From IMG/VR virus record IMGVR_UViG_3300037851_000259, positions 1 through 64,000 of that record: a stretch of DNA of 64,000 nt. One strand, written 5' to 3'. Source of the stretch: a virus. Of this stretch, positions 1 through 64,000 are shown piece after piece. How positions within the stretch are numbered: the stretch's first letter is position 1; each line of letters begins with the position of its first letter. The translations under genes were made by a program, and so were the position numbers. The notes beneath the pieces were generated by a model. That model worked only from the letters and a program-made list of their open reading frames with translations. It searched no databases and was not told the origin of the DNA.

Positions 1-125
1 TCCTAAAGCAGTATACTCAGGTATATCCTAAAGCAGTATACTCAGGTATATCCTAAAGCAGTATACTCAGGTATATCCTAAAGCAGTATACTCAGGTATA
101 TCCTAAAGCAGTATACTCAGGTATA
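1..125. repeat. Five perfect tandem copies of the 25-bp unit TCCTAAAGCAGTATACTCAGGTATA (iteron-like; array may continue upstream of the window)
   Basis: Read directly. Units at 1-25, 26-50, 51-75, 76-100 and 101-125 are identical. Each contains the 8-bp palindrome AGTATACT. The array ends 4 nt before an AAGGAG Shine-Dalgarno (130-135) and the ATG at 142. Confidence 0.95.
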
Positions 126-141
126 TCAGAAGGAGTCATTC

Positions 142-573
142 ATGCCCAAGATTCGTAAGCTCATATGTCTAACCCCTCAAGCTGTGGCTAAGCTCAGAGA
201 ACTTAGTCATAAAGCTCTTAAGTCAGAGTCGCTCATCATTGAGGAGCTTCTCCTCGTTCCTGAGCATCATCAGATATCTAATCTCCTGAAGCAGGCTCTG
301 GAACTTTCTGAAACGAAGTTCGCAGACGATCAGCTTCTCACTATGCTGCTATCTCAATACATCTCCAAGAGAAGAGCTGAGCAACCGCAACAGAAACAGC
401 CTCCCAAAGCTAAAGTCTTGTCTGTCGAGGTGTTGATGGAGTTAGAGCAGCAAGTGATTAAAAATCAGGAGATGGCCAAGAAAGCTGCGTCCACGCGTGG
501 AGAAACCATCGATGAATATGAAGTGTACTGGACAGAGCTTAACAGACTCATCAATGACTACTACGGCAAGTGA
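142..573 (+). CDS. Ribbon-helix-helix (CopG/Arc-like) DNA-binding protein, putative
   Basis: The N-terminus IRKLICLTPQAVAKLRELSHKALKSESLIIEELLL fits the strand-helix-helix RHH pattern (compare CopG KRLTITLSESVLENLEKMA..SKSAMISVALE). Good RBS. Sits immediately downstream of the iteron array. Confidence 0.55.
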   Translation: MPKIRKLICLTPQAVAKLRELSHKALKSESLIIEELLLVPEHHQISNLLKQALELSETKFADDQLLTMLLSQYISKRRAEQPQQKQPPKAKVLSVEVLMELEQQVIKNQEMAKKAASTRGETIDEYEVYWTELNRLINDYYGK

Positions 574-640
574 CTCGTGTGTGGGGAGGGCTCGGTTGGC
601 TCCGCCAGCTAAGCTGGCTCAATATGTATGACCATATGAC

Positions 641-994
641 TCAGTCCTCAAGATACAGAGCCTTGAGGGTAATCTCATCAAAGCCTTCAACAGCTGGGTC
701 TCCATCATTAGACACAAGCAGATACTTGTGACCTTGAGGAAGCTCCACTTGCAAAGCAAGCTCAGGAACAGCTTCTGCTTTGACGAGGTAAGAGAACGCT
801 CCCTCTCCGTAGCAGATACCCAAGCAGGGCTTCTCCTTATCGAGATAGTCAGCAAACTCCTCAGGAGGAAGGACACGATCTGTTCGCTCTTCTCCTGAGT
901 AGAAGTGATACGTCCACTCTTCTCTATCCCCAACTTTCATCAGGGGATAGACAAATTTCCCACCAGACAATACACGCAACTTATCCAACATCAC
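641..994 (-). CDS. Hypothetical protein
   Basis: 117-aa ORF. Its start overlaps the stop of the upstream gene in an ATGA-type coupling at 991-994. No recognisable motif. Confidence 0.5.
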   Translation of the reverse strand: MMLDKLRVLSGGKFVYPLMKVGDREEWTYHFYSGEERTDRVLPPEEFADYLDKEKPCLGICYGEGAFSYLVKAEAVPELALQVELPQGHKYLLVSNDGDPAVEGFDEITLKALYLED

Positions 995-1326
995 ATAGCT
1001 CCTATGTACTCTCTAATCACCTCAGAAGACTCCTCATCGATGAACACGATGGACTCTGTCCATGGGTTCTCCATGGGAGTCTCCGCTGCCAGAGGAGAGA
1101 AAGTAATCTCTCCGTTCATAGCTGTCATCTGCTGAGCCTTCATGGAGTTGTCATCAATGATGACCAATCCACAGAAGACATCATCAGGACCCACACCAGA
1201 GAAGGAGATGATGAGCTTATCTCCTTCATATGTCTCCTTACGAGCAGTGGCCGTGACATTCCACACGGGGTCATTGCCCATGCTCCTCAGAAAGCTCTCA
1301 ACCTTCATACCTCTTGACTGGTTCAT
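991..1326 (-). CDS. Hypothetical protein
   Basis: The ORF extends to 1350, but the ATG at 1326 is preceded by GGAG plus a 7-nt spacer. The 1350 start lies inside a strong hairpin and has no SD. Confidence 0.5.
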   Translation of the reverse strand: MNQSRGMKVESFLRSMGNDPVWNVTATARKETYEGDKLIISFSGVGPDDVFCGLVIIDDNSMKAQQMTAMNGEITFSPLAAETPMENPWTESIVFIDEESSEVIREYIGAM

Positions 1327-1350
1327 AAATACACTCCTAACAAGAAACAA

Positions 1351-1404
1351 GAGAACACACAGAGAGGAGAGCTAAGCCTCTCAGCAACATCTCTGTGTGT
1401 TCTC
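1351..1404. promoter_or_regulatory. 14-bp perfect inverted repeat (GAGAACACACAGAG / CTCTGTGTGTTCTC) with a nested GAGAG/CTCTC hairpin in the 26-nt spacer
   Basis: Read directly in the gap between the minus-strand genes ending at 1409 and starting at 1326. Likely an RNA stem-loop (terminator, processing or stability element). Confidence 0.6.
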
Positions 1405-1408
1405 ACAA

Positions 1409-1807
1409 CTAGAGAACCTCTGACATCAGATAGTTCTCAAACTCATCAACGCTATCGAAGAGCCTAGTCCGGCTATCACTCTCATCCGTGGCATCAGCAT
1501 AGGTCTCGACCATCAGCAGCCGACCCGTGAGCCAACCGTCCACCATCTGCCAGTAGAGGCTGTAGATGAAGATGTGATCACCTTCCTCCACAGTCTCAGA
1601 CAAGAGACACTTGCCGTCGGCGTTGAGGATGGACGTCTTACTAAGCCTCCTAGTAGGAGGAAGAGTGTGACTGACCACATAACCCCAGATGGTCTCGATC
1701 CTCTGAGCAGGAGAGCCACAGGTGAGGATGGCGGCAGCAACAGCGTCACGAGCTTTGGAACAGATATCGCATGACACAACGTATCTCTTTCTGGGAACAT
1801 GTCCCAT
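1409..1807 (-). CDS. Hypothetical protein, paralog of 2335..2784
   Basis: The C-terminal FDSVDEFENYLMSEV matches FDNVQEFLDYMVRTL of 2335..2784. Both also share an LPP motif after an N-terminal Cys-containing helix. Confidence 0.55.
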   Translation of the reverse strand: MGHVPRKRYVVSCDICSKARDAVAAAILTCGSPAQRIETIWGYVVSHTLPPTRRLSKTSILNADGKCLLSETVEEGDHIFIYSLYWQMVDGWLTGRLLMVETYADATDESDSRTRLFDSVDEFENYLMSEVL

Positions 1808-2057
1808 GGAGACTACCTGTCTACCTAAGACACCACGCCTCAGATAGACAGGCAGTATCTATGTGGGACCAGCAGATAAAGAGATTTGAACATACATCTC
1901 TCCTAACGAAGGAAACACTGACTAGCTGGGAACCTACCCAGAAGGACACGTGTCTCTTGATGAAACACAGAGACAATCCTCTCCTCACGATGCAGGAGAC
2001 ATATTCCCTCAGGACGAGGGAACAGACCGACAATACAGAAACAAGCAAAGACCATAA

Positions 2058-2327
2058 TCAGACTCCTATTGAGAGGAGATAGCCGTCGACTGCCTCCTTA
2101 TCCAAGATCTGAGACATTGCTCTCAGATCTACCTCGTCTGTGGCCAGTGTTCCCCACTGGATACAGACTTTCTCCCCAATCAACAGCGACATCCAATGGA
2201 CGCCGCCTTCACGAATAGTCTCGAAACGGAGGTATCTCCCATAAGGAGTCTCCGTGTCATTAGTACGAGGACAGAGCTTCTCTATCCTCTCAAGCCAATC
2301 CATACATCCTCCTAAGCCCTGAGCCAA
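2058..2327 (-). CDS. Hypothetical protein
   Basis: 89-aa ORF in the same orientation as its neighbours. No motif recognised. Confidence 0.4.
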   Translation of the reverse strand: MAQGLGGCMDWLERIEKLCPRTNDTETPYGRYLRFETIREGGVHWMSLLIGEKVCIQWGTLATDEVDLRAMSQILDKEAVDGYLLSIGV

Positions 2328-2334
2328 CCGAATG

Positions 2335-2784
2335 TCACTTAGCCAGAGTCCTGACCATGTAGTCTAGGAACTCCTGGACGTTGTCGAAGCTATGCAACTT
2401 CGACTTACTCTTGATGTCAGCATGCGACGACGTGTCACATACCAAGAGATGGATCTTGTCTTCCCACCAGCTAACGCTGACGAGATGACTGTATCCCTCT
2501 TCCATCACCACAGATGTGATGGAATTCCCCATGTCAATCTCCGTCCTATTGCATGGAGGAAGGAGATGCTCACAGAGCTTCTTGTACACCGTTCGAACCT
2601 TCTCATCCTTGCTAGCACAAGCAAGGAGAGACTGATGCCATTTCATAGAAATCATCTCGTCACCACTCCAAGTTGGAGTGTCCGCAGCACGGACACTCCC
2701 CAAGACTCTTCCAGCCCTTGGTCGCTCCGGGAAGAGTGATTCCTTCCTTACCGAGGATGACTTCATCCTCATACGAGACCGCAC
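2335..2784 (-). CDS. Hypothetical protein, paralog of 1409..1807 (true start possibly ATG at 2655)
   Basis: Paralogy as described for 1409..1807. The first 43 codons are Arg/Ser-rich and have no counterpart in the paralog. The internal ATG at 2655 has a GGAG upstream. Confidence 0.5.
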   Translation of the reverse strand: MRSRMRMKSSSVRKESLFPERPRAGRVLGSVRAADTPTWSGDEMISMKWHQSLLACASKDEKVRTVYKKLCEHLLPPCNRTEIDMGNSITSVVMEEGYSHLVSVSWWEDKIHLLVCDTSSHADIKSKSKLHSFDNVQEFLDYMVRTLAK

Positions 2785-2859
2785 CGCAGCGGTCTTGGCA
2801 GTGGCGTCTCATCAACGCCAGACAAGGCAAGGGAGTTACCCCTTACCCTGTTTCGACCT

Positions 2860-3549
2860 TTACTCCTGAGATGGGGGAGGTGTGATCCCCATTTTGGCCA
2901 GCTGAGCAGCAACCTGCTCAGCTACCATCCGAGCGATGGTCGCTTCATCTACCCGAGGAGCCGTCTTCTTGGTGAGGCGGGTTTTCACCGCCTCGACCAT
3001 CTCCAGTGGAGATATCTCTCCACGAAGGAGCCGACCCTTCTCCTCGGAGTTCGCCTTCCCGAGGATATCCTCTGGAGTCATGGACGAGACGTCCGCGCTC
3101 TCACCCCGGAAGGGGCGAGGAGCGCAACGAGCGCCACCCTCTTGGGAAGGAGTAGACTCCTCCTTCCAGAAGTAGGCGACGGGCCGGAGGCCCTTCTCAC
3201 CCTGAGCTACCTCTCTTGAGATGGGATGAGTCTTAAACTCACCCTCGTCCTTCGGGAACCAAGCGTCAGTCATATGACTGACGAGCGAGGTAATCTCGCT
3301 GTTCTTCAGTCCCTGGGAAGCCCCAGGGACGACTGCTTCGAGCACCAGCCGCTCGAAGCATTGCTTGGCGGAGCCCTGTGGCCCCGCCTCGATACGGGAG
3401 GCGGATTTAACTGCCTCCAGGACCGATACGGGGATCTTGACGGAGTCAATGACTCCGCCATTGGCTCGCACCTTGCGGTGCGAGAAGGAGGATGCTGGGA
3501 CAGACTCGACAGTCTTACGGAACATTGATGCTGTGATCATGATGATCAC
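2860..3549 (-). CDS. Hypothetical protein (GC-rich gene)
   Basis: 229-aa ORF with protein-like composition. GC is about 57 percent in a 60-nt line I counted, against about 40 percent in a line near 8461. Confidence 0.55.
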   Translation of the reverse strand: MIIMITASMFRKTVESVPASSFSHRKVRANGGVIDSVKIPVSVLEAVKSASRIEAGPQGSAKQCFERLVLEAVVPGASQGLKNSEITSLVSHMTDAWFPKDEGEFKTHPISREVAQGEKGLRPVAYFWKEESTPSQEGGARCAPRPFRGESADVSSMTPEDILGKANSEEKGRLLRGEISPLEMVEAVKTRLTKKTAPRVDEATIARMVAEQVAAQLAKMGITPPPSQE

Positions 3550-4175
3550 TCCTTATGGGCTGTCCCTCCCCCCATCAGCCCAAACCTATGGGCAAGTAAT
3601 TGGGGGGAGGCATTAAACAAACAACCCCATTGGGACACCTAGCAGGAGATGCCCCTATGGGGTGGCTTGTTTGTGTTGTGCATAGCTAACATACATGTTA
3701 AAAGCGTTTACACTTTAGCTTAATGTGCTAACAGCGGTTTAGTAACTTGTTAAACCTTAGTAAACTAAGGCAATGGCAAGCTTAGGTATATGCCTTACCT
3801 AACCCGCATAGGCTTAACCCGTATAATCCTACACTAGTTAAACCTTAACCACCCATGGCAAAGGCCACTTAGGTATGCCCACACACTAACACAGCCCGCG
3901 CCGCCTTGCAAGCACTTGCTGCCACTTTGTTAATGTGCGCAAAACACTTAGCTAAGGGTAAAAAGTACACTTAGGGAAGTGGGGGCACCCCTCTCTATAC
4001 TTTGGGAAAATTTCTCAACTTTCGTTGGCTTTTGTCACACCCTCCTCTATACGTTTGAGCTTTGCTCAAACACCTGTGGGAAATCGAAACCAAAGGTTTC
4101 GCTTGAGCTTTTCTTAAACTAATTAGAGTCTCATAACATGGAGGAGAAACCCGTGATATTCATGAGGAGAAGCCC
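3550..4175. promoter_or_regulatory. About 620-bp noncoding divergent intergenic region with repeated motifs and palindromes
   Basis: No credible ORF.
- Duplicated motifs: GTTAAACCTTA (3749-3759, 3837-3847); CACTTT..TTAATGTGC (3711-3728, 3923-3938); CTTAGGTAT (3781-3789, 3868-3876).
- Palindromes: GTTTGAGC-TTT-GCTCAAAC (4053-4071); GAAACC-AAA-GGTTTC (4086-4100).
- Imperfect long hairpin at about 3617-3674. Confidence 0.6.
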
Positions 4176-4757
4176 ATGATTCTTAAGACCGACTATAGAG
4201 ACTTCTATGATATTTGGCTATCCCTAGATGGAAAGCCTCCAGTATGGTGGCGAAGGACAACAGATGGCCCAGATCGTATAGAGATGTTCGCTCTCCTCAA
4301 AGCCATGGGTCTTTCGACCCCTCTTATAAATCCAAAGACCGGCCCTTGCGTCGTTCACAGGAACATCAAGGCCCATTGTGGAGAGGGCAAGCAGCTAGAA
4401 AGCGGGCCTGCTCCGCAAGGAAACCTTGCTTTTAACGTCGAATATGTTGGCGACTTTCCTGGGGAAAGCTGGAGATATCTCTATCTAGCTGGGGAAGTGT
4501 TTTGGATTAAGTATTCGTCGACGGAGTCGTGGATGAGCAATGTTGGGGACGGAAATGTTGAAGTGTTGGGCAGGATACCGGAAGTTGAGATTCCTAATAT
4601 TCTGAGGAGTCCTGTTTGGGCTGTGGACTTTGTTAGGTGCTTGAGGAGGGGTCTGTTGGCTGTGGACCTGAATGTTGCGCCGGGTTGTTGGCCAGTTAGA
4701 CATTTGGTCAGTGGGGAGTCCATAGGAAGGCAGGTTGCTGGTCTTCTAGGAAGATAA
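4176..4757 (+). CDS. Hypothetical protein
   Basis: 193-aa ORF with GAGGAGAAG upstream of the ATG. The 3' half lies in a G+T-rich segment, so the C-terminal extent is uncertain. Confidence 0.45.
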   Translation: MILKTDYRDFYDIWLSLDGKPPVWWRRTTDGPDRIEMFALLKAMGLSTPLINPKTGPCVVHRNIKAHCGEGKQLESGPAPQGNLAFNVEYVGDFPGESWRYLYLAGEVFWIKYSSTESWMSNVGDGNVEVLGRIPEVEIPNILRSPVWAVDFVRCLRRGLLAVDLNVAPGCWPVRHLVSGESIGRQVAGLLGR

Positions 4758-5067
4758 GGCTCCAGGATGGAAGGGATGTTTGGATACGGACTGCCTCTAG
4801 GACCTCCATTACGAAGGGGTCGTTGGGTTCGTGAGAAGCTAGGCGCTTGATTTGGGTGATGTGGGCGAACTTTTGGGAGAAGGCTTTGTAGAAGTCCATT
4901 TGGGTTGGATATCTTTTGAGGTCGCGCAGGAAGTGCAGTTCGATAAAGCTCGCTTCGCAAGCAAAGATTGCTTCGCTAGAGGAGCGTGTTAGGAGGCAGA
5001 AGTCTGCGGGGTAGTGGCCACTGGACAAAATGACCGCTTCGATTTTGCTTAGAAGGTTTGATTTCAT
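4708..5067 (-). CDS. Hypothetical protein (119 aa)
   Basis: Only the 3' 119 codons of track ORF 4708..6024 look protein-like (MKSNLLSKIEAVILSSGHYPADF...). The ATG at 5067 overlaps the RNA ligase stop as ATGA (5064-5067). Confidence 0.5.
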   Translation of the reverse strand: MKSNLLSKIEAVILSSGHYPADFCLLTRSSSEAIFACEASFIELHFLRDLKRYPTQMDFYKAFSQKFAHITQIKRLASHEPNDPFVMEVLEAVRIQTSLPSWSLIFLEDQQPAFLWTPH

Positions 5068-6230
5068 TTCTGGCTCCACCGAATGTCGAAGCTTGGGCTT
5101 ATGACTTTGAAGCTTGTCATATTGGCTTGGCCACGGTCTGGGGGACGCACGTCCAGGGGGCGCAAGACTACACCTTCGCGCAGGACCTTGTCCCCGAACA
5201 AGGAGAAGCCGTCGGCGTATTTGAGGAGTTCGGGCATGGACTTGAAGGTCCAGGTGAAGGTTTCGAGATGGGGCACCACGTCCAGGCCCACACTTTGACA
5301 GAGAGTTTTCATTTCGGAGTAGGGCAGGTATTGGCCTGTTTTGATGTTGCGCATGTTGAAGATGAAGTAACAGCGTGAGGGGAAGGCGTATTTGTTGCTT
5401 TGGATGCCGGGGCCACAGAGTTCGCCTTGGATGTAGAAGTCGTAGTTGAGCTTTTTGTGGAGGGCTATGAGTTTGGACTTGATGTCGTTGCTTTTGGCAA
5501 AGGTCCAGTAGTTGTTGACTGTTCCTTCTTTGAGGTTGAGGTTGCGGGAACAGACGGTGAGTTTGTATTTGGGTCGGAAGAGACCTATTTGCTTTTGGAG
5601 GGCAAAGAGGCAGGACTGACCGTCGAGCTTTTCGGTGGCGAGCCAGGTTTGGCCCTGGTATTGGTCGTAGATGTAGGGCAGGTTTTGGGCTCGGGTTTCG
5701 TCTGATTTGGACGCCCATTTGGGCCAGGAGTAGGACTCTTTCTTTTGGAAGAAGAGCTTGTTGTAGAGCTTTGTTAAGAGCGGGAAGCGGTAGATGAAGC
5801 GACGGAAGGCGGAGAGGGGCTTGGGCTCTACTTTGGTGGCGCTGGCCTCTTCGAGGGATTCGGGGTCGTATTTGATGATGCCCAGGGCTTCTGTTACGTC
5901 TGCACCATCGGCAAGCTTGTGGGCCTCGGGGCAGAGGGAGATTGGGAGGACCAGGCCCTCGGAGTAGAGGTTGCACATTTTCATGTTGCGTATGCGGAAG
6001 CCATTCCATTTTTCGCTGTAGCAACGTGCGCGAAGGAACTCGAACTCTGGGCGCACGGGCAAAAGCGAGTCTACTTCGCAGTAGATTACTTTGTCGTCCA
6101 CTTTGGTGTCGGCTGAGACGATGACACGGAAGGAGACGTTTTTGAAGGAAGCATAGAGGATACGGTCTTTGTCTTTGATTGGCTCCAGGGAGGCAATGGT
6201 TTGAACAGTCGCCAGGTTGCGATTAGACAT
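5064..6230 (-). CDS. RNA ligase, DRB0094/Rnl5-like family
   Basis: - Nucleotidyltransferase motif I: ATEKLDGQS (KxDG).
- GELCGPGIQSNKY and EGVVLRP...SFKVISPSF resemble motifs IV/V.
- The N-terminal module VQTIASLEPIKDKDRI...VIYCEVDSLLP is typical of DRB0094-type ligases. Confidence 0.72.
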   Translation of the reverse strand: MSNRNLATVQTIASLEPIKDKDRILYASFKNVSFRVIVSADTKVDDKVIYCEVDSLLPVRPEFEFLRARCYSEKWNGFRIRNMKMCNLYSEGLVLPISLCPEAHKLADGADVTEALGIIKYDPESLEEASATKVEPKPLSAFRRFIYRFPLLTKLYNKLFFQKKESYSWPKWASKSDETRAQNLPYIYDQYQGQTWLATEKLDGQSCLFALQKQIGLFRPKYKLTVCSRNLNLKEGTVNNYWTFAKSNDIKSKLIALHKKLNYDFYIQGELCGPGIQSNKYAFPSRCYFIFNMRNIKTGQYLPYSEMKTLCQSVGLDVVPHLETFTWTFKSMPELLKYADGFSLFGDKVLREGVVLRPLDVRPPDRGQANMTSFKVISPSFDIRWSQK

Positions 6231-6642
6231 TTGAGATTTCTCCTATGATGATGGGGTGAGAACTGCCTAGTTCTTCGGCTATTTCTTTGAGAAGGGCCTC
6301 TTTGCTGTTGGGGTGCTTGAAGATGTACATTTTCAGGCAATGAACGGAGCAGAAGCCCCAAGGGGAGAGGACGTGCTCTTTGGGGTCTTGGTCAGTCATG
6401 CAGTAGCAGAGTTGGCAGCAGAAGGTTGGCTTGTGGCTCAACCCTGTAGAAACGCCGTAGATATTGAAGTAATTGAAGTAACCACTCAGTTGCTGTTCGG
6501 TCATTGTGGCTGGTGGGGCTTCTGAACAGGGGTTGTCTGCGAGGCATTCACCCACAATGGTTCTTATGTAATCCAACTCAGTCTGACGAGCCTCCTGGGT
6601 TCGACGTTCGTAGTTTGAGCGATTTATTGGGGTAATTGGCAT
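6223..6642 (-). CDS. Hypothetical Cys-rich protein
   Basis: 139-aa ORF with clusters FCCQLCYC and FCSVHC. Its 3' end overlaps the ligase start by 8 nt. Confidence 0.55.
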   Translation of the reverse strand: MPITPINRSNYERRTQEARQTELDYIRTIVGECLADNPCSEAPPATMTEQQLSGYFNYFNIYGVSTGLSHKPTFCCQLCYCMTDQDPKEHVLSPWGFCSVHCLKMYIFKHPNSKEALLKEIAEELGSSHPIIIGEISNV

Positions 6643-6938
6643 CAGTCGCCTCCTGTTGGCAAAGTCGAAATTTCGGTGGGGGAGGCGGACGGAACATTGC
6701 TGCTTATCTCTTTCTCAGGGAAGAGGATCATCTCTACTTCTATGTTGGAGAAGAGCGGGCGACCTTCGATGAAGGTCTTGCGGTTGATTTTCTCGATTAC
6801 TTTGTGAACGACGGTGGCCATCTTTGGAGATGGTGACATGTAGATGTGTACCTTCTTTGCCACTTTGCCGAAGACGGCAGAGTTCCAGGTTACGGCTACT
6901 GCATATCGTTTGTCGCAGATACAAAGGACTTTTGCCAC
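6642..6938 (-). CDS. Hypothetical protein
   Basis: 98-aa ORF. Its last base overlaps the start of the downstream gene. Confidence 0.5.
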   Translation of the reverse strand: MAKVLCICDKRYAVAVTWNSAVFGKVAKKVHIYMSPSPKMATVVHKVIEKINRKTFIEGRPLFSNIEVEMILFPEKEISSNVPSASPTEISTLPTGGD

Positions 6939-7017
6939 GGCTTGTTCTCCTGTTTGGGCGCGTTACTTAAGCTTAAGCTAATGCCACAAAATGGAAAAGC
7001 CCCGTGTAAGGCGTTTT

Positions 7018-7638
7018 TCAAAGGTATTCGAATTTGGCTTCTACGTTTATTTCTGGATAGCCGATTTTGTCGATTATGGACATTTCTTTGGCTTGTTCGG
7101 CATTGAGGTAGATGTCACGCTTTGCTTGGAAGAGCTTTGTCAAAGTTGCGGGCCTAGACTTGATGTTTTTAGCAAGGCGAGCGACTACTAGGGTGTTGAG
7201 GCGCTTGAGTTCTTCTATGTCCAGGTTAACGTCATGTACGTTGCCGTAGTTATGACCTCCTAGAGCTTCATGAATCATCACTGTTGAAGAAGGAGTGGCG
7301 TAGCGCACGCTGCCAGAGGAGAGCAAGATGGCTCCTGCTGAGAATGCTTTGCCTGTACATACAGTGACGATGGTGATGTCATGCTTTGTTCTTAGGGTAT
7401 CCCAGAAGTCTAGGATAGAGAAGAGGGCGTAGATGTCGCCACCGTTTGAGTCAATGTTGAAGATTAGAGGATAGTCAGGCTTGGCGTCTAGCTGCTTTAG
7501 ACAGCGGTTTCGGAGTTTGTTTGGGAGCTGGCTCGTTATGGTCTGTACAGGTATGTACAGGTCGCTTGTTGGGTCTTCTGGGTGATTGTTTTGGGAAACA
7601 ATTGACCTGATTTTGCGTACAGTTTTCAAAGGGGACAT
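7018..7638 (-). CDS. ClpP-like (S14 family) serine protease
   Basis: - IFNIDSNGGDIYALFSILD and TGKAFSAGAILLSSG (catalytic Ser context).
- VMIHEALGG (His).
- RDIYLNAEQAKEMSIIDKIG, the ClpP C-terminal signature.
- Start set at the ATG at 7638, which has AAAGAGGAA upstream. Confidence 0.72.
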   Translation of the reverse strand: MSPLKTVRKIRSIVSQNNHPEDPTSDLYIPVQTITSQLPNKLRNRCLKQLDAKPDYPLIFNIDSNGGDIYALFSILDFWDTLRTKHDITIVTVCTGKAFSAGAILLSSGSVRYATPSSTVMIHEALGGHNYGNVHDVNLDIEELKRLNTLVVARLAKNIKSRPATLTKLFQAKRDIYLNAEQAKEMSIIDKIGYPEINVEAKFEYL

Positions 7639-7655
7639 GGTGTTCCTCTTTCTTT

Positions 7656-8183
7656 TTAGACAGCTGAAAACCCTGGGATTTTGTAGTGTTCTTCCCACAT
7701 CTTTAGATTGCTTGGCAAATCATCTATGGTAAGCAGGATGTCGTACCTTTCTACGCACAGACGAGTCAAGTCCTTCTTTACCTCGCTGTCTATGCGGAAG
7801 TCACCAGGAGCCCGCATGTAGAGGCTGTAAGCGCCCAGACATGAGGTTGGTACGTTTTCTGATATCCATTTGCGTGTGGTGGTTTCCTGTCTCATCGTTC
7901 TGGCCCGTCCAGTCATGAATATGATGTGGAGGTCTGAGTAGACTGTCAAGGTTTTTATCAGAGCCAAAACTCCTGGATGGGCCTTTCTTGAGGAGTAAGA
8001 CTCTACTAACGCATCCCAATCGTCTGTGCTGGAGTAAGGCACGCTAACGGGCTTAGCTTCTGGCGGAGTCACTATAAGGGTTCCGTCAAGGTCTATCAGC
8101 ACTGCTTTGGGCAATGGGTTATCATTGTCGTTAGTATATGGAGGACAGTGAAGATTATGGAAGAAACTAGATTTTGTACTCAT
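7656..8183 (-). CDS. HAD-superfamily phosphatase (polynucleotide 3'-phosphatase / nucleotidase-like)
   Basis: HAD motif I VLIDLDGTL, motif II FMTGR and motif IV TIDDLPS. No P-loop kinase domain. Start chosen at the ATG at 8183, since the longer ORF to 8291 lacks an SD. Confidence 0.6.
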   Translation of the reverse strand: MSTKSSFFHNLHCPPYTNDNDNPLPKAVLIDLDGTLIVTPPEAKPVSVPYSSTDDWDALVESYSSRKAHPGVLALIKTLTVYSDLHIIFMTGRARTMRQETTTRKWISENVPTSCLGAYSLYMRAPGDFRIDSEVKKDLTRLCVERYDILLTIDDLPSNLKMWEEHYKIPGFSAV

Positions 8184-8420
8184 TGTAACGCCTTTCATCC
8201 ACTTGACGAGAAACACTGGGAATATCGTTACAAGTCGGATGGTGAAAGAGTTGCTAGTCGTTGTAAAGCGTACCGTAAAGCAGCTTACCATAGCGGGGGC
8301 GGTAAGGACAAGGCCAAAGCAGCGTGGTTATCTAAAGGGCAAGAAGAACGGGATAGGATAAATGCACGGCGCAGGGAATTGTACAGAGCGAAGGTTGACA
8401 AAAGTGAACAAGACGCTTAA
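8148..8420 (+). CDS. Hypothetical zinc-ribbon-like basic protein
   Basis: 90-aa ORF with CTHC...RCKAYRK and a basic C-terminus. The start is ambiguous (GTG 8148 or ATG 8157). Its 5' end overlaps the divergent HAD gene start. Confidence 0.4.
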   Translation: MKIMEETRFCTHCNAFHPLDEKHWEYRYKSDGERVASRCKAYRKAAYHSGGGKDKAKAAWLSKGQEERDRINARRRELYRAKVDKSEQDA

Positions 8421-8460
8421 ATATAGAATCTGTGCGTATAAACCATGGAGGACTGTTTAA

Positions 8461-8913
8461 GTGAAGAAGAAATTTTGTTTTGCCGTCCCAGCATCGTCTT
8501 TTTATCGTGATGAAGAAGAGAAGAAGAAGCTTGAAGAAGAATTCTTTAAGACAGAGTTTGATGAAGATCAGATGATCGAAGTCACCACCACTCTAGAGAA
8601 TCTTCTGTGGCATCTGTTCACTCAGCTTCCCGTTCCTACGGCTCCTCTTAAGAACAAAGCTCACGAGGCATGGCTGCTGAAGATTTCTGAAATCCTTACT
8701 TCTACCAAGGAAGAGGAAATTCCCTCTGTTGCTAAAGAAGACCTTGAAAAGGTCAAGAAGTTCCTTGACGAAGATGAATTGTTTGAAGCTCTTACGATTC
8801 CTTATGACATCAAGCTCCTGCCTGATGGTGAATCTCACTCAGTGACGCTTCCTGCCATCAATCTCGTAAGGGACAAAGAGTTCATTAACACCGTTACGGA
8901 ACTGTTTGCATGA
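8461..8913 (+). CDS. Hypothetical acidic protein
   Basis: 150-aa ORF with a GTG start, preceded by GGAGGA. Confidence 0.5.
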   Translation: MKKKFCFAVPASSFYRDEEEKKKLEEEFFKTEFDEDQMIEVTTTLENLLWHLFTQLPVPTAPLKNKAHEAWLLKISEILTSTKEEEIPSVAKEDLEKVKKFLDEDELFEALTIPYDIKLLPDGESHSVTLPAINLVRDKEFINTVTELFA

Positions 8914-9197
8914 ACGACTTAAAAAGCATGAATATGTATCTGTTTAGGAAGGCAGGAGGGGACATGTTTGACAGAGCCTCTTGCCTTCTTAAGATTAAGG
9001 ACAAGCTCAGAGGTCTTGGAGTCAAGGTAGTTTCTATTGAAGGCAATAAGCTAGAGCTTGTTTTGAGAGAGCCATTTTTGAAATTTCATTGTTCTGTTTT
9101 CAGGAACAGGTCTATCAAGAAGATGGCTCTTGTCTTGGCTCGATGTGTTGGACTTGACGTCAAGGGCTGTGTCCTTATTCGGCGTCAACCGTTGTAG
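8910..9197 (+). CDS. Hypothetical protein
   Basis: 95-aa ORF with a 4-nt start/stop overlap with the upstream gene. Confidence 0.45.
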   Translation: MNDLKSMNMYLFRKAGGDMFDRASCLLKIKDKLRGLGVKVVSIEGNKLELVLREPFLKFHCSVFRNRSIKKMALVLARCVGLDVKGCVLIRRQPL

Positions 9198-9678
9198 CCT
9201 CGCCCACCGTTTCTATTCCCTCAGAGAAGCTTCCACTACCTGTACAGTAAATGTCATCATCGTCATTGAGATCAGGTGCATAGAGTTCCCCAGCATCTCT
9301 GAGACTCTTCATTTCCTGGTAGTAAGACGTTCCTTTTATCTTTAGGATAGCCCTGTTGATGATGGACTTCACCTGAGACACGGTAATCCCAAGACGTCTA
9401 GCGATTTCGTCTTCAGTAAAGAGCCTGCCGTCTTTGTTGTCAATCATTTTGAAGAAGCAATAGCAGTCGGCATCTTCCGAAAGAGCGAAGAAATTGCACC
9501 CAGGAGCACTGAGTTCTTCGGCAGCGTTTGCTCCGAAGTTCTCAGACACCCATCGCGCTCTCTTTATTCCCTCTGGACAAAGAAACGTGAGTTGACTTGG
9601 ATGTTTGATTCCAAGCTTACACACGCCTTCGTCAGCTATTCGATGATTCTGTGGCGTTGCTGTCTTGTTGGTTTTCAT
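9175..9678 (-). CDS. Sigma-70 region-4-like HTH protein (putative transcription regulator)
   Basis: FTEDEIARRLGITVSQVKSIINRAILKIK is a typical sigma-70 region 4.2 / LuxR-type HTH. I see no region 2. The C-terminal tail is acidic. Confidence 0.5.
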   Translation of the reverse strand: MKTNKTATPQNHRIADEGVCKLGIKHPSQLTFLCPEGIKRARWVSENFGANAAEELSAPGCNFFALSEDADCYCFFKMIDNKDGRLFTEDEIARRLGITVSQVKSIINRAILKIKGTSYYQEMKSLRDAGELYAPDLNDDDDIYCTGSGSFSEGIETVGEATTVDAE

Positions 9679-9856
9679 AAGCGGCCACCCAAGAAGGATC
9701 TTTAGAGAGAAGATAAGCTACATGCTTTTCCAGGTTTGCTATTCGGTCGTGTATGGCTTGTGCAGAAGCAGTGAATGCCATCACCGCATCCATAAGCTTC
9801 GACATATCCTCTTTTTTGTTCTTGCTCTTAGCTTTGCTAAACAGGTCGGCTGTCAT
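9632..9856 (-). CDS. Hypothetical protein
   Basis: 74-aa ORF in an operon-like arrangement, with a 4-nt overlap with the upstream gene. Confidence 0.4.
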   Translation of the reverse strand: MTADLFSKAKSKNKKEDMSKLMDAVMAFTASAQAIHDRIANLEKHVAYLLSKDPSWVAAYENQQDSNATESSNS

Positions 9857-10260
9857 GGGAGTTCTCCTTCTAGGTAATCGATTCCCTTGAAATCTTTGAC
9901 AATGGTATAAACAGCTTCATCAAACTTGCGACGGTCTACTGCGCCACATATTCCTACTTTTGCGATCTCATCTATCGCAACATCGGCAAACAGCATGCTG
10001 AGGATAATGGCGAATCTTGGGTCAAATTCAGTTCTTTCATGTACCTGGTCAAACCCGGTTCTTAGTATTTTGAATGTTTCATACAGGCTTGGCATCCACT
10101 GAGCCCAAGTACGATCGCTGACCTCTGGGAAGATTGAGCGAACAGTTGCCTCAAAATGAGTCATTCGGATATCTGTATCGCAGTCTTTAAGCGTTTGAGT
10201 CGCTTCTGATATTTTTCTTCGTGTTCCAATGTCTATTACGTTGCTTGGCAGGTCCTTCAT
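9853..10260 (-). CDS. Hypothetical protein
   Basis: 135-aa ORF downstream of the probable portal gene. Confidence 0.5.
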   Translation of the reverse strand: MKDLPSNVIDIGTRRKISEATQTLKDCDTDIRMTHFEATVRSIFPEVSDRTWAQWMPSLYETFKILRTGFDQVHERTEFDPRFAIILSMLFADVAIDEIAKVGICGAVDRRKFDEAVYTIVKDFKGIDYLEGELP

Positions 10261-10324
10261 AAGAAGTATCTCCTGATTGTTCGCTTTGGCTCAATCAGGA
10301 TGATACAGGACGCTGAGTCACTTG

Positions 10325-12316
10325 TCAAATGGTTTTAACTGCTTGGACTACGCTGTTGATTTTATCTTGTGTTTCTGCCATCTTAGCTTGCTTGGTCTTT
10401 TCTATCGTCAGTCTAAGATTAAGCTCGTGCTTCTGCTGATCGTGCTTCATCTTTTGATCATGTTTCTCTTTTTCCATCTGAAGCTTGGCATCGTGCTTCT
10501 CTTTTTCAAGTTCAACAGAATTGTCTGGCGGCTCTTCTTGAGGAGGCAGTTCGCCTTCTTTAGGCTGAGAAGCGGCCATTGACATCTCCATCTTCTGCTG
10601 TTCCAGATTCATCATTGCCGACTGCTTCTCAAGCTCTGGCATCTGGTTCTTCAGCTGTTGATAGGCTTCATTAAGAGCAGGGTCTATCAAGAAGTCATAT
10701 GCAGGATTCTTAAGAGCGCCTTCTTCATGGAAGAAGTATTCCCTCATTTCTGAATATTTCATGTACTTGGCAACAAACTGATGAAACACAGGAGAAGTAG
10801 GTACGTTTCCGCCAAACGGGAAAGACTCTGTTCTTTCAGAATCAGACCATATCTTGGCAAAGGTACCAGAGGTTTGCAGCTCTTCCTTATAGAGAGCCAA
10901 GTCACCTTCCTTGGTGTTTTGTCCAAGCCCAACAGGTTCCAGAATGAAGGTTCCTTTAGCTTGAGGGAAAGCTTCTTCGACAATCTCATAGATTGAATCG
11001 AACAGGAGTTCGAGAATCTGTCTAAGACCTCTTTCTTCACCTTGGACAATCTGTTCTTGCTTTCCTCCATCAGATACGGTGGCTCCTTCTGGGTCCAATC
11101 CTCCGAATCCTATTTCATGGGGAGAAATCTGCAAACTGGCGCACACGGTCTGTATTACTCTGGTGTACAGGTTAACAAACTCCATGTCTTTTGCAGTGGC
11201 AGCTAGAGGCACCCATTCGACCTCCACAGCACCGGCAACTATAGGTACAGTGGCAGAGTTGTCATTTCTTGCCACATAGTTGCTAAACAGCTTCCTGAAG
11301 TTCTCTACGTCTTCCTTGCTGAGAAAGTCGCCTTCAGTCGTTTTAAGACTAATGATGCCTTTTGCACCAAGCCCCTTAGTGAAAGCGTTCTGCATGTACT
11401 GCTGTGCATAGAAGTTCATCAAGATGGTGTAATAGGCCATCTCAATTGGTGCCATTGGATAACCGTTCAGACCTTCAAATGCTTGTTTTTGATAGTATTT
11501 GACCTGTATTTCGTCTTCGGTGAAGAACGCCACGTTCTTGCCATTGATGCGCTGAACGTAAGCTACTGGCCTCTCTCCTTCTGGCAGTCCACTCCAAGCG
11601 TCTGCATCTATTGCAGAAGGTTCGTTGACGTCTTTGTCGGTTCTTGCCAGCCTGACCATTCTTCCATCAATTACACGGAACAAGGTTTCCACAGGAATCG
11701 GACGCCACATTATAGGAACGCCGTCTTTGTTTCTTATGATTTGAGTTGCAAATCTTCCAAAGGTAATGAGATTCCTGGTTTGGGCGCACAGATAGTCTGT
11801 GAGATTACATTGTTTGAAGAACGTATCGGAACCCTTAAACACATACTCCACAATGCTTGAGTTAGTTGTTCCACAGGTTCCAATCCATTTAGAGATAGCA
11901 TCAGCCAATGCCGACCTGTATGTACATTCTGCATCTTTCTCTTTTGGAGGGATACGCTTATCGTCTTGTACAGGGATGACCTCTCTAAGAAGGAATCCTC
12001 TCGAATACTTGGAACGTGTACGCTTGCTGAATGCCATAGCCTGATTACATCGTGTCGTAACAATCAGCGAAATCACAGAATCGTAGGCAGCGATGTCTCT
12101 GAGTTCTCTGTCAGAGAGACGACCAGTCTTGAGATAGATGTTGTCTACGTTTATGCGGTTCGTTTCTAGGTCAAGGATGACCTTGCTCTTTTCCACTTCG
12201 CCTATAAGAACAGGGTTGACTGGATGTGGCTTGACCGACTTTTCCAGGTTTTCTTCTGGGAACGACATCCGAAGTTCTGTCGGCTCTTTCTTTTTGAATA
12301 TATCGAAGATGCTCAT
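10325..12316 (-). CDS. Probable portal protein
   Basis: 663 aa. It lies one gene downstream of the large terminase on the same strand. Size, a Lys/Glu/His-rich C-terminal tail and gene order support the call. No portal motif recognised by eye. Confidence 0.55.
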   Translation of the reverse strand: MSIFDIFKKKEPTELRMSFPEENLEKSVKPHPVNPVLIGEVEKSKVILDLETNRINVDNIYLKTGRLSDRELRDIAAYDSVISLIVTTRCNQAMAFSKRTRSKYSRGFLLREVIPVQDDKRIPPKEKDAECTYRSALADAISKWIGTCGTTNSSIVEYVFKGSDTFFKQCNLTDYLCAQTRNLITFGRFATQIIRNKDGVPIMWRPIPVETLFRVIDGRMVRLARTDKDVNEPSAIDADAWSGLPEGERPVAYVQRINGKNVAFFTEDEIQVKYYQKQAFEGLNGYPMAPIEMAYYTILMNFYAQQYMQNAFTKGLGAKGIISLKTTEGDFLSKEDVENFRKLFSNYVARNDNSATVPIVAGAVEVEWVPLAATAKDMEFVNLYTRVIQTVCASLQISPHEIGFGGLDPEGATVSDGGKQEQIVQGEERGLRQILELLFDSIYEIVEEAFPQAKGTFILEPVGLGQNTKEGDLALYKEELQTSGTFAKIWSDSERTESFPFGGNVPTSPVFHQFVAKYMKYSEMREYFFHEEGALKNPAYDFLIDPALNEAYQQLKNQMPELEKQSAMMNLEQQKMEMSMAASQPKEGELPPQEEPPDNSVELEKEKHDAKLQMEKEKHDQKMKHDQQKHELNLRLTIEKTKQAKMAETQDKINSVVQAVKTI

Positions 12317-12327
12317 CTTTGTGACCT

Positions 12328-13311
12328 TTACAGAGAACAGGTGTGGATTACGACCGTCGCAGGCATGTCCGTTTCGTTCACGGCGTAAACGCTACTTGCT
12401 TGAATGGTTCCAATGAACATCGCTTGTCCCGGCTCATACTCATACAGCTTGATGGTATCGACAGAATTGTCAAATCTCAAATTTATCGGTCCAGATGCAT
12501 AGATGGCAATGAAGCTCAGAATACGGCTGAAGATGTTCATCGTATTGAGACCAGGAATGGCCGTTTCAGGAATCGCCAAAGGACTGATGTACCTCACCTC
12601 TCGGTCAGTAACTGCCGAGACCGTCTGTATGTACGCCTTGTTGTCGTATTTCAGGTTTGCGTTCGAGGCAAAGCTCATTCGGTCGCCTATCTGAACACCA
12701 TCGTTGGAGAACACTCTAAATGCAGAAGCGTAGTCCACTCCAAGTGTGACGTTCGATACAGCAGAACCTGAACCGTTGTCTCTAAACGTAATGTAATCGG
12801 CACCTTTGTCCGTTACTTTGTAGTTGATGCCTTGAATAGGAACATTAAAAGGAGATGTGAAGTCATCATCATCATCTGTCTGGAAATAAATGTCATCTCC
12901 TATCTGTACCGTAGCTGTGTTCATCAAGGTTCCAGAAACATACTTGACGGTAAGAGATGTTGGAGAAGGCTTAAGAATATCGACAACAGTATCAGCTCCA
13001 CATCCAGTGTTTCTGAATGTTCTGAAGTTTGGAGCAGTTCCTACTCCGGTCCAGCGCATACGCACTGTCTCTGAACCTGTCACAGGAAAACTTATTTCAA
13101 ATTGAGTTGTTCCGTCATAAGCCAGTGTCCTGCTGGTAGTATCCAGAAGAACCGTTTGGCCAGGGTACACCACTCTTGTATATCCAGCTGGGTTAGATAC
13201 AGGAATGCCGCTTCGAGTTGTTTTATAGTCAAACAGACTCTCCTGAGGATTCGCTGTAGCGGCAGGGTCGTTGTAGGCAGTCCGGGAAATGGCCAAGTTC
13301 AGATACGACAT
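12328..13311 (-). CDS. Hypothetical beta-rich (probably structural) protein
   Basis: 327-aa ORF between the terminase and the probable portal. The Thr/Ser/Val/Gly-rich composition is typical of virion proteins. Confidence 0.5.
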   Translation of the reverse strand: MSYLNLAISRTAYNDPAATANPQESLFDYKTTRSGIPVSNPAGYTRVVYPGQTVLLDTTSRTLAYDGTTQFEISFPVTGSETVRMRWTGVGTAPNFRTFRNTGCGADTVVDILKPSPTSLTVKYVSGTLMNTATVQIGDDIYFQTDDDDDFTSPFNVPIQGINYKVTDKGADYITFRDNGSGSAVSNVTLGVDYASAFRVFSNDGVQIGDRMSFASNANLKYDNKAYIQTVSAVTDREVRYISPLAIPETAIPGLNTMNIFSRILSFIAIYASGPINLRFDNSVDTIKLYEYEPGQAMFIGTIQASSVYAVNETDMPATVVIHTCSL

Positions 13312-13320
13312 AATTTCTCC

Positions 13321-16317
13321 TTAGAAACTGTAGATGAAATTCCCGGTTCTCTGAAGCGGTTGTTCATCTTTGTCTCGGCTATTATCCATTTTCTGCGCGT
13401 CAGGCCATGTAAGCTGAATGCCAGAAGTATATTGATAGTGCATGGACATTGCCTCTTGGAAATTCTCCTTTGTGGATAAGGAAGCTTCCACTGAAGTCAA
13501 CACTCTTTGTGCATCGTCTGGATTGAGAAGTGTCCCAGGTAAATCGCCCATTCTGGCAGAAGACTGCACGACTCCAGCCATCACATATGGATCGATGCCA
13601 TAACGACACGCATCGAGACAATGGGTAGGCATAGAGTCCGTTTCAAACTCTCCAAACAAAAATCCCATTGGACCTTTTCTGTACTGCCATTGCTCAAATG
13701 CTGTGATGATGGCGTCTGTGGTCCCGTCTCTTACAACAATGAGTCCATAGGTCTGTCTGGCCGGGGACCATAGCCTTGCTCTTATCCAAGAGACACCAGT
13801 TTCTATCTTTGAGGGCTTTTTGGACCTAGCTGGCATTCCTAGCTTTGAGGCTATTCCAGGAGCAGACCTATCAGCGGTATCAGGACACAGCAGGTCAAAT
13901 CCGAACTGGTCGTATATCTTGCTCTTCACATACATGAGCCAGTCCATGTTGGAGAAGCCTGGGCTCATTTCTGTATGCAAAATAATGCATTTATCAAGTC
14001 CTCTGTGATACGCAACGAGGACTGCTGCGGCTGGGTCAGTGTATCCAAAGTCAACTCCACAAGTCAGTCTCCATCCGTTAGCCGCAAGTTCCCTTATGAA
14101 CGACTGCTTAGTAAAGAAGGGGACGTTAGCATCCACACCAAATGCGAACTTGTATGCCTCTGGCAGATTCTTACAATGGATGCTCTTGTCGAATTTATTG
14201 AACACTACACCAGAACTTTCTGGCTTCAGGTTAAGAATTTGAGCTTTGACCTGTTCCGGATCTCCAGTTTCTCTAAGAATGGTTCTTACGAACGGAATGT
14301 CTCGAAGGATTGAAGAAGGCTGGCTCTTCTGTCTCACAGAGCGACCTTTGCAAACAAGGAAGGCAGCACAGTTCACACAGCCCGAGAATGCCTTAACCTC
14401 TTCATACATATCCAGATGCATTGGAGGAAGATGCTTCATCTCCTCTTCTTGCTTGATTTCCAGGCTTTCCTTATGAACCCATTGACTCACTTCAGGAAGG
14501 TCGGGTCGATGTACATCTTCTGGACACGGAATCATGATATCTGCCACAGACCACTTGTGCAAGGCGATTCCGTACTTAGGGTCAGCGCTCTGGTTTATCT
14601 TTTCTTGAATAGGGCCAGAAGCCGATTTACGAGATGACAGGTAGATGAATATGGGAGGCTTACCTGTTCTGTCTGGGTCACCAATCATGGCAGATTCTGA
14701 AAGCACACGTTTTTCGAGAAGATCAAGCTCGTCGTAGCATAGAACGGAGGCATGTTGAGCATTAGAGGAATCCTTGCTGGCAACAAGAACCTTCAGGGTT
14801 GCGTTTTCTGATCCTCTAAGATCCGTTAAGGGAAGTTTGTTCAGAGCTTTAACGCGCTTGTTATCTGTTACAGAGTATTTCTGGATAGCAGGAGTTCTCA
14901 TGAACTTGTTGATATATCCAACGGCGGCTAGGGACTGGTCAAGAATGGCAGCCATGTGAATGATATCTCTACCAAAGTGCAACATCAACAAGACTTCTAA
15001 GATAGCTACCGACAAAGTGTTGTGAGTCACTGCTCCATTGTATAGGCAATACAACGAGGTAGGAGAATCCACCGTGATGTCCCAACACCGATGTCTACCC
15101 GCATCTTGCAGCTTGACCCCGTAGCCCTCTTCATTGAAATTATTAGACTCGATTGAGTCATATTCTTCTTTGTATTTCTTTCTCTCTGTTACGATGTGAG
15201 GCGTCAATTCTTTCAAGATTCTCTTGCTGTAATAGGCGTGATTTATTTTGACGTAATACAATGGCCCGTTCACATAGTGTTTGTGATTAGATATGTAAAT
15301 AGTAGGAGTGAACTGCCACAAAGCCTGACATGCGTACACGAATGCATCTACCATCGATTTTGACTGCACTCCAAAATTTATATGTAATTGGAATCCAGTT
15401 TTCCTAGTTATGTATACGGAACCATCCGTATCCATCAATCCAGCAACAAACTCGACCAAGCTTTGCCTATCCCATGTCTTTATCTCTTCAAGATTAGCCA
15501 GTTTTTCGTGGGCTTTTCGTCCTCGAATACAGTCTTCATAGAAATCAGAAAACGCCCATTTTGGACCTTTCTTAGGTGCTCTGATTATGTATGTGTAATT
15601 GCCCTTCATCTTTGTCCAGAAAGTTCCCAGTATCTCTGCCACCTTAGTTGGTATCAGACTGTTTTCACTGGAAATTCTTACTCCGCACTCAGTAGAGCAG
15701 CCATCACCAAGCAATGCCCCTAGTGCATAAGCCAACGGCTCCCGTTTACTTCCAAGAGGCATTTCCAAGGTAACTCGCTTAATCCTCACTCCACCCCTTA
15801 ATTCAGAAGTCTTACGTTCTATGAGTTTGTCTGGAGTACGTGTATCGCAAGTTAGCCATATGTGGTTCTTTGTGCATGTAGCGATGGTGTGTCTGCTGTT
15901 TATGAGGTCTACACAATCCTGCACGCCTTGGTCATGCACGGCGGTTACTTTAACGGGGTTCCCGTTTTCGTCATATACGGTATCGCCTGGTTTAAGATTC
16001 TGTATCTCTACAGGGCCTTGAGGGGTAGCTACCAGGGTTCCTTCTTTAAGACATTTGCAACTATTTCTGGAGGCCGCAACAACAAATGTTGTTCTGTCTC
16101 TTTTGCCAGTGAGGGCCGTTTCGTATACGTCCCACACAAACTGCATAGGGCTTGACGTACTGTCTTCATCTAATGTGTAGTCTGGCAGAGGTATTCCAAA
16201 GAAGGTTTTAATCCATTGGTTGAGTTCTTCTTTTGACCTACAAGGGGTCAGCAGCATTTGCTCATACAGAGCGTCTAGCTTCATCGCTAAAGCTTGGTCT
16301 ATTTGTTCAGTGGTCAC
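13321..16317 (-). CDS. terL: Terminase large subunit, interrupted by an intein
   Basis: - Exteins join to AASRNSCK|TLSVAILE, giving a T4 gp17-like Walker A (SRNSCKT, compare SRQLGKT).
- Walker B: VLCYDELD.
- RNaseH-like nuclease motif: GVDFGYTDPAAAV.
- GTG start at 16317. Confidence 0.85.
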   Translation of the reverse strand: MTTEQIDQALAMKLDALYEQMLLTPCRSKEELNQWIKTFFGIPLPDYTLDEDSTSSPMQFVWDVYETALTGKRDRTTFVVAASRNSCKCLKEGTLVATPQGPVEIQNLKPGDTVYDENGNPVKVTAVHDQGVQDCVDLINSRHTIATCTKNHIWLTCDTRTPDKLIERKTSELRGGVRIKRVTLEMPLGSKREPLAYALGALLGDGCSTECGVRISSENSLIPTKVAEILGTFWTKMKGNYTYIIRAPKKGPKWAFSDFYEDCIRGRKAHEKLANLEEIKTWDRQSLVEFVAGLMDTDGSVYITRKTGFQLHINFGVQSKSMVDAFVYACQALWQFTPTIYISNHKHYVNGPLYYVKINHAYYSKRILKELTPHIVTERKKYKEEYDSIESNNFNEEGYGVKLQDAGRHRCWDITVDSPTSLYCLYNGAVTHNTLSVAILEVLLMLHFGRDIIHMAAILDQSLAAVGYINKFMRTPAIQKYSVTDNKRVKALNKLPLTDLRGSENATLKVLVASKDSSNAQHASVLCYDELDLLEKRVLSESAMIGDPDRTGKPPIFIYLSSRKSASGPIQEKINQSADPKYGIALHKWSVADIMIPCPEDVHRPDLPEVSQWVHKESLEIKQEEEMKHLPPMHLDMYEEVKAFSGCVNCAAFLVCKGRSVRQKSQPSSILRDIPFVRTILRETGDPEQVKAQILNLKPESSGVVFNKFDKSIHCKNLPEAYKFAFGVDANVPFFTKQSFIRELAANGWRLTCGVDFGYTDPAAAVLVAYHRGLDKCIILHTEMSPGFSNMDWLMYVKSKIYDQFGFDLLCPDTADRSAPGIASKLGMPARSKKPSKIETGVSWIRARLWSPARQTYGLIVVRDGTTDAIITAFEQWQYRKGPMGFLFGEFETDSMPTHCLDACRYGIDPYVMAGVVQSSARMGDLPGTLLNPDDAQRVLTSVEASLSTKENFQEAMSMHYQYTSGIQLTWPDAQKMDNSRDKDEQPLQRTGNFIYSF
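15019..16053 (-). mobile_element. Intein (345 aa) with LAGLIDADG homing endonuclease domain, inserted in the terminase P-loop
   Basis: Starts CLKEGTLV (Cys1, codon at 16051-16053) and ends ...NGAVTHN (codon at 15019-15021), followed by a +1 Thr. LAGLIDADG motifs LGALLGDGCS and VAGLMDTDGS. Boundaries verified codon by codon. Confidence 0.85.
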
Positions 16318-16354
16318 ATTCAGCCCTTTCGCTTTTGTCGTATGAAACCAGTAT

Positions 16355-16386
16355 ACAAAAAGACCCCAAGAATTAGATTCTTGGGG
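16355..16386 (-). terminator. Rho-independent terminator (minus strand)
   Basis: Perfect 10-bp stem CCCCAAGAAT/ATTCTTGGGG with a 3-nt loop (16364-16386), followed on the minus strand by TCTTTTTGT. Confidence 0.65.
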
Positions 16387-16448
16387 TGTACATTAGGAGG
16401 AGGTCTCGCAACAAGTGCTTGGTTGACCTATGTCACTTCTTGATTTTG

Positions 16449-17390
16449 TCACAGGTCCAGGTTTGGTTTGAAGTTTCTCTTTCTGCTCTTTTGCAAATCT
16501 CCTTGTATATTGAGATACTTACGGTATTCACATAGAGCTTGTTCGATAGCTGCTGTGGTAAGGAACACTCTCTTTCCATCAACAAACAGATAAGGGAATT
16601 TATCTACAGGTTGATGTTTCATGAGAGTTAATGCAGTGTGACTGGCTTTAGCTCTCTTGTTAAGGTCTTTGCACAGCGGTTCTGCGCCAGGTCCAATATG
16701 GAACTCCTTGAATTCATCCACGTGCTCTGGCCATTGATATCCAGCATCCATAATGACTTCTGCCAAGATAAATCTCATTCGTCCTCTGAAGGCAGGAACC
16801 ATCTCTTCCACAATTGCATGAATGGGAGCGTCCTTAGAGTTCAGAAATACCTTAGCGCAATCTCTGGCCACTTTCGGCAGATGTACGTACAAGATATCGT
16901 GACGGCCTTCGTATCCCATCAACATTGACTCATATTGTGCAAAGTTATAGCTGGAGCCAGTTCTTGGAGAAGGAAGAGACAGGAAGTGTCGATGCTTGGC
17001 ATCATTGTCTGCGTCGTCATAAGAGAGCAGTCCAACTGTCTCGATAGTTTCTGGCTTACACATCAACCTGCAATGAAGGATGTTAAGAAACCACAGATCG
17101 AAATCGCCTTTCATAGGCTCCAGCAGCTTATGCCACAGCATCGTCTGTCTGTCTAGCTCTCTGTAGATATTAGTGAATCGAAATCTCTGAAGGCAATAGT
17201 CATCTGTCCATGGAGGAGGGAGTCCTTGAGCCCGTTTATGCCAAACTTCCATGCGCATGCTGACAAATTTCCAGAAAGCCTCTTCCACTTCTGAGTTCAG
17301 GGCCACTTCGTACTGTTTCCCTGTCAAGCCAGCTGGCATTTCTTGGTACTTAGACCAATGGTTGTACAATTTTGAAATATCCGTAGTCAC
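16449..17390 (-). CDS. Hypothetical protein (conserved-looking motif FRFTNIYRELDRQT; possible DNA base hypermodification aGPT-Pplase-like enzyme, unverified)
   Basis: 313-aa helical protein. The [F]xNxYRxxDRxT motif resembles, from my memory only, alpha-glutamyl/putrescinyl thymine pyrophosphorylase-family proteins. Not verified. Confidence 0.5.
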   Translation of the reverse strand: MTTDISKLYNHWSKYQEMPAGLTGKQYEVALNSEVEEAFWKFVSMRMEVWHKRAQGLPPPWTDDYCLQRFRFTNIYRELDRQTMLWHKLLEPMKGDFDLWFLNILHCRLMCKPETIETVGLLSYDDADNDAKHRHFLSLPSPRTGSSYNFAQYESMLMGYEGRHDILYVHLPKVARDCAKVFLNSKDAPIHAIVEEMVPAFRGRMRFILAEVIMDAGYQWPEHVDEFKEFHIGPGAEPLCKDLNKRAKASHTALTLMKHQPVDKFPYLFVDGKRVFLTTAAIEQALCEYRKYLNIQGDLQKSRKRNFKPNLDL

Positions 17391-18085
17391 CGTTTCACCC
17401 TTTCCAGAAGCTGAAGAATCTGCATCTTTTCGTCTGTAGACATTGTTGCGTTATCCATTGGATCTCCTGGAGGCAAAGCCACAACATCCACAGTGTCGCT
17501 GGTGATTTGCTGCTTTGGTCCGTTTGGTCCGTTCGTTAGATTGGCGATGTTGATGTTCACTGCGGCTGGAGCAGGTCCACTCCCAGAACCTTCAAGAGGC
17601 TTCTCTGTTTGTAGGCTCTGTAACATGAGGAGCAAGGTCTGTAGCTCTTTGAAGTTCTTGGGTATCAGCGGGCATTCTTTTGCTGATGACGGATTCTTAA
17701 TTACTTCTGCCAGTTTGCTCTTGTACAGAGCCGCCGTAGCGACAATGGAATCTGTAATCAAGTCAATGGCTGCGGCGTCTGCTCTGGTTACCTTCACGCC
17801 TGCTCTTACAGAAGTGGTCTGGTCTTTTCTTTCTCTCCAGTCATAGTAGATGGCCGTGTACACCAATATCTCTAGTGATACACCGAGCTTAGCGGATATA
17901 TCTTCAAACGAATCCCCAATGTAATAGAAGTAGAACGCTGACTGCTCTACTTCTTTTGACAGTTTGGTTGCAGACATCTCTGCATGGGTTCTTGCGATTG
18001 CCCATTGGTCAGGAGTGATGTCATCTGGTCTAGCTTTGTTAAAGCATTCGACCTTATCCTGATTGAGCTTGTCTTTGAAAGACAT
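17387..18085 (-). CDS. Hypothetical protein, possible small terminase subunit
   Basis: Start placed at the ATG at 18085 (GGAG plus 6 nt). The track TTG start at 18157 lies in the terminator T-tract. HTH-like segment DSFEDISAKLGVSLEILVY. Located upstream of terL on the same strand. Confidence 0.35.
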   Translation of the reverse strand: MSFKDKLNQDKVECFNKARPDDITPDQWAIARTHAEMSATKLSKEVEQSAFYFYYIGDSFEDISAKLGVSLEILVYTAIYYDWRERKDQTTSVRAGVKVTRADAAAIDLITDSIVATAALYKSKLAEVIKNPSSAKECPLIPKNFKELQTLLLMLQSLQTEKPLEGSGSGPAPAAVNINIANLTNGPNGPKQQITSDTVDVVALPPGDPMDNATMSTDEKMQILQLLERVKR

Positions 18086-18157
18086 GTGTTTCTCCAAGTT
18101 TGTGTCCAAATCTAATGTAATTTTCAGTGTGGAGGGAGATGAGTTTGATATTGCCAA

Positions 18158-18182
18158 CGAAAAACGGCTCCCGAAGGAGCCG
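18158..18182 (-). terminator. Rho-independent terminator after the sheath-like gene
   Basis: Stem CGGCTCC/GGAGCCG (18165-18182) with a 4-nt loop, followed on the minus strand by TTTTT. Confidence 0.6.
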
Positions 18183-18262
18183 CATTAGAAACCTACAGAG
18201 GCAATAAGTAAAGGGACCAACTAAGTTGGTCCCTAATTTGAATTATGGCTAAGTTTTCTTAC

Positions 18263-21118
18263 TTAGCGTTGAGCAGTGACATTGAGAATTAAATATTCAA
18301 TGGCTTCGGTCGGTTTGATGGACACATCGCACTCGTATCCGTTTCCAGTGAATCTCACTGCATCAACCGAGAACCCAATCAATGAGCCCGAAGACACAAA
18401 GGATTGGAGAACGGTAGACAGAGCGTTCTTGATAGAAGCGGCAGACACATCCGTTGTTCGGTTTCCAACGTAGTTGTCAAGAACCGAGCGACAGGTCGCC
18501 AGCACTTGGTCACAGACGAAGAGAACCGAGATTCGCTCATAGACCCAAGCCTTCGGGTCGTTCTCGCGAGAACGAGTAGAGAGGTCAGGGGATTCCATGC
18601 GGATTCCAGAGCCAGTCACAGCCTTAAGCACCACCAGACCAGCTTCGATAGCTTGGTCAAGGTCCTTGGTATCAGGATCGAAATCCGTCACCAGCGTGTC
18701 ACTGTACACCGACTCGTCGCCGATGTGTTTGACATCAGCAAGAGTAAAGCTCTTGCGAAGCAGCGGAGTTCCGAGGTTAGCTTGGGTGCGACCAGCCGTC
18801 AAGATCACAGACTCCATCCAAGGTTGGAACCACTTCACAGTACCATCTGCGGCAAGCGCCCTAACCATTTGGAAGCTCATCTGGATTCGTTCGCTAGAAA
18901 GCGCAGCTGCCTTCAGCTTGGCATCTTCGAAGCTTCCGTGGAAGCTAGCTTCACCGAAACGCTCTTTGCGATTCAGCACATTGCTTGCAGTCAACACATG
19001 CGACTTAAGACCCTGATGGATTGAGTCGATTGTGTAGGTCGATGACTCGTTAGTAAGACCATCTTCGATATCCTTAGCTGCATCTCGTGAGAAGAGGGGC
19101 AGAGCAATGACACCGTTAATCTTAAGGGCAGCGTCATAAGCATCCAGGATGCTTGCGTCGCTTGTGGACCCGATGGACCCGCCAGTAAGGAATGTTGCCG
19201 TAGCTTCAACGCTCGGCAGACCACACTTGAACATAAGAGCAGCAGACTCAGCAAAAGCAACCAAGATGACATTGGCATCCATGAAGCTCTTGAAGCTGTA
19301 GTAATCGGTCTTGATGCGTCCGTTGTAGGCAGGAGCCCCAGCAACGCCGCCAGCAATTCCAACAGTTTGCACTTCGTCCAACACAGTCTTGGGATTCAGC
19401 GCTCCGTGGCTCAGAGAACCAAGGGCAGCAGCATATCCAGCCTTTGTATTGATGAAGGCAACGAGGTCTGAAAGGGTGGCGTACAGACCGAGGTTGATGC
19501 GCAGGTTGTCGTTCACGTTGGCGCAGGTTGTCGTCAGGATTCCATTGGAGATGCTGACGGTAGCTGTTGCGCTGCCCGTGTAAGACAGACGAAGGACCAC
19601 GCGTCCACCGATAAGGTCGGTAGGATAGGTCAAGCCATCAGATTGACGAGAAGCTTCCACATACACCTGAGCTTCTGCACCGCTTGTCACCAAGGTTGCA
19701 GCGTCAGAGGTGGTTGCCATGGCGCTCTGAAGTTTGAATGGAGCGTCGTTTCCGGCCAGAGCCACAGCAGCAACGGTCACACCGCCATCAATCACCTTGC
19801 GTGCGGTGATGGAAGTAGAACCAGAAGCAGTGACAACCCAGGCACCCACATTCTGCATAGTTGCGCCAGCAATTGGCGAACCAGGGAGAACCCACAGGGT
19901 TTCACCGGCAGCAGGGACGTTCGTATAGGCTCCAGAGGTAATCGCGAACACACCGACGTTGGCAGTCACTGTAACCCCAACAGAGGCTCCTGCGGCAGTA
20001 GCAGCCGTCACAGGATTGCGCTGGTAAGCGGGATTCCAGAAGCGTTGAGCGATATTGCGGTTGCCAGAGGTACGGTACACTTCGAGAGAAGCGCCGATTC
20101 CGGAAGCAGTTGCTGCGTCCACAGTCACAGTCATCGGTGCGAACACCATGACTTCAGCCGAAGCCACCAGACTCTGGTCGCCGACGATCGGAGTGCTGGC
20201 CACAGTTACGGGAGCGATAGCGGCAGCTTCAGCGCCTGTCGAATAGGAAGAAATCTTGTCAGCAACAATCTGTGTAGAGTTTGCCGACACGACAACGTAA
20301 GCACCGACGTTTGCGTCGCCTGCACCCTTGATTGCCGAGTTAAGAGGAATGTACAGGATATCTCCAGCAACGACCGAAGCGATGTTGGCACCCTGGAATG
20401 TAGTCTGCACTGCGCCGCCAGTGAGGTTGGCGATGATTGTGATGCGGTGTCCAACTGCGGTCACTTCGATTTCATCGGCAGCGAGAACCTGAGCAGCACT
20501 GATGATTTCACGGAGAGCGCCGCCAGTTGCAGCCACTCCAGTAAGACCGTTCACCGTGGTCACCACTTCCGAAGGAAGGGCTTCGGCGGCTACAGAGGCA
20601 GACAGTTCAGCTCCACCAGACACGCGGAGTTTGAAATCAGCCGATTCAGCTTTGGGAACCCAGTAAGCCGAGAATGTGGGAAGAACTTCAGTAGTTCCTG
20701 CACGAATCCTCTTGCTGATGAGGTTACCGCTCTCGCCGTACTCCACGGAGTTAATCAGGCCGTAAGCCGTTGCTCCTTGGAGGATGGTGCCGTTTGCAAG
20801 ACCGCTGTTATTGGTCTTGTACACATACACATTTCCCACACTTCCAGCAAATGCAGGCGATGCCTGGTTTGTGAAGATGTTTCGTGCGGCATCCACGAGA
20901 GGCCCAGCGCCGTAATAATCTCGAAATTGATTGAACTCGTTGAAGTAGACTCCACGGATGTCCAGTGCAGAACCCGGTGCCCCTTTCTCTGCTTCACCAA
21001 TAAGAACAACATTCCGAGGTCCAGGAGCAATGCTGGCCAGACTGTCTTGTACGGTGAATTGAGAATAAGTACCGGGAACAACCACCCTGGCTCCATTGAC
21101 TGAAATTGCAATAGTCAT
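18263..21118 (-). CDS. Probable tail sheath protein (951 aa)
   Basis: The N-terminus VPGTYSQFTVQD...RNVVLIGEAEKGAPG...FNEFNQFRDYYG follows the PGxY / aliG..kGP / ef...fG pattern of contractile sheath proteins. Ala/Gly/Thr/Val-rich, GC-rich optimal codons, own terminator. Confidence 0.55.
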   Translation of the reverse strand: MTIAISVNGARVVVPGTYSQFTVQDSLASIAPGPRNVVLIGEAEKGAPGSALDIRGVYFNEFNQFRDYYGAGPLVDAARNIFTNQASPAFAGSVGNVYVYKTNNSGLANGTILQGATAYGLINSVEYGESGNLISKRIRAGTTEVLPTFSAYWVPKAESADFKLRVSGGAELSASVAAEALPSEVVTTVNGLTGVAATGGALREIISAAQVLAADEIEVTAVGHRITIIANLTGGAVQTTFQGANIASVVAGDILYIPLNSAIKGAGDANVGAYVVVSANSTQIVADKISSYSTGAEAAAIAPVTVASTPIVGDQSLVASAEVMVFAPMTVTVDAATASGIGASLEVYRTSGNRNIAQRFWNPAYQRNPVTAATAAGASVGVTVTANVGVFAITSGAYTNVPAAGETLWVLPGSPIAGATMQNVGAWVVTASGSTSITARKVIDGGVTVAAVALAGNDAPFKLQSAMATTSDAATLVTSGAEAQVYVEASRQSDGLTYPTDLIGGRVVLRLSYTGSATATVSISNGILTTTCANVNDNLRINLGLYATLSDLVAFINTKAGYAAALGSLSHGALNPKTVLDEVQTVGIAGGVAGAPAYNGRIKTDYYSFKSFMDANVILVAFAESAALMFKCGLPSVEATATFLTGGSIGSTSDASILDAYDAALKINGVIALPLFSRDAAKDIEDGLTNESSTYTIDSIHQGLKSHVLTASNVLNRKERFGEASFHGSFEDAKLKAAALSSERIQMSFQMVRALAADGTVKWFQPWMESVILTAGRTQANLGTPLLRKSFTLADVKHIGDESVYSDTLVTDFDPDTKDLDQAIEAGLVVLKAVTGSGIRMESPDLSTRSRENDPKAWVYERISVLFVCDQVLATCRSVLDNYVGNRTTDVSAASIKNALSTVLQSFVSSGSLIGFSVDAVRFTGNGYECDVSIKPTEAIEYLILNVTAQR

Positions 21119-21227
21119 GGTTTTCTTTCCCTTTCCTAGCTGCTAAGAACAAAGTTGCGATAGCTACCGCTGATTATAGAAGTAGCTATCTCAAGTAGAG
21201 CTTAAATCGTTATGGGTGGATTGGATT

Positions 21228-21533
21228 TCAATGATTACGACGGCGAAGTGATGCAGGCCATCCAAAAGAGGAAAGTGTGGCTGCCAGTTCTTCTTCTGTT
21301 GCTCTGGTAGGAAGCCCTCTGGAGTTACAGAATGCCAAGATTGGAGCCAGATGTTGTGGCTTGTAATTCACATAGCTTCTGACAAATTCTTCCATCATAA
21401 GAACTGGACGAAGGTCCCTTTCTTCCTTTGGCGCTTCATGAACTTTCTTTTCTGCTGCCATAGCTGCTGTGGCTTCCTCTCCGGCCTTGTTTGGCTTAGA
21501 AACAAGAGATTTCTGCTTTTTGGGCTGTGCCAT
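21228..21533 (-). CDS. Hypothetical basic protein
   Basis: 101-aa ORF upstream of the sheath-like gene. Confidence 0.45.
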   Translation of the reverse strand: MAQPKKQKSLVSKPNKAGEEATAAMAAEKKVHEAPKEERDLRPVLMMEEFVRSYVNYKPQHLAPILAFCNSRGLPTRATEEELAATLSSFGWPASLRRRNH

Positions 21534-22440
21534 AAGTCGCTCCTTCTAGATTTCTGTCACACGTTACCTTGACGGTCAGCTTGTCAGGCGTCAGTGTGTC
21601 GTTCATTACCCATTCGTCTGTCATCAGTCCGTTTATAGAAAACTCAGATGTCCAAACCGTTTGTCCCGCATAGCTTTCATTTTTCGCTATGGGGGTATAT
21701 CGAAACGTAGCAACATTGAATCCGTTGTCCGCCAATATCAGACGTGACTGTTTCAGAGCATGTCGCACTATACAAGAGAAGACGTCACAAGCCTCTGGAT
21801 CTCCTGCAACATCTAGATACACCTTGACGGTGCATCTATCTAGAGACTGTCCAATTTCTCTCTTTATCACTCTGTCAGCCGACCAGACACTCCAATCGTT
21901 CAGACCTTCAGCCAAAGTCGGGATAGGGTCGGTGTACACATGGAGGTACTGGTCTGTAGGTCTGGTGGGCCAGATCATGCTCTTAATCTTGTACAAGCTG
22001 CCGTCTTTGCTCTTCAATGAAAGCCCTACCCACATCTTGTTCTGAAGCTGATAATCCTTTGATATCATTACAGAACCGTCTTCGTGGATATTCGATATGT
22101 GAAAGTCGGCGTATTTTGTAGGAACGTGTTGCTTGATTACGGTTTCACCATAGTCGCCTATGAAGTTCTTTTCTTCGCTTCCGCCTTCAAATGTGACGCT
22201 GATGTTTGGCAGTCTGGCTACATCCAATCTGTATCCCAAACTGTAATGTATATCGTTAGTTTTTAGATATTCAATGGCTGGGTTTATGAAATCTGGTCCA
22301 TATACCATCTCCATGCCACAGTTCATTGCGTAGCCTTCAAGGATGAAGTTCAGCAAATCTTCATCCACTCTCAGTCTTTCTACAGTGCTTCGAATTATTC
22401 CCAGCACCATGACGTGCGGTAGCATCGTAGCCATATTCAA
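21496..22440 (-). CDS. Hypothetical protein (probable virion/neck module)
   Basis: 314-aa ORF in a same-strand block upstream of the sheath-like gene. Confidence 0.55.
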   Translation of the reverse strand: MNMATMLPHVMVLGIIRSTVERLRVDEDLLNFILEGYAMNCGMEMVYGPDFINPAIEYLKTNDIHYSLGYRLDVARLPNISVTFEGGSEEKNFIGDYGETVIKQHVPTKYADFHISNIHEDGSVMISKDYQLQNKMWVGLSLKSKDGSLYKIKSMIWPTRPTDQYLHVYTDPIPTLAEGLNDWSVWSADRVIKREIGQSLDRCTVKVYLDVAGDPEACDVFSCIVRHALKQSRLILADNGFNVATFRYTPIAKNESYAGQTVWTSEFSINGLMTDEWVMNDTLTPDKLTVKVTCDRNLEGATYGTAQKAEISCF

Positions 22441-22445
22441 TACTC

Positions 22446-23342
22446 CTAGCGCAGTTCGTCTTTAACTTGAGTAAGTATACGGGACATTATTTCTATTGAA
22501 ACCGTGGTGCCCCATTCAGCGGCTTCTTCGACCATATTATTGGCAACAAATCCAGGATGCAACCACTCCGCGCTGCCTGGTTTATCTGTCATTGTTTTGA
22601 AGTTTGTATAGCCGACAAACGTAGGAGCTTTCCTCTTCTTGAAAGCGGCATGGTTCTGAAAGGTTCTGATTCTTTCTGTTACCAGAGCGGTCCTTCTTCT
22701 GCCAGGAACGGGTCTTCCAAATCTTTCGACTCTTGTGTACTCTTCGGTATCTTCGTTTACGTCTTCGCTCTTTAGTCTGTATCTTCCTTTGATGTCTTTT
22801 AGCAATTCTTGTATAAGGGTCTGTTCTTCAGCCACCCTTGGGTGTCTTTCTCTTAGCCTTGCTCCTCTTGGGCTATTCACGTCTTCATTTGTTATAGGAA
22901 TCGTTCTGTATCTGTTTCCAGCTTTGGAGATTTTGCACTTTACGTTGAGCATGGCCTCTTTGATTGAGAACCCAGCTGCTCCGTTCTCCATCCCGGCTAT
23001 GACAAAATCATCTGTAGCAAAAGCAATAACGATGATTCCGTTTTCGACGAACACCTGGATTGATTCTTTGTACATGTCTTTATGAGATTCGGAGATATCC
23101 AAGTGATCTATAGATTCTTCCAAATGATCTTCTACAGACTGCTTTGTTAGTTCTGTTACAGAGTCAATCACTCTTTCAGATATGGATTTGGCCATATCTG
23201 AAGCGAAGACATCTCTATTCTTCTTAGTCGTTCCTCCAAGATTCTTAAGATAGCCGTCTATGTGCATCTTCATATCTACGCGCAGTCTATCTGACCACAC
23301 CGCAGCTATGTCTATGTAAGAAGTCTTGGAGTTGAAGGACAT
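22446..23342 (-). CDS. Hypothetical protein (probable virion/neck module)
   Basis: 298-aa ORF, tightly packed with its neighbours. Confidence 0.55.
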   Translation of the reverse strand: MSFNSKTSYIDIAAVWSDRLRVDMKMHIDGYLKNLGGTTKKNRDVFASDMAKSISERVIDSVTELTKQSVEDHLEESIDHLDISESHKDMYKESIQVFVENGIIVIAFATDDFVIAGMENGAAGFSIKEAMLNVKCKISKAGNRYRTIPITNEDVNSPRGARLRERHPRVAEEQTLIQELLKDIKGRYRLKSEDVNEDTEEYTRVERFGRPVPGRRRTALVTERIRTFQNHAAFKKRKAPTFVGYTNFKTMTDKPGSAEWLHPGFVANNMVEEAAEWGTTVSIEIMSRILTQVKDELR

Positions 23343-23989
23343 TAAGCCACCTTGCCAAACTTTTCAGAAACAAGCTTCAAGATTGCGGCTTCCGTAACAT
23401 CCAGTCCATGAACAGTTGTCATCATCTGGTCCAAGACGCTAGACGACACACCTTCCTTAAGAGCGGCCAACAGATTCATGAAGGCTGGGCTGACTTGGGC
23501 GGCAGATTCACTGGAGTCGGGGGCAAAAGCTCCTGTCTCCTCGATTTCTGCATCTGTAGGCGTTTCCAGTGACATTTCTTCATCCGAGACATTGGGGATC
23601 TCCTCATCAGATTTATCAAGTTCTTCAAGCATCTTTATCTTTTCAGTAAGCTCTTTGACCTTTTCATACATCTGTTCTAAGGTCGGGTCCACTACCCCAG
23701 CATCTTTAAGTGTGCTGAAGTCGTTGTCATCCACCAATCCATGGATAACCATATGTCCCAGGTCGGATGGTCTTATTTCTCTTTCTTCAAAGTAATCCAT
23801 ATAGGTAGGCTTAGTCACCCATTGCTTCTCGGGTACACAGAAAGCGTCTTCTGATTCTGGACTTCCGTAATACAGAGGTCGTCCGTTGACCGTATAGGCT
23901 CTCATGCTCAGTATCTTAGGTTCTGAACCGAATGCTGGGACAGCTTCCGGTGCTTCATTCTCTTGGTCTGTTTCAGTGATAGGCAACAT
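23342..23989 (-). CDS. Hypothetical acidic protein
   Basis: Start set at the ATG at 23989, preceded by TAAGGAG. The longer track ORF (to 24109) would overlap the upstream gene by 110 nt. Confidence 0.5.
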   Translation of the reverse strand: MLPITETDQENEAPEAVPAFGSEPKILSMRAYTVNGRPLYYGSPESEDAFCVPEKQWVTKPTYMDYFEEREIRPSDLGHMVIHGLVDDNDFSTLKDAGVVDPTLEQMYEKVKELTEKIKMLEELDKSDEEIPNVSDEEMSLETPTDAEIEETGAFAPDSSESAAQVSPAFMNLLAALKEGVSSSVLDQMMTTVHGLDVTEAAILKLVSEKFGKVA

Positions 23990-23999
23990 GGCTTGCTCC

Positions 24000-24839
24000 T
24001 TAGTCTTTAGGCCATACGATATTGTCAAATTTAGCACTTGGGATAAGCCACGCCATTGCCAAGATTGCTGAGCCTGGATAGTACGTTGCTTCTGCTGGGG
24101 CTCCTGCATACGCTATTTCGTTAGCCCAAGTCATTCGGAATATTCTCGGTGTGTCAACAACCACGAAGAACGGTCGAGTCCAATAGACACAGGCGAACAC
24201 GGTCCCTTGGTTCTTTATTGGGTCAAAGGCAGGTCTTGGTTGTCCCGGTTGATATATCCAATGTATCTTTCCATCGGCAACTGTGAAATCGACACCTTCT
24301 TCGTATCTCTTGTTTCCGTCATAAAGATAGTCCACAGCGAATACCGGGAATCTCAATGTCTGTATGCCTGAAGGATCATATGAGAACAGGTCTTCCATCA
24401 TGACTGTAGAGGTGGCGGTGTCTTTGAATAGGATTAGGTCACCGGACCTTAGGAATACCCTCTTGTCTGGTTCGTCGGTATATCTTCCTGTATGATTCAC
24501 AGTCATCGTGTGTTTGCCATGGATACCGTGAACTAGATATGTCTCATCCCAACTAAGATTCTGAGGAGCCACATAAAGTTCATGAGAGTCGTAATAGACA
24601 AGACCAGTCATGTCCATCTCTTTAAGGTTTACACCTTCAGCAGGCGTATTCCTTTTTGGATTCAAGGCATGGCGATAGTGGTAAGCTTTGAAACCCTTAC
24701 TCTTAATAAGGTTCTCATGAGCATCAATGCTGAACACTCCTGAAGGAGCGAATGGGCCAGCAGGATAGATGCCTGTTGGCAAACTCTGGGATTCACTAGG
24801 CGACTTTATGCCAGTCAGTCTATTTACATCTTTAGCCAT
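24000..24839 (-). CDS. Hypothetical protein
   Basis: 279-aa ORF, the first gene of the minus-strand block. No motif recognised. Confidence 0.55.
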   Translation of the reverse strand: MAKDVNRLTGIKSPSESQSLPTGIYPAGPFAPSGVFSIDAHENLIKSKGFKAYHYRHALNPKRNTPAEGVNLKEMDMTGLVYYDSHELYVAPQNLSWDETYLVHGIHGKHTMTVNHTGRYTDEPDKRVFLRSGDLILFKDTATSTVMMEDLFSYDPSGIQTLRFPVFAVDYLYDGNKRYEEGVDFTVADGKIHWIYQPGQPRPAFDPIKNQGTVFACVYWTRPFFVVVDTPRIFRMTWANEIAYAGAPAEATYYPGSAILAMAWLIPSAKFDNIVWPKD

Positions 24840-24942
24840 GAAAAACCTCGGTTTTGCTTAACTTTCTTTGATTATCCACGTTTGTCAGGGTGGCCTCTAT
24901 ACTGTTATTGAGGGCGCACAATTGTCCGGAGGGCCAACTGTT

Positions 24943-25455
24943 ATGGCTAGTTTCCACAAAAGTCCCACCAGTCACTCCTTGCTTCTTTACGCGGCTCCAC
25001 CCCAAAAATCTCAACCCACTTCTTACTATCTAGTAAAAGAGAAGGACGGTAAGCAGATATTCTGCTTGTCTATCGGGTTTGGTGACTTGGGTATTGGACA
25101 TGAAGAAGACTTCTTGCCAAACGGTTCATTCCTTATGGGAAGAATCGACAAGGTAGGTGCTCGGTCCATCTATCTTATTAACGGCAGCAAGACCAGCGAA
25201 CTTCCTTGTTCGACAACAATGTCTTGGATTATCGGTGGGTTCCTATCAAATCAGATGGCCATAGGCAAGCTTCAAGATGGTCGCGTCTTCTTTGCCCTTC
25301 CAGTATCTAGAAGTAAGTATCAGAATGACGTTTCTGTGAACTCCGCAGAGAAGAACATGTTTGATCGGGGGTACAGGCATCTTAAGTCGGTCAAGTACGA
25401 CTATGACGATGACCCAATCCTAGAAAACAAGATAAAGTCCAAGAAAGCTCGCTAA
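24943..25455 (+). CDS. Hypothetical protein
   Basis: The ORF is open from 24868. The ATG at 24943 has GGAGG about 10 nt upstream. Start uncertain. Confidence 0.4.
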   Translation: MASFHKSPTSHSLLLYAAPPQKSQPTSYYLVKEKDGKQIFCLSIGFGDLGIGHEEDFLPNGSFLMGRIDKVGARSIYLINGSKTSELPCSTTMSWIIGGFLSNQMAIGKLQDGRVFFALPVSRSKYQNDVSVNSAEKNMFDRGYRHLKSVKYDYDDDPILENKIKSKKAR

Positions 25456-25495
25456 TTTCAGCGCCCTCGCTCTGGGCCGTCTTTCTATAATCTTA

Positions 25496-26293
25496 ATGAT
25501 TGTACAGTGTATAGGGAGACGCCTAGTGTTTGACATATATGGTATTTTGGCCACCGAGTCTGTAGACCGTACTGGCGAACAAATGAGCATCGAAGGCGCA
25601 GATATCGATGATCTCAAATATATCAATGACGATCATAAGTCATCGTTGTTGCTTGAGATTCTTGGTTCGGTCAGACAGGCAAAGAAGATATGGAAAGAGT
25701 CTGATTGCGAAGACCAACTCATGTTCAACTGTTGGAACAGGGTGAAGAAGCCATTCATCTATGTAAGAGGTAGCTTGGCCTCTCCAGAGCATCCTAATGC
25801 AGCTGCTGCCGAAGGTCTCATTCGTTACAGTTTCCAGAATCCTGACTTCCCTGTCGGATGGTCTGTCGAAGGCGCGACCATGCTTAGGCAGGGTCGGAAG
25901 TTGATGAAGACCAAGATCATCGCAGCTTCGCTTACCGTTAAGCCTTGCAATACGGAATGCCTGGTGTTCCCTGTGATGGACCTTCGCAAGTCTCTTAGGG
26001 AAGAGATTCTCCCTGAGAAGTATGCCCACATTGCTCCGGCTCGTAAATATTTCCGAAACATCCCAACGATAGAAGACCGACTTCTTTGTAAGTCCATGCT
26101 TCTTAATGATGTAAAGAGTCTTATGAAATCAGAAGATGCCCTGAGCAATGCCACACTTATAAAGTGCTGGAACTGTGGCGAAGGCAAAATCTTCATGAAG
26201 AACCGTCCTCCTAACCGCTGCGTAGCTTGTGGGGAGTCGTTTCACCTTTCCGACATATACAATGCAAGAAAGAACCCTTCCCCTATCTTTTGA
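25496..26293 (+). CDS. Prohead (capsid maturation) protease, HK97/S78-like, with C-terminal zinc ribbon
   Basis: - ILATESVDRTGEQMSIEGADI fits the aSt..vDR.Gd.i N-terminal motif.
- DDHKSS supplies a His.
- VGWSVEG plus AASLTVKPCNTEC match the lSiGf ... EvSlV..PAn pattern.
- C-terminal CWNCG...CVACG. Confidence 0.55.
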   Translation: MIVQCIGRRLVFDIYGILATESVDRTGEQMSIEGADIDDLKYINDDHKSSLLLEILGSVRQAKKIWKESDCEDQLMFNCWNRVKKPFIYVRGSLASPEHPNAAAAEGLIRYSFQNPDFPVGWSVEGATMLRQGRKLMKTKIIAASLTVKPCNTECLVFPVMDLRKSLREEILPEKYAHIAPARKYFRNIPTIEDRLLCKSMLLNDVKSLMKSEDALSNATLIKCWNCGEGKIFMKNRPPNRCVACGESFHLSDIYNARKNPSPIF

Positions 26294-26305
26294 GGTACGA
26301 GACTC

Positions 26306-28372
26306 ATGAAACATCACATACAGAACATGCAATCGCTTATGAAAGCGAAAGACACTAAGACCAAAGAAATCAAGACAGCCGGATATCAAACTCCTCCAGT
26401 TATGCGTACTAAGGAACGAGTTGCGGGTCCTGGAAGCAAGGCCGTTGTAGAAGGTAAACAGAAAGTTGCAGAAGATAAAGGGGCTTACTCTGAACAAAAA
26501 TTCGACCCAAATCCTACACTCTTTGGCAAGAGGGCAGGTAACTATCACGATTTCCTCAAAACACAAGCGTCCAATCTGAATGAATCTGCTGATAGAGCGA
26601 GGACACTTAGAGAAGGCACAGTGGATAAATATGGTGAACCTTTCAAATCAGCGCCCTTTAGCACCAAAGAAGCTCATTCCCGCATTTTAGATGATGCTCT
26701 TGACTTTGCATTTCGTGGCGAGGAAGACCCAGAATGGGACCAGGCCGCAGAACTTGATAAACAGAGAAAGAAGAAGTTTGGGTTTAATGACCACGCGCAT
26801 AAGCTCCAACTGGCTAAGAAACGTGGCGATGGTGAAACCCATGCATATTTGATATCAAGTGCAGCAGAAAACAAGAAAGAAAAAGCCCAACAAGGCAAAG
26901 AATTTGGTGTCAAAGAAGTCGGTCCAGTCAGCAGGTACAAAAGAGACCTTCCTCCTATTGAACAAGGTATTGTTACTCCTGTTCGAACGCCTGAATCTCC
27001 TAAAGGCCAACACCATGCATTAGCTGATGCTCTAGGAATGGCTTTCTCTAATGCTGGCAGTGGTAAATATTCTGAAGGTCATATCAATGCAATCAAAGCC
27101 ATAGGTGACCATTTAGATGAAGTCGGCGATCTTAAAGGTCGGGTTCCAAACTTTAGCAAAGAAACCATTGATTTTGTAAAGAATAAATATCCAAACTTCT
27201 CCGTAAGTTCTGCGACTTCACGCCATGAAGATGGGACTCCAATGTTTTTGTCCAATAGTGAGGCAGCGTTGCTTGGTTCTTTGGTGAAAGTCCGAGACAG
27301 AAGTCCTAAAGTAAACCAAGTCATCACTAACTTAGTGACTAAAGCTGCCGGTTCGTACATGAAGGCTGAACCTGGTATGGATGAGCCGACTAAAGCCAAA
27401 ATATTTTCCAATCCTCCTACAGCTACAAAACCGACTCCACATGCTTTGGATACATGGTCTCAGTCTTTGCTTGGAAGCACTAAAGGAGAAGGTCCGGGGC
27501 TGGTCAAAAGAGGCGTTGACGCTGCTGTTCGCACCAGTCAAGACAAGACTTTGCACGGAGTCAAACAACACATTCTTGATACCATGGTTAAAAACGGACA
27601 CGACCGACAGAATGCTGTAAAAGCTGTCAGCGTCATGGACCCTTTCATCAGAGCTGCTCTTGGAGAAACTGTAGGTAAGAGCATTGATTACCCTCTTGAG
27701 AAGTCAAACGGACAAAGAGAGGGGTCAGCTGGTATGACAGGTGGCAAATTTGACAAGCGTCAATATGAAGGGTCTTCTAGTGCTGAAATAGTTGGCAGTG
27801 GAGACACTGCAAGAAATTCAAGACCATCTTCACAAAAGAAAGAACCGACATACATTGCTCAACCCCCTGCTCCTGGAATAGTGGCTGGTCCCGTCCCTAA
27901 AGACCGTCAGCCCATCGTTCCTAATGCTCCAAGACCTTCAGATCAAAACCTGGCTACTGCCAAAGAAGATTTTGAAAGGCAAAAAGCTCTAAAACAAGCC
28001 GATACCTCAGCGGTCCAAACTCTTGACAAACTTCGCCAAGCTTATTTGAAGAAGTTCCAAGACCAGAGAACTTCTGTCCCAGTAACCGTGAAACGGCCTG
28101 ATACGGGAACTTCTTCTGTCGATTTCACAACTGGAGTAGCAAGCCGTTCAACTGGTAGCGGCGAAGGCATTTTGCATGATGTCCAAGCTGGTATGAGCGA
28201 AGACGACCTTCTTCGACAGATATTTGAACCTCATTCCAAAAAGCCTGAATCGCTTCCTGAAGGTCATAAGTTTGGTGTTGCTGATATCCCCCCTGGTCCT
28301 CCTGCACCTAAGCCAGATTCTTCCAAATATCTTGATAAAGTCAGACAGCTTAAGCTAAGAGCTAAGAGCTAA
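26306..28372 (+). CDS. Large basic, low-complexity protein (possible internal virion or scaffold-related protein)
   Basis: 688-aa Lys/Pro/Ser/Gly-rich ORF directly after the protease gene. Ends in a TAA embedded in a 3x7-nt repeat (see findings). Confidence 0.6.
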   Translation: MKHHIQNMQSLMKAKDTKTKEIKTAGYQTPPVMRTKERVAGPGSKAVVEGKQKVAEDKGAYSEQKFDPNPTLFGKRAGNYHDFLKTQASNLNESADRARTLREGTVDKYGEPFKSAPFSTKEAHSRILDDALDFAFRGEEDPEWDQAAELDKQRKKKFGFNDHAHKLQLAKKRGDGETHAYLISSAAENKKEKAQQGKEFGVKEVGPVSRYKRDLPPIEQGIVTPVRTPESPKGQHHALADALGMAFSNAGSGKYSEGHINAIKAIGDHLDEVGDLKGRVPNFSKETIDFVKNKYPNFSVSSATSRHEDGTPMFLSNSEAALLGSLVKVRDRSPKVNQVITNLVTKAAGSYMKAEPGMDEPTKAKIFSNPPTATKPTPHALDTWSQSLLGSTKGEGPGLVKRGVDAAVRTSQDKTLHGVKQHILDTMVKNGHDRQNAVKAVSVMDPFIRAALGETVGKSIDYPLEKSNGQREGSAGMTGGKFDKRQYEGSSSAEIVGSGDTARNSRPSSQKKEPTYIAQPPAPGIVAGPVPKDRQPIVPNAPRPSDQNLATAKEDFERQKALKQADTSAVQTLDKLRQAYLKKFQDQRTSVPVTVKRPDTGTSSVDFTTGVASRSTGSGEGILHDVQAGMSEDDLLRQIFEPHSKKPESLPEGHKFGVADIPPGPPAPKPDSSKYLDKVRQLKLRAKS

Positions 28373-28590
28373 GCCAGTTGATAAGTCAGCAGACCTTCCT
28401 GAAGACCTTGAGAAAGGCAGGAAGCTTAAGTCTGTGCTTCGCCCCATCAAGAAGTCTCCTAAGGCCCACGTAGAAGCTATGGCCGAAATCCATAGAAAGC
28501 CTGAGGCTCCTACGCAAAAGGACATCTTCAAAGCCAATGCTAAAGATGTCCTAGCTAGATACGAAAGAGCAAAGCAGGGATTGCCACAGC

Positions 28591-31434
28591 TTAAGCCGTA
28601 ATCCTCACCTTCCGCCTCTTAGGGACTTCTTCCTTAGGAGGCTTCCTAACAAAGCCAAGCGACTCTATGGAATCTGCGTGGACTAATCTGTAGGCGTCTA
28701 TCATAAGAGCTTGCCCACAACCCTTGATAGTAACCAAAGGTGCTCTCAGTCCGTTGTCTTCAATCTTCCAATCTGAGTAATGAGACTTAAGTATGTCGGG
28801 CTGTTTAATCCTGTTACCCAATGCAGAAGCATAGGCTTTGACCTTGTCTTCGTTTTCTGATTCCACTGACAGTTCAGCGCACCAGAACTCAAGAGGATAT
28901 TTGTGCTTAAGAAAAGCGGTAGCGTAAGAAACCACCGCATAAGACACGGCGTGGCTAAAATTGAAGGAATACCGAGCACTTGCCTGAAGCACATGGAAGA
29001 AATCCAGTGCCTGGGACTCTTTCCATCCTCTTTCTACCAGCTTGTTCACAAGTATCCGACCGTGTTCCGCCAGCGTTTGAGCATCTTTCTTGGAAATACC
29101 ACGGCGTACAACCTCCGCTGTTTCATAGGTATACCCAGCCAAATCTCTGTACGAACGTAGCATCTGTTCTTGAAGCAGAGGAGCCCCTGCTGTGTTGCCG
29201 AATATAGGTTCAAGTTCTGGATGGATGTAGTGAGGCTTCTGTTTGCCCTGTTTCACAGCTACATAGTAGTCGAGCATGTTCTTGTATCCTTCAACAGGAG
29301 AAGGAGCGTCGATTACGGCCGGTCTATATGCTGCAACCAGATTAGCAATGTCTCCAATGGATTCGGGTTTCGTGTCTTCGCATAGCTTGGTGATGCCCTG
29401 AGTTTGTGTCTGAAACGTGCCTTCGGTATCTCCCTTCCAGTAAACAGTCTTGTATACGTCCAGGTCATGAGGCAATTCTCCCCATTCAAAACTCACCCCA
29501 TGTCTCTGTTCAATTAGTTCAAAGGCTTTTTGTATGGTGTGCATTTTTGTTACACCTAAGATATCCACCTTAAGACCGCCGACATATTCCACGTCTTTCG
29601 GGTTGTAACCAGTGCAGAGGGTTCCTGCCTTTCCGCCTACTCTAAAAACAGGGAGAAAGTGATGTACAGGAATAGAAGAAATTAGCATTCCACAAGGGTG
29701 TGCCGATTTTTGTCTAATAACTCCACACATACGAACTACCATGCTCCAGATTTCTGGATTGTCGTCTGCATATTTTTGGAGTTCTTTGTTCTTTTCGATA
29801 GCTCCTTCTACGTGCTCCCCATCTTCATCTGAATATCCGAACAGCCAGTCTGTTTCATTAACGCCTTGAGGAACCGTGTCCATAGTCTTTAGCAAGACTT
29901 CAGTCTGTACTCTGGCCTTACCAAAGAAGTGTCTTTCCGCATCTCTAATGGCAGAACGAGGCTTTAATAAGGTGTCGATTGATATAGGAATGCATCTGTC
30001 CTGAAACATGTCGTTAATGATGGGGGTGATCATGTCTCTGTCTGGGAAATCTAGGTCCATGTCTGGCGGGTTCATGGATTTAATTCTGCCAAGAGTCAAG
30101 AACCGTTCAAATTGAAGTCCGTATTTGATAGGGTCTGCCGTTGATACTCCTAGGCCATAGGCGCAGAAGCATCCAGACCCAGATCCTCTAAGGTTCATGA
30201 GTATCTTGTGTTTCCTGGCTTCAGTGGCTATGTCTGACACCAACAGCAAATAGCCCATTCCGTCCAACTTATCTGAAGAGCCAAGCACACTTAGTTCGTA
30301 GTCGATGCGTTCTTTCAGCTCTTTGTTTTCAAGGTCCACACGACCAAACTCTTTTATGCGCCTAATCACTTCTTCTTTGGCGTCACCACCCTTAAACCCA
30401 GGTACAAGAAAACCACGTTCTTTGGCTGTAAGGAACTCGTACTTGTCGAAATGGGTGACAAACTCATGGGTGTTGTCAATAAGCTCAAGGATGTCCTTTT
30501 CACCCAATCCCTGTGTGTGCTGGGCAAGCTCTGCATACTCTGCTGCCCCTTTAACGTGTTGGTAATAGGGCATGATCCAATCAGAACCGAACCGCTTATT
30601 GTCCTGGATGATTTTGTCTGACACTTCAGCATAGTGAGCGTCTTGGGCTGCTATGCGCTTAACTCCCCTTGGTTTAGTGACCTCCTCCCAACGCACTCTA
30701 TTTGACTCACGGATGACGTCAGGGTGGGTAAACCATGCCAAGGTATCATTAACTACCAAACGGGGCTCTAGCAGCGTTTCTGACTGCGCTTCGTACTCAT
30801 AGGTTAAATCGTCTACTATCCACTCATCATAGATGTTCTCAACGCCTATGGTGTCAATCATCAGCTGCAATCTCTCTTGAGCTTCTGCAACGTCTCCTCG
30901 TTTGATGATTGGAGCATTAAGCCATCCACCAATACAGGCAGTTCCAACGACTATTCCGTGCTTGGCTACTTCCAGGAAGTCTTCCCAATACATACAGCCC
31001 TTAACGTCACCGAAGGCTGTCTTCATTCTTGGTTCTGAGTAAATCAGTGGGGTGAGCTTGCAGTAGGCTTCAAATGCTTCTCTGGTCTTGAAGTATATGG
31101 TGATGTGGTAAGTGGCATCCGCCTTGTGTTTGTCATTAGGCCAGTACAGGTAGGCTTCTACACCGTGTATGACCTTTAGACCTGCTTTTAGCCCTATCCT
31201 GTGGGCTGCTGCTGCACTATTAAGTGTACCGTGCTCACTGAAGGTTACATGGGTCATGCCCAGAGCCTTCATACGCTTTACCATTCTGTCTACTGAAGAG
31301 GCTCCATCAAGAGAACCAGCATCAGAGTGCATATGGAAACAACAGGCTAAGGTTTTCCCTTTGTATTCATTGGGATAGTCTTCTTTTGGAATGTATAGGT
31401 CTTTTTCTTTGAGTAATGTGTTCAATGTTTTCAT
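28591..31434 (-). CDS. dnaE: DNA polymerase III alpha subunit (DnaE-type, PHP domain)
   Basis: PHP motifs CCFHMHSDAGSLDG and THVTFSEHGTL. Also LRGSGSGCFCAYGLGVSTADPIKYGLQFERFL, PDMDLDFPDRD and KSAHPCGMLIS. Confidence 0.9.
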   Translation of the reverse strand: MKTLNTLLKEKDLYIPKEDYPNEYKGKTLACCFHMHSDAGSLDGASSVDRMVKRMKALGMTHVTFSEHGTLNSAAAAHRIGLKAGLKVIHGVEAYLYWPNDKHKADATYHITIYFKTREAFEAYCKLTPLIYSEPRMKTAFGDVKGCMYWEDFLEVAKHGIVVGTACIGGWLNAPIIKRGDVAEAQERLQLMIDTIGVENIYDEWIVDDLTYEYEAQSETLLEPRLVVNDTLAWFTHPDVIRESNRVRWEEVTKPRGVKRIAAQDAHYAEVSDKIIQDNKRFGSDWIMPYYQHVKGAAEYAELAQHTQGLGEKDILELIDNTHEFVTHFDKYEFLTAKERGFLVPGFKGGDAKEEVIRRIKEFGRVDLENKELKERIDYELSVLGSSDKLDGMGYLLLVSDIATEARKHKILMNLRGSGSGCFCAYGLGVSTADPIKYGLQFERFLTLGRIKSMNPPDMDLDFPDRDMITPIINDMFQDRCIPISIDTLLKPRSAIRDAERHFFGKARVQTEVLLKTMDTVPQGVNETDWLFGYSDEDGEHVEGAIEKNKELQKYADDNPEIWSMVVRMCGVIRQKSAHPCGMLISSIPVHHFLPVFRVGGKAGTLCTGYNPKDVEYVGGLKVDILGVTKMHTIQKAFELIEQRHGVSFEWGELPHDLDVYKTVYWKGDTEGTFQTQTQGITKLCEDTKPESIGDIANLVAAYRPAVIDAPSPVEGYKNMLDYYVAVKQGKQKPHYIHPELEPIFGNTAGAPLLQEQMLRSYRDLAGYTYETAEVVRRGISKKDAQTLAEHGRILVNKLVERGWKESQALDFFHVLQASARYSFNFSHAVSYAVVSYATAFLKHKYPLEFWCAELSVESENEDKVKAYASALGNRIKQPDILKSHYSDWKIEDNGLRAPLVTIKGCGQALMIDAYRLVHADSIESLGFVRKPPKEEVPKRRKVRITA

Positions 31435-31488
31435 GAACTTAACCTCATTGTTATTAGGGGTTAAGCTAACGTACCATTGTATTAGTGC

Positions 31489-31713
31489 TTAGACAAATAC
31501 GAACTTCATGTGTGGTAGGTTGAGTGTGCAGTACATTACATCGTCTAATGGTTTGGAGTAATACAGTACAGGTCTTATCGAATGAGTGTTTCTGCTAAAG
31601 ACCAATGCATCAAGGGTCTCTTCACTGTCTGCTTCAGCTGCTTCTGTCAACTCTTCCAGATACACTCTTGAGATAGCTTTAGGGTCTTTGTATCCTCTTG
31701 GCTTCATCCACAT
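31489..31713 (-). CDS. Hypothetical protein
   Basis: 74-aa ORF upstream of dnaE on the same strand. Confidence 0.4.
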   Translation of the reverse strand: MWMKPRGYKDPKAISRVYLEELTEAAEADSEETLDALVFSRNTHSIRPVLYYSKPLDDVMYCTLNLPHMKFVFV

Positions 31714-31811
31714 GGTAGCTTCTCCTTCTTTAGGTCTATAGGGCTTTTACTCTATAAGGAAGTTACTGTACAGTGGGTCTGTACCACTATAAGAAACACG
31801 TGGGGGGAGAG

Positions 31812-32087
31812 ATGAACTATTGGGCAGTAACCAGATTAGACCACATTACAAGAATATGGAAAAGCAATGACCCATTCCCAAAAGACCTTTGGACATTCAA
31901 TGTTTATTCAAACAAGATGACCAAAGAATACAAACTGCCTTGTCTTGAAGGTAAGGAATGGAAAAGGAAGTCTCCTACGATGAGTGATTGCCTATTGTAT
32001 GAAGGAGACTTTCCTGGAGTGTGTAAGTATCTGAAAGACAATGGACTAATCCTATATCTTGAAACTCTCATAAACTCACTGTGTTAG
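31812..32087 (+). CDS. Hypothetical protein
   Basis: The ATG at 31812 is preceded by GGGGAGAG. The track GTG start at 31773 lacks an SD. Confidence 0.4.
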   Translation: MNYWAVTRLDHITRIWKSNDPFPKDLWTFNVYSNKMTKEYKLPCLEGKEWKRKSPTMSDCLLYEGDFPGVCKYLKDNGLILYLETLINSLC

Positions 32088-32098
32088 TTAAATACCTG

Positions 32099-32127
32099 TT
32101 GACAAAAGCCAAAAGACTTGTTACAAT
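32099..32127 (+). promoter_or_regulatory. Sigma-70 consensus-like promoter TTGACA-N17-TACAAT
   Basis: TTGACA at 32099-32104, a 17-nt spacer and TACAAT at 32122-32127. This lies about 28 nt upstream of the GTG at 32155, which has GGAGAG as SD. Confidence 0.65.
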
Positions 32128-32154
32128 GGGTTTGTTTAGCTATGGAGAGAAATA

Positions 32155-34803
32155 GTGAACGCCTTATACAAATTCCAAGTCAAGAAACCCTCTACCACCA
32201 GAAAAGGCTACTTCCCCTACAGTAAGCCTGGGGTGGAGCTTGAGTGGATGAAGGGGTTGGATAAGGCTGAGAAGACTAAGCAATGGCTTTTCTTCTACAA
32301 TGTTGCTGTGTTGTGGGGGAAGGGTAAGAGCAGCTGGTACCAGAGAGTAGATGAAACAAGTCCTATTAAGGACACGGTGTTTGTTCTTGACTTTGATAAA
32401 TCCCATTGTAAAGAAGGACTTGTAACTGAGGCTTTTGAGAGGTTCAGGAAGAGCCTTAGTGGGAAAGCTTTGCTGGTTAAGAGCTTTAGTGGGTTTCATG
32501 TGGTGTATGTCCTTGAAGGGGACCACCGCAAGGAATATTGGGATATACAGATATCTGTCGTGCTGAAGTATTTCCCTGAGATGTTAGATGAGCTTGATGT
32601 GGGGGTGTGTGGGAACCATAGGAATGGGTTCTTTCATAGTCAGCATGTTGAGAAGTGGGCTAGGGAAGGTGTTGTTGACGTTGGGGCTGTAGGGACTTGC
32701 TGGTTCTCCTTTAAGGCAAAGCTGTCTGAGTTGGACGTTTCGTTTGGGTGTAAGGATGCTTTTGGGCTATGGAAGGCTTGGAGGAAATATGGAGAAGACA
32801 AGCGAGGCGGACGAAAGATTTCAGATGCAGCCGCCAGAAGATTTCGTGGAATATTGGCTGTTTCCGACTACAGGAACAACAAAGCTCTATACGCAAGTGG
32901 CTGCGAAGGAGCGGAAGAATCAGAACGTAAAGCCTACTGGAACTGTATCGAGAGCCATGTTCACGATGAAGCTGTCAAAAATGAAGGAATACCAAGCGTT
33001 TCTGGCAAGCTGGCCCTGCGAACTGTCAGACCTGGAGCAGTGGCGAGTGAAGGATATGTTGGAAGAGGTGGAGAGGATATTAACAGAAGCCTCTTACAGA
33101 GAAATAGCCAGAAGGTCCATGGACACATCCGCCGCAATAGTGGCTGGAATGAAGGAAATCAGGAAGCGGGACTATATGGACATAGCGGCTCAGACCGTTT
33201 TCTGGAATTTGTACAAGCTGTCAAGCTTCTGTGTAACCAGAGAGCAGTCGACCTTGAGGTCCTGGGCTACTTCCTTTCAGAGGATTGCTTACGAAGCCAC
33301 CGCTACTGGAGCATCAAATCAGAAGAATCGGATTTCCAGGTTTTCTTTGGAATCGTGCGACAGGTTCTGGAAGGAAATCATGGGCTCGGAAGAAATCTTA
33401 GAGCTGAATGGTCAAGCGTTAGCGAATGGCTTAGATGTGCGGAAGTGTGTTTGGGAGCTGACCCAGCTCCTGACAACGAACATGGATATGTCGCAAAACT
33501 CGCCAATAAGGGCTTCGGACTATACCTTGCTACACACGGCTTATGGGTCTCAAGGGTAAGAAAAGTCAGTCTCTCTACTGACAAATACACCTTTGATGTA
33601 TCGAAGTTTGTTCAGGATGTCATGTCCAACACAAACGTAGATGATTTGATTTGTTCTTCTAGGGCAAAGGTTTTCCTTAAGAGCAAATTCAAGAACGGTG
33701 TTGCGTGGCTTGAAGAAGGAGCCAGGAAACTCTTGGCCTACTTCGCTAAGTTCTGGGGCCTAATTCTGAATGGTAAGCCCATTGGTCTTGGCGTAGGTAA
33801 TGTCTCTGAGTTCTTTCAGTGCAAGAACATTTCGGAATGTTCTGCAATAAGGAAGATATTTCTGTCACTCCTGTCTTCTAAGAAGACAGCATATGTTCCA
33901 AAAGTTAAGCAAACTCAATACTTTATGGAAGTTGAAGCCCTCAAGAAATACTTCGTTTCTGTTGATGGGGAAGAGAGAAAGGGGAACATTCACGTTCCCG
34001 GCACCGTTGAAGAACTAGCTTCTAAACTCGGAAAGGGCAATACGTTCGAGACATTTCGTCGGTATGCCAAGCCTATGTATCGTGTGCATGGATACGAGAG
34101 GAGCCTTGAGATGTGGCATCAGGCTATTGACTTATCCACTGCTAACGATAAACATTACAGGCACGGAGACATTGATAGGTTCGTAGAGAAAATTGCGAGG
34201 CAAGAATATGAAGCCAATAAAGAAGACCCAATGTTCCATTACCGAATTGGAGTTGCTAAGGACGAAGGACAACCAGATCAGTGTGGATGTGGTGCCCAGC
34301 ATAGCGAACTGCGTTTGCTTCCCTCAGTGCGACTTTTCGATAGTAGAGATGCCGACGGAACCAGAGGAATGCCTGCCTCTGTTTCAGACTCTGTACGACA
34401 GTCAGAAGCAGAACCACATTTGTGTGGTGACAGTGAGACAGCCGAGGAAGACTCGGCTGTCTACATTGAAGAACCTGACTATAGTGGAGGAAGCTGGATT
34501 CAAATTCCACGACACAGTGACTATCGTGTCCCAAGACGCTTACAAGTGCGTTCCGTCAAATCTGACCCCTCTGGGGGAAGTGGTGTTTCTGTTCACGAAA
34601 GGGAACGACCTGAACAAAGAAGCCTCTTCATGGTTCCACGAAGAAAAAGGCGACTGTACAAACGTGTGGGACGTTATGCCTCAAGAAAGAGAAGTCACGT
34701 TCAAGGACATGACCGTGAGTCGTCACTTCTGTTTGGAGGTTGGGGCCATTCTGGGGTCACTGGCCAGCCCGCTCCTGTGCCGGAGGTTTCTGATTGTGGG
34801 TAA
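32155..34803 (+). CDS. AEP-type primase-polymerase-like protein (N-terminal about 200 aa); coding status of the rest of the 882-codon ORF is uncertain
   Basis: DxD motif VFVLDFDKSH and sGxGxH motif VKSFSGFHVVYVL. In 32789-33559 and 34208-34803 the translation becomes Gly/Arg/Ser-rich while another frame looks more protein-like (see findings). Confidence 0.5.
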   Translation: MNALYKFQVKKPSTTRKGYFPYSKPGVELEWMKGLDKAEKTKQWLFFYNVAVLWGKGKSSWYQRVDETSPIKDTVFVLDFDKSHCKEGLVTEAFERFRKSLSGKALLVKSFSGFHVVYVLEGDHRKEYWDIQISVVLKYFPEMLDELDVGVCGNHRNGFFHSQHVEKWAREGVVDVGAVGTCWFSFKAKLSELDVSFGCKDAFGLWKAWRKYGEDKRGGRKISDAAARRFRGILAVSDYRNNKALYASGCEGAEESERKAYWNCIESHVHDEAVKNEGIPSVSGKLALRTVRPGAVASEGYVGRGGEDINRSLLQRNSQKVHGHIRRNSGWNEGNQEAGLYGHSGSDRFLEFVQAVKLLCNQRAVDLEVLGYFLSEDCLRSHRYWSIKSEESDFQVFFGIVRQVLEGNHGLGRNLRAEWSSVSEWLRCAEVCLGADPAPDNEHGYVAKLANKGFGLYLATHGLWVSRVRKVSLSTDKYTFDVSKFVQDVMSNTNVDDLICSSRAKVFLKSKFKNGVAWLEEGARKLLAYFAKFWGLILNGKPIGLGVGNVSEFFQCKNISECSAIRKIFLSLLSSKKTAYVPKVKQTQYFMEVEALKKYFVSVDGEERKGNIHVPGTVEELASKLGKGNTFETFRRYAKPMYRVHGYERSLEMWHQAIDLSTANDKHYRHGDIDRFVEKIARQEYEANKEDPMFHYRIGVAKDEGQPDQCGCGAQHSELRLLPSVRLFDSRDADGTRGMPASVSDSVRQSEAEPHLCGDSETAEEDSAVYIEEPDYSGGSWIQIPRHSDYRVPRRLQVRSVKSDPSGGSGVSVHERERPEQRSLFMVPRRKRRLYKRVGRYASRKRSHVQGHDRESSLLFGGWGHSGVTGQPAPVPEVSDCG
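32789..33559 (+). CDS. Nested +1-frame ORF (256 aa) inside the 882-codon ORF, hypothetical
   Basis: ATG at 32789 preceded by GGAGG (32780-32784). The translation is helical and ordinary (SDLEQWRVKDMLEEVERILTEASYREIARRSMD), and codons show a G-at-position-1 bias. Confidence 0.35.
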   Translation: MEKTSEADERFQMQPPEDFVEYWLFPTTGTTKLYTQVAAKERKNQNVKPTGTVSRAMFTMKLSKMKEYQAFLASWPCELSDLEQWRVKDMLEEVERILTEASYREIARRSMDTSAAIVAGMKEIRKRDYMDIAAQTVFWNLYKLSSFCVTREQSTLRSWATSFQRIAYEATATGASNQKNRISRFSLESCDRFWKEIMGSEEILELNGQALANGLDVRKCVWELTQLLTTNMDMSQNSPIRASDYTLLHTAYGSQG

Positions 34804-34924
34804 CTTGGAGAACGGCCATGCTGAGTTTTCTAAGAAGTTTGGCATGTCTGTGTGTGCATTTACAGAAGACGAACTCTCTGCTAAGAGAGTAATCAGATAT
34901 TACAACTCCCTTTGTGAAAACTAA
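34208..34924 (+). CDS. DNA methyltransferase-like protein with degenerate catalytic and AdoMet motifs
   Basis: It has the layout of N6/N4 MTases (PF01555-like):
- CDFSIVEMPTE sits where VDLIITDPPY is expected.
- EEAGFKFHDTVTIVSQD (GF..d.iiW.K) and TNVWDVMPQERE are present.
- RRFLIVGNLEN sits where gR.fiGiE is expected.
- There is no clear DPF.GSGTT motif.
The RBS is GAGG plus 7 nt. Confidence 0.5.
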   Translation: MKPIKKTQCSITELELLRTKDNQISVDVVPSIANCVCFPQCDFSIVEMPTEPEECLPLFQTLYDSQKQNHICVVTVRQPRKTRLSTLKNLTIVEEAGFKFHDTVTIVSQDAYKCVPSNLTPLGEVVFLFTKGNDLNKEASSWFHEEKGDCTNVWDVMPQEREVTFKDMTVSRHFCLEVGAILGSLASPLLCRRFLIVGNLENGHAEFSKKFGMSVCAFTEDELSAKRVIRYYNSLCEN

Positions 34925-34944
34925 TAACTCTTTAGGAGATTGAC

Positions 34945-36549
34945 GTGGCTAAGGAAATTCAATCTGGAGCTAGTGCTCGAAACAAAGCTATCAAGGCGCT
35001 CAACGACATTGCAGGCATCGTGTCTTCTACTGTTGGTCCTGGTGGCAGACCTATTCTTCTTTCAAGGCAAACATCGGCCACCACTGCGACTACGTTCCAT
35101 ACAAAAGATGGAATCACCGTTCTTAGGGAACTTTCGTACACTGACCCAATCAATGATGCTGTGCACAAACTCGCTATTCAGGCTACGGCAGACACTGTGA
35201 TGGCTTCTGGAGACGGAACTACTTCGACGCTTATCATGGCTGCTGCTTTTGCCAACAAGCTTGTTCAGACTTCTAAGTCAAACCCGCAGTCAGCAGTGCG
35301 AGCATTCAGAGCTGAAGTGAACAAAGCAGTCAACGCCATCAAAGAAGAAGTAGCGATGGGTCCAGAGGCAGAGGCTAGAGTGGCACTCACTTCTACGAAT
35401 GGCGATTCGGAGCTTACCAGTCACGTTATCGGTGCTGTGAACGCCACATCTGCTTTCGGAACTGTGCTGGTTGAAAAGAACCCAATGTCCAAGGTTCCTT
35501 ATTGCGTTGATAAGGACTATGGGTATCAGGCAGGCAACGGATACAGCTACAACGTGACCTTTGCAATCTCTGTTTCAGACAAGGCAGTCACCAATGCTGA
35601 CTTTCATCTAAACGAACCTTATGTCATTCCCTACAATGGAAATATTTCTCAGCTTGAGCAAATCACTCCAATGCTTGAGAAGCTGTACCTCAAATCGGAC
35701 ACTTTTGAGGTCTTGATTGTTTGCTACGAGGTAACAGAAGATGTCATTAACAAGCTCATTGTCGCTAATCGTAAGAACCCCGGTGTTCGTATATTCGTTT
35801 GTAAGACGACGCCTACTGCTGAGCTTAATGGACCCTGGAATCAGCTCAATGATGTCGCCGCATTTTCAGGAGCAACTATTGTGGATGGCGGTTATGTGCC
35901 TCGATGGACCGTTAAGGATGCTGGTGTAGTTAAGGAAGCCAGGGTCACTCCATACAAGACGTTCTTGCTCGGTAAGTCTGAGAACAACTGGATTGTCAAG
36001 AGAGCAGAGCAGAACGCTACCACGGCATCTCTAGCCACCACCCCTCTGGATAGAGATATTGTCAACTCGCGCAATGCATCTCTCACTGGGGGATTGGTGA
36101 AGCTGATCATCGGCGGTGCCCTTCCCGGTGACCTTCAGGAAATTGCTGACCGCGCAGATGATGCGATCAAAGCATCTCAGGCTTGCCGACGGTCTGGTGC
36201 CCTTCCGGGATGCGGTCTTTCCTTCATTCGAGCAGGTGAGCTTGGCGGCGTGTCAGAGAGCGTAATGGAAGCTCTCAGGTCAGTCCACCATGCCATTGTA
36301 GAGAATTATGGCTATGAACCTATCGAGCACCCAAGCAAGCACGAGACTCTCGCCATTAAGGATGATGCGGTTATTGTTGGTAATTTCTTGGAACTTGGAG
36401 TCGCCGACAGTTACGAGACGGTGAGAAGCGTTATGCTCAATGGATTCGCACTTGGTTCTTTGGTAGCCAATATTGGAGGCTATTGTCTTAGTGCCGATAT
36501 TGAAGAGATACACAAGCAGACTATGCTGAAGGACCTGCTGCTATCATAA
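34945..36549 (+). CDS. groEL: GroEL-like chaperonin (Cpn60 family)
   Basis: AKEIQSGASARNKAIKALNDIAGIVSSTVGPGGRPILL...TKDGITVLRE...ATADTVMASGDGTTSTLIMAAAF aligns with the canonical GroEL N-terminus (AKDVKFG..TLGPKGRNVVL..TKDGVSVAREIE..AGDGTTTATVLA). GTG start with a TAGGAG SD. Confidence 0.9.
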   Translation: MAKEIQSGASARNKAIKALNDIAGIVSSTVGPGGRPILLSRQTSATTATTFHTKDGITVLRELSYTDPINDAVHKLAIQATADTVMASGDGTTSTLIMAAAFANKLVQTSKSNPQSAVRAFRAEVNKAVNAIKEEVAMGPEAEARVALTSTNGDSELTSHVIGAVNATSAFGTVLVEKNPMSKVPYCVDKDYGYQAGNGYSYNVTFAISVSDKAVTNADFHLNEPYVIPYNGNISQLEQITPMLEKLYLKSDTFEVLIVCYEVTEDVINKLIVANRKNPGVRIFVCKTTPTAELNGPWNQLNDVAAFSGATIVDGGYVPRWTVKDAGVVKEARVTPYKTFLLGKSENNWIVKRAEQNATTASLATTPLDRDIVNSRNASLTGGLVKLIIGGALPGDLQEIADRADDAIKASQACRRSGALPGCGLSFIRAGELGGVSESVMEALRSVHHAIVENYGYEPIEHPSKHETLAIKDDAVIVGNFLELGVADSYETVRSVMLNGFALGSLVANIGGYCLSADIEEIHKQTMLKDLLLS

Positions 36550-36582
36550 GATAAGTGAAATGAGTTTATCTTGGAGGGTTTC

Positions 36583-36996
36583 GTGAGCACGACATACACA
36601 CTACAGCCACTCAATTACATCAATGAGAACGTGTTTACGTTTGAGTCTAATTGGGAAATCCTCCATGGTGCGCCTTGCAAATTGCATTTCCAGCTTGTTG
36701 TGGTCGATGCCCTTGGGTCACGCCGATATCTTCCTCCAGCAGGAACTCTGGTGAACGTATCCTTTTTGAGGTCTAGACCGCCTACCGTAGGAAGCACCTC
36801 TACTTCTGTATCCAAGAATGCTATACAGCTTTTGCCAAGCTCTGACAGGTCGGTCTATCAGATTGACTTGACAGCTGCTGATACAGTGCAGATTATTAGT
36901 GGTGGAGCTAAATTGACACTTAACCTTGGTGGCGTTGAAGTAGGATTCAACTTGCCTCACATAGTTAAGAAGATTGTTTCATTGCCTGGTTTTTAA
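36583..36996 (+). CDS. Hypothetical beta-rich protein
   Basis: GTG at 36583 preceded by GGAGGG. 137 aa. Confidence 0.5.
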   Translation: MSTTYTLQPLNYINENVFTFESNWEILHGAPCKLHFQLVVVDALGSRRYLPPAGTLVNVSFLRSRPPTVGSTSTSVSKNAIQLLPSSDRSVYQIDLTAADTVQIISGGAKLTLNLGGVEVGFNLPHIVKKIVSLPGF

Positions 36997-37076
36997 CTTT
37001 GTGACTTTTGCTGCTGGTGTCTATAATCGACGTCAGCTCACTGATTCAACTGTCTATGTAGGAAGGAAGGACTTCT

Positions 37077-37655
37077 ATGACTGCTCCAATGTATACCAAG
37101 ATTTTCCAGTCGATTGAGGAGAATCTTTACAATCTCGGTTATTCTGGCAAAGCCAAGCGTAAGTGGTTCGGCGACATCGCTGCTGGAGCTTCTGTGAAGA
37201 TTGGCAACACGGTTCCTGTTGCTGCCTGTCTCATGAACTTCACCGACGCTAGTTACCCTACTGCCAACGACCTTGCTTTCATCGCTGTGATGCGTCAGGA
37301 CGAAATCGCTGGTCTTCAGTGGCCCAAGGCTATGACCAGCCAGCTTCACGCTTATGACCAGTTTTCGCAAGCTGGCGCGTTCCTGGTTGACATCTTCCTG
37401 GAAGCTCCTGTGATTGCTGCTGGCGCTGACCCTGCTGCTGCGACTATCGCCCTGCTCAAGTTCCAGAACGATGTGATCCACATCTTCCGTGGACAATGGT
37501 CGGCTCCCGTGCGCATCAACTACTCGACAAATGCGACACCTGCCGCAATTGCCACAGTTGATGGTAAGAACCAGGCTGCTGAATCGGCAGTGACTTACAC
37601 CGCTGGTGGCGTGCTTCTGCCTTACGGCCGTATCGCAACTAACACACTCGCCTAA
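37077..37655 (+). CDS. Hypothetical, probably abundant virion protein
   Basis: 192 aa. AGGAAGGAAGGA SD, optimal-type codons (GCT, CGT, CTG, NNC), TATAAT upstream and a strong terminator downstream. Confidence 0.55.
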   Translation: MTAPMYTKIFQSIEENLYNLGYSGKAKRKWFGDIAAGASVKIGNTVPVAACLMNFTDASYPTANDLAFIAVMRQDEIAGLQWPKAMTSQLHAYDQFSQAGAFLVDIFLEAPVIAAGADPAAATIALLKFQNDVIHIFRGQWSAPVRINYSTNATPAAIATVDGKNQAAESAVTYTAGGVLLPYGRIATNTLA

Positions 37656-37689
37656 TAAGCGTTTGTATCGGTTGACCTTGCTAAAAGTT

Positions 37690-37723
37690 CTCCCCAAGAG
37701 TTTCTCTTGGGGAGTTTTGTTTA
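37690..37723 (+). terminator. Rho-independent terminator
   Basis: 11-bp stem CTCCCCAAGAG/CTCTTGGGGAG, loop TTTC, then TTTTGTTT. Confidence 0.8.
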
Positions 37724-37831
37724 GAAGCTTGCTGAAGATTTGATGACGTGGTAAACTTCGCTTTGCGTTTCACCCGATATCTATCGCATAATGAGGTTTA
37801 GCTCTTTCTGTGTATATAAGGAGAACGACGA

Positions 37832-38308
37832 ATGTCAGAAATGCTTTCTACAGACAAGACTAAGCTTAACGACTTCCACAAGTCGCAGCCCGCCCTGTCT
37901 AAACCTGGTTTTGTTAATAGTTATCCCGCTGGTGTGGAACTCGGAACCTTGATTGACAAGGCTCTGAGCAATGTTTGCTCGAAGGCTACGTGGGACTTCG
38001 CTTCTCATGGTGGAGCCATCACTCCAGATATCTATCTGGGTGTGACTATCCCTGCTGGCGCGATTGTTACTGGTGTTGTGACTCGTGAAGTGACCAATGT
38101 CACCTCTCTTGGCGCTCCTGAGTTTGTTGTCACCGTTGGAGCTACTGCTGTGGCTACTGTGGCTGACGCTACGGCTCTTGCCGGTGTGCAGGTCCAGACC
38201 GCGACGGCTGCTTATTTTGCTGCTGAAAGCAAGGTCTATCTGAACATCAACACTGCTGCTGCTACCGCTGGTAAGGTCGAGTTCTATATTTCCTATATTT
38301 GTCCGTAA
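37832..38308 (+). CDS. Hypothetical, probably virion protein
   Basis: 158 aa, Ala/Thr/Val-rich, TAAGGAG SD, optimal-type codons. Confidence 0.55.
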   Translation: MSEMLSTDKTKLNDFHKSQPALSKPGFVNSYPAGVELGTLIDKALSNVCSKATWDFASHGGAITPDIYLGVTIPAGAIVTGVVTREVTNVTSLGAPEFVVTVGATAVATVADATALAGVQVQTATAAYFAAESKVYLNINTAAATAGKVEFYISYICP

Positions 38309-38323
38309 TTGAGGAGGTGCTGT

Positions 38324-39394
38324 ATGTCTAACAATCAGAACGCAGAATCTCTTCTGAAATCGCTCAATTCAGATATTGACGAACTCACCGCTCTTACGAA
38401 GTCGTTCTTCGAGAAGGTGAAGAAGGCTGAAGGCGCAGAAGAGGAAGAGGGCAAAGACCCTATCGTTGAAGATTCTGTTGGTGGGGATGAACCTCCTATG
38501 CCTCAAGAAGGTGAAGGGGAAATGCCAGCAGAAGGTGAGATGCCAATGGAAGGCGAGATGCCTACAGACGAGGGTGACCTTGGGTCCTATGTGCAGGGAT
38601 TGGATGATTCTGAACTCAAGAACATCCTTACCGCTCTTATGGACGAATACGAAGCTCGTCTTGGTGGTGGTGAGGAAGGTATGGAAAAGGCTGACGGTCT
38701 TGGGCTTGGTGCCCCTTCTGTCCCGCCTGCCCCTATCGCTCCAGATCCGATGCTCGGCAAAGCCGGTGAACTGCCTCCTCCTGAAGGTCAAGATGGTTTG
38801 CCTCCTATGCCTGAAGAAGGAATGGAAGATCCTAATGCTGCTGAAGGCGCTGCTCCTAACGAAGAGTCAGTGCGTCAAGCTGTTGCAACGCTCTCTCCTG
38901 AAGAGAAGCAGTTGCTGCTTCAGATTCTTCAGGAAGGCGAACAACCGCAGCAAGGTCTGGCCGCAGAACTGCCCGCAGGCGCTCCTCCTGCTCAGAAGAG
39001 TCTGAAACTTCCTACCAAGGAATTTGGTGGCGACAAGGCTGCTGATGGTTCTAAAGAGTCTGTTGCTGCTTTTGGCGCTCTTAAGAAGTCGCTCGATGAG
39101 TTCAACTCTCGACTGGCCAAGCTTGAGAAGTCAGTTAAGGCTCCGACAGAGACTATGCCTACTCGTCAGTATGCTTCGCAGAATCCTGAAGTGGTCGTGC
39201 TTGAGAAATCAGTCGGCAACGAAGGACGTATGGACGGAATGAGCCTTGCTAACTGGCTTATCGGTCAGCAGCGTCAAGGTAACAAGCTGGTCAAGTCCAT
39301 TCTTGTGACGAAGGCCAATCTTGCTAAATCGGAAGATTCACTGAACGAAGTCTATTCTGAGCTTAAGAATCTTGGAATTACGCCTCCTAAGTGA
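38324..39394 (+). CDS. Acidic repeat-containing protein, possible scaffolding protein
   Basis: ATG at 38324 after GAGGAGG. Very acidic and Pro/Glu/Gly-rich, with an (E-G-E-M-P-x)x3 repeat at 38507-38575. Helical basic C-terminus. Followed by a terminator. Confidence 0.45.
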   Translation: MSNNQNAESLLKSLNSDIDELTALTKSFFEKVKKAEGAEEEEGKDPIVEDSVGGDEPPMPQEGEGEMPAEGEMPMEGEMPTDEGDLGSYVQGLDDSELKNILTALMDEYEARLGGGEEGMEKADGLGLGAPSVPPAPIAPDPMLGKAGELPPPEGQDGLPPMPEEGMEDPNAAEGAAPNEESVRQAVATLSPEEKQLLLQILQEGEQPQQGLAAELPAGAPPAQKSLKLPTKEFGGDKAADGSKESVAAFGALKKSLDEFNSRLAKLEKSVKAPTETMPTRQYASQNPEVVVLEKSVGNEGRMDGMSLANWLIGQQRQGNKLVKSILVTKANLAKSEDSLNEVYSELKNLGITPPK

Positions 39395-39416
39395 AAACTG
39401 TTCGTGTGCAGTTTTC

Positions 39417-39446
39417 GGGAAGGAACCTAGGTTCCTTCCCTTTTTC
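39417..39446 (+). terminator. Rho-independent terminator
   Basis: 11-bp stem GGGAAGGAACC/GGTTCCTTCCC, 2-nt centre, then TTTTT. Confidence 0.8.
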
Positions 39447-39540
39447 GTTATTAGAAAAAGTTACCCACCACCCCTTGTTTGTCGTTGCCCTACGGTCTAC
39501 ACTCATAAAACCCAGTTCACTAAATAGCAAAGGCCAAGGT

Positions 39541-39828
39541 ATGTCAGATGTATTACATAGATTTGTATGCTTGTCGTGTTCTAGAGAACCTTTCTATGCG
39601 TTTGAAGATGCTTGTCGATGTGTTTGTGGTTCTGAAGCAAAGAGGGATGATATTTGTGTGACGGCAGCTACCACCAATATGTACGAAGGAGTGGTTCACG
39701 ACACACTTAACACCATTGATGACGATGTTGACCAAGAAACTGAACGAGAGCTTGTTAGCCGAGACCTTGTTAAGGCAGAAAAGCTTAGGAGAGGGATAGA
39801 TGTCGAGCCAACCCATACCGCGTCCTAA
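39541..39828 (+). CDS. Small zinc-ribbon protein
   Basis: The ATG at 39541 gives MSDVLHRFVCLSCS...CRCVCGSE. The longer track ORF from 39391 would run through the terminator. Confidence 0.45.
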   Translation: MSDVLHRFVCLSCSREPFYAFEDACRCVCGSEAKRDDICVTAATTNMYEGVVHDTLNTIDDDVDQETERELVSRDLVKAEKLRRGIDVEPTHTAS

Positions 39829-41158
39829 ATTTGACTTCAGGTTCATGAAAGCCATTTTGTTGCGTCTTCTCATGCAGCCGCACTTGTTGGTTAGATATAA
39901 AGATTATTTGCATCCAGATATGTTCGACATTGGCGACGGACATGGTGCTCTCAGAAAGCTTGCTCAGATTATTATTGGGTGGGTTCGAGAGGAAAAAGAC
40001 TTACCAACTGTAGATGGAGTTGACGCACGCCTACAGCTTCTTCCAGATGGAGAAGAGCGTAGCAACGTAATTGCTCTTTTCTTTGAGATAAGGACTGACT
40101 CAGAGCTTGCCAGGTACTCTGAATCAGACCAGGTGTTCTCAGTATTCCTTCAGTGGCTTAAGGCCATGGCCTTCATGAGTGAATATCATGGCGTAAAGGA
40201 AAAGTTCAACTCGGGCTCATTCGATGATGCCTATGTCAACCTTGAAAAGACCCTGACCAAGATCAAAGGAATTACTCTTGATTCTGTTCAAAGTGCTGAT
40301 TGGGACACCTCTCTTAAGTTTCTTGAAGAAGAGTCCAACAGACCTGACCGTAAGTTCCTTTTTGGCATAGAGGACTTTGACTCTCTGGCGGGCTTTGAAC
40401 CACAGCAGCTTGGACTTTTTGTAGCCATGACGGGTGGGGGTAAGTCGATGTTATCTGTACACTTTATTCGTCAAGCTATACAGCAGGCTAAACACATCTA
40501 CGTTGCTTGTGTAGAAGATAGGAAAGTTACCATTCTTCGTCGTGTGTACGCGGCAATCACTGGTATCCCAATGTCTGACATCAAGAAGCTGTGCGACATG
40601 CCTCCAGAAAGTCGAAAGAAGATGAAGGAAGCCGCTGCGTTACTTCAGAAGTACGTTACCATCGAATTTATGTACGGGCAGCCCCTCGACTTCATTCTTT
40701 CGAGAGTTAAAGAAGAAAACACGGCGAGAGAACTAGCAGGCAAGCCTAGGTTTGATGCTATGGTTTTGGACTATTTGCAACACATCGCTCACTTATCTCC
40801 TGGTGACGCGATGCATGAGAAGCTTACTAACTCAATGGCTAGGTACAAGGACTTTGCCTTGTCTAACAACATGACATGCATTACTCATCAGCAAGTCAAT
40901 CGCGGTGGCGCAATGGCTCAGTCCAAAGAAAGCATCATTACGATGGCAGATATGTCTGGGTCTTACCAAGCTGCTTTCGTTGCTGACGTAATCATTTCCC
41001 TGAACAGAACGCAGGACATGAAGGACAAGGACGAAGCCGTGTTGTGTGTTCTTAAGGGCCGTGAGGGTGCTCTTGACCAGAAATTTCAGGTCAAGACAGA
41101 ATTTGCAAGAGCAAGATTCAACTTTGATGACTATGTTCGTTTGGATAAGATGTCGTGA
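39800..41158 (+). CDS. dnaB: DnaB-like replicative helicase
   Basis: Walker A FVAMTGGGKSM, Walker B AMVLDYLQHI and ITHQQVNRG. The N-terminal helical domain resembles the DnaB N-domain. Confidence 0.75.
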   Translation: MSSQPIPRPKFDFRFMKAILLRLLMQPHLLVRYKDYLHPDMFDIGDGHGALRKLAQIIIGWVREEKDLPTVDGVDARLQLLPDGEERSNVIALFFEIRTDSELARYSESDQVFSVFLQWLKAMAFMSEYHGVKEKFNSGSFDDAYVNLEKTLTKIKGITLDSVQSADWDTSLKFLEEESNRPDRKFLFGIEDFDSLAGFEPQQLGLFVAMTGGGKSMLSVHFIRQAIQQAKHIYVACVEDRKVTILRRVYAAITGIPMSDIKKLCDMPPESRKKMKEAAALLQKYVTIEFMYGQPLDFILSRVKEENTARELAGKPRFDAMVLDYLQHIAHLSPGDAMHEKLTNSMARYKDFALSNNMTCITHQQVNRGGAMAQSKESIITMADMSGSYQAAFVADVIISLNRTQDMKDKDEAVLCVLKGREGALDQKFQVKTEFARARFNFDDYVRLDKMS

Positions 41159-41255
41159 CCATTGGCATTGACTGGTGTGCCAATTGTCCGGCGAAGCTGC
41201 ATGACGATAATTGGTGGTTATGCCCCTCTGCTACCACCGTATATGGAGATTCCTT

Positions 41256-44200
41256 ATGTCTTACTCCGGTCCACAACTCCTCTCTGACCTTGTTTTTTAC
41301 AGAACTTACTCAGCGACTAAGCAAAGCGGATTCAAAGAGACTTATGACGAAACAGTAGACAGAGCCATGCAAATGCACATGGACAAGTTCCCTAAGCACA
41401 CTGATGCTATCGCCAGAGCTTTTGACTTTGTTCGTCGCAAAGTGGTTATGCCCTCTATGCGATCTCTCCAGTTTGCTGGAAAACCTATTACTAACGAGAA
41501 TTTAAGACAATTTAACTGTTTTAGTAGAGATACAGAGTTCATAACAAATGAAGGCATTAAGAGCTTTTATGACTTTCAAGATGGCGATGAAGTCACAGTC
41601 CTATCTAGAAAGCGTCAATGGAAAAAGGCTACCGTTAGAAAGTTTGGGAAAGAGCGTTTATATGAACTGAAGGTCGGCTATGGACGTTCTGGAATAAAGA
41701 TTATCAAGACCACAGCGAATCATCGTTGGCCCGTAGTCATGCCAGACAAAGGAGGGGGCACCACAGAAATTGTCCTTACTAAGGACCTTGTGCATGGACA
41801 AAAGCTTAGTAAAAACAAAGTTCAGACATATATTGGCAATTATTGCAAAATCGGGCTTATGCATGGAATTGTGTTTGGCGACGGAACTAAGCAAACGACA
41901 GATCCTGAATGTTTTTCTGAACCGACTTGCATAAAGCTCTGTGACGAAAGCGTGGAACTCAGTAAGCACTTCTTTGCTGGGCGTCATTGTTCTGAGATTG
42001 TGGAAAAAGGAATGCCGCGACCAGACAGATATACTGTGCATGAACTTCCTGCAAATTGGAAGAAGTTGCCAGATGACATGAACCGTAGGTATATTCTTGG
42101 TTTTTTAATGGGGTGGTTTGCCGCTGATGGATATGTAACTAAATCCGGTCAAGTGATGTTGCATTCGCATAAACTTTCTAATCTTGAGTGGGCTGCTGAC
42201 CAGCTTCAGATGATGGGAATTCAAACTTCTTCCATAAGAAAAACGAGGGATACCAATCCATACAATGGCGAGCCTGCTGATTTATGGGTACTGCCGTTCC
42301 ATAATGATGGGTATCTCACTTCAGAGTTTTTTGTTAGAACTAAGCATCTTGATAGATTCCATAAAGTTGAAGAAAAACATGAATGGAGAGTCGTTTCTGT
42401 TACCGAAACAGACGTGGAAGAAGATGTCTGGTGCGTTCAGGAATCAGAAACAGAGACGTTTACTCTGAAGAACGGCCTGTTGACCATGAACTGTTCCTTC
42501 CTGGGCATGGATAGCTGGAAAAGCTTTGCTGACCTCTTCTACATCCTCTGCTGTGGGTGTGGCGTAGGCTACTCTGTGCAGTCCCACTGGCTCAGACACC
42601 TCCCCCCTGTTCAGAAGGGAAGTCCTGGATATTTCGTTGTTCCCGATACCAGAGAGGGCTGGGCAGATTCTTATCTTGAATTGTTTCAGAATCCCGAAAT
42701 GGAATTCGTATATGGGTTTATTCGCCCAGCAGGTTCTGTCTTGTCGTCTGGCGGTACAGCTTCTGGTCCTTGGGCTCTTAAAGAGGCTCACGAAAAGATT
42801 CGCAACATACTTCGCAGAGCCATGGGCCGAAGACTTCGCGCAATCGAAGCTCATGACATCGCCTGTCACATCGCAGATTCGGTCGTTGTCGGAGGCACAA
42901 GAAGATGTCTTCCTTATGACTCTAAGATTCATACACGTCGTGGCCTTATTGACATCAAGGATGTAGTTGTTGGAGATTCTGTACAAACCTCTAAAGGTTA
43001 CTCTGATGTTTCGGCTGTGTTTGACCAAGGGGTTCAGAAAACTCTGCTCATTCACACAGATGCAGGAACTCTTGAATGTACAGGGAATCATAAGGTTGCA
43101 GTAATAAACGGATATCAATCTTATGAATGGAAAATGGCAAAGGACCTTTCGTCAGAAGATAGGTTGGTATTCAACAACCTTCCTCTTCATGCAATTCCTA
43201 GCAGGTTTCCAGAAGAAATATATGAGGTCAGCTCATATGCAACGACTCTAAAGAACATTATCCTACCTGAGCTTTCTGAAGAAATATCATGGTTTATTGG
43301 GTATTTCCAAGGGAACGGACATGTCGCTATAAGAACTGATAACGATAACAAAAAACATGGGATAGTTTCTGTTTCAGTCCCATCTAATGCTCCAGATAGA
43401 TTAGAACGAGCTGTTTCCTGTCTCAAGCAATTTGGAGTTAATGTTACTATCAGTGAGACTAACGGTAACTGGATGGTTGCTAAGGTTGTATCCATGAGGC
43501 TCGCTACGTATTTTCTAGAGCACGTGAAAAAACCCAAAGTATCTATGGTTGTTCCAGATTTCATATCCACTGGCTCTTACGAGCAGCGTGCAGCTTATGT
43601 AGCCGGTCTGTTTGATGCGGACGGGGCTTCTAATAATAGACCTGTTAACATCTCTTCTATTTATCCTGATTTCTTGAAATCAATTCAGTCTGTGTGTGCC
43701 TCTTTAGGCATTCCAACTTATATCAAATTGTCAAGAGACGCTTCTGGAAACTGGAAAGAGCTGTTTCACCTTTGCTTCAAGTCATCAGGACGACACAACC
43801 TGTCTAAGATTGTTTCTAGGTTTGGAACTAAGACCTTGACTGAAAGGAAATCCACTCGATGTTCTTATTCGTACAAGTCGTCTGATGTTAAATGGAAGAA
43901 ATACCCTAAACATATTCGTATTTCTGTAGACGCTCTTAACATAGATGCGCAGCCGTTTGTTCCTGTTAAGGTACTAAGCATTGAAGAAGGTCGAGAAGTT
44001 TCAACTTTTGACATAGAAGTGAAAGATGTTCATGAATTTTATGCAGAAGGATTTCTCGTTCACAACTCTGCCTGTATCTCCATGTTTGACCCTGAAGACG
44101 AAGAGATGCGTCTTAGCAAATCTGGCAAGTGGTGGGAAAAGAACCCCCAAAGAGCACGAGCCAATAACTCAGCGGTCATTCACCGTAAGGACCCTGATTT

Positions 44201-46016
44201 CAAGAGTAAGTATTTCGATGTGATGATGGCAATGTTTGAGTCTAAAGCTGGCGAGCCTGGGATTCTTCTTACCAACGACAACGACTATGGAAAGAACCCG
44301 TGTCAGCCTGCTAATGCCTTTCTCCTTACTCCAGAGGGCATTAAGAAGCTTGGAGATGTAAACATCGGGGATACCATTTGGTCTGGTAAGAGATGGACTA
44401 AGGTGGTGAACAAGTGGAGCACGGGAGTTAAGCCCGTATCGCTTTACATGACTCGGTATGGTTCGTTCCTTGGTACGTCCAATCATCGTGTGGTTGAGAA
44501 TGGCGTTAAGGTAGAAGCCAAGGATGCGACCGCTATTGACGTTTGCACGGGTCCTGCCCCTGAGTCTCTTGAAGACTACACAAGTGGCTCATTTGAGCAA
44601 GACCGAGGTCTCATTGATTTTGACCGCATGACATTTACTCTCCCGATAGAAGAGCGCCAGAAGTATTTGCGTAGATTCTTTGACCACAACGGAAGCATTA
44701 CCAACAACGGGAACACAATCTCGTTGATGTGTCACAGCGCTTTTGGTGTCTGGCTTCAGATGCTTCTGTCCAGTATGGGTGTCAGAAGCACTATTTCGGA
44801 TATAAAGAAGAACGCTAAAGGCAAGCATCGGGTAGTTATTACACATGACAAAGACATCTTTTTGAAGCTGATAGGCAAAGAAGCGTTGGCAGACTATTGT
44901 GTTCCAGACGATGAGAACCCACTTGTTCCGTTCACTTCCTCCCCAATCCTTGAGGTTGTTGATAAGGGCGAACATGAGGTGTTTGACCTTACTGTAGACG
45001 ATCCTGAGCACACTTACTGGACAGGTGGACTGCTTGTGTCTAACTGTGGCGAAGTGTCTCTGCGAGCCGTCTGCAATCTTACCGAAGTGAACGCTCCAGC
45101 TTGCGCTAATAAGTTTGAATTTCTTCAGGCTGTGAACGCTGCTGCCTTCATTGGGAAACTTCAGTCCACCTACACCAACTTTGGATATGTTCAAGACAGA
45201 TTCAAGCGTTGGGCAGAAGAAGAGCGTCTGTTGGGTATCTCTATTACGGGACAAGCTGACGCATGGCGGCTTATTGGTGACGCAGATGTACTGAGAAGTG
45301 GTGCAGCAGAAGCTCTCAGGACAGACGAAGAATGGTCGTATATTTTGGGTATGGGTCTCAGCCACCGACTGACCACAACAAAGCCATCTGGTAGCGCCTC
45401 CCTTCTTCTGGGGTCTGCACTCATTGGTGCGGTGTCCAGTGGCATTCATGCTTCTCATGCCGCTTTTTACATCAGAAGCGTTCGACTGGACAAAGTTGAC
45501 CCCGTTGCTAGGTATCTGATTAACGTCTTTGGTCTGGGTGAGCCTTGTTCAAATTCCATAATTGAACAGGACGCTATGTCACCGAATCTCATTGTTGTCA
45601 GAGTTCCTGTTAATAGTTCGGGCTCGCTCCTTAGGGGTAACGAAACAGCAATTCAGCTGATGAATCGTGCAAAGCATGTGTTCAATAACTGGATTAAACC
45701 CGCTCATCGTGAAGGCCCCAACTGTCATAACGTAAGCCTTACGGTGAACTACAAAGAGCATGAAAAGGGTCAAATCATGGACTGGATGCTTGAGAACGTA
45801 GACTGTTACGATGGCATCTCATTCCTTCCTTATTCGGATAGTACCTATGTGCAGATGCCGTTTGAAGAAATCACAATGCTTGACTATGCGGACTGGAGAG
45901 ATAAGTTTGTTGGAAAGGAAATTGACTTTTCCAAGATAAACTTTGCCAATACAGTAGACAAGAGGTATGGTGAAGCGGCTTGCTCAGGAGGCCAATGCAC
46001 AATAACCTCCTTGTAA
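41256..46016 (+). CDS. nrdJ: Class II (adenosylcobalamin-dependent) ribonucleotide reductase NrdJ, interrupted by three inteins
   Basis: - Extein motifs: VFYRTYS, PSMRSLQFAG...FN|CSF, GGTRR|SA, NP|CGEVSL..CNLTEVN.
- C-terminal CSGGQC.
- Start at the ATG at 41256 (GGAG plus 8 nt) rather than the track start at 41211. Confidence 0.85.
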   Translation: MSYSGPQLLSDLVFYRTYSATKQSGFKETYDETVDRAMQMHMDKFPKHTDAIARAFDFVRRKVVMPSMRSLQFAGKPITNENLRQFNCFSRDTEFITNEGIKSFYDFQDGDEVTVLSRKRQWKKATVRKFGKERLYELKVGYGRSGIKIIKTTANHRWPVVMPDKGGGTTEIVLTKDLVHGQKLSKNKVQTYIGNYCKIGLMHGIVFGDGTKQTTDPECFSEPTCIKLCDESVELSKHFFAGRHCSEIVEKGMPRPDRYTVHELPANWKKLPDDMNRRYILGFLMGWFAADGYVTKSGQVMLHSHKLSNLEWAADQLQMMGIQTSSIRKTRDTNPYNGEPADLWVLPFHNDGYLTSEFFVRTKHLDRFHKVEEKHEWRVVSVTETDVEEDVWCVQESETETFTLKNGLLTMNCSFLGMDSWKSFADLFYILCCGCGVGYSVQSHWLRHLPPVQKGSPGYFVVPDTREGWADSYLELFQNPEMEFVYGFIRPAGSVLSSGGTASGPWALKEAHEKIRNILRRAMGRRLRAIEAHDIACHIADSVVVGGTRRCLPYDSKIHTRRGLIDIKDVVVGDSVQTSKGYSDVSAVFDQGVQKTLLIHTDAGTLECTGNHKVAVINGYQSYEWKMAKDLSSEDRLVFNNLPLHAIPSRFPEEIYEVSSYATTLKNIILPELSEEISWFIGYFQGNGHVAIRTDNDNKKHGIVSVSVPSNAPDRLERAVSCLKQFGVNVTISETNGNWMVAKVVSMRLATYFLEHVKKPKVSMVVPDFISTGSYEQRAAYVAGLFDADGASNNRPVNISSIYPDFLKSIQSVCASLGIPTYIKLSRDASGNWKELFHLCFKSSGRHNLSKIVSRFGTKTLTERKSTRCSYSYKSSDVKWKKYPKHIRISVDALNIDAQPFVPVKVLSIEEGREVSTFDIEVKDVHEFYAEGFLVHNSACISMFDPEDEEMRLSKSGKWWEKNPQRARANNSAVIHRKDPDFKSKYFDVMMAMFESKAGEPGILLTNDNDYGKNPCQPANAFLLTPEGIKKLGDVNIGDTIWSGKRWTKVVNKWSTGVKPVSLYMTRYGSFLGTSNHRVVENGVKVEAKDATAIDVCTGPAPESLEDYTSGSFEQDRGLIDFDRMTFTLPIEERQKYLRRFFDHNGSITNNGNTISLMCHSAFGVWLQMLLSSMGVRSTISDIKKNAKGKHRVVITHDKDIFLKLIGKEALADYCVPDDENPLVPFTSSPILEVVDKGEHEVFDLTVDDPEHTYWTGGLLVSNCGEVSLRAVCNLTEVNAPACANKFEFLQAVNAAAFIGKLQSTYTNFGYVQDRFKRWAEEERLLGISITGQADAWRLIGDADVLRSGAAEALRTDEEWSYILGMGLSHRLTTTKPSGSASLLLGSALIGAVSSGIHASHAAFYIRSVRLDKVDPVARYLINVFGLGEPCSNSIIEQDAMSPNLIVVRVPVNSSGSLLRGNETAIQLMNRAKHVFNNWIKPAHREGPNCHNVSLTVNYKEHEKGQIMDWMLENVDCYDGISFLPYSDSTYVQMPFEEITMLDYADWRDKFVGKEIDFSKINFANTVDKRYGEAACSGGQCTITSL
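41517..42491 (+). mobile_element. NrdJ intein 1 (325 aa) with LAGLIDADG-type endonuclease
   Basis: Begins CFSRDTEFITNEG (TGT at 41517) and ends LLTMN (AAC at 42489-42491), followed by a +1 Cys. Motifs GLMHGIVFGDGT and LGFLMGWFAADGYV. Confidence 0.85.
42906..44066 (+). mobile_element. NrdJ intein 2 (387 aa) with LAGLIDADG-type endonuclease
   Basis: Begins CLPYDSKIHT (TGT at 42906) and ends GFLVHN (AAC at 44064-44066), followed by a +1 Ser. It splits GGTRR|SA. Motifs FIGYFQGNGHV and VAGLFDADGAS. Confidence 0.85.
44301..45044 (+). mobile_element. NrdJ intein 3 (248 aa), smaller, endonuclease domain degenerate or atypical
   Basis: Begins CQPANAFLLTPEG (TGT at 44301) and ends GLLVSN (AAC at 45042-45044), followed by a +1 Cys. 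It splits NP|CGE. Only one LAGLIDADG-like segment (LRRFFDHNGSI). Confidence 0.8.
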
Positions 46017-46041
46017 TAAACAAGAACAGGAGAACTGACTT

Positions 46042-47358
46042 ATGGATAGAGTGTACCGAAGTAGATACCAGAAAGCCGTGACGGTACATAGTAAGTCAGC
46101 TTCTCCTTCTAAGTTCAGGGTCGACGTTGCAGAAGGCTGTTCTGATTACCAGAAAGCAGATAAACAGATTACTCGATTCCAGCTGGCTCTGAACTCCTGT
46201 GGCATAGCTCACAGAGTTAATAGACGATCAATCATCATCAAGGAATGTCCATCGTGTCATAAGCAGTGGAAGCTGTGGATGTTCCGTCCTGACCCCAACA
46301 AGGGCGGAGGTATGACTGGAGGACAGTGTTGGAGATGCGGTACGTCGTTCAGTTCATTTACCTTGCTTCAGAAAATGACGTCGCTTTCCAATGAAAAGAT
46401 TGCTGCGCTCATCTCTCCCAATAAGAGGTACACTCCAGATCTAGAGAAGACTGACATTTGGGAACTTCCAGACTTCTTCTTGTCAGAAGAGCTTAGGGAT
46501 CTTGAGGAGAACATCAAAGAGATAGACATCCCAAAGAACTTCATGACTGTGGACTCGTACAGAGAACATCCCGCGTCTATATATGCAAGGAAACGAGGAA
46601 TCATACCCCCATATGATTCGTCAATATTCATTGATCCTCTGACCGCTTCTGTTGCATTCCCAATCTTGTGTCAAGACTTTTTGGTTGGCTTTCAGCGTAG
46701 GTTTATCGCTCCTCTTAACCCTAATCTAAGAATGAAGACTGATTCTGGTGTTCCAAGAGCTAGTTCGTTCATTTTTGTAGGTGAACCAAGCAGCAATATT
46801 TGCGTCGTAGAGGGACCTTTTGACGCGGTGGCCGCTGCTTGGTTTGGTTTCTATGCCATAGCTACCATGGGCAAAGAGATTACCCGCGCACAGGCTCAAG
46901 AGATTGCCTCATATGCCATACAGCATGCTGTTCCTGGCATATCTCCTGTTGTTCACATAGGTTTGGACTCTGACTCAGCAGGCGAAGAAGGAGCAAGAAC
47001 TCTTGCCAGATACCTTAACGCTTACGGTATCCCCTTCTGTCGAGTCTTCCCAGAAGACCCAGGTATCAAGGATTTCAATGACTTGCTTCTTAGGATTGTT
47101 AATCCACTTGAAATGACAGAGGCAATTCAGATAGATCCGAGAGGCATTGTCCGTTTTAAGAGAGATTGGGGCTGGGACTTGCCCATAATTGGCGACGTGG
47201 ATTTCTATAAGTTTATCTCGGCCACTACAGACAAGAAGATTATTGAATCTGCCAGAAGTTGGGACAACACAATCACCAACAAATACACATGGAAAGACGT
47301 GCGGGACGAGAAGACTAAGAAGAAAATACGCCAGTTTATGGAAAACCCAGCCAAGTAA
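46042..47358 (+). CDS. DNA primase (zinc finger plus TOPRIM, DnaG/T7 gp4-like)
   Basis: Zinc ribbon CPSCHK...CWRCG. TOPRIM motifs ICVVEGPFDAVAA and IGLDSDSAGEEGA. Confidence 0.75.
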   Translation: MDRVYRSRYQKAVTVHSKSASPSKFRVDVAEGCSDYQKADKQITRFQLALNSCGIAHRVNRRSIIIKECPSCHKQWKLWMFRPDPNKGGGMTGGQCWRCGTSFSSFTLLQKMTSLSNEKIAALISPNKRYTPDLEKTDIWELPDFFLSEELRDLEENIKEIDIPKNFMTVDSYREHPASIYARKRGIIPPYDSSIFIDPLTASVAFPILCQDFLVGFQRRFIAPLNPNLRMKTDSGVPRASSFIFVGEPSSNICVVEGPFDAVAAAWFGFYAIATMGKEITRAQAQEIASYAIQHAVPGISPVVHIGLDSDSAGEEGARTLARYLNAYGIPFCRVFPEDPGIKDFNDLLLRIVNPLEMTEAIQIDPRGIVRFKRDWGWDLPIIGDVDFYKFISATTDKKIIESARSWDNTITNKYTWKDVRDEKTKKKIRQFMENPAK

Positions 47359-47428
47359 CGCTTGTCCATTAAGCATTGCTAGGTTACCCTGCTACCAAAG
47401 CCCACAGCGGCATAGCAGGGAGAACCAA

Positions 47429-47773
47429 GTGAGCTATCTAATACACGACGTTGGCGAGAACAAGTTAAGCGTAGTCAACGTACTTCCAGACAATCTCAGT
47501 AACCATGGTGTTGATGGATCTTACTTGATTCATGATGTTGGCGAAAACCGACTAAAGGTCATCACCGTGACAAGCTGTGGCGGTGGTGATGCATATATAC
47601 CTTTTTGGTGGCTTTGTTCATTTGCCGCCGTCTGCTTGGCGGTCGTTACTATCACTTTGTACATCGTTGTCGGTTCGGATAGCGTGACAGCAGTTAAGTA
47701 CATGCTGGGAGGCACGGTATTCCTGTTTGTTTTAAGCTATCTCACCCACAAGCCAATCGGAGGCAAAAAGTGA
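47429..47773 (+). CDS. Small membrane protein with duplicated N-terminal motif
   Basis: GTG at 47429 after AGGGAG. SYLIHDVGEN(K/R)L occurs twice, followed by two hydrophobic helices and a KPIGGKK tail. The longer track ORF from 47189 overlaps the primase gene. Confidence 0.45.
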   Translation: MSYLIHDVGENKLSVVNVLPDNLSNHGVDGSYLIHDVGENRLKVITVTSCGGGDAYIPFWWLCSFAAVCLAVVTITLYIVVGSDSVTAVKYMLGGTVFLFVLSYLTHKPIGGKK

Positions 47774-48156
47774 AGACTGTCTTTGAATGGAGAATTGAAG
47801 ATTGGCATTCAACTGTGTTGTTGCAAGTCAACTACCAGTACGATCCGATTAGAGCGGCTCCCGACACCTTTTATCAGGGCATGGACATTGTAACGAGAGA
47901 TAACGTAAATCTCATGGGAACCACTCTGGTATTGAGCCATTGTCAGTCAGATGATGTAAGTCCGTTGGCCATGAGAGATTTTGGGGAACCTGATAAGGCG
48001 CAGGCTTATGTAGCGAAAGCAAAAGCAGCAATCCGTAATCACATCAAGAATGTCTACCCTGCTGACAGGGTGTTTGTGGAATCTGATGGCCGAACCGAAA
48101 CCTTCATGGTTTTGGGCGCATTTGAAGAGCCGGACAGTACGTTGGAGGAACTGTGA
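47770..48156 (+). CDS. Paralog family member 1 (hypothetical)
   Basis: FEWRIEDWHSTVLLQVNYQ, GTTLVLSH and AKAAIRNHIKNVYP align with the other members. Confidence 0.55.
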   Translation: MKTVFEWRIEDWHSTVLLQVNYQYDPIRAAPDTFYQGMDIVTRDNVNLMGTTLVLSHCQSDDVSPLAMRDFGEPDKAQAYVAKAKAAIRNHIKNVYPADRVFVESDGRTETFMVLGAFEEPDSTLEEL

Positions 48157-48538
48157 CAGTTCTTCTGAAAGCAAGACTTTCTCGGTTTGATAACACCTTG
48201 GTGTTCCAGGTTCTGGAACAATCAAGGGAATTCTTCCGACGTTGTGCAGGTCAGCACAGTGGTGGTAGTCAAAGGGAATTCAGCCTAAGAACCGAAAAAG
48301 GTACTGTAAACATAGACGAGGGGAACCCTGTATATACGAACAGACAGTTCTCTACCTTAGAGGCTGGAACCAAACGTCTGGAACCTTTTACAAGGTGCAT
48401 ACCAGAATGTACACCTCTGCTGCTCATGCCGCTGAAAGACTGAACGGATTTGTATATGTGTTCGAATCCATGGTAACTCTTGAATCGGGATTGGCGTTTA
48501 AGCGTGAGGAAGATTTTCTAACTCTATACCGGACTTAG
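48153..48538 (+). pseudogene. Paralog family member 2, interrupted by a -1 frameshift (pseudogene, sequencing error or recoding)
   Basis: - Frame A (48153 onward): ARLSRFDNTLVFQVLEQSREF...FSLRTEKG, homologous to members 3 and 4.
- From about 48332 homology continues only in the -1 frame (IYEQTVLYLRGWNQ... versus YIGQTLIVYLRGTS), ending at the TAG at 48536-48538.
- Frame A stops at 48443 after non-homologous sequence. Confidence 0.6.
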
Positions 48539-48546
48539 TAGGAAGT

Positions 48547-48900
48547 ATGGACTATCTAATCTACAGATTCTCTCGGTGGAACAAAGAATATTCTGCTTTC
48601 CAGATTTTGGTACAGAATCCGGCTATAGGATCTGATTTTGAGACGATGAGCCCTATTTTCTCGCTTCGCTCAAAGCAGCATCCCGAAATGAAATATATAG
48701 GCCAAACTCTCATCGTCTATCTTAGAGGGACCAGCCGGTATCTTGATTTCATGGTGACTAGGGTCAATCGCTCCATAAGTCCAGTTAAGTTTTCTCAGTA
48801 TATGCTGAACGCTTTGAAAACACGTCTGAATAAACCCGGATTAGAGGTTCACTCGCTGCCTGATGATATGTTTGTCATTAGGGATGGAGGAACGCTATGA
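48547..48900 (+). CDS. Paralog family member 3 (hypothetical)
   Basis: YRFSRWNKEYSAFQILVQNP...FSLRSKQHPEMKYIGQTLIVYLRGTS. Confidence 0.6.
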   Translation: MDYLIYRFSRWNKEYSAFQILVQNPAIGSDFETMSPIFSLRSKQHPEMKYIGQTLIVYLRGTSRYLDFMVTRVNRSISPVKFSQYMLNALKTRLNKPGLEVHSLPDDMFVIRDGGTL

Positions 48901-49259
48901 ACCTGCTGATTAGGTACCGCGTTTCTCTGTGGAGCGATGGCAGACTGGCGTTCCAGATATTGGAACAATCAAGAAGAATAAGGTTTGATGAAACAGAGAC
49001 CGAAGGCTCTGGTTACAAATGGTTTGTGAGAGTGTGCGCCCATCCAGAAGTGACAGGGGACAACACCGTCAACTCTATCTACCTCAGAGGTTCTGAGTCA
49101 CTCAAAGATTACTATGTTTCAGTAATAGACTACGCAAAACCAGGAATGGTAAGCGGCATACGCGATGCCATCAGAAGAAGCTTAATGGCGTATGTGCCAT
49201 CAGAGACTATAGACGAAGAAACTGGAATAGTGAGTCTGCATACCCATGCCTCAATTTAA
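48897..49259 (+). CDS. Paralog family member 4 (hypothetical)
   Basis: YRVSLWSDGRLAFQILEQSRR...NSIYLRGSES...IRDAIRRSLMAYVP. 4-nt overlap with member 3. Confidence 0.6.
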   Translation: MNLLIRYRVSLWSDGRLAFQILEQSRRIRFDETETEGSGYKWFVRVCAHPEVTGDNTVNSIYLRGSESLKDYYVSVIDYAKPGMVSGIRDAIRRSLMAYVPSETIDEETGIVSLHTHASI

Positions 49260-49773
49260 TCGACCTCTCTTTCTAAAACGCAAACGGCTAGTCTTCCGAT
49301 TTAGGATGTCTAGGTGGGGGAGGAATGCGACTGCCTTGATGTTTCTTTATACAGATAAAGTCATGAAAGGCCGGTTAGATGACTTAGACTGCTACATCTA
49401 CATATCTGATGGTGCAGACACAGAGTTTTATGTAAGTCGTTTCAGTTACGGATTTCGTATATATTCAGGCAAACGTCCAGAAGTGTACGTTGGACACTGT
49501 TTCCCAACAACGCTCGAACACAACAAAGCTGTCTATATTCTGTTGACTGGTCTTAAGAAGTTTTGCAAGCAGCGTTCTCCAATTGGTTCCGTGGCCTCCC
49601 ATAAGTTCTATCAAGAACAGTCCATGTACGAAGTGTATGTCACCGTACCTCCTATGCTTGTTGTGCTATGGTACGCCACCATTTCCCTGCTCTACTACGT
49701 CTATGGCACAATCTTAAAGAACCTGAAGCAAGTCCTCATCCGATTCAGACGGGCTGTTTCTGACTGGTATTGA
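49246..49773 (+). CDS. Paralog family member 5 with C-terminal transmembrane segment (hypothetical)
   Basis: FRFRMSRWGRNATALMFLY resembles the family N-terminus. The C-terminal PPMLVVLWYATISLLYYVYGTIL is hydrophobic. Confidence 0.5.
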   Translation: MPQFNRPLFLKRKRLVFRFRMSRWGRNATALMFLYTDKVMKGRLDDLDCYIYISDGADTEFYVSRFSYGFRIYSGKRPEVYVGHCFPTTLEHNKAVYILLTGLKKFCKQRSPIGSVASHKFYQEQSMYEVYVTVPPMLVVLWYATISLLYYVYGTILKNLKQVLIRFRRAVSDWY

Positions 49774-49905
49774 ACTTTTGCTTGTGTTTTGAGCAAAAGT
49801 CACAAACACGTCCTAAAAACATCTCATCTTAAATCACAACTTCACCACGCCATTCGTATAATCTCCTTTAGTGTTAAGAAACAAACCTAAAAGGAGATCT
49901 GACAC

Positions 49906-51399
49906 ATGACTGTTGGTAATTTTCAGCCGATGAGCGGTCAAGAGCTTCAGGCTATCGCTACTAAACTCGAAGGACTCACCAAGTCGTTTGCAGCCGGATT
50001 CCCCGGACTGAGCAATGCCGGTCGTACTCAGACGTCGGCTGTCGCTATCGACAATCTTGAGCCCACTCTCCGTTCCATTGCCCTTGAGGAAGAGGATTTC
50101 CTCCTCATCAAAGATATTCAGCAGATGCCTGCTAAGTCTTCGGTGTATCAATATGTGATGAAGACTGCCGTCCGAGGCGGTGTGGACCTCTGGGGTGTGG
50201 AGAACTTTCTCCCCCAGGAAGACCATGCGAAATATATGCGCGTCGCCGAAGTGCTCAAGGTACAAGGCATCCGCAAGACCATCACTCACATGGCTCAGCT
50301 GATCAACGAAGTCGGCGGATACATGGTGGACCTCGAAGCTGAAAATGACCAGAATGCTGCGATGGCAATGTCTGAGTCACTTGAGCGCGCACTGTATAGC
50401 GGTGGCGACTATTACATGGACAGCACTGGCGAAATCGACGCAACTATCGCTGCCAACCCCAATGGCCCGGTTCGTCAGATTCGTGGTATCCAGGCTCAGA
50501 TTCGCGAAGGTAACTACTCCGCTCGTGGTATCCCCGGCGACTTCGTGGGCTACGGTAACAACCAAACAACTCTGGCCGATGCTCGTGGAGCTACCCTCTC
50601 CCGTGAGTTCGTGGACAAGATTTGCGTTGCCGTGCGAAACAACCGTGGAAAGATTGAAGAAGCTCACTGTACGACCAATCAGCTCCAGAGCTTCCGTTCG
50701 ACGTTCTTCCCGTTCGAGCGTGGAGACATGGGCGCTTGGTACGCTCCTAAGGGTGCTGGCGTGGACATCGAGCCCAAGTCTGGCTTCAACCTGAAGACCG
50801 TGACTGGCGACGTGAACTTCATCCCCTCAGTGTTCAAGTTCAGCCGCATCTATGTTGAGCCGGTGTACGGTTCGGTGGGCTCTGCTCCTTCGACCCCGAC
50901 CATCACTTCGACCACTCCGACCGCTGGAACCACTAACTTCAAGAACGGCGACGTGTTCGTGTACACTGTCCAGGCTTGGAATGTGAACGGCGCTTCGATG
51001 GGTTCGTCAACCTCTACCGCTACGCTGACCGCCGACGGACAATATGTGCCTGTGGTGATTGCTGCTCAATCCGGTGTTGAGGAGTTCTGGGTGTTCCGTA
51101 CCGACGCAACTGGCGTGGGCGTGCCGAAGTTTGTGGGTCGTGTGGTTGCCGCTCGTGCTGGCGCTACGACTTTCGTGGACACTGGCAAGATCCTTCCTGG
51201 GTTTGACTCGGTGGTGTTCTTCCCGAAGAAGTCGAATCGGGCGAAGTTGGCTGTCTTGAGTAACTTGCTCACAAAGATGAAGCTTGGAAGAACAGGTTTG
51301 GTGGAAGAAATCGTTTATGTAAGCTATCTTGCTTGTATTCTCGAATTCCCTCGACACCACGCACTTGCAATGAATGTGTATCAAGAACTCGATCTCTAA
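49906..51399 (+). CDS. Probable major capsid protein (HK97-fold type)
   Basis: 497 aa with AAAGGAG SD. Strongly optimal codon usage (CGT, GGT, GCT, CTG, NNC), TATAAT at about 49855-49860 and a strong terminator directly after. Size and composition are typical. No motif-level proof. Confidence 0.6.
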   Translation: MTVGNFQPMSGQELQAIATKLEGLTKSFAAGFPGLSNAGRTQTSAVAIDNLEPTLRSIALEEEDFLLIKDIQQMPAKSSVYQYVMKTAVRGGVDLWGVENFLPQEDHAKYMRVAEVLKVQGIRKTITHMAQLINEVGGYMVDLEAENDQNAAMAMSESLERALYSGGDYYMDSTGEIDATIAANPNGPVRQIRGIQAQIREGNYSARGIPGDFVGYGNNQTTLADARGATLSREFVDKICVAVRNNRGKIEEAHCTTNQLQSFRSTFFPFERGDMGAWYAPKGAGVDIEPKSGFNLKTVTGDVNFIPSVFKFSRIYVEPVYGSVGSAPSTPTITSTTPTAGTTNFKNGDVFVYTVQAWNVNGASMGSSTSTATLTADGQYVPVVIAAQSGVEEFWVFRTDATGVGVPKFVGRVVAARAGATTFVDTGKILPGFDSVVFFPKKSNRAKLAVLSNLLTKMKLGRTGLVEEIVYVSYLACILEFPRHHALAMNVYQELDL

Positions 51400-51425
51400 T
51401 AACTTATTCATTAAGTTATTCAGCT

Positions 51426-51457
51426 AAGCCATAAGGAAACTTATGGCTTTTCTTTTT
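51426..51457 (+). terminator. Rho-independent terminator
   Basis: Stem AAGCCATAAG/CTTATGGCTT, loop GAAA, then TTTCTTTTT. Confidence 0.85.
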
Positions 51458-51521
51458 GCCACAACCGTTGACAAATGACCAATTAGTGCTGTATGCTGTC
51501 TTAGGTAAGAAGGAGACAGAC

Positions 51522-53006
51522 ATGCGCAAAAAGACAATAGAAGAGGTTAAAACTCTCATAGAAGAAAAGATTCCAGGGATTCTTCTTATAGAAGATTCAT
51601 ACAAGGGAATTGGAGAGCTATGTGACTTCATACATCCTGAATACGGTCCTTGGAGGACTAGGGTGTCAAAGATATTGGCAGGCCAAGGACCAAGGGCTGG
51701 ACATGCTGATAAGGTCAAGAAAACCATTCAAGAGAAATATGGTGTTGACTGTCTAATGGATGTTCCTGGCGCTAAGGATAAGGCCAAAGACACATTCCGT
51801 AATAAGTATGGCGTAGACAACCCATTACTTCTTAAAGAGATACAAGATAGGTGCAAAAAGACTCTCATAGAGAGATATGGAGTAAATCATCCATTAAAGA
51901 ATCAGGAGATACGGGAACGTCAGGCTAAGTCTGTTCAGGAGTATTTCGATAACAATATGGATTCTTTCAGGGAAAAGAGTAGGCAGACTTGCTTAGAGAG
52001 GTATGGAGTTGATAATGCCGCGCAAAGCGCAGAAACGAAGCTGAAGATAAAAAGTACACTAATTAAGAGATATGGTGTGGACCATCCAATGAAGTGTGAT
52101 GAGTTCAAGAAGAAAGCTTTTGACAGTAAGGTCGAACGTGGATTGGATAAAAGGTCTGGCGAAGAACTTGAGGTAGTTGAGTATCTAAAGTCGCTAGGCG
52201 TCGATGATTTGGAACACGCTTATGTTAATGGAGTTGAGGTGGATGTTTTCTCACACTCCAGAAGAATTGGTATTGAGTACAACGGATTGTATTCTCATAG
52301 CGAAAATGCTGGAAAAGCATATGGATATCATCTCAACAAGACTGTTAAGTGTATGGAAAGACAGATACGTCTCATTCATATATGGGATTACCAGTGGAAT
52401 AACAGAAATCAACAGACAAAGAACTTTCTGAAAGCAGCTTTTGGTATATGTGACCGAAGGTATGGAGCCAGGGTCTGTGACTTCAGAGAAATAGACAAGG
52501 TGACCTCAGATGCGTTTCTTGAATCAACACACATCCAAGGTGCTTGCTTCACTTCTTCTTACAGGGTTGGCATCTTCTTTGGAGAGGAGCTGATATCCGT
52601 AGCCTCCTTTGGTCCCCACCCTAGAGACAGAAGTTCCGTTACACTGGACAGATTTTCATGCTTAGATGGTGTTCATGTGCATGGAGCTATGTCTAAGGTG
52701 TCTAAGATGGCTTCTCAGTTCTTTAAGAAGGATATGCTGACTTGGGCTCATAGGACCTTGTCTGAGGGTGACGGATATCTGAAATCTGGATGGATTAAAG
52801 AGGCTGTGTTACAGCCAGATTATTTCTACGCTAAGAGGACTGGTGGGGTATGGGAGATGGTGACTAAACAGTCTAGGCGTAAGTCTTGCGTCAATACTCC
52901 AGAAGGTATGACAGAAAGAGAACATTCAATCCAGGATGGCTTATTACGTATCTGGGATTGTGGAAAGATAAGATTTCGATTTCCTTATATCTCCCCGTCA
53001 CACTAA
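51522..53006 (+). CDS. Free-standing homing-endonuclease-like protein (repeated KYGV modules plus nuclease-like core), paralog of 59196..60704
   Basis: - Five or more (K/R)YGV(D/N)xP repeats.
- GIEYNGLYSHSE...IHIWDYQW core.
- C-terminal RIWDCGKIRF.
- ATG at 51522 after AAGGAG.
- Putative promoter TTGACA (51468-51473)-N18-TATGCT. Confidence 0.5.
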   Translation: MRKKTIEEVKTLIEEKIPGILLIEDSYKGIGELCDFIHPEYGPWRTRVSKILAGQGPRAGHADKVKKTIQEKYGVDCLMDVPGAKDKAKDTFRNKYGVDNPLLLKEIQDRCKKTLIERYGVNHPLKNQEIRERQAKSVQEYFDNNMDSFREKSRQTCLERYGVDNAAQSAETKLKIKSTLIKRYGVDHPMKCDEFKKKAFDSKVERGLDKRSGEELEVVEYLKSLGVDDLEHAYVNGVEVDVFSHSRRIGIEYNGLYSHSENAGKAYGYHLNKTVKCMERQIRLIHIWDYQWNNRNQQTKNFLKAAFGICDRRYGARVCDFREIDKVTSDAFLESTHIQGACFTSSYRVGIFFGEELISVASFGPHPRDRSSVTLDRFSCLDGVHVHGAMSKVSKMASQFFKKDMLTWAHRTLSEGDGYLKSGWIKEAVLQPDYFYAKRTGGVWEMVTKQSRRKSCVNTPEGMTEREHSIQDGLLRIWDCGKIRFRFPYISPSH

Positions 53007-53072
53007 TTTCACACAATTGGCACACGTCTCTCAAGATAATTACCCTTAGTCACTCACAGCTAAGGAGATCCC

Positions 53073-53510
53073 ATGTTCAAGGCCCTCTCCCTCGTCCTGC
53101 TGCTAGTTGCTCCAGTCGTTTCCTGCGCCTCTGACGCGGATTACAATGACCCCTCCATCACTCCAGGTTCCTACTGTTCCTCCTCCGACCCATCTTTCAA
53201 AGAGTACAGATACGAAGACCGCATTCCTATCTGTTACCGGGCAGTCTCTAGTAGAAGGAAGTATGAAGCTCTTAAGAGATATGGCATCCCGGCCTCTGAA
53301 AGGAGCAAGTACACCATAGACCACTGCATTGCTCTTGTTCTTGGGGGCAGCAACGAAGACGATAATCTGTGGCCACAGCCCAAAAACTCTAAGGTCGCAC
53401 AAGAGAAGTACGACTTTGAGTTTTCAATGTATCAGAAGCTACTGGCTGGAGAAGTGGACTACGACGAGGTGATCAGAGAGTACCGAGAGAGGTTTTGCCT
53501 CAAACACTGA
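53073..53510 (+). CDS. Secreted or lipoprotein HNH nuclease
   Basis: Signal peptide MFKALSLVLLLVAPVVSC with a lipobox-like VVSC. HNH core YTIDHCIALVLGGSNEDDNLWPQP. Confidence 0.65.
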   Translation: MFKALSLVLLLVAPVVSCASDADYNDPSITPGSYCSSSDPSFKEYRYEDRIPICYRAVSSRRKYEALKRYGIPASERSKYTIDHCIALVLGGSNEDDNLWPQPKNSKVAQEKYDFEFSMYQKLLAGEVDYDEVIREYRERFCLKH

Positions 53511-53513
53511 TAC

Positions 53514-54854
53514 CTACAGTGCTTTGTGGAATCGGTCCACCCACTCCAGATCATATCCATGATGCTTCACGAATTTATCTAAATTCCCAGGTTCTGTTAA
53601 CCATCCAAAATGATTTGACCGCAACACTTGCTTAGCGAATCTTTCTGGATTGGCGTGAGGGTAATTGGAAAGAGTTTTGAAACTCTTATGGTTTGCATAA
53701 GAGCGGTCTTCTGCTGGAGTCTGCCCTTGCTGTGGGATTTCTGTTTGTGTCGGCTGTTCTGTCAATTTGAAGTTCTTGATGTCGCTGCTAAGAGGCAATG
53801 TGACTTTCTTTGGTTCCCGAGCAGGGGTGACCGCCTCTTTTGGCTGACTCTGACGAGCTGCATATTCTTCGTTGGCCTTCTGTCTATCTACCAATGCCTG
53901 TATTTCTTCAGGCGTTGGTTCCTTAATGACAGGCGTCTCTGACTGAGCGACTGCTTGCTTAGACTCAACTGATTTAGTAGGTTTTTGAGGAGCAGCCACC
54001 TCTTTTGGTTTCGGCTTGGGCGTCGCTACTGGAGCTGTAGGCTTGTTAAGAGACGCATTGACTCTAGCCATGTGACGCTCTTCTCTTGCCTCAGGACTGT
54101 CATCTTCAGTTGACTTGCGCCTCACTCTTGGCTTGGGCTCTTTGTAGTCTTTGTCTGCTCTTAGACCTGACGTTTCTGTTTGAGTCTTGACTGGGTCCAC
54201 TGCTTCAACAGGAAACAGTTTGTCTGCGTGACCCTTAATCTTAGAAGATATCTGAGTCATCAATTCCACATACTTGTCTGGTTCTTCTTCAGATAAATTC
54301 TCAAGCTCATCTTTGTGTTTTTTGAAGTAATGCTCGCGAGAAGCTTGCTCATATAGGCTGCGACCATATACTTTGTCAGGATGAGCCAAGGCAGACTGTA
54401 CCTTTTCATGGTACGAGGTAACTGGAGTAGCTTGCTGAACAGGCGGAGGCGTCTGAGGAGTAGCCTGAGGCTCTTGCTTTGACTGATTAGTCCCAAACAG
54501 GTTTGGGTTCTTTTGATGATGCTGGTCTAGGGTTGTTGCAAGCTGCCCACGGATACTGGCTTCAGAAAACTTCTTGCCATATCTCTGAAACAACTCTCTT
54601 GCTCCATTGGCAAGAGTCATCCTTCTTACTTCGTCGGCAGGAAGACCTTGTTTGATGTAGTGCTGACGCATGTAGTCAATAAGGTCAGCATTAGATATCT
54701 TCTGCAACGCTTCTCGACTCATGGGGGCTATGTCTTTGGGCAAAAACCCAAGCTTAACGCCTTCAGCTTTAGCTTCTTGAGCCCTCTTTGTGCTATCTGC
54801 CTGATTCTTAATAGGGTTGGCTACCCTTGGCCTTGCCTTAATCAGCTGTTCCAT
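53514..54854 (-). CDS. Hypothetical protein with long low-complexity Pro/Lys/Thr-rich centre
   Basis: 446-aa ORF. Similar in style to the 688-aa protein at 26306..28372. Confidence 0.55.
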   Translation of the reverse strand: MEQLIKARPRVANPIKNQADSTKRAQEAKAEGVKLGFLPKDIAPMSREALQKISNADLIDYMRQHYIKQGLPADEVRRMTLANGARELFQRYGKKFSEASIRGQLATTLDQHHQKNPNLFGTNQSKQEPQATPQTPPPVQQATPVTSYHEKVQSALAHPDKVYGRSLYEQASREHYFKKHKDELENLSEEEPDKYVELMTQISSKIKGHADKLFPVEAVDPVKTQTETSGLRADKDYKEPKPRVRRKSTEDDSPEAREERHMARVNASLNKPTAPVATPKPKPKEVAAPQKPTKSVESKQAVAQSETPVIKEPTPEEIQALVDRQKANEEYAARQSQPKEAVTPAREPKKVTLPLSSDIKNFKLTEQPTQTEIPQQGQTPAEDRSYANHKSFKTLSNYPHANPERFAKQVLRSNHFGWLTEPGNLDKFVKHHGYDLEWVDRFHKAL

Positions 54855-54857
54855 CTC

Positions 54858-55694
54858 TCACATCCCCGCAAAGCTCATATGTATTCTTTGACCGTAATAA
54901 GATTGTACGGTGTTCATGCCCCTCTTAATGCGGTCAGCCAGTGCTGCCAGCATGGAATCAAGAAGCCTTGGACCAGGATACTGAGCACTCTGAGAGAGGT
55001 TATCTATTCCAACGCTCATTCCTTGCATTGGGAACAGTAGAGGTCCAATGCCAGTAAGGATGTTGTACGCGGTCATATCAATGATGAGCTTCCATACATT
55101 GTATGGAAGCTTGTCAGCTTCGAACCCGGCTTGCCAAGTGACGAGGTAAGCATTGGGACGATAGTTGGTGTTGGTCCAAAGAGCCAGAGGAGTGTTGTAC
55201 TGAGTTCCTGTCATCTGTGGAAGAAGAGGACCAGTGGATGCAATGACGTTGACCTTGCACTTATCCCAAGAAATCCAATGCTTTGGAACGGCATACCTCA
55301 GCATGCGCTGCTCAGGAGCAAGAGTTGCATGAGGAAAGATGAACTCTACAGATTCAACGTCCAAGACGGGATACTTGTTCACTTGTATTGGGAAGAAGTT
55401 TTGAATAAGCATTCCATCATGGAAGTCTTCTTGCTTGGTGAAAATAACAGGACTAATAGTCAGCCCTGTCATTTCAATGTCTGCAATGGTGGCAGCCAGC
55501 ACATCCATCACGAACTCTTCTGTTATAGGCTCGCCTGTCAGCGGGAACCTCTTAGGTACACCAAGGAGCCCAACCCTGAACACGTCAGCAGGTGTTGGAT
55601 ATGTCTTGAATCTAAGAAAGCCAGCTTCAATTTCAAGGTTAGTTGAACTGGCAGTTTCTACCCTGTCTGGATACGGTGTGTGCAAGTTGCTCAT
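54858..55694 (-). CDS. Hypothetical protein (possibly structural)
   Basis: 278-aa ORF, tightly coupled to its neighbours. Confidence 0.55.
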   Translation of the reverse strand: MSNLHTPYPDRVETASSTNLEIEAGFLRFKTYPTPADVFRVGLLGVPKRFPLTGEPITEEFVMDVLAATIADIEMTGLTISPVIFTKQEDFHDGMLIQNFFPIQVNKYPVLDVESVEFIFPHATLAPEQRMLRYAVPKHWISWDKCKVNVIASTGPLLPQMTGTQYNTPLALWTNTNYRPNAYLVTWQAGFEADKLPYNVWKLIIDMTAYNILTGIGPLLFPMQGMSVGIDNLSQSAQYPGPRLLDSMLAALADRIKRGMNTVQSYYGQRIHMSFAGM

Positions 55695-55981
55695 TAGATG
55701 GCCCTCTCTACTGCTGCGTCATTTCCTTCTCTGGAAAGCATGGGGTTGCTCTTCAGATGTAACGGTCGGTTCAGCTGTTTGCGTTCTATGGATTGTGCCT
55801 GGTTGACGTTGGGCCTTGTTACATTCTTTCGGCTACTAGCATGGACAGTGCCTGCCTTCTGCTTGTAAAGCCTGTCTTCTACGGCAGCTTGGACACTGCT
55901 TTTGTGGAGTGTTTGGGATTTAATCAGTTCTATGAGATCCAGGATGTTTTGCATGGCTAAAGCCTCCTCAGCTTTAGCCAT
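55694..55981 (-). CDS. Hypothetical protein
   Basis: 95-aa ORF with a 1-nt overlap with the downstream gene. Confidence 0.45.
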   Translation of the reverse strand: MAKAEEALAMQNILDLIELIKSQTLHKSSVQAAVEDRLYKQKAGTVHASSRKNVTRPNVNQAQSIERKQLNRPLHLKSNPMLSREGNDAAVERAI

Positions 55982-55986
55982 TATCG

Positions 55987-56523
55987 CTAGAAGCGATAAG
56001 CATTCATGGTCAGACCTTCTGGTTTGTGAGCGTATTCCTTGAACAGGTGCTTGACGTAGGGGGCCATCAGCTCCTGTTCATGCTGATGACGGTTTGGTTC
56101 TTTCCAGTACACATACTCTGCACCTGCTGTTGCCAGAGCTTTCACACAGTCCAGACAAGGCTGTAGAGAGCAGTAGACCCCCCAGCCCACATACAGACCA
56201 AGCTTGAGGTCTGGCAGGCTATTTATCCCGTCTATCAGACTTATCTCTGCATGGCGCATAAGCAGCTTCTTTGCTGGATGTGTGGGGTCGTTCAGTATCT
56301 CTTTGTAATTTGGAATGTTCATCACACGGTTATCAATGATCTCGTTTACACCGACTGCAAGAACCGTGGCTCCAAGAAATCCTATAGCGACAACCTGCTT
56401 ACAGGGGTCACCGCTTAGAGGTTTGTGTTCTTCGATGATGTCATCTGTGTGCAAAGTTTCTGGCATTTGCGTACTGACCTCCGAAATCAAACATTCTTCT
56501 GGCGTTATCTCTACATTCACCAC
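55987..56523 (-). CDS. dCMP deaminase (CMP/dCMP zinc-binding deaminase family)
   Basis: HAEISLI (zinc ligand His, catalytic Glu) and SLQPCLDCVKAL (PCxxC). The start is uncertain, as the ORF overlaps the upstream gene by 83 nt. Confidence 0.75.
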   Translation of the reverse strand: MVNVEITPEECLISEVSTQMPETLHTDDIIEEHKPLSGDPCKQVVAIGFLGATVLAVGVNEIIDNRVMNIPNYKEILNDPTHPAKKLLMRHAEISLIDGINSLPDLKLGLYVGWGVYCSLQPCLDCVKALATAGAEYVYWKEPNRHQHEQELMAPYVKHLFKEYAHKPEGLTMNAYRF

Positions 56524-56917
56524 ATCTTCTCAACCCGTTGTTGCTGATGAATGTGGCATTGCAGTTAAGACACGTTCTGACTTTCGACTTCTCGAAACGA
56601 CCCATCTTCTGGACATACCTGTCTTCGCCATAGGTGTCTTCTGTCTTTCTTGTATCCCAACCTGCCCTAACAATGGCTCTGGCTTTCTCTAAGTCCTGAA
56701 GAAACTCCTGGCCGGTTTTGTATGTCTTGTGAAGATGCTCAAGCATACGGCTACAAGCTTCTTTGCGGTCGCTCTTGCCCTTGAACTCATTTCGAGGTAT
56801 GCCTGTCACTTCACAGAACATCCCAATCGTAACCACTACATCGTGAAATGCCACGATGTAGGTTTCTGTGGGCTTCCTGTGGGGTTCATTCGTCGCCACC
56901 TTCAACATCCTCCCCAA
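56441..56917 (-). CDS. Hypothetical protein with C-terminal zinc ribbon
   Basis: CLNCNATF...RRCGECR. Confidence 0.45.
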   Translation of the reverse strand: MGRMLKVATNEPHRKPTETYIVAFHDVVVTIGMFCEVTGIPRNEFKGKSDRKEACSRMLEHLHKTYKTGQEFLQDLEKARAIVRAGWDTRKTEDTYGEDRYVQKMGRFEKSKVRTCLNCNATFISNNGLRRCGECRDNARRMFDFGGQYANARNFAHR

Positions 56918-57260
56918 TGTCTACTCTTCCATGCTTATGAAGGATGGACAGAGCTACTCTTTTCTTGGTTTCCTGCCACTTCACGGCATCTCCAAAAGCT
57001 TCTCTCAGAGGCTTCAGTATTTCTTGGGCTCGTTGAAACTCTGGATTGGCTTCCAGCTCTTTCTTTGCCCTCATTACATTGGCTGACGTTTCTGTGACAA
57101 CTTTTTCCAATTCTTCTGGAGTCTTGTTCTTGAGAATCTTCAACTCCTCCATCGAGTAGAGCTTTACAAACTTCTGTTCCAACTCACTAAGGTTTCCATA
57201 AATCTTGTTTCTCTTTCTCATAGGCAACGCCTCCATGCGTTTATGTGGATTACTGCCCAA
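56886..57260 (-). CDS. Hypothetical helical protein
   Basis: 124-aa ORF, the first gene of the minus block, facing a divergent intergenic region. Confidence 0.45.
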   Translation of the reverse strand: MGSNPHKRMEALPMRKRNKIYGNLSELEQKFVKLYSMEELKILKNKTPEELEKVVTETSANVMRAKKELEANPEFQRAQEILKPLREAFGDAVKWQETKKRVALSILHKHGRVDIGEDVEGGDE

Positions 57261-57369
57261 AGCTTACCCCAACTGGTAAAATTAGACAAATGTACAGGTC
57301 TATCTCTTTCGTGCCTAACGGCTATAAAATGAATGAAGTCTTATGAACTCTTAATCTGAGGAACTTCTA

Positions 57370-57726
57370 ATGTCTAGCATTTTTAGTGCTCCAAACAAAC
57401 TCCGCTCAACCTACTACGAAGCAGGGTTTGCTACCGTCTCTGGCAAGAATCTTGCAAACGCCCATCTGCTGGCAGTTCTTCGTGTAGAGACGACCCTGTT
57501 CTCTATTTACAACGGGTGCAACACCGACCTCTATGTGGCTCTGGTGAACCCTAAGGATGAGACACAAACCAAGTTGGCATGGACCGTACTTGAACAAGGT
57601 CAGTCATTCAACTTGGACGCCATGGGTGGCCGAATGCTCACGTTCCCTGCTGAAACCAAGATTTACATCCACACCAACGGTGTGGCTGCTGCTTCTGGTA
57701 AAGTCAGGGCACTGATTTGGGGCTAA
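57370..57726 (+). CDS. Hypothetical small beta-rich protein
   Basis: 118 aa, GAGGAA SD. Confidence 0.5.
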   Translation: MSSIFSAPNKLRSTYYEAGFATVSGKNLANAHLLAVLRVETTLFSIYNGCNTDLYVALVNPKDETQTKLAWTVLEQGQSFNLDAMGGRMLTFPAETKIYIHTNGVAAASGKVRALIWG

Positions 57727-57757
57727 TCTCCCCTCTTAATGTATGAGGGCGTGAGAC

Positions 57758-58153
57758 GTGGCAACAGGCTGGTACAGTAAAACCATCATAGACCAGATTC
57801 GTATCGGAAATCCAGATCCGGTCGATCCGTCTATTGTTGGTGCAGCATTTGGCGAAGAAGAAATCCCAGCTAATGCCGAGACCGACATCATAGTAGTCAC
57901 TGTTCCAGTTGACAGATACTATGTCCTTCTTGGTGGCTCTGGGTCTTCTGGAACGGATACTATTTTTAGACTGTACGTCAATGGAGACATCAAAGAAATA
58001 ATGAGGAACGCCTGGACTGAGAGAAATGTCCAATTCCACGCAGCTGGAGACTTTGCGGCTGGCTCTATCATTAAGATAACCGCACAGCATCATTCCACTA
58101 TTCCTCATTTCGTTAATGCTTCCTTGTACGGAACTCTATACAGCAACCCATAG
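57758..58153 (+). CDS. Hypothetical small beta-rich protein
   Basis: 131 aa, GTG start. Confidence 0.45.
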   Translation: MATGWYSKTIIDQIRIGNPDPVDPSIVGAAFGEEEIPANAETDIIVVTVPVDRYYVLLGGSGSSGTDTIFRLYVNGDIKEIMRNAWTERNVQFHAAGDFAAGSIIKITAQHHSTIPHFVNASLYGTLYSNP

Positions 58154-58162
58154 GAGTAACAC

Positions 58163-58360
58163 ATGTCTACCAAGGCTCTGATTGAAGAGAAGAAACTATA
58201 TCTGCGCATTTCTAAAGCAAATGCTGCAAAGGATGAACTCGAACTCCAGATAATGGAGCGAGAAGTAGAAATCCAAAGAATCAAGGACCATTTGCTTCTG
58301 CAAGATAAGGTGATTGCCGAGGCAACCAAAGAACTAGAATCTTTCAAGAACCAGAATTAA
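58163..58360 (+). CDS. Hypothetical coiled-coil protein
   Basis: 65 aa with heptad-like charged sequence. TAGGAG SD. Confidence 0.45.
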   Translation: MSTKALIEEKKLYLRISKANAAKDELELQIMEREVEIQRIKDHLLLQDKVIAEATKELESFKNQN

Positions 58361-58373
58361 GGAGGGCTCTTAG

Positions 58374-59129
58374 ATGGCCGATTTTGACTCAGCACTACCA
58401 GTACGCAGTCCACAAGACGCAGACCAACGCCTCTTGACCAAGATTGTTGACTATACGACCCCTACCCAGGGAACCACAGTCGATGCTCAAGGCAATCTTC
58501 ATGCCGAGGTCCATGGCAATAATCCTTCAGGTGGAGACGAAGTCCTTCTCCTTAGTGAGCTTGGCGCTCCTAATCCTGATGGCGTTTATCATGCCACGGA
58601 TAACTCCAAGCCTGCTCACGTTGGCAATATCGCCCATACGCGAAACGCCACCCCTGACAACACTCACCTCGTTAAGCGCATCACTGCCATCACCAACGAC
58701 ACAGTGTGTGCGATGGACGTGTCCCTCCATGACGAGAACGGTGCGGCTTACTCTCAGTCCAACCCTATTCCTGTGTTCGTGTCCAGTTCTACTGGCGGAA
58801 CCGGAGTGATGGACTATAAGACGGATGCCGCTGTCGCTGCTAACGCCTCCGTTACGCATTCGTACACGCCAACCGCTGCTTCTACATTCACCCTTCAGAA
58901 GATTTCTGCTTCTGCCTCTGGTCGTATGAAGGTTGAGATTGCTTATGGTGTGACTGCTTCTGAAGCAACTGTGCTGGTGTTCTTCACCTCTACAGCCAAT
59001 CCCAATATCGTGTATGAGTTCTCTTATCCCCAGGATTTGACGGATGCTGACACAGTGATTGTGACTCTGACGAACCTCGACAAGCAAGCCATGGACGTGT
59101 ATTCAACCATCGAAGGCGTTGAAAACTAA
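58374..59129 (+). CDS. Hypothetical protein (possibly structural)
   Basis: 251 aa, AAGGAGGG SD, Thr/Ala/Val-rich C-terminal domain. Confidence 0.55.
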   Translation: MADFDSALPVRSPQDADQRLLTKIVDYTTPTQGTTVDAQGNLHAEVHGNNPSGGDEVLLLSELGAPNPDGVYHATDNSKPAHVGNIAHTRNATPDNTHLVKRITAITNDTVCAMDVSLHDENGAAYSQSNPIPVFVSSSTGGTGVMDYKTDAAVAANASVTHSYTPTAASTFTLQKISASASGRMKVEIAYGVTASEATVLVFFTSTANPNIVYEFSYPQDLTDADTVIVTLTNLDKQAMDVYSTIEGVEN

Positions 59130-59141
59130 TACTCTAAAGTA

Positions 59142-59178
59142 TTGAACTTCTTTACCTGTTAAATTACAATATTGTAAT
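59142..59178 (+). promoter_or_regulatory. Sigma-70-like promoter TTGAAC-N17-TACAAT overlapped by a 16-bp perfect palindrome
   Basis: TTGAAC at 59142-59147 and TACAAT at 59165-59170. The palindrome ATTACAATATTGTAAT at 59163-59178 covers the -10 element. Confidence 0.6.
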
Positions 59179-59195
59179 CGGGAGGTAAAGAAGTT

Positions 59196-60704
59196 ATGCC
59201 TGCTCCAAAAGTTTTTCCTGGTGATAAGTATCATTATTGGACAGTAATTGAGTACGACAAAACAAGTAGAAAATTTCTATGTCAGTGCGTGTGCGGAAAG
59301 TCAAGGTTAATTCAAGGCTATTGCTTAACCGCTGAAACCAGTAAATCGTGTGGGTGCCAGAAGAAAGAGCTTTTCAAAGAATCGTGTATCAAGAAATACG
59401 GCGTTGAGAACCTATCTCAGTCACAAGAAATAAAAGACAAAAAAGCCAATACTTGCTTGGAAAAGTACGGGGTTTCGACTCACTTACAGACAGAAGAACA
59501 AAAACTTCATAGGTTTGGACCTCCAAAACCTCCTCCACCAGTTTTAACAGAAGAAGAGAAGATAGCTAAGGAGGAGTTGCGCAGGTCTAGGATAAGAGCC
59601 TCTTCTAAAGTTGCCATCAAAAAACGTAAGCGCAGATGTTTAGAAGAACATGGCGTAGACTGTCACGCGAAGTTGCAATGGGTCAAAGATAAGAGGGAGG
59701 CGTCTTTTATAAGAAAGTATGGAGGCTTTCCTCTTTCTGATGAATCTATAAGGGGCAAGGCAAAAGACACTGTGAAGCAGAAATATGGAGTTGACCATCC
59801 ATGGAAAATACCTGGTTCTATTTCCAAGGGTCTTGAGACTAAATTCAAGAAATACAAAAGAACAAGGTTTTGCTCCAATGGTGAAGCTGAGATTGCAGCG
59901 TATGTAGAATCTCTTGGATTCAAGACCACCAAGAAAGGGTCTAAGAGTGGAGAGATAGACATATACATCCCTGATTTGAATTTAGGAATTGAATACAATG
60001 GCGGCTATTGGCATTCAGAAACAAGGGGAAAGGGACGTTCTTACCATTTGGATAAACTGAATCTTGCAAATTCTCAGGGCATAGATTTGTTGCATATTTG
60101 GGATTTCTGGTGGTTAAGAAGAAAAGAGCAAGTGAAGAATTTGCTTCACTCTAAGCTTGGTTTGAGCAATCGGGTGTATGCTCGTAAGTGCAGTTTCCTG
60201 TCAATAACTTCGGAAGAAGCAGTTGACTTTGTTAACAAAAATCACATACAGGAACTTAAGTCCAAGCCGATTCTGTCTTTGGGGGCTTTTTATGAAGGAG
60301 GGCTGGTATCTGTGGCGACCTTCTCTAGACACCACCGTGGCCTTGATGAAATTTGTCTCAACCGATTTTGTTCTTCTTACGGTGTAACCGTTGTGGGCGG
60401 TTTATCTAAGTTTTCTAAGATGGCAAGCGTTCATTTTCAAAAGGAAATAGTGTCTTGGGCAGACAGATGTATTTCCAATGCTAGAGGCTACCTCTCTTCT
60501 GGATGGAAGGTGGTCAGCATACTGCCTCCTGATTATTTCTATGTAGACGGACAAGTAAAAATGTATCCAAAGCAATCTAGACAGAAGTCCATAGTAAAGA
60601 CGCCTGAAGGAATGACTGAATATGAACATGCTTTGAAGGATGGTTTATTTCGAGTATGGGATTGTGGAAAGATAAAGTTAATCTCCCCAGCGTGTTTCTT
60701 ATAG
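59196..60704 (+). CDS. Free-standing homing-endonuclease-like protein, paralog of 51522..53006
   Basis: KYGVENL, KYGVSTH and KYGVDHP repeats. GIEYNGGYWHSE...LHIWDFWW core. C-terminal RVWDCGKIKL. N-terminal CQCVCG...CGC zinc-finger-like segment. Confidence 0.5.
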   Translation: MPAPKVFPGDKYHYWTVIEYDKTSRKFLCQCVCGKSRLIQGYCLTAETSKSCGCQKKELFKESCIKKYGVENLSQSQEIKDKKANTCLEKYGVSTHLQTEEQKLHRFGPPKPPPPVLTEEEKIAKEELRRSRIRASSKVAIKKRKRRCLEEHGVDCHAKLQWVKDKREASFIRKYGGFPLSDESIRGKAKDTVKQKYGVDHPWKIPGSISKGLETKFKKYKRTRFCSNGEAEIAAYVESLGFKTTKKGSKSGEIDIYIPDLNLGIEYNGGYWHSETRGKGRSYHLDKLNLANSQGIDLLHIWDFWWLRRKEQVKNLLHSKLGLSNRVYARKCSFLSITSEEAVDFVNKNHIQELKSKPILSLGAFYEGGLVSVATFSRHHRGLDEICLNRFCSSYGVTVVGGLSKFSKMASVHFQKEIVSWADRCISNARGYLSSGWKVVSILPPDYFYVDGQVKMYPKQSRQKSIVKTPEGMTEYEHALKDGLFRVWDCGKIKLISPACFL

Positions 60705-60713
60705 TGGTACAAG

Positions 60714-61076
60714 TTATCCGTAAATCTCTCTTAAGGTTTCGTAATATGCTTTTCTGGTATTAGCTATGCGTTTTGCTTGTCTCAAATCGGTGGCCTTATC
60801 TATATATTCAAAAATGATGGTCTCACCTTCTTCCTTAATGTATTTCTCTTCTACCTCCTCCAAAGGACAATCGTCAGGTCTTAGGCTCGGCAGAGTCTTG
60901 GCTAGAACGTATGGACTCTTCTTTGGAGTTACGCTCCTGTCATAGTCCAGCCCACTCTTCGTTATGTAGCATTCATAGTCTGGACCTGAATCACAGCAGG
61001 TTTGGTACATAAATAGACACCCATCACAGTGGTTCTTGTCTTCTAGTTCTATTGTGGTTTCGTATGTAAACTTCAT
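60714..61076 (-). CDS. Hypothetical Cys-rich protein
   Basis: ATG at 61076 after AAGGAG. Contains CDGC...CCDSGPDYEC. Confidence 0.45.
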   Translation of the reverse strand: MKFTYETTIELEDKNHCDGCLFMYQTCCDSGPDYECYITKSGLDYDRSVTPKKSPYVLAKTLPSLRPDDCPLEEVEEKYIKEEGETIIFEYIDKATDLRQAKRIANTRKAYYETLREIYG

Positions 61077-61130
61077 GCTATCTCCTTGGTTAATAGCCAA
61101 GTGTAGCATGAACAAGATGAATAGACTAGG

Positions 61131-61721
61131 TTAGTTGGCGTAGTATTTCTGCAAGTACCGAATGCCTTGGATGTCGTCTTGTGTAAGTTGGCTAGGTGAG
61201 CCTTGGTACAGACCGCCCATGATGGACCTTGCTGCTGAAGAACTTCTTGGCCATCCACAGTTGGGATGGAAAACTATCTGAGAAGCATTGCCAGGAGCAT
61301 ATTGGTCACACAATCCATAGGCATGCCCAAGCTCATGCGCCATCACCTTAAACCAATAGGCTTGGTTTACCCCATTGCACACCGTTATATCGTGATGGTT
61401 GCCAGACTGCGTATGATAGCCCACTACATTGTTTGGACAGTTACCAAAGCTTAACTTAGCTGACCCATCATACAGTCTTCTGCGGTCACAGGCCACAGCA
61501 GTCATAAGGCGATGATGAACCCCTCTTGCGTTGTTCCATTCCCAAAGAGCGTCGTTAGCTACCTTGCGGAGTTCAGTTGGTCCACATATCATCAGGGTTT
61601 TTGCGTTTATGAAAGTAGGCTGAGATGAATTGAGTCTACCCCAATATATTTCTGAATCTGAACTGTGTATGCCGCCGCCACATCCAAGAAGTAACAGTGC
61701 TGAGATTATTAGATATTTCAT
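61131..61721 (-). CDS. Lipoprotein zinc metalloprotease (HEXXHXXGXXD, snapalysin/metzincin-like)
   Basis: Signal plus lipobox MKYLIISALLLLGCGG. Active site VMAHELGHAYGLCDQY. ATG at 61721 after GGAGG. Confidence 0.65.
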   Translation of the reverse strand: MKYLIISALLLLGCGGGIHSSDSEIYWGRLNSSQPTFINAKTLMICGPTELRKVANDALWEWNNARGVHHRLMTAVACDRRRLYDGSAKLSFGNCPNNVVGYHTQSGNHHDITVCNGVNQAYWFKVMAHELGHAYGLCDQYAPGNASQIVFHPNCGWPRSSSAARSIMGGLYQGSPSQLTQDDIQGIRYLQKYYAN

Positions 61722-61761
61722 AGACACCTCCTACCTTAATTGTAGGAGGTAGAGGAGAGAC

Positions 61762-62553
61762 TCAGTTCTTAAACCAGCACGCGGGTCTCGGTTTATCGAG
61801 TGTCCCCGCCACATAAGTGTCAAGACGGCACTGAACAGTCTCGGGATAACTAAGCTGAGTACGAGTGACAACCGTAGGGTCAGGAGTTTCAAACTGAGGA
61901 ACAGGCTCTTGCATCAAGCTAGCCAGAAGAGTGGCCAGACCCTTACCACCAAGCAGAGAGTTCATACAACGCTTGTCCATGACAGGTTCTGCGTCTGCCA
62001 TCATTCCAGGAACCTTGCACACTTCTTCAATGAACGAGCCGTAGTCTCCAGATTCACTCTGAAGAGCAGGGACAAGAGCGTAGATGCGACGATATGCGTC
62101 AAGTGTGGAATACCAGTCCGATTGGCCTTCAGCTGCCATCTTACGAGCAGCGTTCACATACGGAGCCCCTGCATAGGCATGACCGAGTTCATGAGAAAGT
62201 ACGATAGCGAAGCCAGAGAGGTTTACTTCGGAACGACGTGCGAGTCCTCCGAACATGTTGATAGTCACTTCTCCAGGAGTGCATCCGCGACACACATTGG
62301 CATTGACTGTAGAATCAGTCCATTTCTTGTTGATGACCATCCTCTCATTGTTTGCTCTGCTCTCTTCTGCAAAAGCCTTCTTGCCAGCGTCACAGATTTC
62401 ATTGAACAGGGCCTGAGTCATGGTATTGTCTTTGCAGTAAAGACAGTCCTCTTTCCAAAGATCGTTATCCGGCATGAAGCTTTGAGCAGCGGGGGCAGCA
62501 ACCCCACAACTGGAGATGATGAGTGCAGAAAGTGCAAAAACAGTCTTAAACAC
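61762..62553 (-). CDS. Lipoprotein zinc metalloprotease (HEXXH)
   Basis: GTG at 62553 after AAGGAGAG gives VFKTVFALSALIISSCG (signal plus lipobox). Active site VLSHELGHAY. Confidence 0.6.
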   Translation of the reverse strand: MFKTVFALSALIISSCGVAAPAAQSFMPDNDLWKEDCLYCKDNTMTQALFNEICDAGKKAFAEESRANNERMVINKKWTDSTVNANVCRGCTPGEVTINMFGGLARRSEVNLSGFAIVLSHELGHAYAGAPYVNAARKMAAEGQSDWYSTLDAYRRIYALVPALQSESGDYGSFIEEVCKVPGMMADAEPVMDKRCMNSLLGGKGLATLLASLMQEPVPQFETPDPTVVTRTQLSYPETVQCRLDTYVAGTLDKPRPACWFKN

Positions 62554-62665
62554 GATACTTCTCTCCTTCGCTTTGGTCGGCTGGTCGGCCAACAGATTGA
62601 TTATACTCCTCTCAACCAAGTACAATTGAGATATAAGTAAACAGAGTCTTTTAAGGAGATGTTTA

Positions 62666-63274
62666 ATGGTTAATCCTCTGAGAATCGTGTACAACTATTT
62701 GGTACCAGTCATCAAATTCACTAGCAAGATACATATGCCTTGGTCCCATAAGCAGACTACGGGGGATGACTATTACAGAGCTTGGAAAGTTCTTAAGCCT
62801 GGGTATCTCATCTTTACTCATACGTCTGGAGAACTGACTACGTTCACTATCCCAGGGTTCTGGAAGCACTGTGCGATTTATAGCAGCGCCGGTCACGACA
62901 TCGTGGACGAGCTTGTGGTAGACGCTACTAGAAAAGGTGTCACAGCTCATCCCCTGGCTTCCTTTCTCCTCCATACCGACTACTTCATTGTGCTTAGGTG
63001 CAAGGACCTTACAGACGAGGAGCATGAAGAAGTTGCCAAGCACGCTGTTGAGAAAGTTGGAAGCGAGTACGATTTCCAATTTGCCCTCAACAACGATTCC
63101 TTCTACTGTTTTGAGCTTGCCTTCGCTGCTTTGTGTGAACAGCAAGGCAAACAAATCTTCGAACCTACACTGTTCCTTGGGGAAGCGAAGGTAGACGGAG
63201 ACGACTTTCTCAAGAGTGGCAAATTTGAGGTTGTTTACGTCTCTGAAAAATGCCCACCTAAAGGCTTGTCTTAA
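62666..63274 (+). CDS. Permuted papain-like (YiiX/C92, NlpC/P60-related) amidase; possible endolysin or cell-wall hydrolase
   Basis: PGYLIFTH...WKHCAIY...VVDATRKGV...GSEYDFQF...DSFYCFELAF matches the GD.i......sH.giy...viEa...YD..f...yCSelv pattern. AAGGAG SD. Confidence 0.55.
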   Translation: MVNPLRIVYNYLVPVIKFTSKIHMPWSHKQTTGDDYYRAWKVLKPGYLIFTHTSGELTTFTIPGFWKHCAIYSSAGHDIVDELVVDATRKGVTAHPLASFLLHTDYFIVLRCKDLTDEEHEEVAKHAVEKVGSEYDFQFALNNDSFYCFELAFAALCEQQGKQIFEPTLFLGEAKVDGDDFLKSGKFEVVYVSEKCPPKGLS

Positions 63275-63321
63275 GTGTAGCTTTGGGCTATACTGGTTTT
63301 AGTTGAGAAGGAGTTTACGCC

Positions 63322-63381
63322 ATGTCCCAGTCTTATCAAAACCAACAGAGTAATTACCATTGGTCGAGATGGGTGGTGTAG
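63322..63381 (+). CDS. 19-codon micro-ORF (MSQSYQNQQSNYHWSRWVV), speculative
   Basis: ATG preceded by GAAGGAG at 8-nt spacing, followed within 30 nt by a terminator. Too short to judge coding status. Confidence 0.2.
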   Translation: MSQSYQNQQSNYHWSRWVV

Positions 63382-63408
63382 ATTTTGTGCTCAACTAGAG
63401 CAAGTCAA

Positions 63409-63446
63409 CCGCCCACCTCAGAAAACTGGAGTGGGCGGTTTTGTTT
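63409..63446 (+). terminator. Rho-independent terminator
   Basis: Stem CCGCCCAC/GTGGGCGG (63409-63416 and 63431-63438), followed by TTTTGTTT. Confidence 0.7.
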
Positions 63447-63448
63447 AT

Positions 63449-63535
63449 GGAAGTTTGCCGGAGTGGTAACGGGCCTCGGTGCTAACGAGAGACACTCGAA
63501 AGGGTGCGTGCGTTCGATTCGCACAACTTCCGCCA
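63449..63535 (+). tRNA. tRNA-Ser (anticodon GCT), class II with long variable arm, CCA encoded
   Basis: Acceptor GGAAGTT/AACTTCC, anticodon loop GTGCTAA, variable-arm hairpin, T arm GTGCG-TTCGATT-CGCAC, discriminator G plus CCA. Confidence 0.8.
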
Positions 63536-63569
63536 GCTTTTTGATAATTGAAGACCAGGTTTAGTAAAT

Positions 63570-63645
63570 GGCTCAGTAGCATAAGTGGAAATGCGCTTGA
63601 CTGTTAATCAAAGGATAGCTGGTTCGAATCCAGTCTGGGCCGCCA
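63570..63645 (+). tRNA. tRNA-Asn (anticodon GTT), CCA encoded
   Basis: Acceptor GGCTCAG/CTGGGCC (one G-U), anticodon stem-loop CTTGA-CTGTTAA-TCAAA, T arm GCTGG-TTCGAAT-CCAGT. Confidence 0.8.
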
Positions 63646-63651
63646 TTTCAT

Positions 63652-63727
63652 AGGGGTGTCGACAAGTGGCTAAGTCAACGGTTTTTGATACCGTCATTCG
63701 CAGGTCCGAATCCTGCCACCCCTGCCA
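63652..63727 (+). tRNA. tRNA-Gln (anticodon TTG), CCA encoded
   Basis: Acceptor AGGGGTG/CACCCCT, anticodon stem-loop ACGGT-TTTTGAT-ACCGT, T arm GCAGG-TCCGAAT-CCTGC. Confidence 0.8.
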
Positions 63728-63734
63728 TTTTTAT

Positions 63735-63812
63735 GTTGAGCGTGACGGAATTAGTAGACGTGCCAGACTGTGACTCTGGTTTTTGCGGGTGCGAGTCCCG
63801 TCGCTCACCCCA
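63735..63812 (+). tRNA. tRNA-His (anticodon GTG) with encoded G-1; atypical features
   Basis: Anticodon stem-loop CCAGA-CTGTGAC-TCTGG. G-1 lies opposite C73. Position 1 is U opposite C72 (mismatch), and the T loop reads TGCGAGT instead of TTCxAxT. Confidence 0.6.
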
Positions 63813-63817
63813 CTTTT

Positions 63818-63893
63818 ACGGAGTTAGCTCAGTTGGTAGAGCAATTGATTCCAAATCAATCGGTCGAGGGTTCAACCCCTTCACTCCGTGCCA
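63818..63893 (+). tRNA. tRNA-Trp (anticodon CCA), CCA end encoded
   Basis: Acceptor ACGGAGT/ACTCCGT, D arm GCTC-AGTTGGTA-GAGC, anticodon stem-loop ATTGA-TTCCAAA-TCAAT. Confidence 0.85.
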
Positions 63894-63902
63894 GTTTATC
63901 TT

Positions 63903-63987
63903 GGGCGAGTCGCATAGCGGCAATTGCAGGAGGCTGTAAACTTCCCGGCTTCGGTCTACGTTGGTTCGAGTCCAACCTTGCCCACCA
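63903..63987 (+). tRNA. tRNA-Tyr (anticodon GTA), class II with long variable arm, CCA encoded
   Basis: Acceptor GGGCGAG/CTTGCCC, anticodon stem-loop GGAGG-CTGTAAA-CTTCC, T arm GTTGG-TTCGAGT-CCAAC, discriminator A plus CCA. Confidence 0.85.
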
Positions 63988-64000
63988 CTTTACATCAGGA

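Follow-up and report, generated by a model that had tools for sequence, protein, structure and literature searches.

Slipped-strand tandem duplication at microrepeats of two units leaves a perfect extra copy, an immediate loss of the reading frame and a downstream stretch that retains its coding statistics, such that removal of one copy returns a single ORF. Stop codons at a frame junction are also found in prfB +1 frameshifting and T4 gene 60 bypass, where a coding continuation lies in the +1 frame and identical codons flank the stop, and where a slippery P-site codon, a correctly spaced SD-like stimulator or a stem-loop takes part. Bypassing in gene 60 is an established phenomenon, as is the short hop by which ribosomes pass a stop between two matching codons. 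In the protease-scaffold modules of tailed phages and herpesviruses, a prohead protease either precedes a scaffold or is fused to it, and the scaffold makes contact with the capsid protein through its C-terminus. At the contingency loci hmw1A and hmw2A of Haemophilus influenzae, production of the full protein depends on the unit number of a heptanucleotide tract; these simple sequence repeats (SSRs) comprise 13-38 units, and hmw1A has been described with an intragenic (AATTTTG)14 tract and a frameshift (PMC2651432).

The locus considered here belongs to an uncultured phage of ~187 kb, lies within a 64-kb window, the whole stretch of viral DNA that was analysed, and centers on a heptanucleotide repeat at the end of a large gene in the phage's head module. 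We think it probable (roughly 0.7) that it records an ordinary recent slipped-strand duplication, from two units to three, which truncates a hypervariable protein encoded at the scaffold position. The features of the locus are as follows:

25496..26293, + strand: prohead (capsid maturation) protease with a C-terminal CxxC...CxxC zinc ribbon, directly upstream of the affected gene
26306..28372, + strand: 688-aa ORF, coding in frame +2, truncated at the repeat as assembled
28353-28373, + strand: perfect tandem repeat AGCTAAG x 3.0 (TRF, 100% identity, and our own run-length count)
28354-28374, + strand: GCTAAGA GCTAAGA GCTAAGC, an alternative register of the AGCTAAG tract
28370-28372, + strand: TAA ending the 688-aa ORF, contributed by the third repeat unit
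28374..28601, + strand: tail of 75 codons plus TAA in the +1 frame, assigned to the sense class by a six-class codon classifier
28434..28601, + strand: 55-aa ORF with a GTG start and a weak SD, called as gene P0002 by one gene caller
28591..31434, - strand: convergent gene for a DnaE-type DNA polymerase III alpha subunit, whose stop overlaps the final 11 nt of the tail ORF

The tract reads exactly as an earlier, sequence-only reading had given it, and the TAA that this reading had placed within the third unit is indeed there. Across the 64 kb, AGCTAAG x 3 is the sole perfect repeat of at least three units with a period of 5-12, and first-order Markov simulations predict 0.005 period-7 repeats of at least three perfect units per window. 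Two-unit heptamers, by comparison, are present at chance level (4 observed versus 3.4 expected). A perfect array of 25 nt x 5.1 opens the window (1-127) and could be an assembly artefact. Every AGCTAAG unit contains a TAA, and because seven is not a multiple of three, the three TAAs occupy three different frames, so that any tract of at least three units has stops in all three. A long ORF exists only with two units; with three, four or five, translation is stopped by the same TAA of unit 3. It had been proposed that the downstream frame would be fused either by deleting one unit or by adding two, and only the first half of this holds, as the added units come after the unit-3 TAA has been met. 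Removing one unit (28361-28367) gives an uninterrupted ORF of 762 aa, with the junction ...QLKLRAKPVDKS..., whose end lies 11 nt within the convergent polymerase gene.

We found that the tail has full coding character. In the +1 frame (phase 0), no stop interrupts the stretch between 28359 and the TAA at 28599-28601, 80 codons in all with 75 after the repeat, and both the extent and the quoted translation of the sequence-only reading were confirmed, as was its description of the tail as coding-like, the six-class classifier giving a sense-frame posterior of ~1.0. The codon log-ratio of the tail is 0.46 per codon, compared with 0.31 +/- 0.11 for genes. We adopted the six-class classifier because a two-class log-ratio discriminated too little, an antisense shadow at 5379-5705 scoring 0.44. 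When checked leave-one-gene-out, the six-class version assigned 145/145 sense windows correctly and called 1/725 other-frame windows sense. Stop-codon reassignment, considered for the in-frame stops in that shadow, was rejected, the real gene there being on the minus strand; stop usage is ordinary, with 24 TAA, 15 TGA and 4 TAG. In a 60-nt sliding scan, the coding frame switches from +2 to +0 at 28355-28370, precisely at the repeat, and the polymerase strand takes over at ~28595 with no non-coding gap in between. The 218 nt separating the 688-aa ORF from the polymerase gene would accordingly be a stranded C-terminus and not intergenic DNA, a point that matters mainly for annotation.

The tail had also been said to lack a start codon with a convincing SD at its beginning, and this is correct: the first ATG, GTG or TTG in its frame is GTG 28434, which comes after 25 codons of open frame and is preceded at ~10 nt by the weak SD AGGAAG. 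Independent translation would be possible for no part of the tail other than the 55-aa ORF that begins there. For the 20 codons preceding this GTG the sense posterior is 0.998, to be read against a false-positive rate of ~3.6% for 20-codon windows.

Additional evidence for a frame displaced by exactly one unit comes from three direct repeats with one copy on either side of the shift:

28326-28354 / 28402-28430, + strand: direct repeat pair of 29 nt, 79% identical, spacing 76 = 69 + 7
28253/28395, + strand: direct repeat CTTCCTGAAG, spacing 142 = 135 + 7
28345/28586, + strand: direct repeat ACAGCTTAAGC, spacing 241 = 234 + 7

In all three, the spacing is a multiple of three plus seven, and the copies reach codon register only once 7 nt are removed. 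Translated, the 29-nt pair gives KYLDKVRQLK from the copy in the main frame and EDLEKGRKLK from the one in the tail frame. The tail resembles the main protein only weakly (best E = 0.024).

Related phages, reached through searches with the polymerase and the protease, place the end of the restored ORF in context. In the two closest (L001 and L005, polymerase 62-63% identical), the positional counterparts of the large gene, of 917 and 825 aa, stop 1 nt from and 4 nt inside the polymerase stop, respectively, and show no detectable sequence similarity to the window's protein. Since blastp found no similarity between the large proteins of these relatives and that of the window, C-termini were compared by position alone. 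A true ortholog is present in L016 (65% identical over 614 aa), on a contig that stops ~200 nt short of the repeat. Non-synonymous divergence of the 688-aa gene is ~7.5 times that of the protease gene (dN 0.257 versus 0.034), and it is the fastest-evolving gene in its neighbourhood. Beyond L016, searches of 5.8 billion clusters and 1.84 billion representatives turned up no homolog of the 688-aa protein. The fused 762-aa protein retrieved only the window's own products from the 5.8-billion-cluster index, from phmmer against the 1.84 billion representatives and from tblastn against GenBank phages; the locus had no blastn match among GenBank phages, and IMG/VR, JGI metagenomes and GTDB genomes, scanned by protein, by two-sequence alignment and by a gapped DNA pattern tolerating 1-4 units, returned nothing. 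The long form is therefore nowhere directly attested, as the C-terminal 150 residues have no sequence-level ortholog in any collection searched.

These observations support the claim of a very recent 7-bp duplication that truncates the gene: the repeat is perfect and its two-unit state is at chance level, the coding signal crosses the repeat with a change of frame, the straddling repeats come into register when 7 nt are removed, and the end of the restored ORF falls at the same place as that of the positional counterparts in the closest relatives. In the sequence of events that we propose, the ancestral gene 3' of the prohead protease would have encoded ~762 aa and overlapped the convergent polymerase gene by 11 nt, with two adjacent AGCTAAG copies present by chance and coding for K-L-R-A-K. 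Slipped-strand mispairing during replication would then have added a third AGCTAAG copy, cutting the product to 688 aa and stranding the final 75 codons in the +1 frame. Because the unit is 7 nt long and carries a TAA, the extra copy would shift the frame and bring a stop into frame at once; compared with an ordinary tandem-duplication frameshift the one peculiarity is that no out-of-frame extension is made, and nothing essential differs. The direction of the event (two to three units) is inferred, and its probable recency is indicated by the identity of the three units and by the stranded tail, which is still stop-free with full coding statistics. The 75 codons would thus be the former C-terminus of a 762-aa protein, and the 55-aa 'gene' called within them is probably a remnant. 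The truncated allele appears to be the majority allele in the sampled population, which is somewhat surprising because the C-terminus of a scaffold, if the protein is one, would be expected to matter. Read in this manner, the locus is a dated snapshot of change in the fastest-evolving gene of the phage's head module.

Among the alternatives, we first consider that the split is a stable arrangement of two genes, in which the 688-aa protein is functional, the 55-aa protein is separately expressed from GTG 28434, and both have been kept. One gene caller does predict P0002, AGGAAG lies ~10 nt 5' of its GTG, and the truncated 688-aa protein still closes with an amphipathic basic helix (YLDKVRQLKLRAK), much as the positional counterparts do. 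Nor is a two-gene layout foreign to the clade, as in the more distant relatives L003 and L006 the interval from the large ORF to the polymerase gene holds distinct small genes of 104-141 aa. However, the 55-aa product is unrelated to those small genes and has no homolog by phmmer among 1.84 billion representatives, and compared with those of the phage's other genes, its SD is weak and stands far from the GTG. The coding signal, moreover, peaks in the 20 codons upstream of GTG 28434, outside such a gene. We regard two stable genes as unlikely.

A hypermutable contingency locus, where slippage between two and at least three units would toggle 762-aa and 688-aa forms in the phage population, is quite unlikely. 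The AGCTAAG repeat is perfect and lies within an ORF, the affected gene evolves fastest in its neighbourhood, and three units of 7 nt reach the minimal threshold (>2) used for candidate SSRs in Haemophilus (PMC2651432). As at hmw1A and hmw2A, a heptanucleotide tract governs production of the full protein through its number of units; here, in contrast, the host of the tract is a phage and not a bacterium, three units fall far below the 13-38 documented for the hmw loci (PMC2651432), and the two available assemblies show no unit-number polymorphism. A single unit number (two) is ON and every tract of at least three units is OFF, so that gain and loss of units do not give reversible toggling and the step from three to two is the single productive one. 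No further tract of this kind occurs in the 64 kb. The suggestion of an on/off or long/short switch finds no support, given three units, a long form confined to the two-unit state, a second assembly that is 100% identical and a related contig that ends before the site. More broadly, it is improbable that the tract is a functional device at all, either as a low-copy hypermutable switch between long and truncated forms or as the site of a 7-nt ribosome hop yielding a minor long form. Mixed unit numbers, if present, would make this a rare case of repeat-mediated length switching in a gene of a phage structural module, and nothing that we found requires it.

Very unlikely, in our assessment, is a sequencing or assembly artefact, or an assembled minority defective variant, with the dominant genome having two units. 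The window is a metagenomic contig, the 25-nt array stands at its start, and ORFs 32155..34803 and 34193..34924 overlap oddly by 611 nt. Against this, the JGI contig (187 kb) and a Logan contig (SRR12687606, 31.7 kb) match at every base across 11.5 kb with the three units included, and this second assembly, being 100.000% identical, argues against an artefact of one assembler. A repeat of 21 nt, moreover, is shorter than assembly k-mers usually are, and errors of this type are not typical of short-read data.

Translational recoding, in which some ribosomes would enter the tail frame through a shift of +1 or -2 or a +7 hop (GCU 28361 to GCU 28368, or AAG 28364 to AAG 28371, in units 2 and 3) and produce some full-length protein, is likewise very unlikely: the tail is intact, coding-like and in the +1 frame of the main ORF, with identical codons exactly 7 nt apart across the stop, but the codons AGA, GCU, AAG and AGC (28358-28369) cannot re-pair in that frame. 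There, AGA GCU AAG AGC UAA becomes GAG CUA AGA GCU, offering no slippery P-site codon. For a hop, the nearest match to the stop-adjacent AGC (28367) is AGC 28372-28374 at +5, which leads to window frame +1 and not to the tail frame, and no pause is expected at the +7 take-off codons GCU and AAG, which are not adjacent to the stop. Folding of 28340-28470 gave no stable RNA structure (z = -0.34, 68/200 shuffles folding as well), and no SD-like element stands at prfB-type spacing, the only resemblance to an SD being AAGAG, which abuts the stop. Unlike prfB and T4 gene 60, the locus therefore has no slippery P-site codon, correctly spaced SD-like stimulator or stem-loop, and the +1 recoding proposed at the stop finds no support either in the codons of 28358-28372 or in the RNA fold.

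Returning to the duplication and the protein that it would have shortened, we found the 688-aa product to be Lys/Pro-rich, Cys-free and hypervariable, with predicted helical and disordered character. AF2 modelled the fused 762-aa protein from its single sequence with low confidence (pLDDT 48); the model, all helix and coil, was used solely for its helix/coil character. Neither Pfam nor PHROGs contains a family matching the large protein or the tail. Its neighbour is better characterized. The protease gene, which other gene callers start at 25526 (255 aa), has counterparts of 52-66% identity on five related phage contigs, and these establish synteny; all five share the gene order. The AF2 model of the protease (mean pLDDT 81.5) has herpesvirus assemblins as its top PDB matches (E = 4e-3 and 9e-2), and 140 matches at E <= 1e-3 were obtained in BFVD, many named prohead protease or COG3740. 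Residues H37, H89, S113 and four Cys are invariant. A sequence search of the PDB with the protease profile returned zinc-ribbon noise only.

On the strength of this position, we infer that the 688/762-aa protein is scaffold-like or an internal head protein, although as a scaffold it has no sequence match, no confident structural match and no Pfam or PHROG family. As in the protease-scaffold modules of tailed phages and herpesviruses, a gene of the assemblin/prohead-protease fold lies directly upstream, and the downstream protein is helical and disordered, charged and fast-evolving. It differs from classical scaffolds in being much larger, at 688-1124 aa, and in some relatives several small genes fill the scaffold position instead. 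Some of the BFVD protease matches are 500-700 aa long and are likely protease-scaffold fusions.

The 688-aa ORF ends inside a heptanucleotide repeat, with 28354-28374 reading GCTAAGA GCTAAGA GCTAAGC, the stop in the third unit and the +1 frame open from 28359 to the TAA at 28599-28601, all as the sequence-only reading had described; this open stretch spans 80 codons.

Features at the affected locus
25496..26293, prohead protease, directly upstream of the affected ORF
26306..28372, plus strand, 688-aa ORF, with its stop TAA at 28370-28372 within the third repeat unit
28353-28373, tandem repeat AGCTAAG x 3.0, 100% identity, strictly periodic
28374..28601, plus strand, tail of 75 codons and TAA
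28434..28601, 55-aa ORF with GTG start
28591..31434, minus strand, polymerase gene

This tract is the sole perfect repeat of at least three units with a period of 5-12 in the window. First-order Markov simulations gave an expectation of 0.005 three-unit-type heptamer tracts per 64 kb, and heptamers of two units are about as frequent as chance predicts (4 found vs 3.4 expected); a chance feature is ruled out. Deleting one unit fuses the tail as had been claimed: the resulting ORF encodes 762 aa and reads ...QLKLRAKPVDKS... across the junction. The companion claim, that two added units would have the same effect, fails, since translation still meets the unit 3 TAA in frame. Every unit contains TAA and the 7-nt period is not a multiple of three, so that with three units every frame has a stop, and the long ORF can be obtained from the two-unit state only.

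The tail had also been called coding-like, and its codon usage bears this out. The codon log-ratio is 0.46 per codon, compared with 0.31 +/- 0.11 for known genes and -0.61 +/- 0.26 for off-frames. Because this score also favoured some antisense shadows, we built a six-class classifier (the sense frame plus two shifted and three antisense ones), which in leave-one-gene-out validation on 75-codon windows called 145 of 145 sense windows correctly and only 1 of 725 other-frame windows as sense; it assigned the tail to sense with a posterior of about 1. In a 60-nt sliding scan, the coding signal switches precisely at 28355-28370, from frame +2 to frame +0; the tail score peaks in the first window past the repeat, and from about 28595 the minus-strand polymerase signal predominates. 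Thus, no non-coding DNA lies between the convergent genes, only a change of frame. It is improbable that the 55-aa remnant has become a gene in its own right, given that its SD is weak and distant and that such a gene would leave unexplained the coding signal 5' of its start, where the 20 codons from the repeat to the first possible start (GTG 28434) have a sense posterior of 0.998 (20-codon windows, false-positive rate about 3.6%).

Three direct repeats straddle the shift, with spacings that all equal a multiple of three plus 7, and they reach a common codon register only with one unit removed.

Direct repeats across the frame shift
28326-54 and 28402-30, 29 nt, 79% identity, encoding KYLDKVRQLK and EDLEKGRKLK, spacing 76 nt
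28253 and 28395, CTTCCTGAAG, spacing 142 nt
28345 and 28586, ACAGCTTAAGC, spacing 241 nt

The most economical account, to which we assign a probability of about 0.7, is that a slipped-strand duplication raised the unit number from two to three. The ancestral two-unit state would have been a chance-level sequence encoding K-L-R-A-K, to which slippage would have added a third unit, shifting the frame and ending the ORF immediately. Identity of the units, together with an open frame and full coding statistics over the 75 stranded codons, makes the event look recent. Of the three explanations first proposed, the recent truncating 7-bp duplication is the one supported. Such a locus is a further instance of a well-known type of event; its value lies in annotation, in that the 'gap' of 218 nt, together with the 55-aa ORF, would be the C-terminal part cut off from the upstream gene.

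The alternatives fared worse. A reversible repeat switch is quite unlikely, as documented heptamer SSR loci have 13-38 units (PMC2651432), far above the three seen here, which is the lowest threshold for listing candidate SSRs, and just one unit number would be ON. We give still less credence to an artefact or assembled minority variant, which is contradicted by two concordant assemblies: a Logan contig of SRR12687606 matches the window at 100.000% identity along 11.5 kb, three units included, and, while silent on within-population variation, indicates that the tract is not one assembler's artefact. Recoding at the stop is the least probable, since the +7 pairs GCU/GCU and AAG/AAG would yield the right frame but are not adjacent to the stop, the stop-adjacent codon has its landing match in the wrong frame, no codon is able to re-pair in +1, and the RNA fold is ordinary (z = -0.34).

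With the prohead protease directly upstream, the large ORF occupies the usual position of a scaffolding or internal head protein. The top two PDB matches of the protease AF2 model (mean pLDDT 81.5) were herpesvirus assemblins, both weak (E = 4e-3 and 9e-2), and 140 matches were found in BFVD at E <= 1e-3, many labelled prohead or head-maturation protease. Invariant residues comprise two His, a Ser and the four Cys (C224, C227, C242, C245) of a C-terminal zinc ribbon, which is an unusual appendage for the protease family. For one relative, the source annotation gave the label 'ribosomal protein S27E'.

The large protein is Lys/Pro-rich, lacks Cys, and is helical and disordered in a single-sequence model (a low-confidence prediction). 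Neither it nor the tail had homologs in a 5.8-billion-cluster index, 1.84 billion representatives or GenBank phages, where only P0001 and P0002 (55 aa), both encoded by the window itself, matched. Polymerase and protease searches found related phage contigs, with proteases of 52-66% identity followed by a large protein of 917, 825, 705 or 1124 aa.

Large genes, or their replacement, after the protease in related contigs
L001, 12813-15566
L005, 5535-8012
L003, 10040-12157
L006, 7661-11035
L010-L013 (more distant, IMG/VR), about 6800-11700, succession of small genes (about 134, 246, 253, 149, 185, 110, 280 and 154 aa) in place of the large ORF

By blastp, these large proteins showed no similarity to that of the window, nor did those of the two closest relatives to each other. 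In these two (L001/L002 and L005/L008), compared by position, the end of the large ORF lies 1 nt from the polymerase stop or 4 nt inside it, and after restoration the 762-aa ORF would finish at the polymerase in a similar way, with an 11-nt overlap; L003 and L006 have small unrelated genes (104-141 aa) in between. As judged from sequence, the large gene is hypervariable, with no detectable similarity among phages whose polymerases are 62-63% identical and lengths from 688 to 1124 aa, and the locus shows how such a head-module gene changes. All versions lack Cys and begin with short amphipathic helices that resemble each other (MKxx-hydrophobic-xxKxx...), which may be a targeting signal.

One close relative, L016, has a 95% identical protease and a large ORF 65% identical over 614 aa, with dN of 0.257 for the large ORF vs 0.034 for the protease (7.5 times), indicating a real, very fast evolving gene. 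This 3.8-kb contig breaks off near position 28150 of the window, roughly 200 nt upstream of the repeat, and scans of three collections found no further copies. In nearly identical contigs of one phage from different samples (L001 vs L002), called lengths differ (DnaB 410 vs 453 aa; 58 vs 94; 668 vs 628; 519 vs 514 aa), so strain-level indel or start-site variation may be common in the group.

The window comes from a ~187-kb uncultured phage contig, whose polymerase is at most 28% identical to those of GenBank phages.

Other features of the window
Portal gene
13321-16317, large terminase with Hint and LAGLIDADG, which appears to contain an intein
Tail-sheath C-terminal domain match, weak and sub-threshold (E = 0.007)
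GroEL-like chaperonin, DnaB helicase and DnaE-type polymerase
41211-46016, ribonucleotide reductase with weak endonuclease/HNH matches, which may mark an insertion
5064-6230, minus strand, 388-aa ORF with a KxDG ligase-like motif

The polymerases of several relatives also contain inteins (lengths 1146 to 1383 aa). Antisense frames of the 388-aa ORF outscore the gene itself as 'coding-like' and its codon usage is atypical, which suggests recent acquisition. The window opens (1-127) with 5.1 tandem copies of the 25-nt unit TCCTAAAGCAGTATACTCAGGTATA at 100% identity; this perfect array may be real, as a terminal or regulatory repeat, or an assembly artefact of the contig end. The 882-aa ORF 32155..34803 and the next same-strand ORF, 34193..34924 (243 aa), overlap by 611 nt; homology of the former to the relatives' 668-aa protein stops at residue ~677 (about nt 34185), that of the latter to their 229-aa protein begins at its residue 21, and near 34400 the frame with the codon signal changes from +1 to +2. 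This may reflect loss of the stop of the 882-aa ORF or another frame anomaly in the region.

Follow-up and report, generated by a model that had tools for sequence, protein, structure and literature searches.

In an uncultured large phage, one long gene encoding a replication-module protein (gene A) remains open straight through two other complete genes that sit in a different reading frame, passing through the whole of the first (B1) and most of the second (B2), and comparison with related phages shows that both readings of the same DNA are kept by selection, making this, to our knowledge, one of the longest dual-coding stretches in a phage. The locus was identified within a window of 64,000 nucleotides (positions 1 to 64,000 of IMG/VR record IMGVR_UViG_3300037851_000259), and its parts are listed in Table 1. 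Long out-of-frame overlaps are textbook features of tiny ssDNA and RNA phages and are usually explained by genome compression, whereas here the RNA ligase protein of the window itself lies on a contig of at least 187 kb, such that compression is not an obvious driver. Of practical importance, automatic annotation of these contigs called only the long open reading frame and missed both B1 and B2, leaving a 53-aa remnant in L001, the closest relative of the window (79% nucleotide identity), and real genes, including one encoding a protein with a predicted methyltransferase fold, are therefore invisible in the databases.

Table 1. Coordinates of the features of the A/B1/B2 locus within the 64,000-nucleotide window.
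Feature	Coordinates	Strand	Description
Gene A	32155..34803	+	882-aa replication-module protein read in one frame through B1 and most of B2
A1	32155..32788	+	N-terminal domain of A, AEP/primase-polymerase-like (suggestive only); only frame A coding
B1 Shine-Dalgarno motif	32780..32784	+	GGAGG, 4 nt upstream of the B1 ATG
Gene B1	32789..33559	+	256 aa, +1 frame, fully nested in A; autonomous protein family of unknown function
A linker over first half of B1	32959..33186	+	Frame A residues 269-344; Gly/Arg/Ser/Asp-rich, predicted disordered; kept open, no detectable amino-acid constraint
Dual-constrained stretch	33187..33556	+	Frame A residues about 345-467 (predicted helical) over second half of B1; includes an invariant 66 nt at 33480-33545
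A2	33559..34206	+	Conserved C-terminal domain of A; only frame A coding
B2 Shine-Dalgarno-like motif	34197..34200	+	GAGG, 7 nt upstream of the B2 ATG
A tail	34207..34803	+	198-aa C-terminal extension of A over B2, predicted disordered; stop TAA at 34801
Gene B2	34208..34924	+	238 aa, +1 frame; predicted N4/N6 DNA-methyltransferase-like fold, no recognisable (D/S)PPY motif

Stop avoidance in the overlapping frames

Analysis of the reading frames demonstrated that frame A (position mod 3 = 1) contains no stop from 32140 to 34800, while frame B (mod 3 = 2) is open at 32693-33556 and 34187-34921, yielding stop-to-stop overlaps of 864 and 614 nt; the third frame, in contrast, is full of stops. The initial annotation had reported, from a hand count, that none of the 44 T-ending codons of B1 is followed by a codon that would create a stop in frame A, and this count is exactly right: 74 B1 codons start with AA, AG or GA, and 0 junction stops are present where 12.8 are expected. 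Similarly, B2 has 0 such stops where 9.7 are expected. When synonymous codons or codon order were shuffled, 6.4-15.9 frame-A stops were expected, and at most 2 of 5000 shuffles reached zero in each of four tests (two segments in two genomes). Moreover, in 12 ordinary genes of the window (8352 codons) the -1 frame has 8% stops and a longest open run of 80 codons, as compared with 256 and 197 codons here. Consistent with targeted avoidance, T is used at the third position of 0/38 stop-prone codons in B1 and 0/35 in B2, against 35% and 31% at other sites (Fisher p = 1e-6 and 2e-5).

B1 is nested in A in eight divergent genomes (the window, L001, and the loci designated L003, L005, L007, L011, L012 and L013), always with 0 frame-A stops (7.5-12.2 expected), third-position T of 16-22% and third-position G of 28-40%, and T is never used at B third positions where it would create a frame-A stop (0%, against 33-51% elsewhere). 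Four free-standing B1 homologues (L004, L008, L009 and L014), however, have 14-33 stops in the corresponding frame and normal composition, and free B2 homologues have 10-24. Taken together, third-position T is 0% at stop-prone sites and 24-51% at other sites in all 10 overlapped genes, a pattern absent from free homologues and from ordinary genes.

Selection, conservation and predicted structure

Substitutions relative to L001 switch phase along the locus in the order A-B-A-B, confirming the proposal of the initial annotation that frame A is the genuine protein between the overlaps and frame B within them. Specifically, dN/dS is 0.09 for frame A in A1, where substitutions fall at A position 3, and 0.16 and 0.10 for frame B in B1 and B2, respectively; in A2, substitutions again fall at A position 3, amino-acid identity is 0.79 and dS is saturated. 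Within the two overlaps frame A resembles an off-frame (dN/dS of 0.9 and 1.6), yet it has no stops in either genome. Amino-acid-level constraint on frame A was detected only over the second half of B1. There, frame B's dS falls to 0.26-0.28 (33141-33556), against more than 1 elsewhere (1.07 at 32961-33140), and A-frame similarity exceeds that expected as a by-product of frame B (z = 3.1, 1.4, 4.2, 1.8 and 6.0), whereas over the first half it equals this null (z from -0.1 to 1.5). The constraint is nonetheless moderate, and the pairs tested are not independent.

An exhaustive HMMER search revealed that B1 and B2 match free-standing proteins end to end (219-255 aa for B1; many of 215-235 aa for B2), while A1 and A2 co-occur in single proteins of 570-756 aa. 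A full-length homologue of A of 885 aa exists at 71% identity, A aligns end to end and in a single frame with P0010, a 727-aa homologue (E = 1e-56), including the conserved block LRSHRYWSIKSEESDF... encoded over the second half of B1, and the A-family profile matches in one frame in 9 loci. The A/B1 overlap is ancient and is conserved down to about 21-29% A identity. In contrast, the A tail is found only in the window and L001, with 0 stops in both genomes against 6.3-6.9 expected, and is absent from all other A homologues, which end at the start of B2 with 0-59 nt of overlap, indicating a derived, lineage-specific extension. Start sites are also conserved: the Shine-Dalgarno motif and start of B1 are conserved in L001, SD-like motifs precede the B1 start in L003, L005 and L007, and the motif and start of B2 are conserved in the window and L001.

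In AlphaFold2 (AF2) models, A1 and A2 are predicted with pLDDT of 80-92 and 75-95, respectively, while A is predicted to be disordered at residues 269-344 (pLDDT about 30) and 691-882 (below 35) and helical over the second half of B1. The primase-polymerase-like label given to A in the initial annotation is only suggestive: D79, D81, G113, H115 and H161 are invariant across 20 A-family members, but no Pfam, PHROG or PDB sequence hits were obtained for A1, and LigD polymerase domains, the top Foldseek hits, are not significant (E = 0.47, probability 0.51). The methyltransferase-like label given to B2, on the other hand, is confirmed at the level of predicted fold, as the model (pLDDT 94, pTM 0.89) matches N4C/N6A methyltransferases in PDB (E = 4e-8, probability 1.00, TM 0.52-0.59 to N4CMT, TTHA0409, M1.HpyAVI and CcrM). 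B2 of the window has no Pfam hit, only 1 of 29 family members weakly matches PF01555 (E = 0.0013), and the sequence contains no PP dipeptide, the position corresponding to the catalytic (D/N/S)PP(Y/F/W) motif reading ...DFSIVEMPTEPE...; B2 may be an inactive or divergent methyltransferase-fold protein. B1 has no Pfam, PHROG or PDB matches. An intein or intron-borne homing endonuclease is not indicated, as B1 is out of frame with A, no Pfam or PHROG domains are found in 10 family members, and no Rfam intron was detected.

Dual coding and alternative explanations

Of the three possibilities offered by the initial annotation (dual coding, frameshift isoforms, or separate genes under an unexplained constraint), these data support genuine same-strand dual coding, or overprinting, a reading to which a probability of roughly 0.82 can be assigned; the constraint is explained by translation of A through both genes. 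In this view A is translated as a single polypeptide whose middle part is encoded by the -1 frame of B1 and, in this sublineage, whose C-terminal 198 residues are encoded by the -1 frame of B2, while B1 and B2 are translated separately from their own internal Shine-Dalgarno/ATG sites on the same mRNA. Selection keeps frame A free of stops by forbidding T at B third positions preceding AA, AG or GA codons; where A needs only continuity it encodes a disordered, unconstrained linker or tail, and over the second half of B1 both proteins are constrained. That both frames are actually translated is inferred from selection signatures only, in the absence of transcript, ribosome-profiling or peptide evidence, and it is likewise an inference that the overlapping parts of A are the younger (de novo) reading and that the arrangement couples expression of A with that of B1 and B2.

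Programmed frameshifting or transcriptional slippage, generating fusion isoforms such as A1-B1 or A1-linker-A2-B2, could account for the alternation of the selected frame along one transcription unit, and the first 14 or so codons of B1 are poorly conserved in frame B while frame A stays conserved to about 32830, so the point at which selection switches is not exactly at the ATG. Such a model is not supported, however, and appears very unlikely. No conserved canonical slippery heptamer and no homopolymer run of 6 or more is present inside B1 or B2, the only conserved heptamer (32761) lies upstream of the B1 ATG and is not a canonical efficient site, and neither RNA structure (z = +1.34 over the dual-constrained stretch) nor an Rfam element was found. 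In addition, no hit spans the A1|B1, B1|A2 or A2|B2 junctions of the chimera, B1 and B2 have their own conserved starts and free-standing homologues of the same length, in some genomes far from or without A, and frameshifting gives no reason for frame A to stay stop-free for 256 and 198 codons. Chance, composition or an assembly artefact can be all but dismissed: although other long dual-open stretches exist in the window and the region has a positive GC skew, the same frames and overlaps occur in independent assemblies from different samples, all indels against L001 are multiples of 3 within the gene, and conservation across eight genomes, together with the shuffling tests, site-specific avoidance and free homologues described above, argues against such an origin.

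It is also conceivable, though unlikely, that only the A/B1 overlap is functional and that the A tail is a non-functional or nearly neutral read-through extension persisting in two related genomes, for example helped by a local composition shift. The tail is predicted to be fully disordered and shows no amino-acid constraint (A-frame dN/dS 1.6; an ordinary ratio of B position 1 to position 2 substitutions), leaving what it is selected for unknown, and the RNA ligase gene of the window also shows significant depletion of -1 stops (1 against 8.3 expected) without a conserved open reading frame, suggesting that compositional effects can partly mimic the signal. In the ligase, however, third-position T is depleted everywhere and not only at stop-prone sites, and in the same genome pair its -1 frame has 5 stops in L015 against 1 in the window. 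Over B2, by comparison, frame B's dS is 1.18, so synonymous sites have turned over, yet T is used at 0/35 and 0/38 stop-prone sites in the two genomes, against 31% and 24% elsewhere, and 11 of 30 shared stop-prone sites differ between the genomes without ever using T. The A stop lies at the homologous position in both genomes, and composition returns to normal in the last 40 codons of B2, directly after it.

A more far-reaching and tentative possibility is that a large replication protein has engulfed two pre-existing neighbouring genes, using the alternative frame of B1 as an inter-domain linker, part of which has become a constrained helical module, and, in one sublineage, that of B2 as a growing tail that is actively kept open. 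The locus would then represent a natural time series of de novo protein sequence being born inside folded genes in a large dsDNA phage, with translation of A through the B1 and B2 start sites acting as a built-in regulator of their expression.

Relationship to known overlapping genes

The occurrence of the same two gene families in free-standing, adjacent, nested and overlapped states in related genomes provides natural controls with which the cost and signature of dual coding can be directly measured, and offers a tractable model for how new protein sequence arises from the alternative frame of folded genes. Nested genes are themselves well known. In phiX174 and other Microviridae, genes B and K within gene A, and gene E within gene D (reviewed in PMC8227390), provide a close parallel in which a complete gene with its own start lies entirely inside a replication-protein gene, on the same strand and in a different frame, with both products made from one mRNA. 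The phiX174 genome, however, is 5.4 kb of ssDNA and its nested genes are 56-120 codons, whereas here the genome is large dsDNA, the nested gene is 256 codons, and a second neighbour is overlapped for 198 codons; furthermore, both B1 and B2 have free-standing homologues in related phages, so the overlap was assembled from (or dissolved into) pre-existing genes and is not a short reading frame born inside an old gene. The lambda-type spanin genes Rz/Rz1 likewise appear to comprise a +1-frame gene fully embedded in another gene of a dsDNA phage, with embedded, overlapped and separated architectures among relatives, but Rz1 would be a lipoprotein of about 60 aa in the lysis cassette, while the present genes lie in the replication module, their overlaps are four times longer, and the overlapping part of the host gene is partly a disordered linker.

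Viral overprinting with a disordered de novo partner (Rancurel et al. and Willis & Masel, as summarised in PMC8227390), and the nested p22/p19 pair of tombusviruses (PMC11044054), also resemble this locus, in that one reading (B) is well folded and strongly constrained while the other (A over the first half of B1 and over B2) is compositionally biased and predicted to be disordered, which relaxes the conflict, and in that the A tail is lineage-restricted. The younger-looking reading here, though, is not a new small accessory protein but an internal linker and C-terminal tail of a large, older, multi-domain protein, and the part lying over the second half of B1 is predicted to be helical and is conserved. 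Finally, the A tail looks like loss or relocation of the ancestral A stop, which sits at the start of B2 in L003, L007, L011, L012 and L013, and in this respect is similar to the 3' extension of prokaryotic genes into downstream neighbours by stop-codon loss (PMC3887535); typical extensions are 1-60 nt (4 and 59 nt in L013 and L003), while the extension observed here is about 600 nt and needs roughly 35 stop-prone sites in B2 to be kept free of T.

Reading frames and substitution patterns across the A locus

Examination of the plus strand revealed that frame A (position mod 3 = 1) is without a stop across the whole of the A open reading frame, that frame B, the +1 frame, is open at two places within and beyond it, and that the third frame is densely stopped (see table). 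The initial annotation, in which 44 T-ending codons were counted by hand in B1 and none was found to precede a codon starting AA, AG or GA, is exact: B1 contains 44 T-ending codons and 74 codons beginning with AA/AG/GA, yet no such junction occurs, against 12.8 expected, while B2 has 0 against 9.7 expected. Frame A is the -1 frame of B, and in 12 ordinary genes of the window (8352 codons) that frame carries stops at 8% of codons and has a longest open run of 80 codons, as compared with runs of 256 and 197 codons here. Synonymous-codon and codon-order shuffles expect 6.4-15.9 stops, and at most 2 of 5000 reach zero, in both segments and in both genomes tested. A codon-usage log-odds scan, in contrast, could not separate the frames inside the overlaps, because both are stop-free.

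Coordinates of the features (window positions unless a related locus is named)
Feature	Position	Strand	Remark
Frame A without a stop	32140-34800	+	
Gene A, open reading frame	32155..34803	+	882 aa
Frame B, first open stretch (B1)	32693-33556	+	
Frame B, second open stretch (B2)	34187-34921	+	
B1 Shine-Dalgarno motif	32780	+	GGAGG
B1 start codon	32789	+	ATG
B2 Shine-Dalgarno motif	34197	+	GAGG
B2 start codon	34208	+	ATG
A2 segment	33559-34206	+	
Substitutions concentrated at A position 3	32155-~32870 and ~33505-34220	+	
Substitutions concentrated at A position 1 (B position 3)	~32875-33500 and 34225-34924	+	
Reduced synonymous rate of B	33141-33556	+	
Invariant stretch	33480-33545	+	
Conserved synteny	28591-40392		shared with L001 and L003
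Interval lacking the DUF7487 gene of L001	between 37656 and 37729		
DUF7487 gene in L001	L001 5934-7381		
Called remnant of B2 in L001	L001 3059-3220		53 aa
Free-standing B2 in L007	L007 6288-6974		
Nested B1 in L012	L012 3010-3690		
RNA ligase gene	5064..6230	-	PF09414+PF21189
Open -1 frame of the RNA ligase gene	4708..6024	-	438 aa
Antisense open frames	18266-21142 vs 19472-21100	- vs +	
Antisense open frames	41211-46013 vs 44592-45548 and 42447-43151	+ vs - and -	
Antisense open frames	61753-62637 vs 61765-62694	+ vs -	
Sub-threshold Rfam hit to AgrB	34433-34503	-	antisense to B2

A search of 5.8 billion proteins returned a single non-self homologue of the 882-aa product, an 885-aa protein (P0002) that is 71% identical over its full length and whose 10-kb contig (L001, 79% nt identity) has frame B open at the two homologous places. 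In the pairwise alignment, all indels inside the gene are multiples of three and the phase of substitutions switches four times. dN/dS is 0.09 for A in A1 and 0.16 and 0.10 for B in the two overlaps, where frame A behaves like an off-frame (0.9 and 1.6) and yet has no stop in either genome. The synonymous rate of B is more than 1 in most of the overlaps but falls to 0.26-0.28 at 33141-33556, where the amino-acid identity of A is 0.85-0.87 and one stretch is invariant. Additionally, the Shine-Dalgarno motif and ATG of both B1 and B2 are conserved, and the A stop is at the homologous position. Automatic gene calls on L001 and on the window's own Logan contig (L002) list only the long A frame and miss B1 and B2; the 53-aa "gene" called in L001 (P0055) is just the C-terminal remnant of B2 after the A stop.

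Protein families and related loci

Pfam and PHROG scans of all three open reading frames, and PDB sequence-profile searches for A, B1 and B2, gave nothing, while Pfam scans of the family members gave only one weak PF01555 hit for B2 and noise for A and B1. Similarly, blastn of the locus and tblastn of B1 against GenBank phages gave no match, peptide-pattern searches of IMG/VR with the single proteins found nothing, and the A-family alignment was too divergent for pattern retrieval. The DnaE and chaperonin proteins reach only about 26-28% identity to known phages, indicating an uncultured lineage to which no cultured phage is closely related. In an exhaustive HMMER search with a frame-corrected chimera (A1+B1+A2+B2), B1 matches free-standing proteins of about 243-255 aa end to end, B2 matches many free-standing proteins of about 215-235 aa end to end, A1 and A2 match together in single proteins of 570-756 aa that end right after A2, and no hit crosses a junction. 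A aligns in one frame, end to end, with one homologue (P0010; E = 1e-56), including a block encoded inside B1 (LRSHRYWSIKSEESDFQVFFGIVRQVLEG against LRGNGYWDTISEESDIKLLFSVLREALAG), whereas the 198-aa tail has no counterpart.

The A family has invariant D79, D81, G113, H115 and H161, an arrangement that appears to resemble the AEP DxD/sGxH motifs, although the best PDB matches of the AF2 model, LigD polymerase domains, are not significant (E = 0.47). The AF2 model of B2 has a pLDDT of 94 and matches N4-cytosine and N6-adenine DNA methyltransferases (E = 4e-8, probability 1.00), but B2 lacks a PP-containing catalytic motif and its Pfam signal is marginal. B1 has no detectable family or fold assignment.

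Related loci, retrieved through protein look-ups and pattern scans and then scanned in six frames with HMMs of A, B1 and B2, provide natural controls. B1 is nested in the +1 frame of A in eight genomes, namely the window and the loci L001, L003, L005, L007, L011, L013 and L012. In the last of these it scores only 36.7 bits against the B1 HMM, where others score 255-375, but is still open, with 0 frame-A stops over it, suggesting that B1 may be diverging or decaying there while the A reading is retained. B1 is free-standing in four further loci, L004, L008, L009/L010 and L014. In L009/L010 (178-kb contig) it sits between DnaE and the chaperonin gene with no A or B2 there, the 705-aa and 254-aa genes upstream of DnaE in L009 having proved unrelated to A and B2; in L014 it is divergently transcribed next to a 573-aa A whose middle region is shorter and unrelated. 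That B1 keeps company with the replication module even when free suggests a functional link to replication. B2 follows A everywhere, with an overlap of 0-59 nt except in the window and L001, where it is about 600 nt. In the window, L001 and L003 the conserved order is DnaE (minus strand), small genes, A(B1), B2, a Cpn60/GroEL-like chaperonin, about five small genes and a DnaB-like helicase, with an extra DUF7487 gene in L001 that is absent from the window.

Nested B1 copies always have 0 frame-A stops (7.5-12.2 expected; 0 of 2000 shuffles), with T3 of 16-22% and G3 of 28-40%, while free B1 copies have 14-33 stops, T3 of 29-40% and G3 of 18-19%. Likewise, overlapped B2 copies have 0 stops and free B2 copies have 10-24. 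The sharpest test considers B third positions where T would be synonymous: in all eight nested B1 and both overlapped B2, T is used 0% of the time when the next codon starts with AA/AG/GA, against 24-51% at other such sites (Fisher p from 1e-8 to 2e-4), and a third of these sites nevertheless differ between the window and L001. Free homologues and ordinary genes show no such contrast, although the free-standing B2 of L007 shows partial depletion of -1-frame stops (10 against 21.6 expected, 0 of 2000 shuffles), with T3 of 21% at stop-prone sites against 57% elsewhere (p = 2e-5), which could reflect a partial or former overlap and thus a possible intermediate state of the A tail. In the window, the composition of B2 returns to normal in the 40 codons after the A stop.

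Constraint on frame A and alternative explanations

To ask whether frame A is constrained beyond being open, synonymous codons of B1 were resampled, with A-frame stops disallowed, in five deep pairs, giving the A-frame similarity expected as a mere by-product of B1 conservation. The observed similarity exceeds this null in the second half of the overlap (z = 3.1, 1.4, 4.2, 1.8, 6.0) but not in the first half (z from -0.1 to 1.5). AF2 agrees: A residues 269-344 (first half of B1) and 691-882 (the tail over B2) have pLDDT of about 30 with no predicted secondary structure, whereas residues 345-460 are predicted helical and A1 and A2 are confident. This matches the published pattern that the younger partner of an overprinted pair tends to be disordered (PMC8227390).

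Frameshifting or slippage is not supported, as no conserved slippery heptamers or homopolymers were found inside B1 or B2, B1 and B2 have autonomous starts and free-standing homologues, and such a model gives no reason for A to stay open. An RNA element explaining the invariant 66 nt was likewise rejected, since this stretch folds worse than shuffles (z = +1.34) and there is no Rfam match above threshold; the only hit, to AgrB (29.6 bits against a gathering score of 40, E = 0.033), lies elsewhere and is most likely chance. Artefact and chance are excluded by eight independent assemblies and by the site-specific nature of the avoidance.

A neutral tail is disfavored by turnover at synonymous sites without any T at stop-prone sites, by the conserved stop position, and by an internal control, although the tail is seen in only two genomes and its function is unknown. 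Specifically, the RNA ligase gene, with 56% C and 9% T at codon position 3, also has a -1 frame open for about 1.15 kb (Pro/Arg/Gln/Leu-rich, running past the ligase stop), with 1 stop against 8.3 expected, but in the same relative genome it carries five stops, the C3 bias persisting in this close relative (L015), and in L016 (60% identity) the composition is normal and there are 24 stops; the open frame is probably a by-product of composition. Long antisense open frames (0.7-1.6 kb) also lie opposite other long frames of the window, and the gene at 18266-21142 has fewer -1 stops than expected (42 against 59.9, z = -3.3).

Proposed expression and comparison with known systems

Taken together, these data suggest that one mRNA would give three products: A, composed of A1, a linker encoded through B1, A2 and a tail encoded through B2; B1, from its own RBS; and B2, from its own RBS. 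Selection on both frames is shown, and it is from this that translation of both frames is inferred. By parsimony the A tail is derived, since five other genomes lack it. For A and B1 the direction is unresolved, though the occurrence of free B1 in lineages without A, the unrelated middle region of A in L014 and the predicted disorder of the A reading favor the overlapping part of A as the younger reading. As ribosomes translating A must pass over the B1 and B2 start sites, the arrangement could, speculatively, couple or throttle their expression.

The nearest analogues appear to be phiX174 A/B/K and D/E and lambda Rz/Rz1, together with viral overprinting in general (PMC8227390, PMC11044054, PMC3887535), such that overprinting itself is already known. 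The present case differs in that the overlaps are longer (771 nt nested plus about 600 nt), in that they sit in a large dsDNA phage (at least 187 kb), in that both inner genes appear to be pre-existing, folded, autonomous families with free-standing relatives, and in that the overprinted reading forms an internal linker and tail of a multi-domain replication protein.
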